Origin: Candidatus Desulfobacula maris
GTDB lineage: Bacteria > Desulfobacterota > Desulfobacteria > Desulfobacterales > Desulfobacteraceae
DNA: 64,000 nucleotides
Reading direction: 5' to 3'
Assembly (NCBI GenBank): GCA_014383445.1
Contig: JACNHV010000358.1
Coordinates: 24,914 to 88,913 of the forward strand
Shown here: positions 1 through 64,000 of the stretch, in pieces
How the letters are laid out: every line of letters starts with the position of its first letter
How positions within the stretch are numbered: the stretch's first letter is position 1
Translations under genes and position numbers: made by a program
The notes under the pieces: generated by a model
What the model was told of the DNA's origin: nothing
What the model saw: the letters and a program-made list of their open reading frames with translations, nothing else
Databases searched by the model: none

Positions 1-224
1 ATGGAAAAACCGTCCTCTATAAAACAATGGTGTTCCGGAGCCAATGATTCTGAAAGGTCAAACTCACTTGTAACAAGCTCAACGTTTACAGTGTATATGG
101 AATCGATGGAATCAAAGCTCTCGGTCAAAAGATCATCAAAGACCAGGCCGGCAATATTGACATTGCCCTGCATATAAAGGGAGTACCAGATGTAATCTTC
201 CACCTGATCGTTATATACGGTCAT
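1..224 (-). CDS. Phage structural (tail-region) protein, N-terminal part only; runs off the window
   Basis: ATG at 224-222 directly follows the TAG stop (227-225) of the upstream gene. My own translation (MTVYNDQVEDYIWYSLYMQGNVNIAG...) stays open to position 1. Confidence 0.6.
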   Translation of the reverse strand, partial: MTVYNDQVEDYIWYSLYMQGNVNIAGLVFDDLLTESFDSIDSIYTVNVELVTSEFDLSESLAPEHHCFIEDGFS

Positions 225-1592
225 CTATTCCTCCGTTACGTCTTCAGACAAATCCATACTCTCAGATAAAGATAGCTGGTGTATAATTTGTGTGGATTCA
301 AATCCGAATTGCGTTCCGTCCAATAATTCCCATGTCCACGGTACAGCAAGGTTAGGGATCACCGGCCAATAAATGTCTAATGGCTTGTATGTGTACTGAT
401 CGACTGCAATTTTAGCGCCGGTTTCCCTGTCAATATCATTCCCTGAAGGCTTTGTTATGGCTATAAGACCCTTATCAAAATCCTGGCCCTCATAGCTGAA
501 AATTTGTTTAACGAAAGTTGAAAAATTAATTGCAATGGGATTATTCAAGCCTATCCTGCCAGGATCAATATTGTTTTTCATGTAATACAGTTCCTGCAAT
601 AGTTCGGCATCGGCCTGGATGTAATCATCAGCATCTGCTGTAAAATCAAGAGCCGGGTTATTAACCAAAGACGCATTGGGATATTGCTCTTTTTGCTCTT
701 CTGCTACCTGCACATTATTTTTATAGCCGATCCAATTGTTTTTATCCCCTGTTTGTGCGGGATCTGGATACATGCTTGTAATATGGACGGGGCCTAAAAA
801 ATCATCATGGACACCGCCTTCTTCATTGCATACATAAAAAGAATCGATAAGCCATTGTTGTGCGTTCCTTTGATATGCGTATTGCCAATCCAGTGTATGA
901 TACGTCATAGTAACGGCAACCTTTCTGTAATACGACACAGGGTTTGAAGGATTCCCCTCCCAGGCAAGATAATTGCTGTTTACAACATCTTCTCTTGCAG
1001 CAATAGTGAGGCCGTTCAAGGCAATCTTCAAATTACCGTGCCCGCTTTCCGCTCCCGTAGAATCAGTATAAATTTCAAGAAAATTTTTCCTGTAGTTATT
1101 GATAGGTATGCCAGACATAGGGGATATTTCCGGAAGGCCTGCACCCATATTATCAAATGTAATATCTATGGTTCCGTTTTGCCGAAAAAATATAGATACT
1201 TTAAATAAAGCGCTGGACTCATTTGAGAACAATATGTCCATTCTTGTCCAAAGCATGAAGGGTTGCACCAGGTCAATGGCGCCTATCACTTCAGTAAGAC
1301 CGTCTCGCATACCGCTGGTACCAATAGATATCCCGAAGACAATCCGTCTCGAATCACGGAGAAGAGGAGTTGAAAAAGAAGTGGTGGTCAATTTAGTAAA
1401 GCCATAAAGTGACCGCTTATGTTGATCTCCTAATTCTAATGGGGTTGACGTGTTGACATTTAAAAAAGCATCGGATGAGTCAATTATTGCCGGGTTATCA
1501 CCGTAATAATCAACAAGTCCATCGTAACCATAAAGCTCTTCAAGATCAGCCGCTTCTTTCACCTGGTCAAAATTTTCAGAAAATATAATCAC
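225..1592 (-). CDS. Putative tail fiber / receptor-binding protein (paralog of 1601-3721)
   Basis: 455-aa ORF in the late operon. It shares an N-terminal M-[IL]-[IL]-F-x-[DE]-x-F motif and a DDFLGPVHI / NDFLGPIYI core with the neighbouring 706-aa protein. The function is assigned from position only. Confidence 0.5.
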   Translation of the reverse strand: MIIFSENFDQVKEAADLEELYGYDGLVDYYGDNPAIIDSSDAFLNVNTSTPLELGDQHKRSLYGFTKLTTTSFSTPLLRDSRRIVFGISIGTSGMRDGLTEVIGAIDLVQPFMLWTRMDILFSNESSALFKVSIFFRQNGTIDITFDNMGAGLPEISPMSGIPINNYRKNFLEIYTDSTGAESGHGNLKIALNGLTIAAREDVVNSNYLAWEGNPSNPVSYYRKVAVTMTYHTLDWQYAYQRNAQQWLIDSFYVCNEEGGVHDDFLGPVHITSMYPDPAQTGDKNNWIGYKNNVQVAEEQKEQYPNASLVNNPALDFTADADDYIQADAELLQELYYMKNNIDPGRIGLNNPIAINFSTFVKQIFSYEGQDFDKGLIAITKPSGNDIDRETGAKIAVDQYTYKPLDIYWPVIPNLAVPWTWELLDGTQFGFESTQIIHQLSLSESMDLSEDVTEE

Positions 1593-1600
1593 ATCCCCCC

Positions 1601-3721
1601 CTATGGTAAGCTATCTTCATATTCTGAAGTAAATTGACCGGTCCTGTCATATTCAGTGGATTCTTGCTCAACGGGTTCTATCTGCCCGCCATCAATACAA
1701 ACGCCAAGGAAGAAATCATATCTCCATTGCTGGGTTAAAATATCGTCTGTAATGCTGAATTGGTCTGCTATCACTGCAACATACCACCCATTATAGTGTT
1801 CTTCTTCCAAATCAAATGTGTCTGGGACAAACTCAAGTATTCCAACAGAAGCATCCGAGGCCGGGTATAACGTTTCAAAAACAAATTCATGGCCACTGAA
1901 AATATAGGATGAATCAACCTGGAAGCCATCCTCTATTAACTCTTGATTGGTATTAATCCAGTCAATCATTTCCAAATCATCTTCAACGGTAAAGCCTTGA
2001 CTTGGGGCGCTATCCTCTGCCAGGTCAAGATCATCTTGGAATTGTTCAACCCACCATGAATACCCGGTGTCTATTGCAGTAAATAATTCTTCAACTACTT
2101 GCACCCAGGTGAACTGGGCTTGATCCTCAAGGGTTAATTCTTCCCCGGCAAACAAATAAGTCCATGGTATTTCATCATGGAGATAAAGGAGGCTGTTCAC
2201 ATATTGTTTAAGGCCCTTAACACCCTGGCTTCCGTCATCAGAAAGGCCAAGAGCATCATATATGGCGTAGGTAAGATCGAATTCAACAGACGGTGATAAA
2301 TCAAAGGTCAGGTTCATCATTTCTTCCCAGAACCTTTCCGGAGCATCTATCAATCTCAGGCTTTCTTCCAGGGAATCATCAAATTCATATTTTACCCTTA
2401 AATGTTCGGGCAAATAAGATTCAGGATCATCGTCTGCACGAATGACTTCTATCCCGAATTCTGCATTGGCAATGGCGGTTCGATTCCAAGTGGGGGATAA
2501 AAAGCCGGTGACGTTGTTGACCTCCGGGTTTTCAAAAACACCCCGCCTTGTTTCCCATTCATTGTTGAATAAATACATTAACGGCCTGCGCAATGGCATG
2601 GTCGCTTCAATTTCTGCAAGCCCGCTTTTCATAACCGGGCGTAGAGATGTTTGCCCCTGGTCATAATAACCAGGCCTTGTCATCATATATGCAATAGCAC
2701 CGTAAAACCTGGGCTCAGACCCGGCAAAGTTTGGATTTGAGAAATCAAACAACTGTTTGTCGCCAGCCTTGGGCAAACTTAAATACATTGCCCTGGGATC
2801 TTCCCATGCTTCAAAATGCTGATCTTCTTCAGGGGTTGGCAAGATTGCCGGCATTTGTTCAAATGTGCCGATCATTGATGTGTTTACTATCTGGGCTCTA
2901 TCTGCCAGGCTGGTATTGACCGGCACACCATCATTCTTTGACCCTTGCGTTTCCGGTAATATCGTCCTGATATAAATCGGTCCAAGGAAATCATTATTAA
3001 CGCTGCCTTCGTCATTGGCGATATAGACATCGTCAATGGATGAATAAGGTTGAACATCAATTTCAACAGAATCAATAAAATAACTATTGTCAGTATCCGG
3101 GGCGGCTGTAAAAATATTATCAATCCGATCCGTAACAAGGGACCCGATTCTATTTTCTACCCATGCCTGGGCTCCTTCCGAATTGTTACCATGGAGAGAT
3201 ATCCCAAGTTGAAAATACTGCCAGTCACCATTGCATATCACACCATTTGCATTTAATTGACCATAGGCATTGGGGCAATATTCACTTGGGAATTCCCACA
3301 CAAAATTTATAACTGTGGAGCTTATGGTAAGAGTACATGTGGCCACCAGAGCATGAGTATCCCGCCTTGTGTCATTCATTTTACCCGGGACACCAGGAAA
3401 TGTTCTTGTATAAAATCTAATCACAGGAGTTGGGGCAGGATGCAGGTCGCCACGATGCCGGAAACCGAACCCTAAATAGACAGTCCTTGATTTGCGTATA
3501 TATGTTTTGAATGTTGCGGCACCATACCATAAATTGTAATATAACGCCCTGCCGTCTTCTCTTCTGGCATATTTTTGAGGCGGGCTTACCGAATTGTCCA
3601 TGCCCGTTACAAGCATAATCTTGTCATCAGCACAATCGAATTCACCCCACCCTTCAAGCCCCCATTTACGCCCTATATCCCTGGGCCTGATACCTTCAAA
3701 GCCATCTGTAAATAACAGCAT
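1601..3721 (-). CDS. Putative tail fiber / receptor-binding protein (larger paralog)
   Basis: 706-aa ORF that directly abuts the upstream gene (3722). It shares motifs with the 455-aa ORF and has an acidic C-terminal half. Confidence 0.5.
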   Translation of the reverse strand: MLLFTDGFEGIRPRDIGRKWGLEGWGEFDCADDKIMLVTGMDNSVSPPQKYARREDGRALYYNLWYGAATFKTYIRKSRTVYLGFGFRHRGDLHPAPTPVIRFYTRTFPGVPGKMNDTRRDTHALVATCTLTISSTVINFVWEFPSEYCPNAYGQLNANGVICNGDWQYFQLGISLHGNNSEGAQAWVENRIGSLVTDRIDNIFTAAPDTDNSYFIDSVEIDVQPYSSIDDVYIANDEGSVNNDFLGPIYIRTILPETQGSKNDGVPVNTSLADRAQIVNTSMIGTFEQMPAILPTPEEDQHFEAWEDPRAMYLSLPKAGDKQLFDFSNPNFAGSEPRFYGAIAYMMTRPGYYDQGQTSLRPVMKSGLAEIEATMPLRRPLMYLFNNEWETRRGVFENPEVNNVTGFLSPTWNRTAIANAEFGIEVIRADDDPESYLPEHLRVKYEFDDSLEESLRLIDAPERFWEEMMNLTFDLSPSVEFDLTYAIYDALGLSDDGSQGVKGLKQYVNSLLYLHDEIPWTYLFAGEELTLEDQAQFTWVQVVEELFTAIDTGYSWWVEQFQDDLDLAEDSAPSQGFTVEDDLEMIDWINTNQELIEDGFQVDSSYIFSGHEFVFETLYPASDASVGILEFVPDTFDLEEEHYNGWYVAVIADQFSITDDILTQQWRYDFFLGVCIDGGQIEPVEQESTEYDRTGQFTSEYEDSLP

Positions 3722-5893
3722 TTATATGATCTCCATATCTGTATAAACCTGAGAAAAAGACAACGGGGCAGTTACCATTACTTGCTCAAGCAGTTCTGCA
3801 ACAGCTCTTTCAAATTCCGGGTTCCTGGTTTGATCAATCGGATTTCTTCTTTGATGGCTGGTTTTTAAAGACCCGTAAAGATCAGCGGCTCCCATTATCT
3901 CAAATTCATTTCTATTTGACCTGAAAGCTTGATTGGTGGGTACCTGGTCAATATCCTCATCAGCGCAAACAGACCGGATATAGATTCTTGCTGAAAGTAT
4001 GCTTTCAATTTCTTCATTGGTCGCAGCATCTATGTGAACCATGGAATTGTCCGGCATTTTTATATAAGCGATCGAATCTTCTCCGAGAATATCCAAAGGA
4101 ATGGAATCGTATGGACTGTAACCAACTGCCTGTTTGGCAAAAAGGTTTTCCGTCTCAGCCCACAATGTGACCGAAGTTCTCTGAACTATATATAATTGTG
4201 CGACGGTTGCCCGGTTATGCTTACAACAATGGATCAACCTTTGGTTAAGGGCTTTATCCCTTCTGGCCACAGTAGAACAGCTTCCCAATTGATACATGTA
4301 CCAGATTGCGGCTTTCCAGTCAGGCGCTTGAAACCACATGCACCCCAAAGGCGTATCCGCATATATTGACTCAGCTCCCCAAGCCTGGGCATTACTGCGG
4401 AACCACCATGTGACATCAACACCAAAGGAACCATAGGCTGAATTAAAGGTGTTTTGCCAGTTATCATATCTATTCCAGGTCTCGATTTTATCCCATCTTA
4501 GATTTAAAGCAGAAAGGTAAGCCGGTTCTTGAAAGGTATCCTCTGGAACCGGTGTCGTTTTAAAAGCCATGCTGCCGGTAATTGCTGGATGAATAGTTCG
4601 ATGGAAAGCGCCCTCATTAATCCGCTTTAAAAGCCCAAAACTCCATAGGCTATTTTCACCACCCATGCCTGCGAGGGAAGCTTCCCCGGCCAAAACAGAC
4701 CCAAGGTCAGTAAGCAACATACCGCCGGCCCCGGGAACCGTCGAGGCAATCAAGGCCTGGTTGGCGAGATTTTCAGCATTTTCATAAAGGCCTGGAATTG
4801 GCATGTCAGGCGGCACCTCTACAAATCTCACGAATTTCCACATGGAATCACAATATCCGACAATGTATCCATCCCAGGTATTTACAGCGCATTCCCAGAT
4901 TTCATCCTCTCCAAAGGCTGTTTGCATGTGAAAAGATGTTGCTTTGTCTGAAGGCAAGCCGGTTGGTGCAATACATGGCAAACCCAAATCTGCTGACCCT
5001 GTAACATGATACTCACGGGAATCAGTTCCGAAAGCCGGACTTGTTTTCCAATTTTCGATACTGTCTAAATTATCAGTATATACGTCCATGGTGTTTTGAT
5101 ATGTTCCATTCGAGGCCCCTTCATTATCGAGCATCATGGCAAAACAAAGGTCTTGGAAAAAACTCAGGACCGGGTTGCCATCAACATCGTATGTGTTCCA
5201 CCAGTCTTGTGGTGAATCGCCGCCACGAATGATATCTCCCTGGCAATCGGTTTGCCAATTGGGAATCACACCGGCAATCTGGATTGCATCATCCCCCTGC
5301 GGGTATTCCTCAAATAAGGCAACCCCAGACAGTTCTACAAATTCCAAAAAAGGTTTGATCTTTGACACGGGGCAGGGAAATTGAAGAAGGGCGGGGCTTA
5401 AATCAGGATCAACGATGCCGGCCACAACTCCTGCAGCAACATCGTAAACAGTACAAAGTTCATCAAGATTTGCAAGGGGATCAAAAATATCCAAAGGCTC
5501 AAGGGCTTCCAGGCTGGCACGAACAATCACATAATTATAAGAGCATTTCTTCAACCCATCAACATGGCCAATAACCATCACATTAGAAACGAGTTGATTG
5601 TCAGCTTGAGCCGTTTGTATCTCACAAAGTAGGATTACTGAATCGTTTTCATTGAATCCCCTGGCACCTGAAAAGATAGAACCATTGTCCCTGGCTGGCA
5701 TATCAGGTGAACAGTGATAAAAAATAGGGGCTTTCTCCCAGGGCAAGCCCAGCTCTTCAATCAATACATCGGCGGTGTCCCAATATTCTTCGGGAGTGTC
5801 GGGGTCTTCGGGATATACCTTTGATATAATGCCTGTAAGGTATTCATGCTTCTGAATGTCCCCAAGATTTTGATGATTGATTGAGTTTGGCAT
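3722..5893 (-). CDS. Large virion/tail-associated protein, family not recognised
   Basis: 723-aa uninterrupted ORF in the late operon, with no gap to the downstream gene. Confidence 0.5.
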   Translation of the reverse strand: MPNSINHQNLGDIQKHEYLTGIISKVYPEDPDTPEEYWDTADVLIEELGLPWEKAPIFYHCSPDMPARDNGSIFSGARGFNENDSVILLCEIQTAQADNQLVSNVMVIGHVDGLKKCSYNYVIVRASLEALEPLDIFDPLANLDELCTVYDVAAGVVAGIVDPDLSPALLQFPCPVSKIKPFLEFVELSGVALFEEYPQGDDAIQIAGVIPNWQTDCQGDIIRGGDSPQDWWNTYDVDGNPVLSFFQDLCFAMMLDNEGASNGTYQNTMDVYTDNLDSIENWKTSPAFGTDSREYHVTGSADLGLPCIAPTGLPSDKATSFHMQTAFGEDEIWECAVNTWDGYIVGYCDSMWKFVRFVEVPPDMPIPGLYENAENLANQALIASTVPGAGGMLLTDLGSVLAGEASLAGMGGENSLWSFGLLKRINEGAFHRTIHPAITGSMAFKTTPVPEDTFQEPAYLSALNLRWDKIETWNRYDNWQNTFNSAYGSFGVDVTWWFRSNAQAWGAESIYADTPLGCMWFQAPDWKAAIWYMYQLGSCSTVARRDKALNQRLIHCCKHNRATVAQLYIVQRTSVTLWAETENLFAKQAVGYSPYDSIPLDILGEDSIAYIKMPDNSMVHIDAATNEEIESILSARIYIRSVCADEDIDQVPTNQAFRSNRNEFEIMGAADLYGSLKTSHQRRNPIDQTRNPEFERAVAELLEQVMVTAPLSFSQVYTDMEII

Positions 5894-5996
5894 ATAAGTC
5901 CCTTAAAGGAAAACCAGGTATTAACATTGGCCCCCCATCACCACCCCTATGATGGGACAGGGAGACCAATACCGGAGGAAAAAAATGAAACAACAA

Positions 5997-6596
5997 TCAA
6001 GATGTAGTGGATGTAATCTGATAAGTGACATAAATCTCATCATCATTGATTACAGCACGGGGCGTACCAAACCGTTTGGCACACATCAAAACCCCGGAGG
6101 ATGCAGTCTTTGCCGCTGCATCTGCAAGGAAAGCACCATACACGGTGATACTTGCATTCATGACAAAATGAGCCTTGGAATTTACATTGGAGATAACAGC
6201 CGTTGTGGTATCCTCGGTTGCATACGATGGCCGGTTGGTCAACGGAGAATCATAGTCAGCATCCTGGCACTCACCATAAGCATTTCCGGAACCGAGTTTT
6301 GCCGATGTATCCGCAAGGGCCGGGGTAATGTTGTTTTTGAAAATACCAACATACCAGATATTGGCAGCGGCCTTGCTGATATCATGGAAAAGGATATTCA
6401 ACAGTTTGGCCATGCCCTCGGTTGTAAACGTATTCTTACCGGATTGCCTGCACAACAGTTTACCGGCTCTCATATGATCCATGGTCACATGCCCCATGAA
6501 ACCGAGTTTGTCTTTGTGGTGTTTGAGGGCATGTTGAATTTCTCTGTCCTCTGCGATTGCCTGTAAAAGTTCTGCACCTGCGATAATTCCGTTCAT
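5997..6596 (-). CDS. Phage structural protein, unknown function
   Basis: 199-aa ORF co-oriented with the late operon. The overlapping plus-strand ORF (5949-6566) is Cys/Arg/Gly-rich and looks spurious. Confidence 0.55.
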   Translation of the reverse strand: MNGIIAGAELLQAIAEDREIQHALKHHKDKLGFMGHVTMDHMRAGKLLCRQSGKNTFTTEGMAKLLNILFHDISKAAANIWYVGIFKNNITPALADTSAKLGSGNAYGECQDADYDSPLTNRPSYATEDTTTAVISNVNSKAHFVMNASITVYGAFLADAAAKTASSGVLMCAKRFGTPRAVINDDEIYVTYQITSTTS

Positions 6597-6664
6597 GGTT
6601 AAAGCTCCTTTTTTTATCTTTTATGATTTAATTTTGTTATCGTAATCTATATCCATCTGGGCAT

Positions 6665-7885
6665 TCATATCACCACCCCGTTTCTGACAACATCACACGC
6701 GGCCAGGTCACCAAATCCAACGACCTGACCCTTTGGCTGATTGTGTTTCATGGAGAATAACATCTGTTTACGTCCATCCTTCACCCTGTAAAATGATGCT
6801 CCCTGGACCTGCTGAGGATCTATGCGGAGTTTCTCTTTTACGACGTTTAAAATCCTGCCATCAGCAAGACCTGCATATATGCCGTCTTTGCCTACCCATA
6901 CAGGAACATTCTTTCCAAGCTCCCCAAGATCACTGGCATAGCATAAGGTCCCAGGGACAACCCCGATACCGGCGATTGTTTGAACCATTTCAGCCGGATT
7001 TGCCCCCGAAAGGAAATAAGTATTAACCTCACATCCAACGAATAAGCCATGGTCTGTTTTTGCGATCATCAGGACAGTTTCGCTAAAATCAAAGAATCCT
7101 GTAGTTAAGCGAAAAAGCTCCGGTTGATAAGGCTCGCTGTAATACACTTTTTTAAATCGAGTTCCCCAGACCCGGCCAAAGGCCCAACATAGATGGCTCA
7201 TGGGATCAGGTGGTACACCCCACATAGTAGGAATGGGTTCTGCCTGTTCAGGCAAAGCAGTGATGATTGAACTATTTCCGGCATAAAAGAATTGGAAACT
7301 GTTCGGGTCTGTCATCCAAACGGTTGCACCTTCAGGGAAATTTAAAATATTGATTCCGCCTGTTTCTGACAAGGTTATCCCTGTCACGCCACTATTCCCT
7401 GACGGTCTTCCATAATTACCAATGGCTGTAAGACAAACTTTGTAATTACCTGCCGGAAGACTTCCTTTTGTTTGCAATAATACTGGCGTTACTGGAACAG
7501 GCACTCCCCATTTCCCGATGGTGTTAAGCCCGGGGTCATACATCCCGTTCCAGTTTTTGTTTGAAAGATATATTTTTTCATCTACTTCCAGGTAGGACAT
7601 GGGAGAGTCAGCCTGGCCTGTATCTGCCAATTCGACCGTCGTGATCCCGTCAAGTACCCGGTAAACTTTGCTTTCCGCCACACACAATACAAGCCCCTTG
7701 TTGTTTGTCCAAAGGCTATGCGCTCCCGGCAGGTCAATGACCTTTTCAAGCCCTGGACGTCTTACAAGGCTGCCATCCGGCTCAACGTTTGCATTTAAAA
7801 TAATGGAAGGCTCTCCCATGGTCCTTTTGGCTTTGACGACAATATTGTTCATGCCATTGAAGCTATCAACTTTAATCTCACGCAT
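6665..7885 (-). CDS. Phage structural protein (possibly beta-rich tail component)
   Basis: The ORF is open from 7942. An internal ATG at 7885-7883 forms a TAATG overlap with the stop of the upstream gene, so 7885 is the preferred start. Confidence 0.55.
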   Translation of the reverse strand: MREIKVDSFNGMNNIVVKAKRTMGEPSIILNANVEPDGSLVRRPGLEKVIDLPGAHSLWTNNKGLVLCVAESKVYRVLDGITTVELADTGQADSPMSYLEVDEKIYLSNKNWNGMYDPGLNTIGKWGVPVPVTPVLLQTKGSLPAGNYKVCLTAIGNYGRPSGNSGVTGITLSETGGINILNFPEGATVWMTDPNSFQFFYAGNSSIITALPEQAEPIPTMWGVPPDPMSHLCWAFGRVWGTRFKKVYYSEPYQPELFRLTTGFFDFSETVLMIAKTDHGLFVGCEVNTYFLSGANPAEMVQTIAGIGVVPGTLCYASDLGELGKNVPVWVGKDGIYAGLADGRILNVVKEKLRIDPQQVQGASFYRVKDGRKQMLFSMKHNQPKGQVVGFGDLAACDVVRNGVVI

Positions 7886-8538
7886 TAGAAGAACCTCGCT
7901 GATCGTTTGATCACCGGCGTAAAGCGGGGGGCAGTTTGACAATGCTTTGCCAATTTAGCCAGGCCAATATTATATCGATCAGTGTAATAAAGAGTATTTA
8001 TCTTCTGCCCGTCAATTCCGTCCTCTGCCAAAGCCCATAATTCTTTCAGCGCATAATCAACAGCGATCGTGTTGAGGTTATAGGGAATCCCGTCAAGATG
8101 GGCTTCATCATCGTCAAACTCAACCGGTACAGGCTCCCTGTAAAAGAACAGGGTCAAAAATTGGTCTTGAACGGGTAGCGGTCGATACCAAAGAGTTTTA
8201 TGCTCCAGGGCAACATCCTGGATCATACCTGGTGATTCCCACCCGGAGTATAGATTTTCAAGCGCCTTGATATTCGACCGGATACTGACTGTTTCCCTGC
8301 TTGTTTCATTGTAAACCCGGTACAGGTCATGGGCAAAAATATCCGGCATTGCAATAAAAACCGGGTTATCAGCTATCGCAACCGCAATCGTCTCATGTTC
8401 CTGCAGACCTGGCAGGGTAAACAATTCGCTTACCTCTGATACAAACTCATTGACCAGGGGGCAAATATCATCTTCCCTTGTGAGGGAGGGGTCTTGTATG
8501 CCTGTTTCAATCCGGGCCAATATCGTTTCCAGAATCAT
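7885..8538 (-). CDS. Phage head-tail region protein, unknown function
   Basis: 217-aa ORF with a 4-nt overlap to the upstream gene (8535-8538). Confidence 0.55.
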   Translation of the reverse strand: MILETILARIETGIQDPSLTREDDICPLVNEFVSEVSELFTLPGLQEHETIAVAIADNPVFIAMPDIFAHDLYRVYNETSRETVSIRSNIKALENLYSGWESPGMIQDVALEHKTLWYRPLPVQDQFLTLFFYREPVPVEFDDDEAHLDGIPYNLNTIAVDYALKELWALAEDGIDGQKINTLYYTDRYNIGLAKLAKHCQTAPRFTPVIKRSARFF

Positions 8539-8798
8539 TCCTTATTCGCCTTTCCCTTGGCTGCATCTGATTTGGCTTTGTCCTTGGCCGCTTCTTTCTC
8601 CCGGGCTTTGAATTCTTCCATGGTGGGAGGAACGTATTCTTTGAAATTACCGGTATCAAGAAGGTGCTTCACATGGTCTTCCGAGACTATACTTGCCACA
8701 AAATCACCGTATTGGTTTTCAGTGAATAGATAGTCGAACTTTTCCACACGCATGGGGATCGGCTGGCCGCATCTGGTAAAATTTGCTTGCATAATCAT
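8535..8798 (-). CDS. Small phage protein with Lys/Ala/Glu-rich C-terminal tail
   Basis: 87-aa ORF, translationally coupled within the late operon. Confidence 0.5.
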   Translation of the reverse strand: MIMQANFTRCGQPIPMRVEKFDYLFTENQYGDFVASIVSEDHVKHLLDTGNFKEYVPPTMEEFKAREKEAAKDKAKSDAAKGKANKE

Positions 8799-8828
8799 GG
8801 GTGATGAATTCCTTTATAAAAATAAATA

Positions 8829-9284
8829 TTAGGCACCGTAATCAGAGGCACGGTAAGTCATTGCTGCACGGATGGCCCCGGAAACTGCTGTAGCTGCGGT
8901 TGCCGTAACCTTGATTGCCAGAATTCTGTCATTGACCTTATCCCTTGTGATGCCTAAGAAACCTGCACCATCGCCACGGATGGTTTTAACTGCTTCTGCC
9001 TGGGCACCAACCAGAAGCTCAGATCCGGAGACAAGATCATCCCCTGCTTCGTTCAGAAGACCAACGGAAAAGCGAAGGGTGTCGGTTCCATTGGAATCAA
9101 GCTCTTCTGTCCGTATGACCAGATCAACAGGCATGCAGTCAGCGGGCAGGTGACCCATTTTAACAATATCGTCACTGGCCAGGGTATCAGGCAGGACAAC
9201 TTTGTCATCACAGACATACACTTCCCCGGCACTATGGGGAGACAGGATAGACTTTTCAAAATTATTGCTTTCAAATGTAGGCAT
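8829..9284 (-). CDS. Capsid-associated (decoration-like) protein, assigned by position only
   Basis: 151-aa ORF immediately downstream of the major capsid gene. Confidence 0.4.
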   Translation of the reverse strand: MPTFESNNFEKSILSPHSAGEVYVCDDKVVLPDTLASDDIVKMGHLPADCMPVDLVIRTEELDSNGTDTLRFSVGLLNEAGDDLVSGSELLVGAQAEAVKTIRGDGAGFLGITRDKVNDRILAIKVTATAATAVSGAIRAAMTYRASDYGA

Positions 9285-9359
9285 ATTAAAAACTCCTTAT
9301 AAAATTAAAATCATTTCATGTGTAAAGGGGCTTACGCATACCCCTTATGGATTTGTTAC

Positions 9360-10463
9360 TTATGCTGCGACTTTTGTAGCCGCTGTATCATAGGCAATCA
9401 GGCCATAATCAAGGCCATTGAAAGCCACCTTATTCAACCCGAACATACTGTAAGTGCTGATGATCAGGATATTGCCGTTATCTCTTGACTCTTCGTGCCA
9501 GTCAAAACGCAGGCCTGAACCGGAAGAACCCCATGCAACCGCAAGGCCCTGTTCACCAAGGAATAATGCACGGGCCGCCTTGACGTTTCCACCTGATCCA
9601 TAATCGTCAAACCGGATAATGCCTTTATGCTTCTGCAGGATCACGTTGTTGTACATACCAAGACCACCCTTGCAGATAGGTGATTTTCTTCCTTCTGAGG
9701 TTGCAAGTGCTTTCTGGATATCAAGCCACTTTCCGGATGCTGTATCGGTTCTTAAGTCATAAGCCTGCCAGGGATTCATAAGAAGGAGAAAATGGTCTTC
9801 ACCCTCAAGCTTAATCGGCTGGATCTGAGGGGTGCCCTGGGTACCGCCACCCATCATATCTGCCTCGGCAACCAGGCGGTCAACGCCGGAAAGGGACATT
9901 TTATCATCAACCGTTATTGTGGCCTTTGCCTTGCCATTGGCAAAATAGTGATGAAGGCTGTCCGGTGCTGCAAGCGGATTGTTGGCAAACCCGGGATAAG
10001 TTGCATCAAAGATGAATTCATCATTGACTCCCCTGGTTCCGGATGCGTACATGAAATGCAGCTCATCAAACACCCTGGCCCACCAGTCAGACTGACGGGC
10101 ACGGGCTACTTTTCTAAGGTCATGAATGGTTCTTTTCCGGGTCATACGTCCACCCGCATTAACCCCGCCCCTCATCTGATCGATATATAATCCATCAGTG
10201 TAGAACTTGAGTTTCTCTTCTTTGTTCTCCAGGATGTCATCCCCCTCGACAGGCTTCATCCCTAACTGCATATTAAGATCAAAGGAAACATATTCCCCGG
10301 CATCATTCTTCAAACGGTCAACCTTAACAACAGGAGTTGACCCGCCTTCCGGGCCGGTAAACTTCTTGGACCAGAAAGATTTTCTCGGGGTGTCAATTGC
10401 TAAAAAGGCGGAATACTTTTTAACCGCTTTGGGATCATTAAGACCGATAATTGTTTTACTCAT
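9360..10463 (-). CDS. Major capsid protein, N4-gp56 / DUF4043-type
   Basis: 367 aa. The N-terminal region (FWSKKF...VSFDLNMQLGMKPVEGDDILENKEEKLKFYTDGLYIDQMR) matches the pattern I recall for this capsid family. The gene sits downstream of the scaffold gene. Confidence 0.75.
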   Translation of the reverse strand: MSKTIIGLNDPKAVKKYSAFLAIDTPRKSFWSKKFTGPEGGSTPVVKVDRLKNDAGEYVSFDLNMQLGMKPVEGDDILENKEEKLKFYTDGLYIDQMRGGVNAGGRMTRKRTIHDLRKVARARQSDWWARVFDELHFMYASGTRGVNDEFIFDATYPGFANNPLAAPDSLHHYFANGKAKATITVDDKMSLSGVDRLVAEADMMGGGTQGTPQIQPIKLEGEDHFLLLMNPWQAYDLRTDTASGKWLDIQKALATSEGRKSPICKGGLGMYNNVILQKHKGIIRFDDYGSGGNVKAARALFLGEQGLAVAWGSSGSGLRFDWHEESRDNGNILIISTYSMFGLNKVAFNGLDYGLIAYDTAATKVAA

Positions 10464-10573
10464 TGTATTGCTCCTTATGTTGATTGTTTTTCGGTCTTAC
10501 CCTGCCGCAATTGACAGAGGAGCTATACTGAACCACTGACCTTTTTAAAATTTTAAAACTGCATCCAAAGGCC

Positions 10574-11509
10574 CTACGCCTTTGCGTATGCTTCCAATTC
10601 TGATTCGGATAATTTTGAGAGTGCTGTCTCATATTCTGCACCTTCAAGTTTATCCAAATATTCATACCCGTCATCCGTGTTCTTGTCAGATGCCGGTACA
10701 TCTTTTAATGTTTTGGGGCCTGTACGCTTTCCAGAAGATTTCTTGGCAGCTTTGACTGCCTTCTGGCCGTCTGAATCCTCTTTTTTCATGTTCTCTTTGC
10801 TGTCCTGAATCCCAAAGGCAGCCTTGATGGATTCTTTGGCCTTGGCAAGTATTTCAGGGCCGGCTTTTGATTTCCATTCTTTGATTCCCAGAAGCCGGTT
10901 GACCTCACGGGCAAAGGCATCATAGACAATAGGATTCTGTTTAAGTTTGGCATTATCCTTGTCACTGAAAAATTCTGTCTGTTCAAACTCCCATGTTTTT
11001 TCAGCAGAAATACGGCTTGTTTCTTCCCGGACAATTGCCCGGGTTCGTTCCCTTTCAACTGCAAGCAACTGCTTTTTATAATCATCAAATTCAATGTCAC
11101 CTTCATCCAGCTTTGTATCCAGGGCCTTGATCTTATCTTCGTATTCTTTGTCTACAGACTGCCTGCCGTCATCAGCGGAAGAAGCGTCAGTATCATCTGT
11201 AGCAGTGTCAGTCTTTTTATCCTCTTTGTCGTCGCCCTCTTCATCATCCTTAGTCGCATCGTCTTTAGAATCATCATCAGTGTCGTCATCTTCTGAGTCG
11301 CTTGCAGCATCATCATTTTTGCCATCATCGATGTTGTCTTTGTCATCATCTGAGGATTTGTCATCTTGGTCTTGGGTTCCCTTATTCTCCTCATTATCCT
11401 CATGAACATCATCATTCTGATCATCTGAAGCATCTCCCTCATCATCTTCGATTGCTGCGATTTCTTCTTCAGACAGTCCATCAAAATCGTTGCTGTCGCT
11501 GTCACCCAT
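10574..11509 (-). CDS. Scaffolding protein with an extremely acidic low-complexity N-terminus
   Basis: 311 aa located between the portal and capsid genes. The first ~120 aa are D/E/S/K-rich and the C-terminal half looks helical. Confidence 0.6.
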   Translation of the reverse strand: MGDSDSNDFDGLSEEEIAAIEDDEGDASDDQNDDVHEDNEENKGTQDQDDKSSDDDKDNIDDGKNDDAASDSEDDDTDDDSKDDATKDDEEGDDKEDKKTDTATDDTDASSADDGRQSVDKEYEDKIKALDTKLDEGDIEFDDYKKQLLAVERERTRAIVREETSRISAEKTWEFEQTEFFSDKDNAKLKQNPIVYDAFAREVNRLLGIKEWKSKAGPEILAKAKESIKAAFGIQDSKENMKKEDSDGQKAVKAAKKSSGKRTGPKTLKDVPASDKNTDDGYEYLDKLEGAEYETALSKLSESELEAYAKA

Positions 11510-11511
11510 GA

Positions 11512-13680
11512 TTACTTTGCTCCTTTTTTCTTGTTATCTGATTTAATGCCATGTTCACCTTGTTTAGTGGACATGACCCTGTCTTTTGTCTTGGTTGCTG
11601 CGGGTTTATTTTTCTGATTTAAAGCTTTATTACCGATCTGGATGTCATGCAGGGCCTTGGCCTTGTCAATCCTCAATTTTTCTCGATCAAATTGTACACC
11701 TGCCCTGGTTGCCGCTGCATCTTCAACATTCTTATCAATTTCACTTTCAAGCTTATTCATTTCAAGTCTTTGCATTGTTTCTTCAAACAGGGCCTGGGCT
11801 TCATCCGCCTGTCTTTGTGCATCCTGTTCAGCTTGAAGGTCTGGATCATTCTGATCCGCATCCGGGTCGCTCTGGCCATTAACCATTCTGATTCTGGCTA
11901 CAAGATCTTCCTTGCCCGGGATATCTGACAGATCAACCACCAGATCAAGCAGGTTGATTGCAATTTCAGGGGCCATGTCCTTGATCATTTCCATGAGGGT
12001 TTCAAATGTGGCCTGCCTGATACTGGCTGTCCATGCGGAAGAATCAACTACAAAATCAGCCTGGGCCTTGGTGATATCATTTAAAGGGTTGTTTGTTTCC
12101 GGGTCCACACCATTGATTTCAATGAATTCAGGCTGGTTTTTCTCGTTTGTAATCCTGAATATCTTCTGATCCGTGTAATACTGTTCAATCAAGGACAGGA
12201 CAATTTCACCGAGCATTTGGGTAGAAACTCTTAAATTGTCAAATACTTCTGAATTGACAATATTTCCCTGTTCCTTCCTGGCTTCAATCGCTTTGCCGGA
12301 TATGGCGTTTGTTTCCCGCCCCATCTGTTCATCCGTCACACCACCAACAGCCTCAATATATTCAGCGTCCTGGTTCATCAATGCAACATGCTCTTGAGCC
12401 AGGCCTCTATCGTTGTTGATCTCAATCTCAGACCCTTTTTTCTTTTTTATGATGCCGTCCGGCCGTGACACTTCGTCTGCCAATTCATCCCAATCGGTTA
12501 CGGCATCATCATCAGCAATGACCTGGTTGGTGCTAAGAATGAATAAGGCCTTGCTCCTTCTTTTATTCAGATCGTCCTGGATATCTCTTAGATTACGGAC
12601 CGGGCCGTATTGACTATTGTCTTTCTTTTTCCTGAATCCCCAAATGGGGATAAAGGGAAAACGATTGTGGTTATAAGGTGATTCCTGATCCTGCAAAACC
12701 AGATCCCCGGTAAAGATCATACATCGAATAACCATTCTGATACTGCTTGTCAGTGATGCATATCCGCCTTCTATCAGATCCTTATGTGCCGGGTCATCAG
12801 CATAATATTTCTGCCCTCTGAGCGTGCCAAGGTCTTGGGTACCATTGTCCATGATTTCAATATTTTCAGGTGTTTTATACCAGCATTCAACCAGCTCAAG
12901 CCTGTTTCTCTGAGCTCTGTCGGTACCTTCAAACCCCGTCATTTCTATCATGGATTCAAGGTCTGTATCTTCGTCCGCATATTCTTGGGAATAGGCGCCC
13001 TCATCAATAACAGAACTGTTTGCCAATATTTTTAAAACCCCTGAAAACTCACTGAACATGGAACATGCCACATCCAGATCCACCCGTTTGCGCCTGAACA
13101 TAAACCGGGCATCTTTGAGGTCCAAACGTACGGACAACGGGTCATACCAAATGTTTCGCCAGTCCTCATAATCAATGAATATCGGTTCTTCCATGATATC
13201 TTTTGTGACACCTGCTTCCAGCCATCCCAATCCTGATATGACTGTGTCCTTAAACGCCTGTGACCTCTCAGCCGGTAACTTGTTGACATCTGAAAGATAT
13301 TTTAAGATATGGGTCTTGACCTCGGCAGGTTTGGCATCCTCTGAAGTTCTTGGCAGGACCCGAAAATCTATCCGGTTCTTTTTTTCTGAACCAATGATCC
13401 AGTCGATTGTGGGCTTGACACGATTAAAAACCGTTGCAATCTGACCTCTTGCTTCCACTTCCGCCTTATCATCCGGGTCCCATTGATCACCATCATAAAT
13501 ATCATGGTCTTTGAGGCATTCAGTACGGGCAGGTGCCTGTATAGACCTTGTATATGCCCACCATGCCTTGATTTTGTTCAGCTTTTCCCGCTGTTTTTCT
13601 GTAATCTCAGGAGAGGCCTTTTTCTCATCACCATTCAGGTTGTCAGCAAACATGGCCTGGCTTTCAGATGATTCACTCAT
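11512..13680 (-). CDS. Portal protein
   Basis: 722 aa, directly downstream of the TerL-plus-small-ORF pair and upstream of the scaffold gene. It has a C-terminal coiled-coil and basic tail. Confidence 0.7.
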   Translation of the reverse strand: MSESSESQAMFADNLNGDEKKASPEITEKQREKLNKIKAWWAYTRSIQAPARTECLKDHDIYDGDQWDPDDKAEVEARGQIATVFNRVKPTIDWIIGSEKKNRIDFRVLPRTSEDAKPAEVKTHILKYLSDVNKLPAERSQAFKDTVISGLGWLEAGVTKDIMEEPIFIDYEDWRNIWYDPLSVRLDLKDARFMFRRKRVDLDVACSMFSEFSGVLKILANSSVIDEGAYSQEYADEDTDLESMIEMTGFEGTDRAQRNRLELVECWYKTPENIEIMDNGTQDLGTLRGQKYYADDPAHKDLIEGGYASLTSSIRMVIRCMIFTGDLVLQDQESPYNHNRFPFIPIWGFRKKKDNSQYGPVRNLRDIQDDLNKRRSKALFILSTNQVIADDDAVTDWDELADEVSRPDGIIKKKKGSEIEINNDRGLAQEHVALMNQDAEYIEAVGGVTDEQMGRETNAISGKAIEARKEQGNIVNSEVFDNLRVSTQMLGEIVLSLIEQYYTDQKIFRITNEKNQPEFIEINGVDPETNNPLNDITKAQADFVVDSSAWTASIRQATFETLMEMIKDMAPEIAINLLDLVVDLSDIPGKEDLVARIRMVNGQSDPDADQNDPDLQAEQDAQRQADEAQALFEETMQRLEMNKLESEIDKNVEDAAATRAGVQFDREKLRIDKAKALHDIQIGNKALNQKNKPAATKTKDRVMSTKQGEHGIKSDNKKKGAK

Positions 13681-14042
13681 ATAATCACCTTTTTCATTCC
13701 ATCACCGGAACCACCCCCTGGGGTTGCAGCAGGGGGAAGGAGAGGTTCCGGTGTGGCCGACAATAACTCTTCGATGCCGTCTTCAATAGCCGTGGCAACC
13801 TCGGCCATACGCTGGCTGGTCACAACACCGAGATTGAATTGATAATAGATTAATGAAGTAATGTTATACATCCATTTGGTAAAATTCGGATTCTTATCAG
13901 GGGTGTACATCCATAAATCTTCCATCCTGATACAAAAATTTGCAGTGTGCCCTTCCCTTGGAAATTTTGGGCATATAAGCAACACGGGCTCGGGCTCATC
14001 ATCAATCGTCCGATATGCTATTCTTCTAATTACTTCAGCCAT
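13677..14042 (-). CDS. Small phage protein between terminase and portal
   Basis: 121-aa ORF that overlaps both neighbours (1 nt and 4 nt). Confidence 0.5.
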   Translation of the reverse strand: MAEVIRRIAYRTIDDEPEPVLLICPKFPREGHTANFCIRMEDLWMYTPDKNPNFTKWMYNITSLIYYQFNLGVVTSQRMAEVATAIEDGIEELLSATPEPLLPPAATPGGGSGDGMKKVII

Positions 14043-15568
14043 TATGCGGCCATCCCTGAGCGTTTCCGCCTTTTTGTCCTGGTTTTTACAATCTGCACAG
14101 GCTCAGCAAAGGTCAGTGCAAGGCCATCCCCTTCATCCGGGGATCTGCCAATCCTTTTTTTGATATCTTCTTTGGGCTCAAGCTGCTTCTGGGTTGTGCT
14201 GGTATATTTGTACCCAGGGGCCGTGAGATCTGCCTGAAGGGTATCAACGTCCGGGATCTGTACTTCTTCATCTGACTCAAGCCATTTCCTGACCTCGTCC
14301 CACATTTCTGCACGGCGGTTTTTATAATGCTCCGGGTCCATGGCCTTGCTGCCGAAATTAACAAGGGTCACTCTATTTCCAAAGCCCATTTCAACCAGCC
14401 GGTCATACATGCCAGATCCGCCGCCCCGGTCAATGAACATCCTGTCAACGGGTTCATTCTCAAGGATCATCCGGGCCTGACCGGCCTTGGCCATATCATC
14501 CAGTTTGTGGTGGGATTCTATATTCCAGGCTCTACGACCCTGCCGTCTGATAAATGTGGTCGCATCGTCGCCTTCACGGGCAGGATCACAGCCAACGACA
14601 TAAGCACCATATTTGGGAACACCCATTGTTTTTCTGGCCGTCAATACTGATTCAGCAGATATCAAGGAATTGATACCCGTTGTCTGGAAAGCTTCCGCCG
14701 CATTCCCGGGATACTCCTGCTTGAAAAGAAGAGGGTCACCCAGTTCAACTATTTTGAGCCGTCTCCAATAAATCTGTTCATCATCCAGCTTGTAGGCCTT
14801 TTGATATGCTGCTTCTTCAATGGTCGGAATAAATTTTTCATCACTCGGAATGGGCTTTCTGTATTCTGATTGCCAGTACCAGGGAATAAAGATTGCAATG
14901 TAGTCGCTCTTACCCTTCTCCGCATCCTGCCACATTCTATGAAACATATTCCCCAGGCCATTGGCCGTGGATTCAAGGATGATCTCTTCAGCCATTTCAG
15001 CAGCCTGAAAGACACCTGTTTTGATCTCGTCAGTATTTTCCCAGAAAGCGACCTCAGATCCATGGAAAAAGTCTATTGTATCAGATCTTCCCACGTTCTT
15101 TGATCCAGCCGTACCCAGGCCATATGCTGAATCAAGCTTATCAAATACCAGCTCTTTCCGGTTTGAAAAGGAAGTGGATGGCTTTATCAATGGGTTGCAA
15201 TGTTCGTGGTAACGCTGCACCATCTTGAAAAGATTAGTGGTGGCATCGTCCATGTGGGCAAGGATAAAGGTTTTGACACCATTTTTGTGCGTGGTCTGGT
15301 GATAGAATCGACCGCCCACGTATGTGCTGCACCCCTGTTGACGTCCCTTGAGAAGCAGGGCTCTTATTTTCCCTGTTTTTTTCTTCTGTTCTTCCAGTCG
15401 ATCATGTAGGTACCTCTGGGCCTTGTTGAAAACAAACGGAACAATCTTCTGCATCCGCCCATCAACCAATATGGGCTTTTTGGTCCTGATCTTGAGACAC
15501 CGCTCTGCATAATGCGGTAAATCCTTCTTCGCCCGCCGCCTTGCGTTCATTTCTCTATCAGAAACCAT
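14042..15568 (-). CDS. terL: Terminase large subunit
   Basis: 508 aa. Contains an LLLKGRQQGCSTYV Walker-A-like terminase motif. The gene lies next to the small subunit gene with a 1-nt overlap. Confidence 0.8.
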   Translation of the reverse strand: MVSDREMNARRRAKKDLPHYAERCLKIRTKKPILVDGRMQKIVPFVFNKAQRYLHDRLEEQKKKTGKIRALLLKGRQQGCSTYVGGRFYHQTTHKNGVKTFILAHMDDATTNLFKMVQRYHEHCNPLIKPSTSFSNRKELVFDKLDSAYGLGTAGSKNVGRSDTIDFFHGSEVAFWENTDEIKTGVFQAAEMAEEIILESTANGLGNMFHRMWQDAEKGKSDYIAIFIPWYWQSEYRKPIPSDEKFIPTIEEAAYQKAYKLDDEQIYWRRLKIVELGDPLLFKQEYPGNAAEAFQTTGINSLISAESVLTARKTMGVPKYGAYVVGCDPAREGDDATTFIRRQGRRAWNIESHHKLDDMAKAGQARMILENEPVDRMFIDRGGGSGMYDRLVEMGFGNRVTLVNFGSKAMDPEHYKNRRAEMWDEVRKWLESDEEVQIPDVDTLQADLTAPGYKYTSTTQKQLEPKEDIKKRIGRSPDEGDGLALTFAEPVQIVKTRTKRRKRSGMAA

Positions 15569-16047
15569 TATTCCAAGGCCTCTAAAAGTTCTTCGTGTGA
15601 AAGAGTAACATTCAGATCACCATCAAGATTTTTTGTGTCCGGCCATCGTTCCCGGTTCCTATTGCGAAGCCAAAATTGTTGAGCTTTAACATCGCCGGCC
15701 ATATGTTTTTTAATCTTTTTTGTTATTTCCATCTCCCCGTCTTCGTCCAGCTCTTTGATAGTTTCTTCATAACTGTAGCCCAGGGCTCTTTTTAGCAGGG
15801 AGGTTTCAACGTTCTCCGTGTCATATGTATCTTTCCCGGCCTTGATGGCAGCCAGGAACTCAGGATGGTCTTTTTTCCAATTGTTAATCAGACTCTTTGA
15901 AACCCTGAAAAGATTGGCCAGCTTGAGATCGGTAAACCCGTTCTCACAAGCCACCTGGGCCATGGAAACAAATTCCGGATCATAAATAACCTTAGTGCCT
16001 GTCTTATTAAGCCTTACCGGTTTCTGGTTCTTTTGTTTTCCCATCAA
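15568..16047 (-). CDS. terS: Terminase small subunit (HTH)
   Basis: 159 aa. The N-terminal HTH-like segment (GFTDLKLANLFRVSKSLINNWKKDHPEF) is typical of TerS proteins. The gene lies immediately upstream of TerL. Confidence 0.7.
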   Translation of the reverse strand: MMGKQKNQKPVRLNKTGTKVIYDPEFVSMAQVACENGFTDLKLANLFRVSKSLINNWKKDHPEFLAAIKAGKDTYDTENVETSLLKRALGYSYEETIKELDEDGEMEITKKIKKHMAGDVKAQQFWLRNRNRERWPDTKNLDGDLNVTLSHEELLEALE

Positions 16048-16463
16048 CCCCTCCTGTCCGGACCATCATGATAATGATCATTTTCGGCTGCCGGTTCCCC
16101 TAATCCATCAAGCTTTCTGCGGCCATATAACAGCATGTCATGCTTTGCGATGTCGACTGCGTATTTGTCGGTCCGAAGATAGAGTATTTTAAGATGGTCT
16201 GATGTATTCTGCTTGTCGGCAAAGCGATCGAACAGCGTATCCCGGCAATTCTGATGTGCCTGGACAATACTCGACTGTGCTGCTAAAATTTCTTCCAGCT
16301 GCTTTTTTAAAAACCAGCCCAGGACGGATACCATTGCACCCAGACAAAGGAACCCAACACCCATAAAAACAGTATTGGTATCAAGCGGAGCTGGTATTGC
16401 TGTCGTAACAACTGGAGAGCTGGCCTCGGCTGCGGCAAGGAATGGAATATCAAGAATGGTCAT
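16044..16463 (-). CDS. Membrane protein, holin/spanin-like (lysis cassette candidate)
   Basis: 139 aa with one clear hydrophobic span (VFMGVGFLCLGAMVSVLGWFL). It overlaps both neighbours. Confidence 0.45.
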   Translation of the reverse strand: MTILDIPFLAAAEASSPVVTTAIPAPLDTNTVFMGVGFLCLGAMVSVLGWFLKKQLEEILAAQSSIVQAHQNCRDTLFDRFADKQNTSDHLKILYLRTDKYAVDIAKHDMLLYGRRKLDGLGEPAAENDHYHDGPDRRG

Positions 16464-16860
16464 CGCCGAAATCCTCTGTAATTTTTATTGTAAAATGATC
16501 AACATCTGCCAGGGCAGCCATGAACCGCTTAACAGCTTTGCGGGAACTCAGTACTGCCCTGTCTCCATTCAGCCACCCGGTATGATCCCCTATCAATATG
16601 CAACCGGATGTGTCTTTAGCCGTGTTTCCTGCATGGAAAAGGATATGATCCCGGTCAGGAACTGATATTTCAAAGGTTTCACCAAATTTGGGGGATGTGG
16701 TGCGACGGCAAAGGTAGGTAGCAGGTGGGATGCAAGATATAAAACGCTGGTTTTCAAGATCTGGATTTTCAAGCGTGGAGTACGCTTCAAGGTCATCTAT
16801 TTGTAAAGATCCGATGATACATTTGTCAGTCTTTTCAAGCCTTCTCAACTCAATAATCAA
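16450..16860 (-). CDS. DUF5675-like phage protein (possible cell-wall-active enzyme); first gene of the late operon
   Basis: 136 aa with a TTG start preceded by GAGGGG. Motifs such as FISCIPPATY...FHAGNTAKDTSGCILIG resemble the DUF5675 family as I recall it. Confidence 0.5.
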   Translation of the reverse strand: MIIELRRLEKTDKCIIGSLQIDDLEAYSTLENPDLENQRFISCIPPATYLCRRTTSPKFGETFEISVPDRDHILFHAGNTAKDTSGCILIGDHTGWLNGDRAVLSSRKAVKRFMAALADVDHFTIKITEDFGDDHS

Positions 16861-16952
16861 AGCAAAAATCCCCTCATTTCCATGTCGGAGTCCAAAGTTT
16901 GTTCGTTGGGGCTTATTGTTTCAGGAGAAAATGGGGATTACAATTGAATCCA

Positions 16953-16976
16953 TGCGTGAAAATTGCATTTCACGCA
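16953..16976. promoter_or_regulatory. Perfect 9-bp inverted repeat (TGCGTGAAA-N6-TTTCACGCA) upstream of the late operon
   Basis: Read directly from the sequence. Its centre is ~104 nt upstream of the 16860 start codon. It is adjacent to a second near-palindrome, GGATTACAATTGAATCC, at 16935-16951. Confidence 0.4.
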
Positions 16977-17412
16977 CGAAAATTTGAGATAGGTTTATAT
17001 ATTGGTACTTTATTCACTATAATCTTTAAGAATATCTTTTGATAGCTGTTGCGGTCCATAAAATTGAATTAAAAACTAATGCTGAAAAAGATTCATATAC
17101 CATATGTGGGGTTATCCAGAGTTTCTGTGGGGTGAGCCCTTCGATTGTCAGTAACTGCTTTTAAATTTTAATTCAAACCCTTTATAATGCTTTTTGTTAA
17201 CAACTCGACAGGAGAGGAGTGCGGACAATTGTTGTAATTTGACCGCTGAAATTGAAATTTTTGAATTTAACGACGTTGAAACCTATAAGTAACATCATGG
17301 TCGTGCAAAAATTTTGCTACCGACCCGGGTCAAATCAGCCGTTTTCTACAGGAACTAATTAAATATTTTTTTATATTTTTGAATGGTGAGGAGGTCATCT
17401 TCCTATTATAGA

Positions 17413-20400
17413 CTACTTCATAATACTCTCTTGAATTGTTTCTCTAAATTCTTTAAAAAAAAATTTTTCCGATAGATCATATAATTGTTTAATAATTAGA
17501 AATGAATTTTTTTCCCTAATATTCTCGCTTAAGTTTGATTTTAAAATTAGATTAATAGCAACTTTTTTAAAACAAGATTGGTATCTTTGTATTCTCTCCC
17601 AATAGTTTTCTATCAATAATTTATTGCTTTGTGAGTTTAATGATAAAACAAACTCCCAATCTGAAAATATATTTTCGAGATGATTGTGAATTCCGAAATC
17701 TATTACCTCATTGGCTTGATCGTATGTCTCTGCTTTTTGCATAAGCTTATTATACAAACTAACATCCAGAATAAAATGTTTTGGGATTGAATCGAAGACT
17801 TCTTTGGCTTGATCGTATGTCTCTGCTTTTTGCATAAGACTATTATACAAAGCAGCATCCAGAATAAAATGTTCTGGGATTAAATCGAAGACTTCTTTGG
17901 CTTGATCGTATGTCTCTGCTTTTTGCATAAGACTATTATACAAAGCAGCATCCAGAATAAAATGTTCTGGGATTAAATCGAAGACTTCTTTGGCTTGGTC
18001 GTATATCTCTGCTTTTTGCATAAGAAAATAATACAAAGCAGCATCCAGAATTAAATGTTTTGGGGTTAAATCGAGAACTTTCTTGGCTTGATCGTATGTC
18101 TCTGCTTTTTTCATAAAGGTATAATACAAGCCAACATCCAGAATAAAATGTTTTGGGATTAAATCGAGAACTTTCTCGGCTTGATCAAATTTCTTTGCTT
18201 GTTCCATAAGACAATAATACAAACCAACATCCAGAATAAAATGTTTTGGGATTAAGTTGAGAACTTTCTCGGCTTGATCGTATTCCTTTGCTTTTTCCAT
18301 TAAGATTTTAAAAAAGTGAGCATCACTTACTATTCTTTTTGGGATTAAATTGAGAACTTTCTCGGCTTGATCGTATGTCTCTGTTTTTTTCATAAGATTA
18401 GCATACAAACCAACATCAAGCATTACATCTTCTGGGATTGAATCGAAGATCGCCTTGGCCTGATCGAATGTCTCTGTTTTAGATAAAAAATTAGAATAAT
18501 GCTTTGAAGAAAGTTTGATTTGATTCTGCACAAAGAGATTTAAGATATAAAGTATACTAATATCCTTTTTTTGCATGAGTATAACTAAAATCCAATTTAG
18601 AGCTTGGTCAAAATCAAACAACGAAGTTCGAGTTTCAATCATTTGCTTTATAAACTTAATTACTGCTATCTTGTTTACTGTTTTCTTAATAATTTCTCCA
18701 AAAATCGATACCGATAGAATCTCTTCTTTTTTTGCCCTATTAAACCATTTTAAGACGTCTTCATAATTTATTGCTTTTCGCATTAATAACACGTAAGTTT
18801 CCGAATTTGGCTTAATGCCATTTTTACACATTTTTTCGAATAATCGTAAGGCAGCTTTATAATCAGAGCAATTTTTTATAGAATCATTATAAAAATCTGG
18901 CTTTACGTAGAAACCACGTAAATGTTGCTCTGGTTTGTTATATAACTTATTTATGTCGGCAATAATTTCATAGGGCTTATATTGTACAATTTTATCCAGA
19001 TAGACTTCCTCAACTTCAACGAGATTATTTTTTTTAATTATAAAATTTAAATTAAAATTATCAGTTTCTATTCTTTGTAATGCTGCATCTGCATTGTCCG
19101 TGAAAAATTGAATTTTTCCTTCTTCTGTTATTTTTAGAGCTTCCAACATTTTAGCTTGCATGAGATTGCCTTCATAACCACCAGGGCGAGCATGTTTTCC
19201 TATATGTATCCCCAAACAAAATTCTTTTAACTTATATATTTCAAAAGTTCTTTTTGAATGGAAATTTGATGAATAATTTAATGCTTTCAATGATTTTAGA
19301 AGGTTTATAGCTATTTTATCAACATCATCCTTACTATCTTTCAAATTCTCATATCTTTCTCTCATTAAATTTATGGGCAAAATCAATGACCCAATATTCC
19401 CATCATATTCCGGATCGTTTTCGTCAGAGTTTAAATATAAAACGACTTCCTTAAACTCATCGTCTGAAAGGGTTGGTATTTCTAAATTCTTAAATACATC
19501 CTTAACTCCTGTTGTTGAGTTATGATAGAACTGCTTAAATTCTGGTCCATTTTTGCAGGTAGCAAGAATTTTACATCCGTTTAGAATTAGTTCCTCAATA
19601 AAAATGTTTGCGGCTTTGGCTTTAGATTCTATAAAATATTGATCTATATCATCCAAGACTACAACTACTGAGGGAAATTTTTTTTTTATGTGGCTTAATG
19701 AATTGGGATTAAGATTTCCCGGTTCCGGTATTAGTATTAATATTGATGGATCTTCTGAACTTTTTTTTTGTAAAAGCTGATATATCGCTCTTGTCTTACC
19801 CGCAAGTGCTTTACCCTTTAAAAGTATATTATGTGATCGAAATGTTTCAAATATAACATCGTCTATCTTTCGATGAAAATAATAATCGCGATACTTCTTG
19901 GCACGTATTCCAAATATGTCTTTTGGTTCAATAGTATCAATTTTTTTAAAAATTTTAAAAGCATTTGAAATTGTAAGTTCATCTATCTGAATTTCACTTG
20001 TTTTTTTTTGAGTCTTTTTAGTTTCATCATGTATTTCCAGCTTGTCTCGTGCTAATTCATGAAATTCTCTTTGTAAAATGACAACACCCTTCTTATAGCT
20101 TTTAAAACTCTCATTATAAAAAAATGGAGAAAAAATTTTTTCAGGCTCGTATCGATTTAAAAAATCTGCCCTGTTTTTATTATAGGAGCGAATTGCTTTT
20201 TGACCAAGCCTATATACACTGTGTGGCCATTCAATTTCTGCCTCCTTACATTTTTCTTTAAAAAAATCTTTTATCCTATCCCTGCTTAAGTTGATCAAAT
20301 TTTCATTTTTTATAACTTCGTTGAAAAATAAATCGAACTTTCTATGTAGCTCAGAATCAGTTTCTTCCATCCCTCCGCCTTCGGCGGTTCTGTCAAAATT

Positions 20401-21225
20401 TTGGATTGAAGATAGGTTTTGCCCTCCCGCCCTAGAAAGATCGGACGGGGTAATGTTTTCTCCATCACAAAAAATAACCAAACGCTGAATTGTATTTTCA
20501 AGTTCTCGCACATTTCCTGTCCATTCATAATTGCACAATATCCCCACCGCTTCTGGAGAAATACCTTTTACTTTGGTTGCTATTGATACATCTTGAATAT
20601 TTTTATCGATAAAGTGTTTTATTAATAAAGGGATATCATCTTTCCGTTCATTTAAGGAGGGGAGCCTGATCCTTACACCGTTTACTCGATAGAACAGGTC
20701 TTCTCTAAACGTCCCATTTTTCACCTCGCTTTCAAGCTTTTTATTTGTTGCAGAGATAAGCCTGAAGTCGACGGGAATTAATTTTGTCCCACCAACCCGT
20801 TTGATGGTTCTCTCCTGTAAAACTCTAAGAAGCTTAACTTGAAGAGGGATCGTCAGTTCACCGATCTCATCGATAAAAAGGGTCCCCTTATCCGCTATTT
20901 CAAAAGGTCCTTTTCTCATGGATTCTGCACCGGTAAAAGCACCTTTTTCATGTCCGAACAGTTCGCTTTCCAGCAGACTCTCAGCAAATTCTGAACAATT
21001 AACCGGAATCATTTGTAAATTTTTTCTGAGGCTGTTGAAATGAATGGATTCGGCTGCGAGTTCTTTTCCAGTGCCGCTTTCTCCTTCTATCAGCACATTG
21101 GCATTGGTAGGAGCAACTTTTTTTATTATTTCATATACTTCCTGCATTGATTCGCTTTTACCGATCATCTTTTGAAAATTAAAATTTTCAGAAAAATTTC
21201 CCATATCGATCTCCAATGCTAACAA
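17413..21225 (-). CDS. Sigma54-interacting AAA+ activator module fused to a STAND-like P-loop NTPase and PPR/TPR-like repeats (1270 aa)
   Basis: Activator module: aa 48-55 GESGTGKE, aa 95-100 GAFTGA (nt 20926-20943), aa 116-123 LFIDEIGE, aa 237-244 GNVRELEN. Second NTPase: P-loop GKALAGKT (aa 471-478, nt 19792-19815) and VVVVLDDID (aa 520-528). About nine 31-aa helical repeats span aa ~908-1177. No Fis-type HTH is visible. Confidence 0.8.
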   Translation of the reverse strand: MLALEIDMGNFSENFNFQKMIGKSESMQEVYEIIKKVAPTNANVLIEGESGTGKELAAESIHFNSLRKNLQMIPVNCSEFAESLLESELFGHEKGAFTGAESMRKGPFEIADKGTLFIDEIGELTIPLQVKLLRVLQERTIKRVGGTKLIPVDFRLISATNKKLESEVKNGTFREDLFYRVNGVRIRLPSLNERKDDIPLLIKHFIDKNIQDVSIATKVKGISPEAVGILCNYEWTGNVRELENTIQRLVIFCDGENITPSDLSRAGGQNLSSIQNFDRTAEGGGMEETDSELHRKFDLFFNEVIKNENLINLSRDRIKDFFKEKCKEAEIEWPHSVYRLGQKAIRSYNKNRADFLNRYEPEKIFSPFFYNESFKSYKKGVVILQREFHELARDKLEIHDETKKTQKKTSEIQIDELTISNAFKIFKKIDTIEPKDIFGIRAKKYRDYYFHRKIDDVIFETFRSHNILLKGKALAGKTRAIYQLLQKKSSEDPSILILIPEPGNLNPNSLSHIKKKFPSVVVVLDDIDQYFIESKAKAANIFIEELILNGCKILATCKNGPEFKQFYHNSTTGVKDVFKNLEIPTLSDDEFKEVVLYLNSDENDPEYDGNIGSLILPINLMRERYENLKDSKDDVDKIAINLLKSLKALNYSSNFHSKRTFEIYKLKEFCLGIHIGKHARPGGYEGNLMQAKMLEALKITEEGKIQFFTDNADAALQRIETDNFNLNFIIKKNNLVEVEEVYLDKIVQYKPYEIIADINKLYNKPEQHLRGFYVKPDFYNDSIKNCSDYKAALRLFEKMCKNGIKPNSETYVLLMRKAINYEDVLKWFNRAKKEEILSVSIFGEIIKKTVNKIAVIKFIKQMIETRTSLFDFDQALNWILVILMQKKDISILYILNLFVQNQIKLSSKHYSNFLSKTETFDQAKAIFDSIPEDVMLDVGLYANLMKKTETYDQAEKVLNLIPKRIVSDAHFFKILMEKAKEYDQAEKVLNLIPKHFILDVGLYYCLMEQAKKFDQAEKVLDLIPKHFILDVGLYYTFMKKAETYDQAKKVLDLTPKHLILDAALYYFLMQKAEIYDQAKEVFDLIPEHFILDAALYNSLMQKAETYDQAKEVFDLIPEHFILDAALYNSLMQKAETYDQAKEVFDSIPKHFILDVSLYNKLMQKAETYDQANEVIDFGIHNHLENIFSDWEFVLSLNSQSNKLLIENYWERIQRYQSCFKKVAINLILKSNLSENIREKNSFLIIKQLYDLSEKFFFKEFRETIQESIMK
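17695..18504 (-). repeat. Intragenic 93-bp (31-aa) tandem repeat array, ~9 units; the last three are near-identical
   Basis: The GGCTTGATCGTATGTCTCTGC motif recurs at 93-nt spacing (for example 17806 and 17899). The protein unit is ALYNSLMQKAETYDQAKEVFDLIPEHFILDA. Confidence 0.85.
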
Positions 21226-21450
21226 TACAAATCACAACAAAGGTTAAAAACACAGTATCAAAATAAATTTAAAATCAGAACAAAAATGGTCTCAGACTAT
21301 TATCAATCTCAATATAGTTATCACAGTTATTCATCAAATCTCAATATTAATTATGAAAAATATAGCTGGACATTCTTTCCAAATTTGGATATTAGTCAAT
21401 TTTTTAACAGACCATTATAATCACATCTTTCATTTCGCAAGAAAGAATAT

Positions 21451-21480
21451 CTTACAGTAACCTACAGTAATCTACAGTAA
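21451..21480. repeat. Three tandem 10-bp direct repeats (YYTACAGTAA)
   Basis: cttacagtaa cctacagtaa tctacagtaa lies in the divergent intergenic region, ~226 nt upstream of the 1270-aa gene start. Confidence 0.7.
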
Positions 21481-21561
21481 TTGGTTTTAAAGTTTTTAGG
21501 TATTTTTCTTATCCATAATTAAATATAATAAAATCAATAATTTAAATATAATAATGCATCT

Positions 21562-21577
21562 TGGCATGCTACTTGAA
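21562..21577 (+). promoter_or_regulatory. Candidate sigma54 (-24/-12) promoter, TGGCATG-N4-TTGAA
   Basis: GG-to-(G)C spacing is correct against TGGCACG-N4-TTGCW. There are two mismatches, including the conserved -12 C (GA instead of GC). It faces away from the activator gene, toward the small ORF and the GNAT gene. Confidence 0.3.
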
Positions 21578-21645
21578 ATAAATCATTTCCAACACCCCAG
21601 AAAAGGAAAGGGGAAAACAAAAACTTCAGATAAGGAGAAGAAAAA

Positions 21646-21735
21646 ATGTCAAACGAAAAGAAGAAGTATGAGATTCATTATGATCGTAAAGGTACGAGAA
21701 CTGGTCACTCACGGAAGAGTAATTCCACCAAATAA
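21646..21735 (+). CDS. Candidate 29-aa basic micro-ORF (MSNEKKKYEIHYDRKGTRTGHSRKSNSTK)
   Basis: My own translation. A strong AAGGAGAAG RBS ends ~6 nt before the ATG. The stop is followed 9 nt later by an 11-bp GC-rich hairpin. Confidence 0.3.
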   Translation: MSNEKKKYEIHYDRKGTRTGHSRKSNSTK

Positions 21736-21744
21736 CATCTAACT

Positions 21745-21770
21745 GCTGCCACCGCATTTGCGGTGGCAGC
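21745..21770 (+). other. Perfect 11-bp GC-rich hairpin (GCTGCCACCGC-ATTT-GCGGTGGCAGC)
   Basis: Read directly from the sequence. It stands out in AT-rich surroundings. There is no U-tract on either strand, so it is not a canonical intrinsic terminator. Confidence 0.5.
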
Positions 21771-21856
21771 AATTGCTCTGACTGAAGGAGATCTTTATTC
21801 ATTATGGCCATTGGACACGGATACGACTTATTTTAACCAATTTCCAGAAATAATAT

Positions 21857-21865
21857 GGGGGGGGG
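21857..21865. repeat. G9 homopolymer tract
   Basis: Nine consecutive G residues, 3 nt before an ATG at 21869, in otherwise AT-rich DNA. Confidence 0.9.
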
Positions 21866-21955
21866 AATATGACTAAATTTTGTGAAAATAGTTCTATAAA
21901 TCAAATTTTTTATGGCCGTTCACCCATTCATCGTGTGGAGCGAATTTCTTTGTAT

Positions 21956-22100
21956 CATCACCGTTTTGATCATCACCGTTTTGATCATCACCGTTTTGAT
22001 CATCACCGTTTTGATCATCACCGTTTTGATCATCACCGTTTTGATCATCACCGTTTTGATCATCACCGTTTTGATCTCAATCCTTTTGATCCTTTTGATC
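21956..22100. repeat. Eight perfect 15-bp tandem repeats (CATCACCGTTTTGAT) plus two degenerate CCTTTTGAT units
   Basis: Units start at 21956 and then every 15 nt up to 22061. There are 10 GATC sites within 21968-22100. The array ends ~85 nt upstream of the GNAT start. Confidence 0.95.
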
Positions 22101-22183
22101 AATTAATTCCCTTTTAACGTGCTTTTTACTTAAAACTGAACAAAACCTAATATTAACCAAGCAATAATAAGGAGAGCCAAAAA

Positions 22184-22906
22184 ATGGCATTCATATATAA
22201 GAATAAGGTCCGTGAGCATCATAGGAAGATTAAATCCTTAACTGAAAATATAGAAGATCCCATCGTAAATGCGTGTTTAGCTGATTTGAATAATAAATCC
22301 ATGAAATCAGACAAAAACATCGTCAAACCGCCATCATTAACCGGTAGAGATTTTGTTCTGTCACCTTTAAAAGAGGAACATGTCAAATACTTGTGGAGTT
22401 GGGAAAATGATATTACTGAATCCAATCTTTGGGCTCCAACAAGAGGCCTTTATTCCGAATTGGAGTTTCACAGCCTTATAATGGATAGAATTGAAAATTT
22501 CTATCATGAGATTTTCATAATATTAAAACCCGATGGCACCCCGGTGGGTACGGTCTATAGTTACAAAAAAAGCATGCTCAATGGATTTGCATATTTTGCT
22601 GTCTATATTGTTCCGTGGTTTCGGAAAAAGCTAATTGGAACAAATGCATGCATTATGTTTATACACTATTTGTTTTCATTTTTCCCTTTCCGTAGAATTT
22701 TATCCAAAGTTTTAGAGTATAATCATAACAGCTTTTCTTGTATAAAAAATGCAGGGTTTCAAATTGAGGGAAAACTAAAAGACCATGTTTACTATAATGG
22801 TGGGTATCATACGATGATTCTTTTAGCTATTTTTCGGGAAGACTTCTACAGTACATTTGGTAGTATGATAAACCAAATTGTAAAACGGCACGGTATTTCA
22901 CCTTAA
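22184..22906 (+). CDS. GNAT family N-acetyltransferase (RimJ/RimL-like) with a ~55-aa N-terminal extension
   Basis: 240 aa, preceded by an AAGGAGAG RBS. The core pattern (FVLSPL...HEIFIILKPDGTPVGTVYSY...NSFSCIKNAGFQIEGKLKDHVYYNGGYH) is typical of Acetyltransf_3-type GNATs. Confidence 0.7.
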   Translation: MAFIYKNKVREHHRKIKSLTENIEDPIVNACLADLNNKSMKSDKNIVKPPSLTGRDFVLSPLKEEHVKYLWSWENDITESNLWAPTRGLYSELEFHSLIMDRIENFYHEIFIILKPDGTPVGTVYSYKKSMLNGFAYFAVYIVPWFRKKLIGTNACIMFIHYLFSFFPFRRILSKVLEYNHNSFSCIKNAGFQIEGKLKDHVYYNGGYHTMILLAIFREDFYSTFGSMINQIVKRHGISP

Positions 22907-23051
22907 ATCCGGCCAAAAATCCCAATTTGGAGTGCCTAAGAGAGAAAAAGCAAGGTAAGGGAAAATGATAAATTTAATTAACAAATTAAACCTTCAGCTT
23001 TGCTGATGGTCCAAGCTTTGCTTAGCGGGTAAGATATAGATTTACAAAAAT

Positions 23052-23109
23052 AGAATACCTCCTTAAAAAAGGCTTTGTGGAGACCCTAAAGTTCAAAAGG
23101 AGGTATTCT
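23052..23109 (+). promoter_or_regulatory. 13-bp perfect inverted repeat (AGAATACCTCCTT ... AAGGAGGTATTCT, 32-nt loop); the distal arm is a consensus SD
   Basis: Read directly from the sequence, in the convergent intergenic region. The AAGGAGGT arm lies 5 nt upstream of an in-frame TTG (23110) of ORF 23077-23343. Confidence 0.4.
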
Positions 23110-23256
23110 TTGAAACAGTTTAAAAAATTAGCACATGCGGTATGGGGACCAACACATCTGGTATTGACAATATTTTTGTTTCAGATTCAAAATTTCATTA
23201 TATGGGAGAGGCTAAAATTAAATTTTCCTTTACAGCATATTGGAGAACAAACAACC

Positions 23257-23550
23257 TTATGGAGTAGCCCGGACCTCCTCATGCAAATAAGTCTTTTTGC
23301 ATCCATTAGGGCAGACCAAATCAACTACCCTGTATGCCTGTGAATGCTTTCTTGATCGCTTCCTGACCAGCCTGGCTCTGCATTTCTGACAGAACTTGTC
23401 CGGCATTTCATAAGGATCTTTAAACCGCTTAGGTCCATCCCCAGGTAGGCATTTTGCAGGATCACAAAAACTGGTTCTATAATCAGCGCACTCCCCGCAA
23501 TTCTTGACCATTAACACCTCTTCGTTATGACCACATCCAAGTTCCAACAC
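23257..23550 (-). CDS. Cys-rich zinc-finger-like small protein (candidate late-gene regulator, by position)
   Basis: 97 aa with several CxxC pairs (CGEC, CQKC, CPNGC). It is the last gene of the early operon, downstream of RusA, which is the slot used by Q/Ogr-type regulators. Confidence 0.4.
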   Translation of the reverse strand: MLELGCGHNEEVLMVKNCGECADYRTSFCDPAKCLPGDGPKRFKDPYEMPDKFCQKCRARLVRKRSRKHSQAYRVVDLVCPNGCKKTYLHEEVRATP

Positions 23551-23558
23551 AGCATTGA

Positions 23559-24056
23559 TCAGATTCTTCTTCTCAGCAATAATACTCTTTTTGAGGGATT
23601 TAGGTTATCTTTTTCCTGCATCCAACATTCGTCAGGTTTCTTGACTGTCACTTCCGTTCTGGGCTCTTCACCAGGCCCACAGTAGATCTTTTCTGAAACC
23701 TCATAAATCACCTGGGAATCATCTTTCCAGACTGAGCCATTGAAAATATCAAATAAAAACTTCACAAGATTATCAGTGTCAGGTTTTTTGATATGATATT
23801 TTGAGACAGATGACTTGAGTATCCCTTCATTCCTGCCGGTTCCAAAATGTGACTTAGGCCGTGGCATGAAAAATTTAGTATCCACAAGCACAGCATCTTT
23901 AAACAATTTATGGCCATTGGTTTGCTGTTTAACATGCCAAAGTATTAATCCTTCTTCGGTTTCCTGATCGCTGTAAGTGGTTGTACCCTTTCCACGGCGG
24001 GCAAAGCGGGGTCTATGCTTTGCAATTGGAATTCCGGGTATGATTATTTTTAACAC
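23559..24056 (-). CDS. rusA: RusA-family Holliday junction resolvase
   Basis: 165 aa. Contains PRPRFARRG near the N-terminus and the KKPDTDNLVKFLFDIFNGSVWKDDSQV motif. Confidence 0.8.
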   Translation of the reverse strand: MLKIIIPGIPIAKHRPRFARRGKGTTTYSDQETEEGLILWHVKQQTNGHKLFKDAVLVDTKFFMPRPKSHFGTGRNEGILKSSVSKYHIKKPDTDNLVKFLFDIFNGSVWKDDSQVIYEVSEKIYCGPGEEPRTEVTVKKPDECWMQEKDNLNPSKRVLLLRRRI

Positions 24057-24065
24057 CCTGCCTCC

Positions 24066-25235
24066 TCAAAATTTATCAAAAAGCCCATGTGTTAAATTAC
24101 TGAGCTCGCCTGGTTTAAGATTTTTCATTTCCTGATGGATCTTGATTGCATCAGCCTCGTTAAAGTTTCCATTTTCTCTTCTCATGATTGCATTTACAAA
24201 ACCCCATGGTTTTTCAATGGGGAATTGGGATTTAAGTATTCCGTTTAAGGATTCAAGGATGGCTCCTGGATGTCCCCTGTTGTTGATCTGGGATTGAACA
24301 AACTTGTATGAGTTAAAACCATCAAGGTTTGATTTTGCTATTTTTTCACACACGGCTTTAATCTCTTTGAAATAATTCCCTGTTTTTTCCCGAAAATGAT
24401 TTGATTTTTTTTTATCGGCCAGCGGGCCACCGCTGACATTTGTCAAACTAGATTTATCAGGAGAGGGAGAAGGACTAGGAGAGGGAGAAGGGCAGACGTT
24501 TGAGCAGGCATTCGCAGGCATTTGGCAGGCGTTCGATAGCCATTTAGCAGGCATTTTTAATCCATTTTTTTCACACCAATCAATTCGAAAGTCTATATTT
24601 TCAGGGCCTTTGCCTGAGTTGCAGCGAGCACATAAGGGTTGCAAATTATCAATGCCGTCACTGCCACCTTGATAAATTGGGATGATATGATCTTTTACAA
24701 CACCATGAAGATTAGAGTCACCACCGCACCTCACACAAGTATCATTAAAAAAAGAAAACATTTCCTCCCACTCAACTTTTGAATGTCTTCCTTTTTTTCT
24801 GGCGTCAGATAATCTTTGAGCCCGTGTTTTTTTATCTCTTTCTGCTGTTGTTTCATTATCGTTTGTCCCCCATTTAGCTCTTGCAGCTTTTTTGGCTTTC
24901 TCTGACCTTTCATCAGCATGGAAAGCATATTCATTGTGGTCCTGCCAATCATGAATTAAAAATCCATCATCAGACTTTTCTAAAAATCTTATTTTGGGAT
25001 CTAAAAGAATTTTTACAAATAGCCCGGGTTCTCCAGTCCAATCCGATGCTATTTCAATATCATCCTCATCATACCCGGAAAGAACGCCATTTGGCTTGTT
25101 TGCAGAAACAAAAGCCCAAAGTCTTATTAAATTATAAAAAGCCCTATCACCAAGCTTTCTCATTAATTTTAAAGTCTTTGGATGTGTCGGAAGTGTTACG
25201 CTCACTCTAAAATCTTTGTTCATTTTTTTTCCCAA
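24066..25235 (-). CDS. Replisome-organiser-like protein with an embedded HNH nuclease domain
   Basis: 389 aa. The N-terminus resembles a phage replication organiser. The HNH core is CVRCGG...DHIIPIYQGGSDGIDNLQPLCARCNSGKG. A (PS)5 linker (nt ~24461-24494) precedes the C-terminal domain. Confidence 0.6.
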   Translation of the reverse strand: MGKKMNKDFRVSVTLPTHPKTLKLMRKLGDRAFYNLIRLWAFVSANKPNGVLSGYDEDDIEIASDWTGEPGLFVKILLDPKIRFLEKSDDGFLIHDWQDHNEYAFHADERSEKAKKAARAKWGTNDNETTAERDKKTRAQRLSDARKKGRHSKVEWEEMFSFFNDTCVRCGGDSNLHGVVKDHIIPIYQGGSDGIDNLQPLCARCNSGKGPENIDFRIDWCEKNGLKMPAKWLSNACQMPANACSNVCPSPSPSPSPSPDKSSLTNVSGGPLADKKKSNHFREKTGNYFKEIKAVCEKIAKSNLDGFNSYKFVQSQINNRGHPGAILESLNGILKSQFPIEKPWGFVNAIMRRENGNFNEADAIKIHQEMKNLKPGELSNLTHGLFDKF

Positions 25236-25241
25236 AAAAGA

Positions 25242-25940
25242 TTATATGTAAACAGGCCTTCCCGTCAGCTTTTGTATTTCTATTTTAAAGGATTCGGGAT
25301 CTGAATTATTTGCGCTCATGTGTATCAGGTGGATTTCATCACATTTGGACAGGTCATTTGCCCTGAAAAATTCCTTCACGTTTTCAAGCTCAAAATGACT
25401 CTTTAGAATCCTGTTTCTGATGGCTTCCGGGACAATGCCGGATTTAATATTTTTTTCCAGAATTTCCTTGGAATAATTGCATTCAACCATGTAATAATTA
25501 ACCCCGGGAAAACGATACCTGCAATAGAACGAATCAGTAATAAATATGAGCTTCTTGCCATTTTTACCTTGCAGTAAGTACCCGTATGGTTCAGCACAAT
25601 CATGTTGAGCATTAAAAGGTAAAATCTTAAAGGTTCCAACCGTGAATACTTCCTTTGGTCTCACGGTTTTTAAACGATGTCCGGATAGCTTTAATGCCCT
25701 GGCTGTTCCAGGGCTCATATAACAGTCAATTCCCGCCTTCATGACATCTTTTATGGCCTTGGAATGGTCCCCATGCTCGTGGCTGCATAGGCAGCCTGAT
25801 ACTTCAGAAAGCTTAAAATCAAACGCCTCACGAATCTGACGGAAACGGATACCGGCTTCAATCATAATGATGGTTTCACCATCAGATATCCGATAACAAT
25901 TCCCGGCAGACCCGGAGGCTATTGTTGCGATGTCGATCAA
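25242..25940 (-). CDS. MBL-fold metallo-hydrolase (recombination-associated nuclease candidate)
   Basis: 232 aa with an SHEHGDH motif. The gene abuts recT with no gap. Confidence 0.7.
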   Translation of the reverse strand: MIDIATIASGSAGNCYRISDGETIIMIEAGIRFRQIREAFDFKLSEVSGCLCSHEHGDHSKAIKDVMKAGIDCYMSPGTARALKLSGHRLKTVRPKEVFTVGTFKILPFNAQHDCAEPYGYLLQGKNGKKLIFITDSFYCRYRFPGVNYYMVECNYSKEILEKNIKSGIVPEAIRNRILKSHFELENVKEFFRANDLSKCDEIHLIHMSANNSDPESFKIEIQKLTGRPVYI

Positions 25941-26675
25941 TTAAAATCCAGGCTTTCTCTGCATTTCGGCTTCGGCCCGTTCTTGTGCCAAGATTTCATC
26001 TTTCTCGGCCTGGGTCATGCCATCGCCTTCCGGTTTGTCTTCCGGTTCATTTGCCGGGATGTCAATCTCATCGGAATTGGCGTTCTGGTCTATTTCTTCC
26101 TGTGGATCAGCCGGCGTAACATCAATAACCTCTCCCATGTCCGCCAATTCTTCAGGGGTATGCAACCCCAATGTTGTTTCAGGCGCATACAGGCGAATAA
26201 AAAAAGCAGCCGCACGGTATCTGAGCATAAGTTCTGGAATTGTTTTCCACTTTGACCCTGTTTTTGAATACCAGCCCTCTGCTTTTGCCATTTCGATGGA
26301 CACAGGAGGACCTTCAATTGTCTCTTTCGTTGCTTTTTCAATGGCATAGGCGACACATTGTTTTTTATCTCCATCCCCTGTAAGCCTATATTTAAGGGAT
26401 GTGAACCGACCGCCATTATTAAATAGGGCAATCTGCAATTGGGTTTCAATGGCAGGCTTCCCGTGTATGACATACATTTTCTGCATTGCCATAAAAGGAT
26501 CAATCCCTGCCCTATGCGCATAATTTAATGCAATAACACAATTGCCAAGATTGTTTTTAAAATGGTCCGGGACCATTGTTGAGGATGCAAGCAGCTTGCT
26601 TACTCTTTGTGCGTGTTCAAATCTTACAACATCGAGAAGTAATGATTGTTCTCTGACTATTATTTTATTTTCCAT
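25941..26675 (-). CDS. recT: RecT-family single-strand annealing protein
   Basis: 244 aa with a RecT-like core (ALNYAHRAGIDPFMAMQKMYVIHGKPAIETQLQIAL...) and an acidic C-terminal tail. Confidence 0.75.
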   Translation of the reverse strand: MENKIIVREQSLLLDVVRFEHAQRVSKLLASSTMVPDHFKNNLGNCVIALNYAHRAGIDPFMAMQKMYVIHGKPAIETQLQIALFNNGGRFTSLKYRLTGDGDKKQCVAYAIEKATKETIEGPPVSIEMAKAEGWYSKTGSKWKTIPELMLRYRAAAFFIRLYAPETTLGLHTPEELADMGEVIDVTPADPQEEIDQNANSDEIDIPANEPEDKPEGDGMTQAEKDEILAQERAEAEMQRKPGF

Positions 26676-26683
26676 CTTTCTCC

Positions 26684-28606
26684 TTATGAAACCTTTTGGG
26701 CTTCGGTTTCTAAAACGGTTAATCCCTTATCTTTTGACACAAACAGGCTGATCACCTGTGAATTGATAGGTATAACTTCATTGACTGATTCTCGGTTGTC
26801 CACAAACACTGGACATGAAAACCCATAATACTCGGAAAGGGTGTTGACGATATCGAGCCCTACGTTGACCCTGGCAGCCGAATTTAATCCGTGATCAAAT
26901 TTCACACCATCATAAGAAATATGACAACATTCGTTTATGCCTGAATTTATTTGAGTTTCAAACAAGATGAACTTGGCAAGCCTGAACCTGGAATTAATCT
27001 TTCCTTCCAGCATGCCAACTTTCCGAATGATAAACTGATCGATCAAAAACAATTCAGATTCAAGCCGTTCAAATTCTGCTGCAAGTTCTCTTTCGCTGGC
27101 TGTCAGTTCTTCAATCCGGATTCTTGATTTCTCGGCAGACTTCCATTCTGCCGCTGTTAAATTCCAGGCATCAAGTGATCCTTTGATCTCGTTTATTTTC
27201 TCCTGAACCGTTCCTTCCTGGATGGTTGACCCGTTCATGAGCGCCTTGATTTCGGTTTCCAGGATGTCCTTTTCTTGGTCCATATTATCCAGGCATAGCG
27301 GGATATAAACCTGTTCAAGTTCTTTCTTTCTGGCTGTCAGGGTTTCTTCAATGGATTTGAGGGCCGTTGTCTTTGTTTTGATCGATGCTTCTGCATTGTT
27401 GATATCGGTTTCAAGGGTTTGGATGAGCGCCTTAAGCCCGGTGCCCTCTTTTGTGATGCCTTCCAGCCTGTCGGACTTTGCCTTGTTGAATGATTCGATT
27501 GCAGCCTGGATTTGATCAGCCGGTAAATGCTGACCGCAGGTCGGGCAATGGTCGTCACCCTTGAGTTGTTTTTTATCTTCTGTGTACCATCTGTCTCTAA
27601 TGCCCTGGATTGCTTCTGAACTGATTTCAAGGCGTTTTCCATACCTTAAATTTGATTCTTCCAGGTCAAGGATGCCCGTCTTGATTTCCCTGCACTCGGC
27701 TTCTAATTTATCAATGACAACCTGCATGGGCTTCCTGGCTTCGGTCTGTTTTTTGTTCGCCTCATTGTTTGCTTTCATGACAGCAGAATCGATCTCATTT
27801 AACCTGACCCGCTTTGCGCTCAATGCCTCGTTTGACATAAGGGCTCTGAGTTTTTCCTGGGCTTCTTCCAGGGCAGCATCCAGCCGGGTCTTTTCTCTCT
27901 GGTCCGGGATGGTTGCGTTTTTGACTACTTCCTGATTTTCTGCAATCCTGACAGGGATCTGCTCAAGTTCTTTGTTGATCTTCGCCTGTTTCGCCTTGGT
28001 CTTTTTTTTGTGATTATCAATGGATGTTTCCCCCAGGATATCGGCAAGCCTGGCCAGTTTTTTATCTGAATCAATTACGTCCTGGTCTGTAACATCACCA
28101 CACATTTCAAGAAGGATTTGCCGGCGGCCGGTCCAGTGGAGAAGTGAGAATTCAAACGGATTTGCTACCAGCTTGAAAGTGTTAATATCGATTATTTCTG
28201 CAATCTTGATATCATAATCTTTTTTCGATACCGGGACCTCATCAATGAAATATGATGTTTCATGTCCTGTGAACTCCGAAACCGCCGTGCCACGTTTTTT
28301 TGTGTACTTTTCCTGATACCGTTTCATGAGGGTAACGGTCTTGCCATCATGGTCCAGGATGCCTTCAACCTCTGTTTCAAGGTTGTGGACTTCCTGTCCG
28401 GATTGATCCACCGGTTTTAATTGAAAATCTGATTTGCCCTGGCTGTCTTTTCCAAACAGTAACCAGAAAAAACCGTCGACGAGTGTTGTTTTGCCCGTTG
28501 CATTGTCACCAAAGACAGAAAAATTTTTGCCGCACGGCTCAAGGGTAAAATCTTTGATTCCCTTGAAATTTTTATACCGAAATTTGTTAATTGTTAATTC
28601 GTCCAT
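26684..28606 (-). CDS. Rad50/SbcC-like AAA ATPase with coiled coil and CxxC hook
   Basis: 640 aa. Walker A is GDNATGKTT near the N-terminus. A long coiled coil is interrupted by DDHCPTCGQ (nt ~27531-27557). The C-terminal part resembles the ABC-type signature / D-loop region. Confidence 0.7.
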   Translation of the reverse strand: MDELTINKFRYKNFKGIKDFTLEPCGKNFSVFGDNATGKTTLVDGFFWLLFGKDSQGKSDFQLKPVDQSGQEVHNLETEVEGILDHDGKTVTLMKRYQEKYTKKRGTAVSEFTGHETSYFIDEVPVSKKDYDIKIAEIIDINTFKLVANPFEFSLLHWTGRRQILLEMCGDVTDQDVIDSDKKLARLADILGETSIDNHKKKTKAKQAKINKELEQIPVRIAENQEVVKNATIPDQREKTRLDAALEEAQEKLRALMSNEALSAKRVRLNEIDSAVMKANNEANKKQTEARKPMQVVIDKLEAECREIKTGILDLEESNLRYGKRLEISSEAIQGIRDRWYTEDKKQLKGDDHCPTCGQHLPADQIQAAIESFNKAKSDRLEGITKEGTGLKALIQTLETDINNAEASIKTKTTALKSIEETLTARKKELEQVYIPLCLDNMDQEKDILETEIKALMNGSTIQEGTVQEKINEIKGSLDAWNLTAAEWKSAEKSRIRIEELTASERELAAEFERLESELFLIDQFIIRKVGMLEGKINSRFRLAKFILFETQINSGINECCHISYDGVKFDHGLNSAARVNVGLDIVNTLSEYYGFSCPVFVDNRESVNEVIPINSQVISLFVSKDKGLTVLETEAQKVS

Positions 28607-28784
28607 CCTCTCCCCTCCTTTTCCTGTTCAAAAGCCAATAGAAACCAACCCCGCCTATGAACAGGCTTATCCCTAAAATATTAACGAAATAAAAAACATT
28701 GATATCTTCACTATCCTGACCCATCATTGAGAGCCCGATTAATGCAATGAATACCAAAATTCCAGTGATTACCTTTTTCATCAT
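28587..28784 (-). CDS. Small two-TM membrane protein
   Basis: Preferred start is MMKKVITG, preceded by an AAAGGAGA RBS. The longer ORF reaching 28832 covers a non-coding repeat. There are two hydrophobic spans. Confidence 0.5.
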   Translation of the reverse strand: MMKKVITGILVFIALIGLSMMGQDSEDINVFYFVNILGISLFIGGVGFYWLLNRKRRGEDGRINN

Positions 28785-28804
28785 TCTCCTTTGTGGGTGG
28801 TTGA

Positions 28805-28830
28805 AACATCTTCCAGGATTCCCAACCCCC
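28805..28830 (+). repeat. Copy A of a 26-nt direct repeat (AACATCTTCCAGGATTCCCAACC[C/T]CC)
   Basis: The 23-nt perfect core is identical to 30942-30964. It lies between the CII-like gene and the recombination genes. Confidence 0.9.
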
Positions 28831-28922
28831 ACTTTTAAAATGATATCCCCAAAGCCCGATGCCCTGGGGTGTGTTTGTATTCTAATAGCCGAATGGGTGA
28901 TCTGACATTCTTCTCCTTTTTG

Positions 28923-29177
28923 TTATGGTTGATTTTTACTTTCCTCAATGAACAGCTCGCTCATTATTTTCAAAGCTGTTTTGAGTTTGGCTTCTTTGTC
29001 TGCCGGGGCAATGATCAACCCCGATATTTTTATGAGTTTTTCAATATGTTCAATTTTAAAACCTGCTTCACCGGATCTAAACTTTGTGATTTCAGATGGG
29101 GATTTCCCTATTTCAATGGCCAAGGCCTTTGAACTGCCACACTTTGATAGTGCCTTGTCTAAAACCAAATCAAACAT
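28923..29177 (-). CDS. Lambda CII-like HTH regulator
   Basis: 84 aa. The CGSSKALAIEIGKSPSEITKFRSGEAG segment aligns by eye with the lambda CII HTH (LGTEKTAEAVGVDKSQISRWKRDW). The gene lies downstream of the Cro-like gene. Confidence 0.5.
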   Translation of the reverse strand: MFDLVLDKALSKCGSSKALAIEIGKSPSEITKFRSGEAGFKIEHIEKLIKISGLIIAPADKEAKLKTALKIMSELFIEESKNQP

Positions 29178-29309
29178 GGAAATCCTTGGAAATTTATATT
29201 GCTTGGAATTGCGTCCTGTTTAGACAATACTCTGACTATAGAGCGATACCAAAGGGTCTCGATAAGGTTCCGATAGGGAAATGTTTCACATAAATTTATT
29301 GACTTATAA

Positions 29310-29519
29310 TTGACAAACAACGTTTTTTTGTTTAACCAACGTGATACGTTTAAAAAAAAGGCACATGGAAAAACCAAGACGGGCACTATTAGATTCCAGT
29401 GCACGGAAGAGTTGAAAGAATCACTTAAAAAAATTGCACTGGAAGGAGAAAAATATCTTACACAACCAATTGTCTTTTTTTTTAAACAATGCATAAAAAA
29501 TTATTCACCTGGAGGTTGA
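29310..29519 (+). CDS. Possible ribbon-helix-helix protein, antisense to the early operon (start uncertain)
   Basis: The TIRFQCTEELKESLKKIALEGEKYL segment looks like an RHH strand-helix unit. There is no in-frame ATG (TTG starts only). It sits in a 323-nt gap between two minus-strand genes. Confidence 0.3.
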   Translation: MTNNVFLFNQRDTFKKKAHGKTKTGTIRFQCTEELKESLKKIALEGEKYLTQPIVFFFKQCIKNYSPGG

Positions 29520-29716
29520 TTGTTGTTTTTGATACCAGCTTTGATTTGATCTGGAGTACCTTCTAACCAAAGGACGGGATCTGTGTTTGTTGCTTTTGCA
29601 AGTTTTTTTGCTGTTTTCCAAGATGGTTTTAAAGGGTCGGTTTTTGATAATACGCGACTTATAAAGCCTGTGGAAACCCCGACTAGTTTTGCTATTTCTA
29701 CTTGTTTAATAATCAT
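29501..29716 (-). CDS. Cro-like HTH regulator
   Basis: Preferred start is MIIKQVEIAKLVGVSTGFISRVLSK (ATG at 29716), just downstream of a TTGACA-16-TAAAGT promoter. The track ORF extends to 29758. Confidence 0.6.
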   Translation of the reverse strand: MIIKQVEIAKLVGVSTGFISRVLSKTDPLKPSWKTAKKLAKATNTDPVLWLEGTPDQIKAGIKNNNQPPGE

Positions 29717-29726
29717 AATGGCAAAT

Positions 29727-29754
29727 ACTTTACAGTATGTAAAGTTTGTGTCAA
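29727..29754 (-). promoter_or_regulatory. PR-like promoter (-35 TTGACA, 16-nt spacer, -10 TAAAGT) overlapped by a 17-bp palindromic operator
   Basis: The -35 is at 29754-29749 and the -10 at 29732-29727. The palindrome CTTTACA-GTA-TGTAAAG is at 29728-29744. Confidence 0.5.
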
Positions 29755-29821
29755 GCAAAAATACGCTATTTGTAATATTTTTTTCCTTTTTATAAACTTT
29801 TATTTGATGTAAATAAATTCT

Positions 29822-30385
29822 ATGAGTTTTGAAAATACATACAAATATTTTATAACGGCCTTAAATGAATGGATTAATCATACTGGTCATGGCCATAAAA
29901 AAATCCTATCAAATGGGTGTGGATGCGGCCAAAGCTACATTACCCAACTCTTAACGCCAAAACGTAACAAACCAATCCCTTTTGAATGGCAAGTCAAAAT
30001 AGCCGAAACTTGCGATATGCCATATATTGAATTTCTCCAACATGGTAAGAATCTTCTTGAAGGAAAATCAAAAAAACAAATCAACTCTCCCGAATCAAAT
30101 GAAACCAACCGGGAGAACAATAAAGAAATGGACGAAACAGTAAAAATGTTGCTTCTGCAGAATCAAGAATTAATTAATGATCTGAAGCAGGATAAAGCAG
30201 GATTAAAGCAAGAAAAGGCCGAGTTAAACGATAAGATTGCAAAGCTGGAAGATAAAATCGACCGTCTGCGTGAAAAATACGATAACCGGGTAAAAGAATT
30301 GGGGGAAGCATACCAGGCCTTGAAAAATATCGAAGAGCGACAGACTCAAGACCTGGAAACCAACAAACCTGTTGCGAACGGATAG
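29822..30385 (+). CDS. CI-like repressor candidate (N-terminal HTH plus C-terminal coiled coil)
   Basis: 187 aa, divergent from the Cro-like gene across a 63-105 bp switch region. Contains an HTH-like KKILSNGCGCGQSYITQLL segment and a heptad-rich C-terminus. No S24 peptidase domain is visible. Confidence 0.5.
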   Translation: MSFENTYKYFITALNEWINHTGHGHKKILSNGCGCGQSYITQLLTPKRNKPIPFEWQVKIAETCDMPYIEFLQHGKNLLEGKSKKQINSPESNETNRENNKEMDETVKMLLLQNQELINDLKQDKAGLKQEKAELNDKIAKLEDKIDRLREKYDNRVKELGEAYQALKNIEERQTQDLETNKPVANG

Positions 30386-30483
30386 ACCAGACAAAATTCA
30401 GGCCTCAAGCAATTGTAAGCATCAACTCACTCAAAAATAAAAAGGAATTTAGGAACGAAAAAATTTTTCAGATACGGATAGAC

Positions 30484-30882
30484 TTGAAGGGGACTATTTT
30501 GGGTTTCAAAGGCCTAAAAAAAGAGGGCATTGAACCTTTGGGGCAAAATATTTATAATTTAATCGATCCTCGGGATCTGTACAGATTTCGGTATATTTCT
30601 AAATCTCTGGAATTTGGCACTGAACTGGAGACAAAATACAGAATATCCATATATAAAAAAATACGGCATTTCAAGGCATGCGTATCGCAAGAGGAAGATA
30701 TCATCACCTTTCGAGAGGAAGAAATAAATCAAAAAGAGTGGCAGCTTTTTGAAGAAAAGCTCATTTCCCCGTTTGAAAAAATCAACAGCATGACCAAAGA
30801 ACCGCAGTTCCCAAAAATGTTTGGCGAGACTGATAGCCCTGATTGCCAACGGCATCATATACCCATTGACGATGCGCTGTAA
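30484..30882 (+). CDS. Hypothetical protein (immunity-region accessory gene)
   Basis: 132-aa ORF with normal composition, co-oriented with the CI-like gene. The antisense ORFs are Phe-rich and were rejected. Confidence 0.45.
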   Translation: MKGTILGFKGLKKEGIEPLGQNIYNLIDPRDLYRFRYISKSLEFGTELETKYRISIYKKIRHFKACVSQEEDIITFREEEINQKEWQLFEEKLISPFEKINSMTKEPQFPKMFGETDSPDCQRHHIPIDDAL

Positions 30883-30941
30883 AAAGACATGAAAAAAAAA
30901 CATTTGACAACCTGATTATTTTTTGAAACGATAACAGCCGG

Positions 30942-30967
30942 AACATCTTCCAGGATTCCCAACCTCC
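30942..30967 (+). repeat. Copy B of the 26-nt direct repeat
   Basis: Same orientation as copy A, ~200 nt upstream of the xis-like/int genes. Its 3' end (CCTCCC) can pair with GGGAGG at 30977-30982. Confidence 0.9.
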
Positions 30968-31003
30968 CAAACTATCGGGAGGCGAGAATGAAAGACAATT
31001 TAA

Positions 31004-31039
31004 AAAACCGAAATAAGTGTAATAGCTTAATTCGGTTTT
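31004..31039 (+). terminator. Hairpin AAAACCGAA-N18-TTCGGTTTT downstream of the repressor operon
   Basis: 9-bp stem read directly from the sequence. The T-run forms part of the 3' arm. The loop is large, so confidence is modest. Confidence 0.35.
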
Positions 31040-31163
31040 GTGCGTCTGGCCTCCTGCGTCTGAATCCGAAAAGATTGATTTTTATCAATACAATGGCAAG
31101 TTCAGTTTCTTTAATGTCCCATGGCCCCTCTTACAAAAAAAGTATGAGGCCGGGAGATAAAAC

Positions 31164-31646
31164 TTGATCCAGGCCGAACAACATATTGTTGACATGCAAG
31201 GGCTTTCCGAAGTATTAAATTGTTCTGTCCACACCCTGTATAAAAACTGGAAACAATTCCCCCATGTTTTTATAGGTACAGGCAGAAATGCAAGCTCGGC
31301 AAGGTTTATCATCAACGACGTGTTGAGCTTTTTAACAAATAGGGATTATACAAAAGAACAAAACAATGCCATTTCCAGACAAAAAAAGAGAGTGCTGGGC
31401 GGGGGAAGTCAAAAGAATAGTTCAAGGAGAAGACTTCACACGATTGCTGGACCTGCCACTTTGGAAGTCGCATGGCAAGAAAGGAACGACATTCAAATAC
31501 CGGAAGGTAAAAACCGGTTTCAAACTCAAAAGAGATGCGATAACCTGGGAGAAAGAACATTGGGAAAAAATTTTTGCAACCCAAGTCAACCCGGAGATCC
31601 TTTCAACCTTCTCAAACATATCAGGCCAATATCTCAAACAAGTTAA
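31164..31646 (+). CDS. xis: Excisionase/AlpA-like HTH protein (only the first ~70 aa look domain-like)
   Basis: The N-terminus (MQGLSEVLNCSVHTLYKNWKQFPHVFIGTGRNASSARFIINDVLSFL) is typical of MerR/excisionase-type HTH proteins. The ORF tail overlaps int by 281 nt in another frame. Confidence 0.5.
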   Translation: MIQAEQHIVDMQGLSEVLNCSVHTLYKNWKQFPHVFIGTGRNASSARFIINDVLSFLTNRDYTKEQNNAISRQKKRVLGGGSQKNSSRRRLHTIAGPATLEVAWQERNDIQIPEGKNRFQTQKRCDNLGERTLGKNFCNPSQPGDPFNLLKHIRPISQTS

Positions 31647-32559
31647 AACCCGGTCAACTGGTATCAACACACTCCGATATAAACAAAAATTAATCCAGGA
31701 TATTATAGGTTTTTGGGGGAAGGATATTACCTTGCCAGTTGAAACCATCCATATTGAAAACTTTTTAGATCATCTCTTTGAAATGCAAGGAGGCAAAAAG
31801 GCAAATCGGAGCTTACGAGAATTAAGTACCCTGTTCAATTGGATGTTTAACCGAAAATTTATTAAAACTAATCCAACCACACCCATTGAGAAATATTCAG
31901 AGGACCCGTTCAAAAAATATGTCCCACCTGAAAAAGATATTATAAGGGTAATTCAAGTTGCAAATGCTTTTGAAAAAGATATTATCAGGACTGCATACCA
32001 CTCATTAGCAAGAGCAAGCGAATTAAGAAGGCTAAAAATATCTGATTGTGATTTTACAAATGGCAAGGTCTGGTTTTACACACGAAAACGTCAAGGCGGT
32101 TCTCTGGAAGGTGATAAAATAGATATAAACAAATCTTTAAAGGAAATTTTAAACCGACGATGCAAACTGGTTGATAGCGAGTATGTCTTTCCGGGACCAG
32201 ATGGAACCCGGCTTAAAAAAAATAGTCTCGATAAAATAATGCCTCGGCTTTGCCACAAGATCAACTTTGACAGCAATAATAAACCAAAGCCCAGGAAAGA
32301 ACAAATCAAACCGTTTGGCTTGCATTCAATCCGTCACCATGTAGCAGCTAACCTTTTTATGAATTATAATTATTCTGTTGGTGAAATCCAGAAAATTTTA
32401 AGACACAAAAGAGCATCCACTACAGACGCATATTTAAAATCAATTGTTGATATGGATATTGAACGAGGTCTGGACGCTCTGGATGATTTTGAAACCGATA
32501 AAAGAGAGCCGGCCACTCCTGAAAAGATTGTCCGGTACCCGGATCATGAACAAATTTAG
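31366..32559 (+). CDS. int: Tyrosine recombinase / phage integrase
   Basis: 397 aa with an arm-binding-like N-terminus. Catalytic-domain motifs include ARASELRRL, HSIRHHVA and RHKRASTTDAYLK (R...HxxR...Y). Confidence 0.9.
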   Translation: MPFPDKKRECWAGEVKRIVQGEDFTRLLDLPLWKSHGKKGTTFKYRKVKTGFKLKRDAITWEKEHWEKIFATQVNPEILSTFSNISGQYLKQVKTRSTGINTLRYKQKLIQDIIGFWGKDITLPVETIHIENFLDHLFEMQGGKKANRSLRELSTLFNWMFNRKFIKTNPTTPIEKYSEDPFKKYVPPEKDIIRVIQVANAFEKDIIRTAYHSLARASELRRLKISDCDFTNGKVWFYTRKRQGGSLEGDKIDINKSLKEILNRRCKLVDSEYVFPGPDGTRLKKNSLDKIMPRLCHKINFDSNNKPKPRKEQIKPFGLHSIRHHVAANLFMNYNYSVGEIQKILRHKRASTTDAYLKSIVDMDIERGLDALDDFETDKREPATPEKIVRYPDHEQI

Positions 32560-32578
32560 TCTGTACTTTAGTCTGTAC
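32555..32578 (+). repeat. Tandem 12-bp direct repeat (TTTAGTCTGTAC x2) overlapping the int stop codon
   Basis: Read directly from the sequence. It lies in the P arm between int and the core site, so these are candidate arm-type integrase binding sites. Confidence 0.6.
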
Positions 32579-32702
32579 TTTTATTTAAAAACAATACCAA
32601 AACAGATTAATATATATGAAGCCATATTTACACAAACCCAATAATACCAAAGCTTTTAATGGTTTAGCAAGGAAGCCTGAAGAACCGCATAAAATCGTTT
32701 TT

Positions 32703-32767
32703 CCCGCCTGCTAAGCGAGTAGAGGTGTTGTTATCTCTCCAGAGTTCGAATCTCTGTTTCTCCGCCA
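32703..32767 (+). other. attR: 3' portion of tRNA-Ser(GCU), from the anticodon stem to CCA; the 5' half is absent
   Basis: Anticodon loop CTGCTAA (GCT), a long variable region, T-arm CAGAG-TTCGAAT-CTCTG, acceptor 3' strand TTTCTCC, discriminator G, then CCA. No matching GGAGAAA strand or D-arm is present upstream. Confidence 0.6.
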
Positions 32768-32781
32768 GTAACAACAATCTT

Positions 32782-32820
32782 AGGAATTAAAAGCTGTGGC
32801 TTTTAATTCCTTTTTGTTTT
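32782..32820 (+). terminator. Rho-independent terminator (native terminator of the tRNA-Ser gene)
   Basis: 13-bp perfect stem AGGAATTAAAAGC-TGTG-GCTTTTAATTCCT followed by TTTTGTTTT. Confidence 0.8.
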
Positions 32821-32855
32821 GCTTTCATAACGAATCCTGTAAAAGTTAATGACCA

Positions 32856-33476
32856 TTATTTATCACTGATCAGATTCTTGCCTATTTTGTATGCTTTTAA
32901 ATTTATGGCAACCTTGTCGGCTGGAATTTTTTTTAAAATTACTTGTTCAAACACCTTTAAAGACATGGGAAGATCACCCGTTGATGAAAGTGCGCCTACA
33001 GCCATAATATTTCCAAAAACCGGATTCCCGAGATTCAGTGCCTCCTTTGTGGTATCAAAGAACTTTGCATCTTCTGAGAGTGACTCAAACCACTGGACAA
33101 TCTGTTTTTTTTCAGGATAAATCTGCTCCCCGCAAATAACACCCACAGACTGGATAGGCCTGGTATTGCACAGCACATGGACTTCAGGATTTCCATAGGC
33201 GGCCAGCACTCGGATTGCTTCCATGGGCTCCAGTGCCACCACCATATGCGCCGTTCCCTTTGGCATCTGAGGAGAAAATCCGCCCCTGTTAGAGATTCTC
33301 AAATGGCTCATCACAGATCCCCCCCTCTGGGAAGCACCAAAGGTCTCTCCGATGGTAACCTTATATCCCTGATAAATCATCATATCCCCTATAACACGGG
33401 AAGCCAGAACATTACCCTGGCCCCCGACACCGGAAATTATCAAATTATATGGATCACAACGCAATGTATTTTCCAT
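32856..33476 (-). CDS. iorB: Indolepyruvate:ferredoxin oxidoreductase subunit beta
   Basis: 206 aa with the ISGVGGQGNVLASRVIG motif. It lies directly downstream of iorA. Confidence 0.8.
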   Translation of the reverse strand: MENTLRCDPYNLIISGVGGQGNVLASRVIGDMMIYQGYKVTIGETFGASQRGGSVMSHLRISNRGGFSPQMPKGTAHMVVALEPMEAIRVLAAYGNPEVHVLCNTRPIQSVGVICGEQIYPEKKQIVQWFESLSEDAKFFDTTKEALNLGNPVFGNIMAVGALSSTGDLPMSLKVFEQVILKKIPADKVAINLKAYKIGKNLISDK

Positions 33477-33479
33477 GGA

Positions 33480-35426
33480 TTACCTATCCCTTTCAGCAGT
33501 GATAGCCCCTGTGGGGCAAATATTCGCACACACGCCGCAGCCGGCGCAGAGCACCTCGTCAATCTGGATTTTATTCTTCTGAGTATCCCATATCAGACCC
33601 GGGCATTTAAAAACTCTGGTGCAAAGCCTGTTGCAGCCGCAATGGTCTAATAAACAACGATTGGCATCAATAGCCATCTCATACATCTTCCTGCCTTTCC
33701 TTATGGGGCTTAATGCACATGGCTGTTTTAAAATCAGCACTCGTGGGTTACCTCCATCTTCCAGCAGATCGAGCAGTATTTGCCGGGTGGCTTTCAAATC
33801 AAAGGGATCACTCACCTCCACCCGGATATCCATGGCACAGCACAGCTTTTCAATATCCAGAATCGGCAGTTTGCTTCCAGTTGCACTGGCAGGTGATCCA
33901 GGATGCGGCTGAAATCCGGTCATGGCTGTTCCAGAGTTATCCAGAACCACCAGAATCATGTCAGACTGGTTATGGACGGCATTCACCAGGGCCGGCATAA
34001 CTGCATGAAAAAAAGTGGAATCGCCGCAAACAGCCATAACCGGCTGTGACATTCCAAACATATCAAGCTTCCCAAATCCACTGGCCATACCGATGCCTGA
34101 ACCCATGGCCTGAAGGATCTTGATGGTGCTGAATCCACATGGGCCAGCCCCCAGGCCATAGCACCCGATATCACCACATAGAAAACCTGCTCGATTGTCC
34201 AGCTTGAGTACGGTGTGAATGAGCCAGAACGATGCCCGGTGAGGGCAGCCCGGACAAAAGGTCAATTCCCTGTTCAATGCCACGGCAGCAGTTATCTCAG
34301 CTGCTTTTTCACTATAATCATCTGAAACAGGTTGAAAGCTTGTGCCCATAATATTGTTGATCCCTTTTATCAAAAGATCCGGGTTCAACTCGTTCACTGG
34401 TGGAAGAGTCCCATCTTTTCTTCCAAAAAAGATTTTTATGCCCACCTGTTTTGCCTTTTCCGCGGCCAAAACCTTTATATTATCCTCAAGAAATGGGGTT
34501 CCCTCCTCCACAATAAAAATTTTTTCACAGGCACTAAGGTGTTGTTCCAAGAGCCTTGGCGGCAAAGGCCAGGTGGTACCCAGCTTGAGAAGACCCACCC
34601 GGTCCCACAGATCGAGAATGGTAAGGGCTTCCCTGGCATATAGCTGGCAAACCGAACTTGTAATAATCAAAAGTTCAGGTTTTTGCGGACCGACGTATGT
34701 ATTAAAAACAGATTCTTCAAAAGCCGCCACAGCCTTTGAAAGCTTTTCAAGCTGGCGCCTTCGCAATGGATCAACCAGGGTCGGAAAAGCCAGTACCGGT
34801 CCTTTCATCTGGTCCATGGGGGTTCCGCTGAATTCAAAAATCGCCTCAGGAATATCTTTTGGAAGCTCGCCCATAACCACATTTCCACTGGCATGAGACA
34901 AGCGGGTGACTGATCTAAGCATAACAATATTGCGAATATCACTTGAGAGCTCAAACGCCCATTTGGCCATATCTTTTGCTTCCTGGAAATCCCCGGGTTC
35001 CAGCAATGGGAATTCCATCATCTTGGCATAGGGACGCGAATCCCCTTCATTTGTGCTTGAAAGCGCTCCCGGGTCTTCGCAGGAAACCAGCACCAAAGCC
35101 CCTCGTGTTCCATATTCAGCAATGTGAAGAAGCGAATCTGCTGCTACGTTCACCCCCACCTGTTTCATTACGCACATGGACTTCAAATTCGCATATGATC
35201 CAGCCGCTGCTACTTCCAGGGCTACCTTTTCATTCACCGACCATTCCACATATAAATTGCGCTCCCCGGCCACTTTTGCCAGTTGCTCCACGATCTCTGA
35301 AGATGGTGTGCCTGGGTAACCGGTCACAACATTCACACCTGCCTCAAGCGCCCCCCGGGAAATCGCATCATTTCCCATGAGGAGTGCTTCAAAACCATTC
35401 TTGTTTTCAAGCAATATGGACAACAT
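33480..35426 (-). CDS. iorA: Indolepyruvate:ferredoxin oxidoreductase subunit alpha
   Basis: 648 aa. It has a TPP-binding region and a C-terminal 2x[4Fe-4S] motif (CAGCGVCANICP). Confidence 0.8.
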   Translation of the reverse strand: MLSILLENKNGFEALLMGNDAISRGALEAGVNVVTGYPGTPSSEIVEQLAKVAGERNLYVEWSVNEKVALEVAAAGSYANLKSMCVMKQVGVNVAADSLLHIAEYGTRGALVLVSCEDPGALSSTNEGDSRPYAKMMEFPLLEPGDFQEAKDMAKWAFELSSDIRNIVMLRSVTRLSHASGNVVMGELPKDIPEAIFEFSGTPMDQMKGPVLAFPTLVDPLRRRQLEKLSKAVAAFEESVFNTYVGPQKPELLIITSSVCQLYAREALTILDLWDRVGLLKLGTTWPLPPRLLEQHLSACEKIFIVEEGTPFLEDNIKVLAAEKAKQVGIKIFFGRKDGTLPPVNELNPDLLIKGINNIMGTSFQPVSDDYSEKAAEITAAVALNRELTFCPGCPHRASFWLIHTVLKLDNRAGFLCGDIGCYGLGAGPCGFSTIKILQAMGSGIGMASGFGKLDMFGMSQPVMAVCGDSTFFHAVMPALVNAVHNQSDMILVVLDNSGTAMTGFQPHPGSPASATGSKLPILDIEKLCCAMDIRVEVSDPFDLKATRQILLDLLEDGGNPRVLILKQPCALSPIRKGRKMYEMAIDANRCLLDHCGCNRLCTRVFKCPGLIWDTQKNKIQIDEVLCAGCGVCANICPTGAITAERDR

Positions 35427-35650
35427 ATATCCTCTTTATATGAAAGTAGTGAGATATGAGTTTTGAGTAGTGAGAAAAACCATCTGTTTTGCTTCTCTCA
35501 CATCTCATATCTCACATCTCAATACGCTTTCATAATTTGTTGTGCCCGCAAGGGCATGTCTGTTAGTTTTGATATGAGTTTTGAACTAAGTAAAAAAACC
35601 ATCAGCCTATCTTCCTTCCCCATTTACCATTCACCACTCACCATTCACCA

Positions 35651-36805
35651 TTACCCAAGCTTCATCCCCCTGATGTACCGAACCACTGGATCTTCAGGGT
35701 CAATATAAATAAGATCATCCAGACTGCCGGTCTTTTCAGACAGGTTCATAAGACAGGTGCGCTTCTTGCCGGCAGATGCCGTCTTGAGTTTTTCTATATT
35801 TTTGTCTGGTACGGCCTTAAACTCCAGGACACCCTTTTCCCGGGCCAGGGCCAGCAATTGCTCACCCAGGGCTGTTCGAACAATCACCTGGTTCCATCCC
35901 TTGTCCACATCCCAGCCTTCAGGACTTCGTGCCGCCCCAACCGAGATATCAGCAAATTCACAGGTCATGTCAAAACAATAGTTGCAATTGTCTCTAACGC
36001 AGGTGTTGACCTTATCAATAGGAATTTTCATAGTTCTATCTGTTGTATAAACTTCTATGCAGGCATATTTACTGGGAGGGATATCAATCCCCTTAATTTG
36101 GAGATCCCCCAACATTTCTTTCAGCAGCTTCTGGAGTTTGCGCCAGTCAAGAGCCCAGCCACAGAAAAGCCCCAGGACAAGCTTAAGCTTTTCCATCCGC
36201 ATCTTATCTTCTGGAACAAAATTCACCTTCATTTTTGCCAGGGCCAGTGCCTGGCATGGCGTGGCCACAACGCCAATTTTCCCGGCATCAGCCTGGGATA
36301 TGCGGTTGAACGCAGACATAGTCGGGGAGACCACAAATTTACTCCCGGCTTTGTCAAAAACCGCATCCTTATCTGCAATTGTTTGAGCGATGGGTAAAAG
36401 CTGATCGTTCTGATCCGCCAGAATCGCCTCATCAATAATCCCTTCGGCAAGTGCCAGTTGAATCAGTGCTGTCACAGTACCACCATGCTGGGCTCCTGCC
36501 CGAATATTTTCATCTGTTGCCCGGGTCATGTAAAGGCCTTTGAAGGGCCCTATTTCCCAAATAATGTCCCTGGAATTGAACAGCTCATGTCTCAGCGCTT
36601 CAAGGTTGGTGGGTGTTCGGGGACAATATGTATAACACCGTCCCTTATCCAGATTGCAGTCATGAACAAGGGTGGTTTTGTCCTTGTAATATTCCATGGA
36701 AGGACAAAGGTTTACACAGGCGCAACAGCCTGTACAAAGCCCCTGTTTGATCACTTTTGTATTGATCCCCTTCTGGCCCTGCTGATTTTTGTCATCTAAA
36801 TCCAT
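35651..36805 (-). CDS. FrhB/FdhB-like (coenzyme F420 hydrogenase beta family) Fe-S protein
   Basis: 384 aa with an N-terminal ferredoxin-type CTGCCACVNLCP motif. The overall pattern is FrhB-like. Confidence 0.6.
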   Translation of the reverse strand: MDLDDKNQQGQKGINTKVIKQGLCTGCCACVNLCPSMEYYKDKTTLVHDCNLDKGRCYTYCPRTPTNLEALRHELFNSRDIIWEIGPFKGLYMTRATDENIRAGAQHGGTVTALIQLALAEGIIDEAILADQNDQLLPIAQTIADKDAVFDKAGSKFVVSPTMSAFNRISQADAGKIGVVATPCQALALAKMKVNFVPEDKMRMEKLKLVLGLFCGWALDWRKLQKLLKEMLGDLQIKGIDIPPSKYACIEVYTTDRTMKIPIDKVNTCVRDNCNYCFDMTCEFADISVGAARSPEGWDVDKGWNQVIVRTALGEQLLALAREKGVLEFKAVPDKNIEKLKTASAGKKRTCLMNLSEKTGSLDDLIYIDPEDPVVRYIRGMKLG

Positions 36806-37026
36806 ATAAATAAATTTTCCTTAAAAAATAATGTGCCATGGAATCAATTAAATAGAACATGAATCTCCTGGGCAACAAATGAACAAATTTGTCCGCGTCT
36901 TTGCATCATCTCTTTTAATTGAACCCTCTTATTTATTCAATAAAAAAGAAAAAGGATATAATAAATAGCTGTGATTGTCCGGCTTTCAGAGGATTCATGG
37001 AATTATTTTTTAACATGCAATAACCC

Positions 37027-37055
37027 TTGACATAAAATTATAGGGAGTTTATATC
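37027..37055 (+). promoter_or_regulatory. Candidate sigma70 promoter (TTGACA-17-TATATC) upstream of the dsr-linked cluster
   Basis: Read directly from the sequence, ~60 nt upstream of the 37115 start. Confidence 0.3.
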
Positions 37056-37114
37056 CTTTTAACAATTGGACTAAGAGATTAATATTATTTTTAATAAAAA
37101 AATGCAAACAAAAT

Positions 37115-37630
37115 ATGGAATTAAAACAGGTACTTAAAAAAAATAAGGAATCATTTATAAAAAAATGGTTCCAGGCAACAATTGATACCTATCCCCAGCA
37201 AACTGCAAAAGTACTGGGCAAAGACTCCAACCGGTTTGACAATCCGATCGGTGCCATTACCCATGAAACCATTGAAGATGTATTTACTCTTATCCTGGAA
37301 GATTTCAATCAGGAAATGCTTGAAAAAACACTTGATCCTGTAATCCGGATCAGGGCGGTACAGGCATTTTCAGCTTCCCAGGCAGTCAGTTTTGTTTTTG
37401 CTTTAAAACAAATTGGTGAAGATATCATTGATGGCAATTTAATCAGAGAATTTGACAAGCTTGTTGATAAAATTGCTCTGGCGGCATTCAACAGATTTAT
37501 GAAATGTAGAGAAGAAATATTCCTTTTAAAGGCCACTGAGAGTAAAAGGCGGATTCACAGGGCTTTTGAAAGGGCGGGTTTAGTAGCTGAGCTATCGGAA
37601 GAAGATCTCCTTGGCTCTAAAAAATCTTAA
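37115..37630 (+). CDS. Conserved hypothetical protein (RsbRD-N-like?) upstream of dsrM
   Basis: 171-aa helical protein. I recall similar small genes preceding dsrMKJOP in sulfate reducers, but I cannot verify this. Confidence 0.4.
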   Translation: MELKQVLKKNKESFIKKWFQATIDTYPQQTAKVLGKDSNRFDNPIGAITHETIEDVFTLILEDFNQEMLEKTLDPVIRIRAVQAFSASQAVSFVFALKQIGEDIIDGNLIREFDKLVDKIALAAFNRFMKCREEIFLLKATESKRRIHRAFERAGLVAELSEEDLLGSKKS

Positions 37631-37684
37631 CATGCACGACAAAATTTAGGTTTGTCCTGCATAAAACAATGAGGTGGTTATAAT

Positions 37685-38692
37685 ATGAATCAAAAGTACT
37701 TGATCCCCCTGACCGCTGTTTTTCTGCTTTTTCTAGTAGCATACACAGGGGTTGAGGGAGCAGGGCTTCAGTGGTTCTTCGGAATTGTTTTCCCTTATGT
37801 AGCGATTCTCGCTTTCCTTGCCGGGTTTGTATACAAGGTTTTAGGATGGGCATCTTCTGCTGTCCCGTTCAGGATTCCAACAACCTGCGGCCAGCAAAAA
37901 TCTCTGCCATGGATAAAACAGAACACCATTGACAACCCTGATACTTCAACCGGTGTATTTCTGCGTATGGTTCTTGAAATTTTTCTTTTCAGGTCTCTGT
38001 TCAGAAATACAAAAGCAGCATTCAACAGAAATGCATCCAACAGGCTTTCCTATTCCTGGGAAATTTTCCTATGGGTAGGCGCCCTTGCATTTCATTATTC
38101 CTTTTTAGTGGTTTTGTTAAGGCATTTCAGGTTTTTTACATCCCCGGTACCGTCCTGTATCAAGTTTTTGGAGTATATTGACGGTATTGTACAATTGGGG
38201 CTTCCCGGAATATTTTTATCCGGTGTTGTCTTACTTGCAGCAACATTGTTTTTGCTCGCAAGAAGAATATTTGATGCCAAGGTTACCTATATCTCCCAGG
38301 CAGCGGATTACTTTCCCTTATTTTTGATCATCGGGATTGCAGCAACGGGTTTGTCCATGAGATATTTTACAAAGGTTGACATTGTCGGCATTAAAACACT
38401 GACCATGGGCCTTGTAACCTTCAGTCCAACCATTCCCGAAGGTGTCAGCGGTCTTTTTTATGGCCATGTTTTTCTGGTGAGTATCCTTTTTGCATATTTC
38501 CCGGCCAGTAAGCTTATGCATCTGGGCGGAATCTTCTTAAGTCCCACAAGAAATATGGCAAACAATACCCGTGCAAAAAGACATGTTAACCCCTGGAACT
38601 ATGATGTGAAAACCCATACATATGAAGAGTATGAGGATCACTTCAGAGAAAAAATGATTGAAGCTGGCCTGCCAGTGGATAAGAAGGAGTAA
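37685..38692 (+). CDS. dsrM: DsrM, NarI-like membrane heme b subunit
   Basis: 335-aa polytopic membrane protein. It is the first gene in the canonical M-K-J-O-P order. Confidence 0.85.
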   Translation: MNQKYLIPLTAVFLLFLVAYTGVEGAGLQWFFGIVFPYVAILAFLAGFVYKVLGWASSAVPFRIPTTCGQQKSLPWIKQNTIDNPDTSTGVFLRMVLEIFLFRSLFRNTKAAFNRNASNRLSYSWEIFLWVGALAFHYSFLVVLLRHFRFFTSPVPSCIKFLEYIDGIVQLGLPGIFLSGVVLLAATLFLLARRIFDAKVTYISQAADYFPLFLIIGIAATGLSMRYFTKVDIVGIKTLTMGLVTFSPTIPEGVSGLFYGHVFLVSILFAYFPASKLMHLGGIFLSPTRNMANNTRAKRHVNPWNYDVKTHTYEEYEDHFREKMIEAGLPVDKKE

Positions 38693-38695
38693 TAG

Positions 38696-40375
38696 ATGTC
38701 TGACGAACTAACACCCAATGAGTTATTAGATAAAATAGACTATGGCCCCCAGTCAAAATCAGGGCCAGAATCAAGCAATTGGATGGATACGACGGCTTCG
38801 GTCCAGATCAGACCGGGAATGTATTGCTATGCGGCAAAGGCCGAAAGTGTTGAAACACTTGGCCTGCCCAATGCACGGCCGTGGAATCCGCTTGATGAAG
38901 ACTGGAAACTTCCGGATAACTGGCAGGAAATTATTTTCCAGGGGTTAAAAGAACGCCTGGAAAAATTCAGAACATTCAAAGTCTTCATGGATATCTGTGT
39001 ACGCTGCGGTGCATGTGCTGATAAATGTCATTTTTTCCTTGGAACGGGTGACCCCAAAAACATGCCTGTCTTAAGGGCTGAGCTTTTAAGATCCGTATAC
39101 AGAAATGATTTTTCAACTGCAGCAAAAATCCTGAGTAAAATACCGGGCGGGAAAGCATTGGCAGGTTCAAGGCCAATGACCATAGATGTCCTCAAAGAGT
39201 GGTGGTACTATTTTTTCCAGTGCACGGAATGCAGGCGCTGTTCTGTGTTCTGTCCCTATGGAATCGACACTGCTGAAATCACCATCATGGCAAGGGAGAT
39301 TTTCAACCTTTTAGGTCTGAATATTGACTGGATTGCAACGCCTGTTTCAAACTGTTTTCAAACAGGTAACCACCTGGGAATTCAACCCCATGCCTTTAAA
39401 GACATGCTGGAATTCTTTGTGGAAGATCTTGAGGATGTGACAGGAGTCGATTGTACGCCTAATTTCCAGAAAAAAGGGGCTGACATCCTTTTTATCACGC
39501 CTTCAGGGGATGTATTTGCAGATCCGGGAACCTATACCTGCCAGGGATATCTGGTTTTATTCAAGTATCTTAAAGATAAATATGGGCTGGATGTCACCTG
39601 GAGCACCTATGCATCAGAAGGCGGAAACTTTGGTTTCTTTACATCCCATGAAACCATGAAACGCTTGAATGCCAAAATGTATGCAGAAGCCAAACGTCTG
39701 GGCGTTAAATGGATTCTGGGCGGAGAGTGCGGTCATATGTGGCGTGTCATCCATCAGTACATGGACACCATGAACGGCCCTGCCGATTTTCTGGAAGTAC
39801 CGAAAAACCCGATTACCGGGACAGTATTTGAAAATGCCAGATCCACAAAAATGGTTCATATCACCGAGTTCACGGCCGACCTTATCAAACACGGAAAACT
39901 TGAACTTGATAAGAGCCGTAATGCCGAGCGCATCATTACCTTCCATGATTCCTGTAATACCTCAAGGGGTATGGGGCTTCTGGATGAGCCGCGATATGTG
40001 ATTCAAAATGTCTGTGACAACTTTTATGAGATGCCGCCCAACACCATCCGGGAGCAGACCTTCTGTTGCGGTTCCGGCTCCGGGCTGAACGCGGGTGAAA
40101 ACATGGAACTTCGAATGGCCGGCGCTCTTCCAAGAGCCAATGCCCTGAAATATGTCCATGAAAAATTCGGTGTCAATACTCTTGGTACTGTCTGTGCCAT
40201 TGACAGGGCAGCTCTTACAACACTGTGCGAATACTGGGTACCGGATGTGGAAGTGTATGGGGTCCATGAATTGGTTGGAAATGCTTTGATTCTTCCGGGT
40301 GAAAAAAAGAGAACCCAGGACTTGAGACTTGAACCCTTACCCGGCATGGAGTTAGAGGAGGATGAAGATGAATAA
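38696..40375 (+). CDS. dsrK: DsrK, HdrD-like Fe-S (CCG domain) catalytic subunit
   Basis: 559 aa. Motifs are CVRCGACADKC, CTECRRCSVFCPYG and the CCG-type FHDSCN / CCGSGSG. Confidence 0.85.
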   Translation: MSDELTPNELLDKIDYGPQSKSGPESSNWMDTTASVQIRPGMYCYAAKAESVETLGLPNARPWNPLDEDWKLPDNWQEIIFQGLKERLEKFRTFKVFMDICVRCGACADKCHFFLGTGDPKNMPVLRAELLRSVYRNDFSTAAKILSKIPGGKALAGSRPMTIDVLKEWWYYFFQCTECRRCSVFCPYGIDTAEITIMAREIFNLLGLNIDWIATPVSNCFQTGNHLGIQPHAFKDMLEFFVEDLEDVTGVDCTPNFQKKGADILFITPSGDVFADPGTYTCQGYLVLFKYLKDKYGLDVTWSTYASEGGNFGFFTSHETMKRLNAKMYAEAKRLGVKWILGGECGHMWRVIHQYMDTMNGPADFLEVPKNPITGTVFENARSTKMVHITEFTADLIKHGKLELDKSRNAERIITFHDSCNTSRGMGLLDEPRYVIQNVCDNFYEMPPNTIREQTFCCGSGSGLNAGENMELRMAGALPRANALKYVHEKFGVNTLGTVCAIDRAALTTLCEYWVPDVEVYGVHELVGNALILPGEKKRTQDLRLEPLPGMELEEDEDE

Positions 40376-40763
40376 AAACTATATCATCACAGGACTGGTT
40401 ATTTTTGTCCTGACCGTGCTCTCGCCGTTCTGGTTTAATATGATTACAACCACCCAGGCAGCACCTGAGCCGGAACTTGTGGGCAAAGCCAAGACAGAAA
40501 AAAAATGCGTACTGGGAAAATATGAAATGAGAGCCAATCACATGTCTCTCTTAGATGAATGGAGAGATTCCGTGGTAAGAAATGCTGATAGAATGTACAC
40601 AGCAGCCAATGGTAATTCATTTAATATGAGCCTTTCCACGGGTGAAAATTCATGTCTTGGATGCCATGAAGATAAAGCAAAATTTTGTGACTCTTGTCAT
40701 ACCTATGCTTCGGTTAATCCCTATTGCTGGGAATGTCACACAAACCCCAAGGAGATTAAATGA
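40362..40763 (+). CDS. dsrJ: DsrJ, periplasmic triheme cytochrome c
   Basis: 133 aa with an N-terminal TM/signal segment and three CxxCH motifs (CLGCH, CDSCH, CWECH). Confidence 0.85.
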   Translation: MKMNKNYIITGLVIFVLTVLSPFWFNMITTTQAAPEPELVGKAKTEKKCVLGKYEMRANHMSLLDEWRDSVVRNADRMYTAANGNSFNMSLSTGENSCLGCHEDKAKFCDSCHTYASVNPYCWECHTNPKEIK

Positions 40764-41584
40764 TGAAAAAGAGCAGAAGAAGCTTTCTTAAAGTAGCAGG
40801 TATTGCTGCCATTGGATTGGGTGCTGCTCCGGCAATGAATTTTGCTGCATCTGGTTCTAATGGTACAGCCCTTGCGGTGAAAAGCAAAAATGAAAATGTT
40901 CTTTTTGCACATCGCTGGGGTATGGTGATTGATACCAACAAGATTACAGATGAAGTTGTTGAAAATATTGTCGCAGCCTGTCACAAAGCCCATAATGTAC
41001 CCGACTTTAATCATAAAGTGGATGAGGAAAAATTTCCCGGGACAAGACCTGTAAATCACAAACAGGAAGTCAAATGGATATGGGAAGAGCATTTTCAATA
41101 TGCATTCCCTGACAAGGAAGATGAATTTCTTGCAGAAAAATTCCATGATCTTCCCTTTCTTGTGACCTGCAACCATTGCAAAAACGCCCCCTGTGTCAAG
41201 GCCTGTCCCACACAGGCGACATTCAAAAGAGAAGATGGGATAGTCCTGATGGACTTTCATCGCTGTATTGGATGCCGTTTCTGCATGGCAGCCTGCCCCT
41301 ATGGTGCCAGAAGTTTTAATTTCAGGGATCCAAGACCATTTGTCGAAGAGATTAATCCTGATTTTCCCACCCGTTCCAAAGGGGTTGTGGAAAAGTGCAA
41401 TCTTTGTGCTGAACGCCTGGCAAAAGGGGAGCAACCCCATTGCGTAGAGGCAAGTGAAGGTGCAATTTTAGTAGGAGACCTGGAAGATCCTGAATCTGAG
41501 GTCAGGGCACTTTTAAATGAAAATTATACAATCAGACGTAAACAGTCTCTGGGTACTGAGCCTTCTGTTTACTATGTCATGTAA
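40760..41584 (+). CDS. dsrO: DsrO, Tat-exported ferredoxin-like Fe-S subunit
   Basis: 274 aa with a twin-arginine signal (SRRSFLKVAG) and several 4Fe-4S Cys clusters. Confidence 0.85.
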   Translation: MMKKSRRSFLKVAGIAAIGLGAAPAMNFAASGSNGTALAVKSKNENVLFAHRWGMVIDTNKITDEVVENIVAACHKAHNVPDFNHKVDEEKFPGTRPVNHKQEVKWIWEEHFQYAFPDKEDEFLAEKFHDLPFLVTCNHCKNAPCVKACPTQATFKREDGIVLMDFHRCIGCRFCMAACPYGARSFNFRDPRPFVEEINPDFPTRSKGVVEKCNLCAERLAKGEQPHCVEASEGAILVGDLEDPESEVRALLNENYTIRRKQSLGTEPSVYYVM

Positions 41585-41595
41585 GAGGAGCGAGT

Positions 41596-42753
41596 ATGCT
41601 TGAAATAGCTATTAAAGGAAGCAAAAACTATTGGTTATGGATAGTCTTTCTGCTCGCTGTAATGGGAGCAGGAGCAGTTGTTTATATTGACCAGTTCATG
41701 AACGGCCTTATGATCACCAACATGAGCCGGGATGTGTCATTTGGCTTTTATATTGCCAACTTTACTTTTCTTGTGGGGGTTGCCGCAGGAGGTGTCATGG
41801 TTGTCATCCCCTACTATCTTCATGATTATGAAAAATTTCACAGGATTACCATTTTAGGAGAATTTTTAGCGGTTGCGTCTCTTGTTATGTGTCTTCTTTT
41901 CGTTCTTGTGGATGTAGGTCAGCCAACAAGACTTTTAAATGTCTGGCTCTATCCATCTGTTAAATCGGTACTGTTCTGGGATACCCTTGTTCTTAATGGA
42001 TATCTTGGACTGAATATTATTATTGGCTGGAAGGTTCTTGAAGCAGAGAGGAATCAGGTGGAACCGCCTTTATGGACAAAACCTCTGATTTATATTTCCA
42101 TCCCCTTTGCCATTGGTATCCATACGGTAACCGCCTATCTTTACTGTGGCCTTCCCGGTCGTGGATACTGGCTGACAGCCATATTGGCACCCAGATTTCT
42201 GGCATCAGCATTTGCTGCAGGACCAGCCTTTTTAATTATTCTCTGCTATATTATCAAAAAATTCACCAAGTTTGATCCAGGCTGGGAAGCCATACAGACA
42301 TTATCGAAAATCGTATGCTGGGCAATTATTGCCAATCTGTTTTTCTTTTTATGTGAAGTTTTTGTGGTCTATTATTCCAATATTCCCGGACATCTGGCAC
42401 ATATGCAATATCTGTTGTTCGGATATCATGGATATCATGCGCTTGTTCCATGGATGTGGACCGGCATCATTCTCATGATTACCGGTGCAGTCTTTCTTGT
42501 GATTCCGCAGTTGAGAGATAATAAAACCATGTTACCGTTTACCTGTGCCATGATTTTTATCGGTGCATGGATTGACAAAGGCCTTGGCATGATCTCAGGT
42601 GGTTTTGTCCCTTCTCCTTTGCACCATGTAACTGAGTACGCACCATCAGGCAAGGAAATCATAATTACCCTGGCGGTTTATGCCACAGGCTTTCTGATTC
42701 TGACCATTCTTTTTAAGCTTGCAACCCAGGTGAAAGAAGAGGTCCGAGGATAG
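41596..42753 (+). CDS. dsrP: DsrP, NrfD/PsrC-family membrane subunit
   Basis: 385-aa polytopic membrane protein, last gene of the cluster. Confidence 0.85.
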   Translation: MLEIAIKGSKNYWLWIVFLLAVMGAGAVVYIDQFMNGLMITNMSRDVSFGFYIANFTFLVGVAAGGVMVVIPYYLHDYEKFHRITILGEFLAVASLVMCLLFVLVDVGQPTRLLNVWLYPSVKSVLFWDTLVLNGYLGLNIIIGWKVLEAERNQVEPPLWTKPLIYISIPFAIGIHTVTAYLYCGLPGRGYWLTAILAPRFLASAFAAGPAFLIILCYIIKKFTKFDPGWEAIQTLSKIVCWAIIANLFFFLCEVFVVYYSNIPGHLAHMQYLLFGYHGYHALVPWMWTGIILMITGAVFLVIPQLRDNKTMLPFTCAMIFIGAWIDKGLGMISGGFVPSPLHHVTEYAPSGKEIIITLAVYATGFLILTILFKLATQVKEEVRG

Positions 42754-42807
42754 TTTGACCCTTGGGGATAGATTTAAAACCTGTTCCCTTATCTTTTGAT
42801 CTATATT

Positions 42808-42844
42808 CAGGGGAGTTTCTTTGATGAAACTCCCCTGTTTTATT
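42808..42844 (+). terminator. Rho-independent terminator of the dsrMKJOP operon
   Basis: 12-bp perfect stem CAGGGGAGTTTC-TTTGAT-GAAACTCCCCTG followed by TTTTATT. Confidence 0.8.
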
Positions 42845-42861
42845 CATAGGAATGCCTGGTT

Positions 42862-44475
42862 TTGGAACAAAAAAAAAATAAATTCCTGGCTGCATTGTAT
42901 GAGAAAAATTTTCAAGCTGCTGAGCAGATCTATATTGATATTGTCAAACATGCAGAAATCAAATCAGAATTCAGTGAAAACACTTTAAAACTGTTAAGCC
43001 AGATACAGGCCATTTTTAAACGCTTCAAGCCTGTTCTACTAAAGCACTGCCCAGGGATCAATGAATATAATAACCACCTTAAAAACCTGATTTCAAATAC
43101 CACTAAACAATCCTGTGCCGATATTCTTCATATAGATTTTCTGTCCTGGGAAACAAAACTTGGTTTAGACTCCTGCCAGAAAGATCTGTTGTATAAAACC
43201 GCCATGAATTTTCAATTGACATCAGGATGCAGCAATTATTGCCGGCGATGCAACGAATGGGCATTGCCAGGCGTCAGGTCACATTTTTCCCATAAAGCTG
43301 TCCTGAAAATTCTTAAGCATATGGCAGATCAAGGCAACGATGAAATTTCTCTTTATGGCGCTTCCGATCCCCTTGACTGGGAACAGAATGGAAAATCTAT
43401 TGAGGACATTATTGCGTATTGTAAGACATTACCATTTGAATACAGCCTGTTAACAAAGGTTCCAAAAGGAAAAGAAGAACTGTTAAAAAAAATATTAAAA
43501 AATGATGCAAATCTTTCTGTAAGCATCACTGCAAAAAATAAAGCCCGCATAAAGAAAATCGAACGGGACTTTGGGAATCCCATAAGCTTTCAGCATGACC
43601 TGGACGAGTTGCTGATCCCGGCAGGCCTTGATGAAGACTTTGCTACCATAAAACCATCCATCACTGATGGATATGGTACAGAAATTACCCCTGATGGCGC
43701 ATTTATAATTATTCCAACTTTTACCAGTGCATTATACCCTTTTGGACATAAAAAAATCCGGATTACATCTGAAACAAACTTTTTTCCGATAAAAAAGACC
43801 GGTAGAGACGCCCTGCCTGTTGATTATTTCAAACCCCTTAAAGGGTATGACTTAAATAAAACACAACGCTTTTTGACTCGCCTGCTTGATGTACAGATTG
43901 AGTCTATCATCCTTGACAATGGTACAGAAGAATTGACTCCACCAGGAATGAGAAGCCTTAAAGAGTATCTTTCCATATTTGAAGAAAAAGCTCGTCTTCA
44001 AAGGGAAAAAATAACCTCCTCTGTAATGAGACGATTAAAAAAACAATTTCTTTCAAATATCTCTTTTAAAAACCTATCTCAAAAAACCAGAATTTTATAT
44101 ATAAAAAAGATTTCCCGTCATCTGAATTTGTGTAAAAAAGAAAATTGCCTGTCATCAAAGCTGTCTGCCGCCTCTTTTTTTCTTGAGTCCATCTTTATCT
44201 ATGCACAGAAAAATGAGGCTAAAATAAAAATCATGCGATTCCTATTAAAAGATGAAATAGCGCTTGCCTTTAATATTTACAGGAAACCTGTTAAACTAAT
44301 AGCAGATAGGCCCCTTGAAGAGCTTTTAATTGATCCTGATATTGATTCTTTTGGTATTTTCCGGTTTTATGTTTTCTGCCTGCTCAATAAATCCAACGAT
44401 AGCACTATCCTTGAATTTATTAAAACATATCCCTCCTTTTACGACCCTGTTGCCGACATTTTTGTACAATCTTAA
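42862..44475 (+). CDS. Radical SAM-like protein (CxxxCxxC)
   Basis: 537 aa with GCSNYCRRC (CX3CX2C). Only TTG is available as a start near 42862, so the start is uncertain. Confidence 0.5.
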   Translation: MEQKKNKFLAALYEKNFQAAEQIYIDIVKHAEIKSEFSENTLKLLSQIQAIFKRFKPVLLKHCPGINEYNNHLKNLISNTTKQSCADILHIDFLSWETKLGLDSCQKDLLYKTAMNFQLTSGCSNYCRRCNEWALPGVRSHFSHKAVLKILKHMADQGNDEISLYGASDPLDWEQNGKSIEDIIAYCKTLPFEYSLLTKVPKGKEELLKKILKNDANLSVSITAKNKARIKKIERDFGNPISFQHDLDELLIPAGLDEDFATIKPSITDGYGTEITPDGAFIIIPTFTSALYPFGHKKIRITSETNFFPIKKTGRDALPVDYFKPLKGYDLNKTQRFLTRLLDVQIESIILDNGTEELTPPGMRSLKEYLSIFEEKARLQREKITSSVMRRLKKQFLSNISFKNLSQKTRILYIKKISRHLNLCKKENCLSSKLSAASFFLESIFIYAQKNEAKIKIMRFLLKDEIALAFNIYRKPVKLIADRPLEELLIDPDIDSFGIFRFYVFCLLNKSNDSTILEFIKTYPSFYDPVADIFVQS

Positions 44476-44660
44476 CCCCAAAATTGGGTTTACTAACAGG
44501 AGAAAAGAGTTATTTTTTGATTTACCAAATGGATAAAATTATGGTATGTATACTGATTAAAATTGTAAATATGTTTATCTTGACAATCCCAGGGAATAAG
44601 TATAACATTCAGAGTTTTTTAAAATTGCGAAAGTATTGAAATAATAAGGAGAGTTTAAAA

Positions 44661-44972
44661 ATGTACGCAGTTATCAGGACCGGAGGAAAACAATACAAGG
44701 TTCATGAAGAACAGATCCTGAAAGTTGAAAAACTTGATGGCACCGAAGGTACCCAGATTGAATTTGATGACGTCCTCATGTATTCAGATGGTGAAACCAT
44801 TACCCTTGGAAGCCCGAAAGTTGAAACCGCCTCAGTCAAAGCACACATTCTTGACCAGGCAAAGGACAAAAAGAAATTAGTCTTCAAGTATAAACGTCGT
44901 AAAGGCTTTAGAAGAATGAAAGGCCACAGACAGCATTATACTGAAATTAAAATAGATTCCATTGCCGTTTAG
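44661..44972 (+). CDS. rplU: 50S ribosomal protein L21
   Basis: The MYAVIRTGGKQYKV N-terminus is diagnostic. 103 aa. Confidence 0.95.
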   Translation: MYAVIRTGGKQYKVHEEQILKVEKLDGTEGTQIEFDDVLMYSDGETITLGSPKVETASVKAHILDQAKDKKKLVFKYKRRKGFRRMKGHRQHYTEIKIDSIAV

Positions 44973-44990
44973 ATAGTAAGGAGAGATTTA

Positions 44991-45245
44991 ATGTCACATA
45001 AAAAAGCAGCGGGCAGCACAAGAAATGGTCGCGATTCAAACGGACAGCGCCGCGGTATCAAAAAATTTGGCGGACAAAACGTTATTGCAGGAAACATTCT
45101 TGTAAGACAGGTTGGCACCAAGCTTCATCCCGGCAGCAACGTTGGTATGGGTAAAGATTTTACTCTTTTTGCCTTGATTGACGGTGTTGTGACCTTTGAA
45201 AGGAAAAGCCGCGACAGAAAAAAAGTCAGCGTTTATGAAGCGTGA
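44991..45245 (+). CDS. rpmA: 50S ribosomal protein L27
   Basis: The [23 protein letters not shown]-terminus is diagnostic. 84 aa. Confidence 0.95.
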
Positions 45246-46237
45246 AATTTGTAGATGAAACAATTATCACAGTCAGTTCTGGAAATGGCGGCCGAGGATG
45301 TACAAGTTTCCGAAGGGAACGGTACATTGAAAGAGGCGGACCTGATGGTGGTGATGGCGGTGATGGCGGAGATGTTATTCTAAAGGTTGATCCGAGCAAA
45401 CGAACACTCTACGATTATCGCCGCCAGAAATTTCTCAGAGCCAAAAATGGCGAGGGCGGTCAAGGCAAACAAAAACATGGCAAGAATGGTTCACCCTGCA
45501 TTCTTGCCCTTCCTCCGGGAACCATTGTTTCCAATGCAGACACAAACGAAATCATTGTAGATCTAACCGATACGGAGGATGAATATATTATTGCCCAGGG
45601 CGGCATGGGCGGACGGGGCAATAAACGGTTTGCATCTTCCACCAACCGGGCACCCAGATATTCTCAGCCTGGTATTCCCGGTATTGAACTCAAGCTTAAA
45701 CTGGAACTGAAACTTCTTGCCGATGTCGGACTTGTTGGTTTGCCCAATGCCGGAAAATCAACGCTGATAAGCAATATATCAGCTGCCCGGCCAAAAATAG
45801 CAGAATACCCCTTTACAACACTGACCCCGATTATAGGAATGGTAGAACCAACCTTTGGAGAACCCTTTGCTGTGGCCGACATCCCAGGGTTGATTGAGGG
45901 TGCTCACGAAGGAATTGGCCTTGGCATCAGTTTTTTAAAACATATTGAAAGAACCGGAATCCTGGTTCATTTGATTGATTCTTTCCAGATAGATCCTGAT
46001 TTTCCGCTCAAGTCTTTTAACATAATCAACAATGAGTTGTCCAAATACAGTCAAACTCTGGCACAAAAAACTCAAATTGTCGTGCTGAACAAAATTGACC
46101 TGCCCGGGACAAAAGAAAAGGTTGCGGCCTTTAAACATGCTTTAAAAGATATCCAGGTATTGACCTTGTCAGCTGTAACGGGGAAAGGGGTAAAAGAACT
46201 TATCAGCCTTTTATCTTCCAAACTTATAAAGAGTTAA
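45242..46237 (+). CDS. obg: GTPase Obg/CgtA
   Basis: MKFVDE N-terminus with a GTG start in a GTGA overlap. It has the Gly-rich Obg fold plus G1 GLPNAGKST and G3 DIPGLIEGA motifs. Confidence 0.95.
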
Positions 46238-46239
46238 AA

Positions 46240-46887
46240 ATGAAAGCCGGACTTTTTGGAGGAACATTTAATCCTTTCCACAATGGACATATTGAAATTA
46301 TTCAGTATGTCAAAGATAGATATGACTTGCAAAAAATTTTTTTTATCCCTTCTGCAACCCCCCCTCACAAACCTGACATCAACCTTGCACCTGCAAAGGA
46401 CCGTTTTGAGATGGTAGAACAAAGCTTAAAAGGCTATGAAAATTTTTTCGTATCAGACAAGGAACTGATCAGAAAGGGGCCTTCCTTTACCATTGACACC
46501 ATAAATGAATTTAAAAAAGAATATGGCCCCAAAACTTTTTTTTACCTTTTAATGGGATCTGATGCATTTTTAGACATAACAACCTGGAAACAAAAAGAAC
46601 AAATTTTTAAAGCAATTCAAATTATCATCATGCTGAGAGGACATTGGGAAAATTATAATGCCATTGTCTCTTTTATTGACGAGAACATATCAAAAGGGTA
46701 CATCTTTAATGAACAGGACCATACATTTTCCCATAAAAAAAAACAGAAAATAATAATTTGCAAGGTACCCAAAATTAATATTTCATCCACAATGATCCGG
46801 GAGCGAGTAAAAAACAGGAAATCCATAAAAGATCTCGTGCCGGCAAATATTGAAAAAATCATTAGAACAAAGGAATTGTATAAATGA
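46240..46887 (+). CDS. nadD: Nicotinate-nucleotide adenylyltransferase
   Basis: GGTFNPFHNGH motif. 215 aa, in conserved obg-nadD-rsfS synteny. Confidence 0.9.
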   Translation: MKAGLFGGTFNPFHNGHIEIIQYVKDRYDLQKIFFIPSATPPHKPDINLAPAKDRFEMVEQSLKGYENFFVSDKELIRKGPSFTIDTINEFKKEYGPKTFFYLLMGSDAFLDITTWKQKEQIFKAIQIIIMLRGHWENYNAIVSFIDENISKGYIFNEQDHTFSHKKKQKIIICKVPKINISSTMIRERVKNRKSIKDLVPANIEKIIRTKELYK

Positions 46888-47297
46888 AAAATAGCATCAC
46901 AATAAAAGATGACCTTAAAAAATACCTTATTCCTGCATTTGAAAGAAAGACAAAATCAATTATTGCCATTGATGTTAAAAAATTCACCTCTTATACAGAT
47001 ACTCTTGTCATTATTGAAGCTGGATCACATCGCCAGGTGACCTCCATTGCCGAGCATTTGATTAAAAGCTTAAAAGCTCGAAAAATAAAAACCATTGGTG
47101 TTGAAGGTGTTAAAGAAGGTGACTGGGCATTGCTTGATTATGGTGAAGTCATTATTCATGTTTTTGAATCTGAAAAAAAATCTTTTTATGATATAGAAGG
47201 CTTGTGGGCTGATGCGCCAAGGATCGATCTTTCCGAATTTCAAAAAGCCTTTGAGCCACAGGAAGAGAAAGATGATGAGGCAGATGATGGATTCTAA
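46884..47297 (+). CDS. rsfS: Ribosome silencing factor RsfS
   Basis: 137 aa. The DWALLDYGEVIIHVFESEKKSFYDIEGLW motif is typical of RsfS/IojAP proteins. Confidence 0.9.
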   Translation: MKNSITIKDDLKKYLIPAFERKTKSIIAIDVKKFTSYTDTLVIIEAGSHRQVTSIAEHLIKSLKARKIKTIGVEGVKEGDWALLDYGEVIIHVFESEKKSFYDIEGLWADAPRIDLSEFQKAFEPQEEKDDEADDGF

Positions 47298-48843
47298 ATC
47301 CCTTCCTGTAAATATTTTAATGATCCTTGACGGTTGGGGCATTAATGATACAACCACTGGGAATGCATTTGCCCTGGCAGATACTCCTTTTTTAGATTCT
47401 CTTTTAAAAAATTTCCCCTCCTGCAAACTTGAGTGCTCGGGAAGTGCCGTCGGCCTTCCAGATGGAACCATGGGCAACTCAGAGGTCGGGCACATGAATA
47501 TCGGTGCAGGCCGAAAAGTATTGCAGGATTTTGTAAGAATCAATCAGGCCATTTTTGACAAATCCTTTTTTAAAACCCCTGCACTTTTAGATGTCATGAC
47601 AAAGGTGTCAGACACTGACAAAAACCTCCATCTTATGGGACTTTTGTCTGACGGCGGAGTCCACAGTCATATCTCCCATTTGTTTGCCTTAATTGACATG
47701 GCGAGACAAAATGGGGTTAAACATCTTTTTATCCACCCAATACTTGACGGCAGGGACACCTCCCCCAGAAGCGGTATTAATTATATTCAAAAGCTGCAGG
47801 ACTATCTTGACAAGCATAATTATGGCAAAATTGCAACTATTGTAGGCCGGTACTGGGCCATGGACAGGGATACAAGATGGGACAGGGTTGAAAAAGCATA
47901 CCATCTTTTTACAAGAGCTGCTGGATTGCCTGCTGACAATCCAATAACTGCTGTACAGAACGCATATGATTCCGGTCAGACTGACGAATTTATAAAACCC
48001 ATTCTTCTCAATACTTACAATAACACAATCAATCGCGCCCCAAATGGTATAGTTGATGATGGCGACGGCATTATTTTTTTTAATTTCAGGGCAGATCGGG
48101 CCAAAGAGATCACAAGGGCCTTTACCGAAAAAGTCTTTAAAGAATTTACCCGGGAAAAACAGGTAAATCTTACAGGTTTTGTCTGCATGACACAGTATGA
48201 CGAAACCTTTAACCTGCCCGTGGCCTTTGCTCCTCAACACCTGGATAATATTCTCGGCGAAATATTAAGCAAAAACCATATTCCTCAACTTCGAATTGCT
48301 GAAACTGAAAAATACGCCCATGTTACCTATTTTTTTAATGGCGGAGATGAAAAGATTTTTAAGGGAGAAAAAAGAATCTTGATTCCCTCTCCCAGGGATG
48401 TGGCAACCTATGATAAAAAACCCGAAATGAGCGCTTTTGAAGTTGCCGACACAGCCTGTGAAAAAATAAAATCCCGTGAATTTGGATTTATCTTACTGAA
48501 TTTTGCCAATATGGACATGGTGGGACATACAGGAATCCTGGAAGCTGCCATCAAAGGATGTGAAACCGTTGACAAATGTGTACAAAAGGTTGTTAAAGCC
48601 ATATGGGAAACAGGTGGTATTGCATTGGTAACAGCAGATCATGGGAATGCAGAACAGATGATTGCAGATGACGGCTCCCCTCACACTTCCCACACCTTGA
48701 ATCCTGTAAGACTTATACTTGCAGGAGATATTTATAAAGGCACAGAGATGAAAGACGGGATTCTTGGCGATATTGCCCCAACCCTTCTGAAAATATTAAA
48801 TATAGAACGACCCTCTGAAATGACAGGGACATCTTTAATATGA
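47272..48843 (+). CDS. gpmI: 2,3-bisphosphoglycerate-independent phosphoglycerate mutase
   Basis: ILMILDGWG N-terminal motif plus NSEVGHMNIGAGR. The track ORF starts at 47212 inside rsfS. An ATG cluster at 47272-47287 preceded by GGAAGAGAAAG is preferred. Confidence 0.9.
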   Translation: MMRQMMDSKSLPVNILMILDGWGINDTTTGNAFALADTPFLDSLLKNFPSCKLECSGSAVGLPDGTMGNSEVGHMNIGAGRKVLQDFVRINQAIFDKSFFKTPALLDVMTKVSDTDKNLHLMGLLSDGGVHSHISHLFALIDMARQNGVKHLFIHPILDGRDTSPRSGINYIQKLQDYLDKHNYGKIATIVGRYWAMDRDTRWDRVEKAYHLFTRAAGLPADNPITAVQNAYDSGQTDEFIKPILLNTYNNTINRAPNGIVDDGDGIIFFNFRADRAKEITRAFTEKVFKEFTREKQVNLTGFVCMTQYDETFNLPVAFAPQHLDNILGEILSKNHIPQLRIAETEKYAHVTYFFNGGDEKIFKGEKRILIPSPRDVATYDKKPEMSAFEVADTACEKIKSREFGFILLNFANMDMVGHTGILEAAIKGCETVDKCVQKVVKAIWETGGIALVTADHGNAEQMIADDGSPHTSHTLNPVRLILAGDIYKGTEMKDGILGDIAPTLLKILNIERPSEMTGTSLI

Positions 48844-49355
48844 CATTTGATTATATTATCACTGACTACATTACTGGAAAACAGGTAAGAAATATGGGGC
48901 CTGAGGCCAGCAGGCAGATATTTGAAAGATTTCTGGTCCATGAAAAAGGATATTCAAAAGAAGATATTAAGGTGGATGAAAAATTGGTTGTCCAGTTTAA
49001 AGGAGAAGATTATATCTCATCCATTGACCTGATTGTCCGGTGCAGAGGAAAAGCATTAATGGCCATTACCTGTGTGGCAGGATCCATTGGTTCCTATGAA
49101 AGGGAAATTCTGGCAGGGGCAAGGCTTGTCTATGACTATCAAATCCCCCTTGCCGTTTCAACTGATGCAAGGGATGCTATTGTAATGGATACCCTTTCCG
49201 GAAAGAAAATTGGGCAGGGTCTTGATGCCATTCCTTCAAAAGAAGAAGCGCTCGAGCTGATTGAGACAATGGAGTATACACCTTTTGATAAAAACAGAAA
49301 AGAGCGGGAAATGATCATTTACCGCTCCTTTAACCTGGAAAAAGTCAATATTTAG
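48840..49355 (+). CDS. Hypothetical protein (possibly HsdR-N-like nuclease-fold domain)
   Basis: 171-aa ORF with a 4-nt overlap to gpmI. The family assignment is from memory only. Confidence 0.4.
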   Translation: MTFDYIITDYITGKQVRNMGPEASRQIFERFLVHEKGYSKEDIKVDEKLVVQFKGEDYISSIDLIVRCRGKALMAITCVAGSIGSYEREILAGARLVYDYQIPLAVSTDARDAIVMDTLSGKKIGQGLDAIPSKEEALELIETMEYTPFDKNRKEREMIIYRSFNLEKVNI

Positions 49356-50029
49356 GCCCTGGGTACCTCTTTATTGCAATGTCTGCAAAGTGTGGCCCGT
49401 TTTTTAATTATCTCGGCGCAATAGGGGCACTCCCTTGTATAATGCCTTTCATGAAGCTGATCTATGGCCTTTTGCACCCCGTCCTGCAGTACGGGGGTGG
49501 GAAACTTATGATTGATTAAATGCTCTGCTGCTTCAGCATCGCCAAGTTCTCCAACCATCTGGGCTGCTTTAAGCCTTGCCTTTGGAGGAATCTTAGGATC
49601 AAGACAAATCTTTAAAATTTCATCCCAGTCCTTTGAAATATAATAATCTGTCAAAACTGAGAATGTCTGTTTCAGCAACTCTTTTCTTGCTTCTTCCTGG
49701 ATCAGGACTTCATTATCCAGTATTCCACCCGTGGCTCCCACAGGACTGAATACAGGCATGTACTCAAAATTTTTATGTCCCGGTTCAACATAGCACCTAT
49801 AGGATGCCGGTACTTCCATTGTCTCTTGAAGATGTTCCCAACCCTGTTTATAGCTGCCACACTCATCACTGAAACAGACAAACAGGTATGGGGTTCCCCA
49901 GCCAAGTCCATCGCTGAAATTCATCGGGGGAACTTCCCACAGTGTCATTTGGGAATCACAATCCGGACATTGTGGTTTGTCCATTTTTAAATATTTTTCA
50001 AGAAGTTCTTCTTTTGTTTCAAACGCCAT
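49352..50029 (-). CDS. Hypothetical zinc-ribbon protein
   Basis: 225 aa with an N-terminal CPDC...C..C pattern and a C-terminal CPYC...CRHC pattern. Confidence 0.5.
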   Translation of the reverse strand: MAFETKEELLEKYLKMDKPQCPDCDSQMTLWEVPPMNFSDGLGWGTPYLFVCFSDECGSYKQGWEHLQETMEVPASYRCYVEPGHKNFEYMPVFSPVGATGGILDNEVLIQEEARKELLKQTFSVLTDYYISKDWDEILKICLDPKIPPKARLKAAQMVGELGDAEAAEHLINHKFPTPVLQDGVQKAIDQLHERHYTRECPYCAEIIKKRATLCRHCNKEVPRA

Positions 50030-50076
50030 TATATTAATCTCCTTTTGGAAGTCTGGAATATTCAGCTTTCCAAAAT

Positions 50077-50110
50077 AAGCATACCGTTTGATTTGTCAAA
50101 CGGTATGCTT
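50077..50110 (-). terminator. Rho-independent terminator of the transcarboxylase operon
   Basis: 15-bp perfect stem AAGCATACCGTTTGA-TTTG-TCAAACGGTATGCTT. On the minus strand it is followed by ATTTTGG. Confidence 0.75.
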
Positions 50111-50153
50111 TATGGTCTAAAATATATCCAACGAACAAATTAAGTATTTAAGC

Positions 50154-52175
50154 TTACCCAATCACAGCAAGTACTTCGCCTCTGGCAACAGAATCACCAC
50201 TCTTATAATTCACGGCTTTAATCACACCGCTTACGGGTGCAGGCAGAGCATTTTCCATTTTCATGGCTTCAATGACCACAACTGTTTCACCTTCATTAAC
50301 CAGATCACCCACATTTTTTTCATATTTAATAATCATACCGGGCATGGGTGCTTTGACAGGTGTTCCAGCCGATGCAACAGGCGCGGGTTCTTTTTTGGCT
50401 GCAGGCGCAGGTTTTGGTGCCGGAACTGCCGGCTGTGCCGGTGCTGCTTTAGGCACAGGGGCCGGGGCGGCTGCCACAGGAGCAGGAGCAGGAGCAGCGG
50501 CAGCAGCGGCTGCGTAAGTGATAACAGGGGCACCGCCCACTTCATCCACACCCACTTCAAAATAATCCCCTTCTACAAAGACATTAAAGGTGCGGGCATA
50601 TTCACTCTTTTCGGGAACCTCTTTCAACTTGTCTTTTTCAACCAGTTCGCCTTTCCTGGCTTTCTCAACCAGCCTTTTTTGTGCTTCCACTTCTTCCATT
50701 GTGATGGGTTTTAAGCTTTCAGGCACCTGTTCTTTACCATATTTTTGCAAGAGATATTTCTTGCCCGTAACAGGGAAAAGAGCATACAAAATAAGATCTT
50801 CTTCATCCACAGCCAGGTCGCCAATCTCTTTTTTTGCCTTTTCAAGTTCAGGCTCAAGCACCTGGGCAGGTCGGCAGGTAATTGGTTCTTCTCCTCTTTC
50901 ATAGCCCTTGAGAGCCTTTTTCTGCAATTCTGGATCAATGGGGACGCTTGTTTTACCATAAAGCCCGTAGCAAAGATCTTTTACCTGGGCCGTTATCATT
51001 TTATATCGTTCTTCCGGAGTGTCAAACAGAACATTGTTAACAGTCTGGATACCAACAATCTGGCTCGTCGGTGTTACCAGGGGAATCTGGCCCAGTTCTT
51101 TTCTGACCCTTGGAAGCTCTCTCAGAACATCATCCATTTTTTCCAGAGCATCCATATCCCTTAACTGATTCACCAGATTTGACAGCATACCGCCGGGTGT
51201 CTGGTGAAGCAGAACATTGATATCAATACCTGAAACTTTGGTATCATCTAAAAGATGCTTGTATTTTGGCATTACCTCTCTTTCCAGAATTTCATTTATC
51301 TCCGCCAGTGCATTGATATCAAACCCTGTATCCCGGTTAGTGCCGAGAAGTGACATAACAAATGGCTCCAAAGCAGCATGGGATGTTCTGTAGGCATAGG
51401 GTGTCAGACAGGTATCAATAATGTCAACTCCGGCTTCAATAGCCTTGAAATGTGTCATGGGCGACATTCCGGAAGTAAAATGGCTGTGAAGATGAATCAG
51501 GGGTTTGACATTGTCTTTTAAGGCTTTGATAAGTTTATAAGCGTCATAGGGTGCCAGAAGTCCTGCCATATCCTTGACACAGATACTGTCCGCACCCATA
51601 TCCTCAAGTTCTTTTGCTTTTTTAATATAATACTCAAGGTTGTACACATCTCCGCCTATTCTCGGTTCAGTCAAGGTATAGCAGATACAGCCCTGGAAAT
51701 GAGCACCGCATTCCTTAATCACAGGAACAACTGCTTCAAAATTACGATAATCATTTAAAGCGTCAAAGGTTCTGAAAACTTCCAGCCCGTTATCAACGGT
51801 CTTTTTCACAAACAATTTTGCTAAATCATCGGCATAATTTCTATACCCCACAAGATTCTGGCCCCTTAAAAGCATTGAAAAAGGGGTCTTTTTAAAATAT
51901 CTTTTCAGGGTCCGCAGTCTTTCCCAGGGATCTTCCCCTAAAAATCGATGCATGGCATCAAATGTTGCACCACCCCAGACTTCCACAGCCCAGAAACCTA
52001 TCTCATCCATTTTTTCAGCAACAGGGATCATGTCCTCTGTTCTTCCCCTTGTGGCAAAAAGCGACTGGTGCCCATCACGCAGAGAGATGTCTTCGATCTT
52101 CAACTGGTGTTTAGCTTTTGGTCTGTCTTTGCCATATTTCATCTCTGTCATTTTCACTTGGGTGTGCTCACTCAT
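50154..52175 (-). CDS. Pyruvate carboxyltransferase (5S / oxaloacetate decarboxylase alpha-like) fused to a biotin carrier domain
   Basis: 673 aa. It has a TIM-barrel HMGL-like N-terminus (DISLRDGHQS), an Ala/Pro-rich linker and a C-terminal EAMKMEN biotinylation motif. Confidence 0.8.
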   Translation of the reverse strand: MSEHTQVKMTEMKYGKDRPKAKHQLKIEDISLRDGHQSLFATRGRTEDMIPVAEKMDEIGFWAVEVWGGATFDAMHRFLGEDPWERLRTLKRYFKKTPFSMLLRGQNLVGYRNYADDLAKLFVKKTVDNGLEVFRTFDALNDYRNFEAVVPVIKECGAHFQGCICYTLTEPRIGGDVYNLEYYIKKAKELEDMGADSICVKDMAGLLAPYDAYKLIKALKDNVKPLIHLHSHFTSGMSPMTHFKAIEAGVDIIDTCLTPYAYRTSHAALEPFVMSLLGTNRDTGFDINALAEINEILEREVMPKYKHLLDDTKVSGIDINVLLHQTPGGMLSNLVNQLRDMDALEKMDDVLRELPRVRKELGQIPLVTPTSQIVGIQTVNNVLFDTPEERYKMITAQVKDLCYGLYGKTSVPIDPELQKKALKGYERGEEPITCRPAQVLEPELEKAKKEIGDLAVDEEDLILYALFPVTGKKYLLQKYGKEQVPESLKPITMEEVEAQKRLVEKARKGELVEKDKLKEVPEKSEYARTFNVFVEGDYFEVGVDEVGGAPVITYAAAAAAAPAPAPVAAAPAPVPKAAPAQPAVPAPKPAPAAKKEPAPVASAGTPVKAPMPGMIIKYEKNVGDLVNEGETVVVIEAMKMENALPAPVSGVIKAVNYKSGDSVARGEVLAVIG

Positions 52176-52251
52176 TTAATTTCTCCTGAATAATTTATTT
52201 TTTTAATTAAAATTTCTTATTTGATGTATGCCCTAAAACCCCGAAAATTTT

Positions 52252-52470
52252 TTATTTAAACATCCTCATCTGCATCATAGTATTAGCCTGCATATGGATC
52301 CCGCGACCTGATATGCCCCAGATATTATTTTGCTGCATGATCTGCAAAGGTTGTTCCGGAATCGTTTCTGAAACTTGTTGACCATAAAAAGCAGCAGCTT
52401 CTTCTGATGTTTTAATGTAAGCAAATACGGCAGCCAGGGCTGCAGATAATTTCTTTTTATCCATTTTCAT
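52252..52470 (-). CDS. Small subunit-like protein of the carboxylase/transcarboxylase cluster
   Basis: 72-aa ORF between the two large subunit genes. The function is not recognisable. Confidence 0.4.
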   Translation of the reverse strand: MKMDKKKLSAALAAVFAYIKTSEEAAAFYGQQVSETIPEQPLQIMQQNNIWGISGRGIHMQANTMMQMRMFK

Positions 52471-52479
52471 CCTTTTATA

Positions 52480-54033
52480 TTATACAGGTATATTTCCATG
52501 TTTTTTTGCCGGTCTTAACTCTCTTTTTGTTGCCATGGCCTCAAGGGCATCAATGAGGCGCGGTCTTGTTTGGGACGGTTGAATCACTGCATCTACATAA
52601 CCTCTTGCAGCAGCGCAATAGGGGTTGGAAAATTTCTCGTTATACTCGTCAATTTTTTTAGTCCGCTCTGCCCCTGGATCATCTGCTCCATTGATTTGTT
52701 TTGCATGGATAATATTGGCAGCGCCTGCCGCACCCATTACTGCAATCTCAGCTGTTGGCCATGCAAAGGCCATATCCGCACCAAGATGTCTGGAACACAT
52801 GGCAATATATGAACCCCCATAATCTTTTCTTGTAATCAACAAAAGTTTTGGAACCGTGGCTTCTGAATAACACCATAAAAGTTTTGCGCCATGCCGGATA
52901 ATTCCTCCCCACTCCTGGTTGCTGCCGGGCAGATATCCAGGGACATCAGCAATTGTCAGCATGGGAATATTGAATGCATCGCAAAACCGGATAAACCGTG
53001 TGGCCTTATCAGAGGCATCAATATCCAGACAACCGGCCAGATGTGCAGGCTGATTGGCGATAATGCCTATTGAACGTCCATTGAGTCTTGCAAAGCAGAT
53101 CACCATATTTTTAGCATAATACAGGTGCGGTTCAAAATACTGGCCGTCATCCACTATGGAGGTGATGACATCCTTGATATCATATGCCCTGTTGGGGTTA
53201 TCCGGTATGATTGAATCCAGGGATTCATCCATACGATTGGGATCATCAGTGGGCCGTACATAGGGTGGATCTTCCATATTGTTGGATGGCAGGTAGGATA
53301 AAAGCGTTCTTATCTGAATAAGGGCATCTTCATCAGACTCACAGGCAAATTGGGCCACACCGGACTTCTCGTTATGGGTCATGGCACCACCAAGCTCTTC
53401 AAAACTGATCTCTTCTCCTGTTACTGCCTTGATAACATTGGGCCCTGTAATAAACATATAGCTGGATTCTTTAACCATAAAAATAAAATCTGTCATGGCA
53501 GGCGAATAAACTGCACCACCAGCTGTTGGCCCCATAATGGCTGAAATCTGAGGAATGACCCCGGATGCACCTGAATTCCTGAAAAAGATCTCACCATATC
53601 CTGACAGGGCATCAATGCCTTCCTGAATTCTTGCACCGCCGGAATCGTTCATGCCGATAATAGGAGCTCCTGCTTTTAAAGCCATATCCATGACCTTACA
53701 GATCTTTTTGGCCTGCATCTCTCCCAGAGAACCTGCCCTTGCAGTAAAATCCTGGGCATAGGCAAATACGATTCTGCCATCCACTTTACCATGTCCTGTT
53801 ACAACACCATCTGCCGGGATCTCTACATTTTCCATCCCAAAATTTGTGCATCTGTGGGTGACAAACATGTCCAATTCCCTGAAGGTTCCTTTATCAAAAA
53901 GGATATCAAGCCTTTCTCTGGCATTGAGTTTTCCATTTTCCCGCCGTTTTTCAAGAGCTTTTTCTCCGCCCATTCCCATGATGTGCTTCTCTTTTTGTTT
54001 CAGCTCCTGGATCTTGTCAGATGTTACTCCCAT
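52480..54033 (-). CDS. Acyl-CoA carboxyltransferase (methylmalonyl-CoA carboxyltransferase 12S / propionyl-CoA carboxylase beta)
   Basis: 517 aa. The pattern is characteristic of the family (GKLNARERLDILFDKGTF..., GMNDSGGARIQEG, IIRHGAKLL). Confidence 0.85.
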   Translation of the reverse strand: MGVTSDKIQELKQKEKHIMGMGGEKALEKRRENGKLNARERLDILFDKGTFRELDMFVTHRCTNFGMENVEIPADGVVTGHGKVDGRIVFAYAQDFTARAGSLGEMQAKKICKVMDMALKAGAPIIGMNDSGGARIQEGIDALSGYGEIFFRNSGASGVIPQISAIMGPTAGGAVYSPAMTDFIFMVKESSYMFITGPNVIKAVTGEEISFEELGGAMTHNEKSGVAQFACESDEDALIQIRTLLSYLPSNNMEDPPYVRPTDDPNRMDESLDSIIPDNPNRAYDIKDVITSIVDDGQYFEPHLYYAKNMVICFARLNGRSIGIIANQPAHLAGCLDIDASDKATRFIRFCDAFNIPMLTIADVPGYLPGSNQEWGGIIRHGAKLLWCYSEATVPKLLLITRKDYGGSYIAMCSRHLGADMAFAWPTAEIAVMGAAGAANIIHAKQINGADDPGAERTKKIDEYNEKFSNPYCAAARGYVDAVIQPSQTRPRLIDALEAMATKRELRPAKKHGNIPV

Positions 54034-54063
54034 AATAAAAACCCTTTCTTAACTATTTATCCA

Positions 54064-54810
54064 TTAATTTTTCATAGTAAAACGCCATGCACAAAACCAT
54101 TCTTCCGGATGTTTATCCGGCGGGCAACCAATACATTCGGTTTTAATTCTTTTATCAATAGCCCTTGCAAAATACTCATATTCAACCAGGCCGGCCGATT
54201 TACAAGGATAATCATCCAGTTTCTTTCTTTTTCTTGCAGATTGAACCCTGCAATCATTCATTAGAAATACAAAACTTTCCGGGCATTCGTCAACAAAAGA
54301 TTGCTCATTAATGACTGAATACATCCTGAAATTTAATGCTTCCTTCAAGCCTTCAAGCCCGCAGTCATCATCCAGCTTCAAAAAATTTTTAATTGCAAAT
54401 GCTTCATAGGGGGAAAATTGAGCCCAGCAGGAATCATTGCATCGCTTTGCGTCATTCATTCCATTATCAAATTCAACTGACTGAAACCAAACACCATCAT
54501 TAACCAACCAGTTTTTTGCCACAGCACCCATAAGAGCTTGAATTTTTTCATCATCCATGTCCAGCAATGCTTTAGGCAAACCATCTTCAAGCTGAAAGTC
54601 CAGGACCTCTGAAAATCTTTTTAATCCAATTGAAACGCTCTTTTGAGTTGCCTTTTCAAGAACCTCCAAAGCCTTTTCCATACCCATCTGATGCCTGACT
54701 TCGGTAAACCAGAGACCATAGTGGACTACAATTCTAGTTACCATGTCAACAATTAATCTTGCTTTTTCGGTTTTATCCAGACTTGAAGGGTCGCTTTTTT
54801 TAACTTCCAT
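54064..54810 (-). CDS. Hypothetical protein with a C-terminal Cys cluster
   Basis: 248-aa ORF that heads the transcarboxylase-strand gene run. The family was not recognised. Confidence 0.45.
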   Translation of the reverse strand: MEVKKSDPSSLDKTEKARLIVDMVTRIVVHYGLWFTEVRHQMGMEKALEVLEKATQKSVSIGLKRFSEVLDFQLEDGLPKALLDMDDEKIQALMGAVAKNWLVNDGVWFQSVEFDNGMNDAKRCNDSCWAQFSPYEAFAIKNFLKLDDDCGLEGLKEALNFRMYSVINEQSFVDECPESFVFLMNDCRVQSARKRKKLDDYPCKSAGLVEYEYFARAIDKRIKTECIGCPPDKHPEEWFCAWRFTMKN

Positions 54811-55026
54811 ATATTCAATTCCTTTTAAAAGATCTTAACACCTTAATATAATAGTCTTTTTGAAAATCTTAATCCAAGGCCTGTTTCTTGTCAAGGCTTG
54901 ATTACAATACAGCTATATTAAAGCCAGAAAATCATTGCATTTAAAAACAAAATATTCTATTCATAAAAATGAAATAACTTCAGCTTTCAAACATATAAAA
55001 ATATGACAAGATCAGGATGAATTAAG

Positions 55027-55299
55027 ATGAGTGTAAAAATACACGTACATGTTACCCATCGAAGGCATACCAATGGACAAAAAACAATAGATGTTCAAGG
55101 GAATAGTGTTAAAGAGGCATTAAACAATTTTGTCACCCTGCATCCGGGCATGAAGCATGAGCTATTTGATAAAAATGGGGGCTTGCGCCATTATATTGAA
55201 ATTTATCTGAACAATGAAAGCGCATATCCTGGTGAACTTAACCGACCGGTAAAAAAAGGCGATGAAATTCAGATTATTACCTTTCTTGCCGGCGGGTGA
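55027..55299 (+). CDS. MoaD/ThiS-family ubiquitin-like sulfur carrier
   Basis: 90 aa ending in ...FLAGG, the C-terminal Gly-Gly typical of this family. Confidence 0.65.
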   Translation: MSVKIHVHVTHRRHTNGQKTIDVQGNSVKEALNNFVTLHPGMKHELFDKNGGLRHYIEIYLNNESAYPGELNRPVKKGDEIQIITFLAGG

Positions 55300-55315
55300 T
55301 AAAAAAATGACTCGT

Positions 55316-56155
55316 TCAAACACTCCTGCCCACCGACCTTCCAATGGATAAATAGTATTCTCCCTCCTCTTTTTTACCGCGTTTTATGCAGCCCTCCCCA
55401 TAGATGGTGCATTTTTTTTTCAAAACCTTTTTTGCCTTTGCTATCTGCACCAGTGTCAGATTGCCTGACTCTATAAGAGATGATAATGAGCGAATTCTGA
55501 ATTTATCCTGGGAATGAAAATTAGAAAGCTGATCCTTGTGCCCCCCTCTTTTTATGGTATAGGGTTTATCAATCAGAAAAACAGGCAGGGTGGAGCTGAC
55601 CCGAAGCCAGAGGTCATAATCTTCGCAGACCATGAAATCTTCATTAAAATACCCTTTCATGTCAAACAACTGCCTTTTCATCATAACGGCGGACGGGCTT
55701 ACCAGGCAAAGGTTCAATGACGCTTCAAATATCATTCCCGATGGTTTTTTATGCTTAAGCTTAGGGTTGACTTTTCTCCCGTTTCTTATCCATATCTCTT
55801 CGGTCTGACAGATCAAAGCTTCAGGATTATTATTAAAAAAGTCCATCTGACAGGATATCTTTCTTTTATCCCATGCATCATCAGAGTCCAGCAAAGCAAT
55901 GAATTGCCCCCTGCTCTGTCTTATCCCCTTGTTCCTTGCCGCACTGACGCCTTTGTTTTCCTGACATAAAACTGTGATTTCATTTTTATAGGTCGCAAGC
56001 AATTCTTGAGTATCATCCTCTGAACCATCATCAATAACTATCAGTTCAATATTTGGATAATCCTGTAAAAGAACAGAGTCAAGAGCATCTTTCAATGTCC
56101 AGGCGCGGTTATAGGTAGGCATTATCACGCTGACAAGAGGATGCTTAATAATCAT
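55316..56155 (-). CDS. Family 2 glycosyltransferase
   Basis: VSVIMPTYNRAWTLKDALDSVLLQDYPNIELIVIDDGSEDDT N-terminal GT2 signature. Confidence 0.85.
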   Translation of the reverse strand: MIIKHPLVSVIMPTYNRAWTLKDALDSVLLQDYPNIELIVIDDGSEDDTQELLATYKNEITVLCQENKGVSAARNKGIRQSRGQFIALLDSDDAWDKRKISCQMDFFNNNPEALICQTEEIWIRNGRKVNPKLKHKKPSGMIFEASLNLCLVSPSAVMMKRQLFDMKGYFNEDFMVCEDYDLWLRVSSTLPVFLIDKPYTIKRGGHKDQLSNFHSQDKFRIRSLSSLIESGNLTLVQIAKAKKVLKKKCTIYGEGCIKRGKKEEGEYYLSIGRSVGRSV

Positions 56156-56353
56156 ACAGTTCTATGTATCACACTTTTTTGCCTGTTCATAATTTTTTTT
56201 TTGATTCATCTTTACAGCTCAACTGGTGCACTATATTATTGATACAGTGTTACCGATTATAAGCTCATTGCCAGTGCACTGTGAATCAATTTTTTTGCAT
56301 TTTTTATAAATATAAAAGAATAAATTTGATCCTTGTTGGATTATGAGTTATCC

Positions 56354-56382
56354 TTGACATAAGAATCTAAATCATTTAATTA
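56354..56382 (+). promoter_or_regulatory. Candidate sigma70 promoter (TTGACA-17-TAATTA) for the kor operon
   Basis: Read directly from the sequence, ~45 nt upstream of korD. Confidence 0.3.
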
Positions 56383-56426
56383 AGAGCCTAAATTTACAGG
56401 TATTTATTATCTACTAAGAGGATATT

Positions 56427-56651
56427 ATGGTAAAAGGCAAAACCATCAAACATTTAATTGACAAAGAATGGTGCAAAGGGTGTGGTATCTGCATTCATTT
56501 CTGTCCCAAAAATGTTCTTGAATTTGATATAAACGAGAAGGCAGAAGCTGTAAGACCCGAAGATTGCATTGCCTGCAAGCTGTGCGAACTTCGTTGCCCT
56601 GACTTAGCAATACAAATCATAGAAGATCAGGAAGGGGAAAATGAAAGATAA
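56427..56651 (+). CDS. korD: 2-oxoglutarate/2-oxoacid:ferredoxin oxidoreductase delta subunit (2x[4Fe-4S] ferredoxin)
   Basis: 74 aa with CKGCGICIHFCP and CIACKLCELRCP. Confidence 0.8.
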   Translation: MVKGKTIKHLIDKEWCKGCGICIHFCPKNVLEFDINEKAEAVRPEDCIACKLCELRCPDLAIQIIEDQEGENER

Positions 56652-57792
56652 TAATATAAAGTTTATCCAGGGAAACGAGGCCTGTGTGGAAGGTGCTATC
56701 TATGCCGGGATAGATTTTTTCGCTGGATACCCCATCACCCCGTCCACTGAAATAATGGAACATCTGGCGTACCGTCTTCCCCAAAAAGGCGGGAAATTCA
56801 TCCAGATGGAAGATGAAATTGCATCCATGGGGGCCATTATTGGTGCCTCCCTCACTGGCAACAAGGTTATGACTGCCACCTCAGGCCCGGGATTCTCTCT
56901 TAAACAGGAAGCCCTGGGATATGCCTGTATGGCGGAGATCCCCTGTGTAATTGCCAATGTACAGCGCGGCGGCCCTTCAACAGGCAATCCCACCCATGTC
57001 AGCCAGGGAGATGTGAACCAGGTCAGATGGGGTACCCATGGTGACCATGCCATCATTGCACTGACTGCTTCCAATCATCAGGATGTGTTCAAAATAACGG
57101 TTGAAGCCTTTAACATGGCTGAAACCTATAGAACCCCCGTGGTTATCCTTTTGGATGAAGTTATCGGCCATATGCGTGAAAAACTTGTGATTCCAAAACC
57201 TGGTGAAATACCTGTGGTGGCGCGCCTTAGAACCTCTGTCAAAAAAGGGGTGGATTATCATCCATATCTTCCAAGAGAGGACGGCAGGCTGCCCATGTCT
57301 GATTTTGGTGCAGCACACAAATATAATGTCACAGGCCTTTTCCACGACATGTGGGGGTTTCCCAATAATGATCCACGAGTTGTCAGCGAACTTCTGCGAC
57401 ATCTTGTGGACAAGATTGAAAACAATGTCAATGAGATCAACATGTATAAAGAATACTGGCTGGATGATGCTGAATATATCCTGATCTCTTATGGATCTTC
57501 TGCAAGATCTGCCATTCACCTGGCAAAAAACAGGAGAGCACGAGGCATAAAGATCGGTGTTCTGGAACTGCAGACCCTCTGGCCCTTCCCTTCTGAGATG
57601 GTCAGAGAAAAATGTGTCAACGCAAAATCAGTTATTGTGGTTGAAATGAACATGGGCCAGATCATCACCCAGGTTAAAAATGCCGTTGACAACCCACGTA
57701 ATGTTTTTCTAGCCAACAGGATTGATGGAGAATTGATCTCACCAACCGACATCAAAAGCATTTTGAGAATGATCCAGGGGAAAGGGGTGTAG
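56641..57792 (+). CDS. korA: 2-oxoglutarate/2-oxoacid:ferredoxin oxidoreductase alpha subunit
   Basis: 383 aa with the GNEACVEGAIYAGIDFFAGYPITPSTEI N-terminal signature. Confidence 0.85.
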   Translation: MKDNNIKFIQGNEACVEGAIYAGIDFFAGYPITPSTEIMEHLAYRLPQKGGKFIQMEDEIASMGAIIGASLTGNKVMTATSGPGFSLKQEALGYACMAEIPCVIANVQRGGPSTGNPTHVSQGDVNQVRWGTHGDHAIIALTASNHQDVFKITVEAFNMAETYRTPVVILLDEVIGHMREKLVIPKPGEIPVVARLRTSVKKGVDYHPYLPREDGRLPMSDFGAAHKYNVTGLFHDMWGFPNNDPRVVSELLRHLVDKIENNVNEINMYKEYWLDDAEYILISYGSSARSAIHLAKNRRARGIKIGVLELQTLWPFPSEMVREKCVNAKSVIVVEMNMGQIITQVKNAVDNPRNVFLANRIDGELISPTDIKSILRMIQGKGV

Positions 57793-57793
57793 C

Positions 57794-58618
57794 ATGACAG
57801 AAAAACCATTTAATTTTAAAGATTATATTCGACCGCGGTTCTTTCCCCATATCTGGTGTCCGGGCTGTGGTCACGGGATCGTTTTGGGATCTTTATTGCG
57901 GGCAGTCCATGAACTGGGTCTTAATAAAAATGAAATTGTAATAACTTCCGGTATTGGCTGTTCATCCAGGATTTCAGGATATGTTGATTTTCATTCCCTT
58001 CACACCATACATGGACGGGCTCTGACCTTTGCGACGGGAGTAAAACTTTCCAAACCCGGCTTAAAGGCCATTGTTCCCATGGGAGATGGTGATGCCCTTG
58101 CCATTGGCGGCAACCATTTTATCCATGCGGCCAGAAGAAACATTGATATCACTGCCATTGTCATGAACAACCGGATTTACGGCATGACGGGCGGCCAGTT
58201 TTCTCCTTTGTCCGGCAGTGGCAAAAAAGCAACCACCGCCCCCTACTTAACCATTGACAGAGATTTTGACGTTGTAGAACTGGCTAAAAGTGCCGGTGCA
58301 ACCTTTGTTGCCAGATCCACGGTCTTCCATGCCAATGAATGTAAAGATATCCTTAAAAAAGCCATCTCCCATAAAGGATTTTCCGTTGTAGAGATCCTGA
58401 CACAATGTCCAACCTATTATGGAAGAAAAAATAAAGAGGGGGATGCTATCCAGATGATGGAAGGCTATAAAACAAATACGACAAGGATAGGATCCAAAAA
58501 ATTGGAGAAAAATCCCAATTTGATCCAGAGGGGAATTTTTGTTGAAAACACCGAGGTTCCTGAATACTGTAAGGCCTATGATGAAATTATCAAAACAGCA
58601 ATGAAAGGAAAAGCATAA
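57794..58618 (+). CDS. korB: 2-oxoglutarate/2-oxoacid:ferredoxin oxidoreductase beta subunit (TPP-binding)
   Basis: 274 aa with WCPGCGHG, GIGCSSR and GDGDALAIGGNH motifs. Confidence 0.85.
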   Translation: MTEKPFNFKDYIRPRFFPHIWCPGCGHGIVLGSLLRAVHELGLNKNEIVITSGIGCSSRISGYVDFHSLHTIHGRALTFATGVKLSKPGLKAIVPMGDGDALAIGGNHFIHAARRNIDITAIVMNNRIYGMTGGQFSPLSGSGKKATTAPYLTIDRDFDVVELAKSAGATFVARSTVFHANECKDILKKAISHKGFSVVEILTQCPTYYGRKNKEGDAIQMMEGYKTNTTRIGSKKLEKNPNLIQRGIFVENTEVPEYCKAYDEIIKTAMKGKA

Positions 58619-59163
58619 TGGAACGGACAAGACTGGTTTTTTCGGGTTCAGGAGGACAAGGCGTTATAACAGCTGCCATCATCCTTGCCAATGCTGCAGT
58701 CCTTTTTGAAAATAAAAATGCCATTCAATCCCAAAGTTATGGCGCAGCAGCAAGGGGTGGTGCCACCAGAACTGATATCATCATTGACGATTCTGAAATA
58801 TTTTTTCCAAAGGTGATTCAGCCCAATATACTGGTCAGCCTGACCCAGGAAAGCTATAACAAATTTGCTCCTATCATTCGGCCGGGCGGACTGCTTCTGG
58901 TGGATTCAAAATATGTTGATATCCAGAAAAAAGTGGATGCCAAGCATATCACCCTTCCCATGTTTGATACCGTGATGAAAGAAATCGGAAAACCCCTTGT
59001 GTTTAATATCTGCATGCTGGGGGCCCTAATCGGCATTTCAAACCTTATCAAGCCTGTATCCATTCTAAAGGTTCTTGAGACAACCATTCCAGAAGATTTT
59101 ATGGCAATGAATAAAAAAGCCCTGGAGCTTGGGATTGAGATGGGCAGAAAAAAAAGATATTAA
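58618..59163 (+). CDS. korC: 2-oxoglutarate/2-oxoacid:ferredoxin oxidoreductase gamma subunit
   Basis: 181 aa with the FSGSGGQGVITA motif and a 1-nt overlap to korB. Confidence 0.85.
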   Translation: MERTRLVFSGSGGQGVITAAIILANAAVLFENKNAIQSQSYGAAARGGATRTDIIIDDSEIFFPKVIQPNILVSLTQESYNKFAPIIRPGGLLLVDSKYVDIQKKVDAKHITLPMFDTVMKEIGKPLVFNICMLGALIGISNLIKPVSILKVLETTIPEDFMAMNKKALELGIEMGRKKRY

Positions 59164-59646
59164 TCATTGTTTGTATCCGATCATTCTTAAAAAGCCTTTT
59201 CTTTTTTCAATATCTGCCTCGGTTTCAATGCCCTTTGATGAAAATCCGTCTATAACCCCAAGGATTCCTCTGCCCTGATCTGTCTGGGCAAGAATTACCT
59301 GGACAGGATTGGCCGTTGCACAATGGATTCTGGCAACTTCGGGAATATTTTTAATCGTGTTAAGGATATTGATGGGGAACATATCTTTCATAAAAATAAT
59401 AAAAGAATGGCCTGCTGAAAGTGTAAATGCATTTTTCTTTGCAAGCTCCATCATTTGTTCATCTGTACCGCTGTACCTGACCAGACACTCCATGGAGGCC
59501 TCACAGAATGCCACACCGAATTTGGCATTGGGCACTGTACAGACAATGGCCTCATGTATATCTTCAATGGTTTTAATAAAATGGGAATGGCCCAGGATAA
59601 AATTCAATTCATCAGGATTTTCAATGTTTATAATTTTTAATTCCAT
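59164..59646 (-). CDS. Adenosine-specific kinase family protein (PF04008-like)
   Basis: 160 aa. The overall pattern (HFIKTIEDIHEAI...NILNTIKNIPEVARIHCATANPVQVI) matches my memory of this family. Confidence 0.55.
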   Translation of the reverse strand: MELKIINIENPDELNFILGHSHFIKTIEDIHEAIVCTVPNAKFGVAFCEASMECLVRYSGTDEQMMELAKKNAFTLSAGHSFIIFMKDMFPINILNTIKNIPEVARIHCATANPVQVILAQTDQGRGILGVIDGFSSKGIETEADIEKRKGFLRMIGYKQ

Positions 59647-59817
59647 TTTGTCCTCTCCATGTGTTAGATTTAATTAATGATCAATTAACAGAACAAAGTA
59701 TACTGGTATTTATAAAGAAAAACAATTGGCTTCATCCTTTATACCAGGCAAAAAATTGGAAACAGACCATCTCATTTCAGGAGGAAATAGAGGCTGTTAC
59801 CGGGATAAATCATACTA

Positions 59818-60627
59818 TTAAAGGAAACTGCCGTGCTTTGCGGAAAGTTTTTCAAACATATTAACAATGCCGGCGGCAATTCCATATACAATATCTATAT
59901 TGGCGTTCATGTCAGCAGATGAATCAAAAAACAGGTGAAGATCGGATTCCATATTCTCTTCAGGTTTCCAATAGCAGATCAGCATGGGAACTTTGGGCAG
60001 AGGATAGAGAACCAGGGATATATCTGATTTATAATGGTTTTCTATTTTTTGGCCATTAAAAAGACAGATTAAATCTTCAAACAGATTGGGATAGATATCG
60101 GCAATTTTTTTAAAGGTTTTTTCTGAACGCTGGACAAACAGACCATTTTTCTCCCGGCCTCCGGAAAGCTCTCTGAAAGGCACCCATTTGCCCGTCAATG
60201 GAACTCCTTTGCAATGAAGTATATACGAAAGCACTGGAGCGGCTATCCAGGGGTTGATATGGATATCTGAAAACATATTGCCGGATAAATCAACGGAAAA
60301 TAGTTTACCCATAATCCTTATGGTAAGCCTTCCATTTGAAAAATCCCCACCCACCCTTGGACCGGCAGTTTTTAAGTCACAGGATTTTATTTCTTCCTTC
60401 AGGTCTGCCATCAAAGATTCGCGGTATTCTTTACCCGTAATTTTTTTCTTCTGCCTGCCCTGGTTCTGTTCAAGTATTTCTCTTGTCAAAACAGGACATT
60501 GGTCAAGGGTTCTATTCCCTAAAAAAACCTTTGAAGCAAAGGCAAGACAGGTTTGTTCATTGCATTTTCTGCAATTGGATTTATCCAGAAGCTTAAACAC
60601 TTCCATGGCATTGGCAAATTCAGACAT
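59818..60627 (-). CDS. Fe-S-binding / DUF3786-like protein
   Basis: 269 aa with an N-terminal CRKCNEQTCLAFA Fe-S-cluster-domain-like motif. Confidence 0.5.
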   Translation of the reverse strand: MSEFANAMEVFKLLDKSNCRKCNEQTCLAFASKVFLGNRTLDQCPVLTREILEQNQGRQKKKITGKEYRESLMADLKEEIKSCDLKTAGPRVGGDFSNGRLTIRIMGKLFSVDLSGNMFSDIHINPWIAAPVLSYILHCKGVPLTGKWVPFRELSGGREKNGLFVQRSEKTFKKIADIYPNLFEDLICLFNGQKIENHYKSDISLVLYPLPKVPMLICYWKPEENMESDLHLFFDSSADMNANIDIVYGIAAGIVNMFEKLSAKHGSFL

Positions 60628-60799
60628 ATGGTCTCCTGTTCATCAGGTTCTATTATAATATTTCATATTTAAAAACAAGACAAAATGGTCTGCATGATTT
60701 TAAAGTCTGGTTGACAAATTCGCCAAATATCTATAATAATTTCATTCTGTTAAAACAATAAGCCATGAATTTTATGGCTAAGACAAAAATATACAAAAG

Positions 60800-62365
60800 G
60801 TGACCCCCATCAGCATAGATACAAAAATTGACGACAAACAGGAAACCCTTGCATCCATGCGAGGGTGCATCACTATTCTGGAAAAAATTGTAAACCAGTC
60901 TGAACTTTTATTGCAATTGCCGGAAATAGAAAGAATTGCTTTAATCACTGCGGCCGGGAAAATATCCCGGCCCGACAAAAAAGAAATTAAGGAACGCAAC
61001 AAGGAAAGAAAACAACAAAAGCGCCAGGCTATTGTGGAAAAAGAACGGCGCCTTCGGGCAGCCACTGGTATTAGAAAAGCAAGGGTTGCGCAAATCTTTT
61101 CAGCTCCCCAACAGATTTGCGGCATGACTGCAAAAATTAAAGATCAGGTCCCGAGGCTTGAAACCCCTCGCAACTGCTATGTGTGCAAGGCGCAATTTAC
61201 ACGGCTTCACCATTTTTATGACACCATATGCCCGGAATGTGCAGAATTCAATTATCAAAAACGCTTCCAGACAGCCTGCCTGAAAGGCCAGGTGGCATTG
61301 ATCACAGGCGCAAGGCTCAAGATCGGTTACCAGGCCACATTAATGATGCTCAGAGCCGGGGCAAGAGTGATTGCCACCACCCGTTTTCCAAAAGACTCAG
61401 CCTTAAGATTTTCCTGGGAACCGGATTTTCCCAACTGGGGGCAGAGACTCCAGATCTATGGCCTGGACCTGCGCCACACCCCAAGTGTTGAACTTTTCTG
61501 CGATTATATTTCGCAGACTTACCAGCGCCTTGATATTCTCATCAATAATGCCGCCCAGACCGTCCGACGTCCCCCTGGATTCTATGCCCATCTCATGGAA
61601 AATGAAACAAAGGATATCAAGCAATTGCCAGGGGATGCAAGGACCCTTTTAGGGCAGTACCAGACCTGTATATCCCAGCTGGATTTTGGACAGGCCGAAA
61701 ATTTAGCCCCAAAAAACGCCTTGACCGCAGCCTGGGATGGCAAAGCCCCGGGCGTTGGATTGCGCATGTCTGCACAATTGTCCCAGATTCCCTATTCCTA
61801 TGACAACTCTTTGAATGTACCTGAAGTATTTCCAGCAGAAGAACTGGATGCCGATCTCCAGCAGGTGGATCTTCGAAAGACCAATTCCTGGCGGCTGCGG
61901 CTGGGGGAAATCCAGACATCGGAAATGCTGGAGCTCCAGCTTGTCAATTCCATTGCTCCCTTTGTTCTGTGCAATAAGCTGGCAGAGTTGATGAAAAAAG
62001 ATTACACGGGACAAAAACATATTGTCAATGTCTCTGCCATGGAAGGAAAATTTCTGCGATTTAAAAAAGGCAGCCGCCACCCCCATACAAATATGGCCAA
62101 AGCTGCTTTAAACATGCTCACCCATACTGCGGCAAGCGGCCTGGCCAAATACGGGATTTTCATGAATGCTGTTGACACAGGATGGGTCACGGATGAGGAT
62201 CCTGCCATGCTGGCCAGATTCAAGCAGGAACGCCATGATTTCCAGCCGCCCCTGGATATTGTGGATGGAGCAGCAAGGATTTGTGATCCTTTTTTCCATG
62301 GCATCCTGACCAAAAAACACTGGTGCGGCAAATTCTTAAAGGATTATTTCCCCATAGACTGGTAA
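60800..62365 (+). CDS. SDR-family oxidoreductase with an N-terminal basic region and zinc ribbon
   Basis: Rossmann motif [13 protein letters not shown] plus CYVCKAQ...CPEC upstream of it. The start is GTG in the track and remains uncertain. Confidence 0.65.
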
Positions 62366-62473
62366 TTAGAGCCGGGATTATTTTTGCCCTTGGCCGGGGT
62401 TTACAAAACCAGGGCATGATCTTATATTAACCCTAATCAAATCAAACTTTAAAAAAATTAGCGGAGTTAATCA

Positions 62474-63124
62474 TTGAAACAAATTATCGTTCTTGCAACA
62501 ACAAACAAGGGAAAAACAAGGGAAATCCAGGAGCTGTTGCAGGGTTTTCCCATAATAATTAAAAATCTTGCTGATTTCGGACCCATCCCTGAAGTCATTG
62601 AAGATGGAGAAACCTTTGATGACAATGCCTATAAAAAAGCCTCGTTTACGGCAAGAGTCCTGGGATATCCTGCCATGGCTGATGACTCAGGAATTTGTGT
62701 CCAGGCCCTTGATGGCGCCCCGGGTGTCTATTCTGCCAGATATGCCGGAAAAAATACCACTGATGCGGACAATGTTAAAAAAATGCTGGATGATTTAAAA
62801 AGCCATGAAAATAGAAATGCCGCATTCAAGTGCGTAATCTCTATTGCAGTTCCCACAGGTGCTGCATTAACTTATGAAGGGGAGTGTAAAGGCATTATCG
62901 CTCACAAACCCATTGGTGATAATGGATTTGGATATGACCCCCTCTTTTTTTATCCGAAATTAAATAAAACCTTTGCCCAGCTGACCATTGAAGAAAAGGG
63001 CAGGGTCAGCCACCGGGGCCTTGCATTAAAACAGATTGCAGCGGAAATGGATAAAATTATTGAGTGGATTGATATTAACATGCCAAAATTCCAACAAGTG
63101 GAATGCAAAGGAAGCAAATTATGA
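62474..63124 (+). CDS. rdgB: XTP/dITP diphosphatase (RdgB/HAM1)
   Basis: The IVLATTNKGKTREI N-terminus and FGYDPLF motif are present. The start is TTG with GGAG 8 nt upstream. Confidence 0.9.
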   Translation: MKQIIVLATTNKGKTREIQELLQGFPIIIKNLADFGPIPEVIEDGETFDDNAYKKASFTARVLGYPAMADDSGICVQALDGAPGVYSARYAGKNTTDADNVKKMLDDLKSHENRNAAFKCVISIAVPTGAALTYEGECKGIIAHKPIGDNGFGYDPLFFYPKLNKTFAQLTIEEKGRVSHRGLALKQIAAEMDKIIEWIDINMPKFQQVECKGSKL

Positions 63125-63708
63125 ATTCAACATCTTTTAAAGACCTCGTAACACAAAACAGATCCTGCCGTCGATTTGATAATTCCTATAAAATCGACGA
63201 ATCCGCCTTGAAAGACCTGGTGGAACTTGCCAGGAATTGTGCGTCAGGCGCTAACAAGCAGCCCTTGAAGTATGTGATCTGCCGGGATGAACAAAAAAAT
63301 GAAGCTATTTTTTCCTGCCTTGGCTGGGCTGCATATCTGAAAGACTGGAACGGCCCTGAAAAAGAAGAAAGACCTGCTGCCTATATTGTTATCCTGGGAG
63401 ATCATAGTATTTCCGATAACTTTTTTTGCGACCATGGCATTTCAGCCCAGACCATCCTTCTGGGTGCCAGGACCATTGGACTTGGCGGTTGCATGTTCGG
63501 CTCCATCAATATCAAAGCACTGAAAGAACATTTAAATATCGGCGAGCAGCTTGAGCCCAAACTTGTACTGGCCCTGGGAAAACCCGTTGAAGATATCCGG
63601 CTTGATGTGGTGGGCGAAGACGGGGATATCAAATACTGGAGGGATGAAAATAAAGTCCACCATGTTCCCAAAAGAAAACTGGATGATATTATCATTGGTT
63701 CATGGTAA
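63121..63708 (+). CDS. Nitroreductase family protein
   Basis: Contains RSCRRF and ARNCASGANKQP motifs. An ATGA overlap with the rdgB stop favours the 63121 start, although the track ORF begins at 63103. Confidence 0.8.
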   Translation: MNSTSFKDLVTQNRSCRRFDNSYKIDESALKDLVELARNCASGANKQPLKYVICRDEQKNEAIFSCLGWAAYLKDWNGPEKEERPAAYIVILGDHSISDNFFCDHGISAQTILLGARTIGLGGCMFGSINIKALKEHLNIGEQLEPKLVLALGKPVEDIRLDVVGEDGDIKYWRDENKVHHVPKRKLDDIIIGSW

Positions 63709-63732
63709 AGACAAAAAATATCAGGGGAAAAC

Positions 63733-64000
63733 ATGAGCGAGAACACCAGTTATAAGCTTGTAAATATTCAAAAAAGGGAAATGAAACTTCGGGTCCAGCG
63801 GCATGAAATTCTTGTCAGCGAATCTGAACGGGCCCTTGATATGATCCTTGAAGCCCCGGCACCGGCAACTCTTGTGCAATCTTTTCCAGACCAGGATCTT
63901 TATTATCTCATGCACAAGATAGGCCCCTATGATTTCATTCCAGTCCTGGCCATGGCCAACTCAGAACAGTGGGAATACATTCTGGATGTGGAAACCTGGG
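63733..64000 (+). CDS. Conserved hypothetical protein, N-terminal part (runs off the window)
   Basis: My own translation from ATG 63733 (MSENTSYKLVNIQKREMKLRV...), preceded by AGGGGAAAAC and open to the window end. Confidence 0.5.
   Translation, partial: MSENTSYKLVNIQKREMKLRVQRHEILVSESERALDMILEAPAPATLVQSFPDQDLYYLMHKIGPYDFIPVLAMANSEQWEYILDVETW

Follow-up and report, generated by a model that had tools for sequence, protein, structure and literature searches.

A prophage cargo gene joins a sigma-54 activator ATPase lacking a DNA-binding domain to a STAND-like NTPase and PPR-type repeats

The window, meaning the whole stretch of 64,000 nucleotides of DNA that was analysed from the marine sulfate-reducing bacterium Candidatus Desulfobacula maris, contains a prophage carrying a long gene set among phage genes. 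On one side of this gene lie a P22-type portal, capsid, and large and small terminase; on the other lie RusA, HNH and RecT. The integrase occupies 31366-32559, and host genes are found from 33480 onward. The gene falls within an island of low G+C content (30-37%, versus about 40% in the right flank and about 45% in the left), and phages that are approximately 90% identical in DNA hold a different insert of about 4 kb in the same slot. These observations agree with the first-pass annotation, which had placed the gene in a phage cargo slot. The island, the gene and the segments of its product are as follows:

17000-23238, strand not applicable: cargo (moron) island of 6.2 kb, defined by low G+C and alternative cargo
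17413-21204, minus strand: coding sequence of the fusion protein, start ATG at 21204, stop codon 17413-17415, 1263 aa
20428-21168, minus strand: sigma-54-interaction AAA+ module and lid (aa 13-259), from Pfam, the ZraR alignment and AlphaFold2
19969-20427, minus strand: linker of about 150 aa (aa 260-412), predicted helical with low confidence, no HTH
18925-19968, minus strand: second P-loop NTPase, STAND-like (aa ~413-760), from conserved motifs, pLDDT and Foldseek
18508-18924, minus strand: a canonical PPR, then PPR-like helical repeats of degenerate sequence (aa 761-899), from Pfam PPR_2
17671-18507, minus strand: nine tandem 31-aa PPR-derived repeats (aa 900-1178), from a 93-bp DNA array
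17416-17670, minus strand: C-terminal tail, 85 aa, without a recognisable domain

A gene in this position might be the phage's own life-cycle regulator, converting a signal into sigma-54 control of late genes or of lysis and lysogeny rather than serving defence or conversion. Its location, with RusA on one side and the small terminase on the other, is that of a lambdoid late regulator, and it shares a strand with the structural genes; a CheY-like receiver protein occupies the same slot in related phages, indicating that signalling cargo is common there. However, no sigma-54-like site was found upstream of the late operon at 16860-17412, G+C content marks the gene as foreign to the phage backbone, and its absence from the ~90%-identical phages bearing other cargo shows that the life cycle does not require it. 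We consider such a role improbable.

An uninterrupted ORF spans 17413-21225 on the minus strand. The first-pass length of 1270 aa holds for this frame when counted from its TTG, but translation probably starts from the ATG at 21204, which is preceded by GGAG and gives a 1263-aa product identical in sequence and length to GenBank entry MBC8442013.1. As the DNA is only 30-39% G+C, a 3.8-kb open frame is not a chance occurrence. The ORF is found unbroken, at 97-98% identity, in four sequence records that come from different assemblies, and the number of repeats differs between records, always in frame; the fusion gene is therefore real and maintained. Its G+C content steps from 39% in the part encoding the bacterial enhancer-binding protein (bEBP) domain to 30% in the NTPase part.

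The N-terminal module was recognised by Pfam as Sigma54_activat (aa 13-179, E 5e-68) followed by AAA_lid_14 (aa 186-259, E 1e-23). Every motif cited earlier for a complete bEBP ATPase was found, namely GESGTGKE (aa 41-48), GAFTGA (aa 88-93), LFIDEIGE (aa 109-116) and GNVRELEN (aa 230-237), and Walker A, the GAFTGA loop, Walker B, sensor I, the arginine fingers and sensor II are all intact. The ZraR AAA+ domain in the PDB matched at E 3e-76 with its motifs aligned (identity of roughly 55% over 246 aligned residues, judged by eye from the printed alignment), and AlphaFold2 block-mean pLDDT across the core was mostly 82-96, with one block at 69.

Matches to bEBP-type models of Pfam, NCBIfam and PADLOC were confined to this AAA+ core. 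The NCBIfam bEBP equivalog models all scored below their own cut-offs and covered the core alone, and the best PADLOC matches of the module were the RtcR and PspF models. Pfam detected no receiver, GAF, PAS or HTH_8 domain in the fusion protein, and a custom HMM made from 102 HTH regions at bEBP C-termini, searched without any filters, found no HTH in the linker or in the full protein (score -2.6 bits). The reported lack of an N-terminal sensory domain and of a Fis-type HTH thus stands, and these searches revealed neither a known bEBP sensor family nor a cryptic HTH in the C-terminal 1000 aa.

Downstream of the module, the linker was modelled at a pLDDT of 28-63, and aa 269-360 had no homolog in the exhaustive search, whose matches begin no earlier than query position ~91. 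The region that follows carries GKALAGKT (Walker A, aa 464-471), VVVVLDDID (Walker B, aa 513-521) and ILATCK (aa 546-551), as well as ATCKNGPE, DGNIGS and MRERY; across the family, the Walker A glycine and lysine and the aspartate of Walker B vary little or not at all. Its proposed fold as a second NTPase was upheld by a mean AlphaFold2 pLDDT of 90.1 and by Foldseek, which ranked the SIR2-STAND protein EfAvs5 (chain 9jap_A, E 4e-7) first among PDB structures, ahead of ORC/Cdc6, Clp, RFC, Dark and CED-4, although TM-scores were low (0.39) and generic AAA+ proteins scored nearly as well as Avs5. Pfam nSTAND_NTPase5 reached 14.7 bits against a threshold of 34, and no PADLOC Avs model matched the NTPase or sensor part of the fusion protein or of its relatives. 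The structural model and motifs together support an NTPase, probably of the STAND type.

Pentatricopeptide-type repeats extend over aa 771-1178. One is a canonical PPR, at aa 771-802 (Pfam PPR_2, also placed at aa 780-809; 32.0 bits, cut-off 30), and the family profile matched designer PPR proteins at E 1e-159. The nine 31-aa units at the end of the array, in accord with the approximately nine PPR-like repeats first reported, correspond to 93 bp x 8.3 copies at 17711-18480 in Tandem Repeats Finder, and the sister prophage copies have one 31-aa unit more.

The NTPase-plus-repeat scaffold recurred in 361 representative proteins in the exhaustive search (E <= 1e-3). Their N-termini include SIR2_2, TIR_2, Trypsin_2, caspase-like CHAT, PRTase-CE, Schlafen AlbA_2, Metallophos, SMEK_N, EAD1 and EAD11 domains, some of which match the ThsA, ThsB and retron-PRTase models of PADLOC. 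These swapped N-termini are the signature of induced-proximity effectors and mark the N-terminal slot as one for effectors. Relatives adjoin genes for a caspase, a PIN toxin or AAA_15/Schlafen, and in one case another EAD11 protein is encoded at a distance of 7 kb; the relatives occupy conflict-type gene contexts and are not ordinary chromosomal regulators. Death and defence effectors in relatives are a further argument against a life-cycle regulator. That a sigma-54 motor occupies the effector slot of a STAND-type sensor within phage cargo is well supported. The first-pass statement that the architecture fits no described family holds for the fusion but not for its scaffold, which belongs to a sizeable, uncharacterised family.

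None of the best 150 of the 361 representatives carried bEBP motifs, so far as these searches reach placing a sigma-54 activator in the effector slot of this prophage lineage only, a singleton among the relatives found. The fusion itself consequently has no comparative support. A singleton lineage, the G+C step from 39% to 30%, which points to a chimeric origin, and a poorly modelled linker without homologs might together indicate a recent recombination accident between a bEBP fragment and a STAND-PPR gene, with no selected function. We regard this as highly improbable, as the frame is open across 3.8 kb of A+T-rich DNA, the 150-codon linker included, neither ATPase has lost any of its catalytic or sigma-54-contact motifs, and the four records combine 97-98% identity with in-frame gain or loss of repeats.

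Divergent from the fusion gene, the island holds the following features:

21562-21577, plus strand: candidate sigma-54 promoter, TGGCATGCTACTTGAA, with one mismatch (the C at -12) and a predicted start near 21587
21646-21735, plus strand: 29-codon hypothetical ORF with an AAGGAG RBS, ~60 nt downstream of the candidate promoter
21741-21774, scored as a minus-strand terminator: G+C-rich palindromic hairpin with a 15-bp stem
21869-22117, plus strand: 82-codon ORF encoding (HHRFD)x8, from the tandem array
22184-22906, plus strand: GNAT acetyltransferase, distantly SpeG-like, in the same island and divergent from the fusion gene

At a tolerance of one mismatch, a search of the window for the sigma-54 consensus yields the candidate promoter alone; what it lacks is the conserved C at -12. 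Chance would supply 0.002-0.004 such sites per strand in the divergent 958-bp, 32% G+C spacer, while for the whole window the single site found is within chance (1.85 expected). The prophage contains no other convincing sigma-54 promoter. The hairpin would insulate the fusion gene from early phage transcription. In sister contigs the 29-codon ORF was not called by the gene caller, and the (HHRFD)x8 ORF, based on tandem 15-bp units (8.5 copies, 21949-22076), was called as a 67-aa gene. It is possible that the GNAT gene is a regulated output of the fusion protein.

We propose, with a probability of roughly one half for the reading and its mechanism as a whole, that the prophage encodes an NLR/Avs-like STAND sensor whose output is a sigma-54 activator ATPase without a DNA-binding domain. 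In the resting state, the protein would stay monomeric and closed, keeping the local concentration of its N-terminal AAA+ domains below that needed for ring formation. Binding of a ligand by the PPR-derived solenoid, perhaps RNA or protein of an incoming phage or a stress signal, would free the central NTPase for nucleotide exchange and oligomerisation, gathering the AAA+ domains on flexible ~150-aa tethers into a hexameric ring. bEBP rings are hexameric and STAND assemblies range from tetramers to filaments; we assume that the long linker makes the two geometries compatible. The ring would contact sigma-54 through GAFTGA and use ATP hydrolysis to convert closed promoter complexes to open ones. 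The host's rpoN lies beyond the window and is taken to be present from general knowledge of Desulfobacterota. Lacking a DNA-binding domain, the ring would work from solution on any sigma-54 promoter it met, as does the truncated activator DctD250, which activates sigma-54 promoters constitutively; bEBPs without such a domain also occur naturally (PMC3844500). Targets would be host sigma-54 promoters and plausibly the site at 21562-21577, which is oriented towards the small ORFs and the GNAT gene. The likely benefit would be superinfection defence or lysogenic conversion, silent until triggered.

The same promiscuity of bEBP domains lacking a DNA-binding domain could instead make the motor a toxic effector, the ring firing or jamming all sigma-54 holoenzyme or burning ATP to cause abortive infection, with the GNAT gene unrelated. 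All other effectors of the family are destructive (NADases, proteases, nucleases), and the local candidate promoter is imperfect. Desulfobacterota have many bEBPs and sigma-54 promoters, which also favours toxicity. Yet Salmonella with the promiscuous DctD250 reached mid-log phase and was used for regulon mapping, so global activation does not block growth in that host, and the GNAT and fusion genes share an island in which they diverge about the window's best sigma-54 match. We judge toxicity to be rather unlikely, and compare the proposed sensor-regulator with known systems below.

The EAD1 and EAD11 N-termini of relatives link the scaffold to the EAD conflict systems (Kaur, Burroughs, Iyer and Aravind 2020, 2021), in which transcriptional output from the effector slot, as an ECF-sigma-like HTH, is rare; in the main text of the two papers, term searches turned up neither a sigma-54 activator in an effector slot nor a PPR sensor. 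STAND transcription regulators are known in MalT, AfsR and GutR, but MalT and AfsR have DNA-binding domains, act with sigma-70-type polymerase and have no sigma-54 motor. Cellular giant regulators (Pkinase, AAA_16/NACHT-like ATPase, TPR_MalT, GAF, Sigma54_activat and HTH_8, in that order) likewise combine a STAND-like ATPase, helical repeats and transcription output in one chain. They differ in that the bEBP is C-terminal behind GAF, the opposite order, an HTH is present, and the proteins are chromosomal without effector swapping.

Like NtrC, ZraR, PspF and NifA, the fusion protein has a full sigma-54-interaction AAA+ core with GAFTGA and should have its activity regulated at the stage of ring assembly, and like DctD250 it is predicted to act promiscuously from solution. 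Unlike these bEBPs, it has neither an N-terminal regulatory domain nor an HTH, it would receive its input from a STAND-PPR module of 1000 aa at the C-terminus, and it is encoded in phage cargo. RtcR (CARF-bEBP-HTH) offers a parallel in which an immunity-type sensor steers a bEBP AAA+ motor to a transcription output, but there the CARF sensor is N-terminal and a DNA-binding domain serves a dedicated operon, rtcBA, whereas the sensor here is C-terminal, STAND-PPR, with no DNA-binding domain.

The layout of an N-terminal output, central P-loop NTPase and C-terminal helical-repeat sensor is that of Avs1-5 and bNACHT, and carriage of STAND defence genes by prophages is documented. The closest antiviral STAND is Avs5 (SIR2-nSTAND-repeat), including the PPR-bearing PaAvs5-3; an Avs5 homolog with PPR repeats has been described (PMC12931631), some relatives of the fusion protein have SIR2 N-termini, and EfAvs5 is its best structure match. 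Unlike Avs proteins, the fusion protein has sub-threshold Pfam nSTAND matches, no PADLOC Avs match and an unusually long output-NTPase linker of ~150 aa, and its output is a transcription motor rather than an NADase, nuclease or protease. Signal detection may thus be wired straight to gene activation, with a motor in place of the usual killing enzyme.

The minus strand from 17413 to 21225 is a single unbroken reading frame of 1270 codons counted from a TTG; an ATG at 21204, with GGAG ahead of it at the correct distance, gives a fusion protein of 1263 aa, the length of the deposited MBC8442013.1 (Candidatus Desulfobacula maris). The annotation of that entry is solely 'sigma 54-interacting transcriptional regulator', a name that conceals four fifths of the protein. 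The first-pass annotation had read the N-terminus as a complete bacterial enhancer-binding protein (bEBP) ATPase, and profile and motif evidence bear this out. Numbering from the ATG, Pfam assigned aa 13-179 to Sigma54_activat (E 5e-68) and aa 186-259 to the AAA+ lid (E 1e-23), and comparison with solved structures matched the module to the ZraR AAA+ domain (E 3e-76; about 55% identity by eye over 246 aligned residues). Aligned to ZraR, the sigma-54 module motifs are all present: Walker A (GESGTGKE), Walker B (LFIDEIGE), sensor I, FREDLFYR and GNVRELEN. The sigma-54-contacting GAFTGA loop occupies aa 88-93, and the features of bEBP membership (Walker A and B, sensors I and II, arginine fingers) are in place. 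AlphaFold2 modeled this core with block-mean pLDDT mostly of 82-96, one block standing at 69. NCBIfam bEBP models (NifA, NtrC, PspF, RtcR and others) covered aa ~5-270 alone, with no bEBP equivalog reaching its cut-off on the fusion protein (NifA, for example, at 341 bits vs 528.85), and PADLOC returned only RtcR/PspF models over the same stretch.

A C-terminal Fis-type helix-turn-helix (HTH) for enhancer binding is typical of bEBPs, yet not universal. The gene had initially been described as encoding neither this domain nor an N-terminal receiver, GAF or PAS domain, and Pfam likewise found no receiver, GAF, PAS or HTH_8 domain in the fusion protein (HTH_8 none at E <= 1). The region following the lid was examined for a hidden DNA-binding domain (DBD):

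aa 260-412: linker of about 150 residues after the lid, predicted helical by AlphaFold2 at low confidence (pLDDT 28-63)

None of the matches in an exhaustive homology search reached aa 269-360. Within this stretch, 'NLINLSRDRIKDFFKEK' at aa ~305-320 resembles by eye the 'LLGISRxTLxxKLKK' of Fis-type HTHs, and MAFFT set the Fis-type HTH of ordinary bEBPs over the same residues. An HMMER profile of 102 bEBP C-terminal regions, run with all filters off, gave no HTH match in the fusion protein, its top score of -2.6 bits falling on an unrelated segment. Because this dedicated profile was negative and the pLDDT there was 28-63, a relic Fis-type HTH in the linker was dropped as unsupported. Given the lack of a profile match, we judged the fusion protein to be DBD-less within the reach of sequence methods.

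Residues ~413-760 carry a second Walker A (GKALAGKT) and Walker B (VVVVLDDID) as well as the motifs ATCKNGPE, DGNIGS and MRERY. In an alignment of 64 relatives, G469 never varies, and K470 and D519 are each conserved in at least 90%. AlphaFold2, supplied with a 43-sequence alignment, modeled the region at mean pLDDT 90.1 and pTM 0.79, predicting an alpha/beta core, then a helical bundle, then a helical region with a beta-hairpin. The proposal of a second P-loop NTPase was sound, and its layout may be STAND-like. Searched against the PDB with Foldseek, the model placed EfAvs5, an antiviral SIR2-STAND protein, first (chain 9jap_A, E 4e-7), above ORC/Cdc6, Clp/Hsp104 and RFC as well as the apoptosome proteins Dark and CED-4. 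The EfAvs5 match has a low TM-score of 0.39, however, and ORC, Clp and RFC, which are generic AAA+ proteins, score nearly equally, so the modeled fold supports the assignment 'AAA+/STAND-type NTPase' and nothing further. Foldseek against viral predicted structures returned generic clamp-loader and AAA+ folds alone, and Pfam nSTAND_NTPase5 scored 14.7 bits vs a cut-off of 34. Membership in Avs1-5, a candidate prompted by the fold match, was rejected since none of the PADLOC Avs models (Avs1-5) matched the fusion protein or eight relatives.

The C-terminal repeats, described at first as PPR/TPR-like, can now be narrowed to PPR. A canonical PPR at aa 771-802 (Pfam PPR_2, placed at aa 780-809, 32.0 bits vs a cut-off of 30) is followed by degenerate repeats and then by nine 31-aa tandem units at aa 900-1178 (window 17671-18507); the underlying DNA array, 93 bp x 8.3 at 17711-18480, encodes 31-aa units. 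A profile of the whole protein family (see below) searched against the PDB retrieved designer and plant PPR proteins with E down to 1e-159, and the family's sensors are true PPRs, the 31-aa units of the fusion protein being a PPR version four residues shorter. Variation among the nine units is concentrated at unit positions 5-6, and also at position 2. Position 6, which by eye aligns with PPR position 5, is the most variable, with seven residue types in eight units (units 2-9), and seven of those eight end in Asp, at the equivalent of PPR position 35. PPRs bind ssRNA sequence-specifically through positions 5 and 35, with position 5 as the chief nucleotide-specifying residue; PPR-like solenoids may also bind protein. 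The coincidence of the variable unit position with the nucleotide-specifying position 5 is suggestive only. The 93-bp arrays of the fusion gene and of its copies in two sister prophage contigs, which are otherwise 99% identical, differ by exactly one unit (1263 aa in the window vs 1294 aa in the sister copies), so the sensor region is growing and shrinking in frame over a short timescale.

As a full-length homolog search was swamped by ordinary bEBPs, the search was redone without the bEBP part, and then exhaustively. A word-seeded search with aa 269-1263 identified eight proteins, and exhaustive HMMER with aa 269-940 against 1.84 billion representatives identified 361 at E <= 1e-3, of which 177 were at E <= 1e-10 and 30 at E <= 1e-30. 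These matches start about 50 residues ahead of Walker A, and the N-terminus that precedes them varies from protein to protein: TIR_2 and EAD11 are two such N-termini, and a census of 31 non-redundant N-termini in the family yielded SIR2_2 (5), TIR_2 (3), Trypsin_2 (2), SMEK_N (2), EAD1 (2) and one each of PRTase-CE, Schlafen AlbA_2, EAD11, Metallophos, CHAT, DUF4062 and HTH_3. PADLOC recognized the relatives' N-termini with its ThsA, ThsB, Dsr, LmuA and retron-PRTase models, and had no match to their NTPase and sensor parts. Judging from domain and Walker A positions, the linker of about 150 aa in the fusion protein compares with roughly 65 aa in the TIR-bearing relatives.

The gene neighborhoods of these relatives fit conflict systems. 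The closest relative lies among PIN-toxin genes, and a TIR member adjoins an AAA_15/AAA_21 ATPase and a Schlafen/HATPase_c_4 gene. One EAD11 member (locus L009, 3639-6677) is directly downstream of a 1085-aa caspase-family protein (204-3461); another (locus L003, 8001-11024) has a second EAD11 protein, EAD11 plus Lcl_C, 7 kb upstream (56-1123). The neighbors at these two loci are likely partners, consistent with adaptor-mediated effector recruitment. Named relatives belong to the Bacteroidota (Saprospiraceae, Microscillaceae and one tagged Bacteroidota alone). bEBP motifs were found in none of the 150 best family representatives; the only full-length relatives of the fusion are copies 97-98% identical from the same prophage lineage. 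No match emerged from tblastn of aa 269-1263 against 50,697 GenBank phage records, nor any relative from an IMG/VR pattern scan for the NTPase family. With their variable SIR2, TIR, trypsin, CHAT and EAD N-termini and their caspase and PIN-toxin neighbors, the homologs are not ordinary chromosomal regulators. The first-pass view that the architecture fits no described family therefore needs dividing: the scaffold has a family of 361 representatives, and what is particular to this prophage lineage is the sigma-54 N-terminus.

The prophage and its surroundings comprise the following features, the last from a related IMG/VR phage:

Window start or earlier to integrase 31366-32559: prophage extent
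From 33480: host genes (indolepyruvate oxidoreductase, DsrMK, others)
23559-24056: RusA, flanking the fusion gene on one side; on the other side, a DUF5675 gene and then the small terminase
22184-22906, plus strand: GNAT acetyltransferase, a distant SpeG (spermidine N1-acetyltransferase) relative (PDB E ~1e-10)
UViG_3300024339_001388, 4561-8549 (~90% DNA identity): cargo of the same slot, a 383-aa ORF, a 308-aa ORF and a 127-aa CheY-like receiver

G+C content is 30-37% across 17001-23000, compared with about 45% toward the structural genes and about 40% toward RusA. Over 9118-17000 and 23238-25939, IMG/VR phages with a large terminase 91-94% identical are collinear with the window; between those stretches they carry a different insert of about 4 kb. 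Region 17000-23238 is therefore a replaceable cargo island, in agreement with the original placement of the gene in a phage cargo slot. The fusion protein may act as a regulator of the phage life cycle, a reading that its prophage location brings to mind and that, beside a slot with exchangeable contents, we consider unlikely. The island also carries a divergently oriented set of small ORFs and the SpeG-like GNAT acetyltransferase, which has an extra N-terminal extension of about 55 residues. Rfam found nothing over 16800-23600, no second bEBP gene is present in the window, and no tRNA lies at the prophage end within the window. Within the fusion gene itself, G+C drops from 39% in the bEBP part to 30% in the NTPase part, a step that points to a chimeric origin; that the product is a chimera without function seems very unlikely to us, set against the full bEBP motif set and the conserved second Walker motifs.

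The slot is a hot-spot, frequently occupied by signaling-type genes; in the related phage, the 308-aa ORF looks like a Clp/SppA-type serine protease, it and the CheY-like receiver having been identified by eye from translations. An inverted repeat, CGTGCGTGAAATGCAATTTTCACGCATG (16950-16985, minus strand), lies on the island boundary upstream of the DUF5675 and terminase genes; it is possibly a phage-backbone operator or late-promoter element.

One further feature lies in the 958-bp spacer that separates the fusion gene from the GNAT operon:

21562-21577, plus strand: candidate sigma-54 promoter, TGGCATGCTACTTGAA

This site has the correct -24/-12 spacing and one mismatch, an A replacing the conserved C at -12; no other site in the 64 kb of the window comes within one mismatch of TGGCAYG-N4-TTGCW. 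Chance would supply 1.85 such sites across the window, and 0.002-0.004 per strand in the spacer, which is 32% G+C. The candidate is oriented away from the fusion gene; downstream of it come a 29-codon ORF preceded by a good ribosome-binding site, an ORF encoding (HHRFD)x8 and the GNAT gene. By score, the strong palindromic hairpin at 21741-21774 is a minus-strand terminator. Just ahead of the GNAT gene, 8.5 perfect tandem copies of the 15-bp unit TTTGATCATCACCGT (21949-22076) read in one frame as (HHRFD)x8 within an 82-codon ORF (21869-22117, plus strand), and the 99%-identical sister prophages have about three additional units; the array may encode a His-rich peptide, supply a set of binding sites or serve as a contingency locus. 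Other putative sigma-54 promoters in the prophage, from a GG-N10-GC and weighted consensus scan, were at chance level and mostly intragenic, and were dropped. Outside the prophage, an intergenic GG-N10-GC site, CGGAACAACCTTTGCA (52343-52358, minus strand), lies upstream of the host gene for pyruvate carboxylase subunit B (50154-52175) and, as a weak match, may be a host sigma-54 promoter.

STAND proteins pass from a closed monomer to an oligomer upon ligand binding, and their N-terminal domains are activated by induced proximity, as in the EfAvs5 filament. In bEBPs the control point is ring assembly. AAA+ domains on their own, DctD250 for example, act constitutively and fire sigma-54 promoters from solution without an enhancer, and DBD-less bEBPs occur naturally (PMC3844500). 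From ring-assembly control, promiscuous DctD250-type domains and STAND induced proximity we propose a mechanism in which the PPR-derived solenoid would recognize a ligand and trigger NTPase-driven oligomerization; this would bring the tethered AAA+ modules together as an active ring able to open sigma-54 closed complexes, the long linker (~150 aa) letting a hexameric ring form irrespective of the symmetry of the NTPase assembly. We give this reading, a STAND-PPR sensor gating a DBD-less sigma-54 activator ring, a probability of roughly 0.5 on the basis of architecture. The same behavior of isolated AAA+ domains would allow a promiscuous, 'toxic' activation of the entire sigma-54 regulon, which, alongside a candidate promoter within the island, we find doubtful.

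Building on the gated ring, the island as a whole might be a phage-borne 'sense, transcribe, act' immune module, with an NLR-like receptor, a sigma-54 ring, and its own silent promoter and effectors. Its PPR-code-like surface would read a nucleic-acid or protein signature and respond by ring assembly instead of direct killing, and the ring would fire a wholly silent sigma-54 promoter ahead of the small ORFs and GNAT gene as effectors. We offer this only as a tentative possibility; if true, the module would be a bacterial counterpart of the NLR transcription activators CIITA and NLRC5 and the first sigma-54-gated anti-phage output.

The known outputs of prokaryotic NLR-like receptors are NADases, nucleases, proteases and pore-formers, to which sigma-54 transcription activation would be added if the proposed mechanism holds. 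Since sigma-54 promoters are silent without an activator, one assembled by a ligand would provide near-leak-free licensing of dangerous genes, and would be relevant to phage-host biology and to synthetic ligand-gated gene switches. The design, which appears in one prophage lineage, would be unexpected, mechanistically clean and directly testable. Independently of it, a family of several hundred representatives is now visible that joins a STAND-type NTPase and true PPR repeats to defense-type effectors. As the PPR surface is an RNA reader in eukaryotic organelles, the family poses the question of whether bacteria use a PPR-type surface to sense invaders.

Neither the component parts nor the STAND logic of exchanging effectors is new, and one Avs5 homolog has been noted to contain PPR repeats (PMC12931631). 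Pfam, NCBIfam, PADLOC and full-text literature searches showed no defense-type STAND whose N-terminal effector slot holds a sigma-54 motor. Term searches of the main text of the Aravind-lab conflict-system papers retrieved neither a sigma-54 activator in that slot nor a PPR sensor, and a term search of a 2026 STAND clade survey, covering its main text and two of its supplement files, yielded no sigma-54 activator there. Four giant cellular regulators (1177-2126 aa) among the full-length homology matches couple a STAND-like switch to a bEBP separately, in an apparently undescribed way: in P0045 and P0019 the domains run Pkinase, AAA_16/NACHT-like ATPase, TPR_MalT, GAF and Sigma54_activat, P0045 with HTH_8 in addition, and P0033 and P0067 have the TPR, GAF, sigma-54 AAA+ and HTH_8 part only. 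The full order, ending in HTH_8, includes a DBD and is the opposite of that in the fusion protein. RtcR likewise couples an immune-type sensor, CARF, to a bEBP, but does so with a DBD, whereas the fusion protein is without one.
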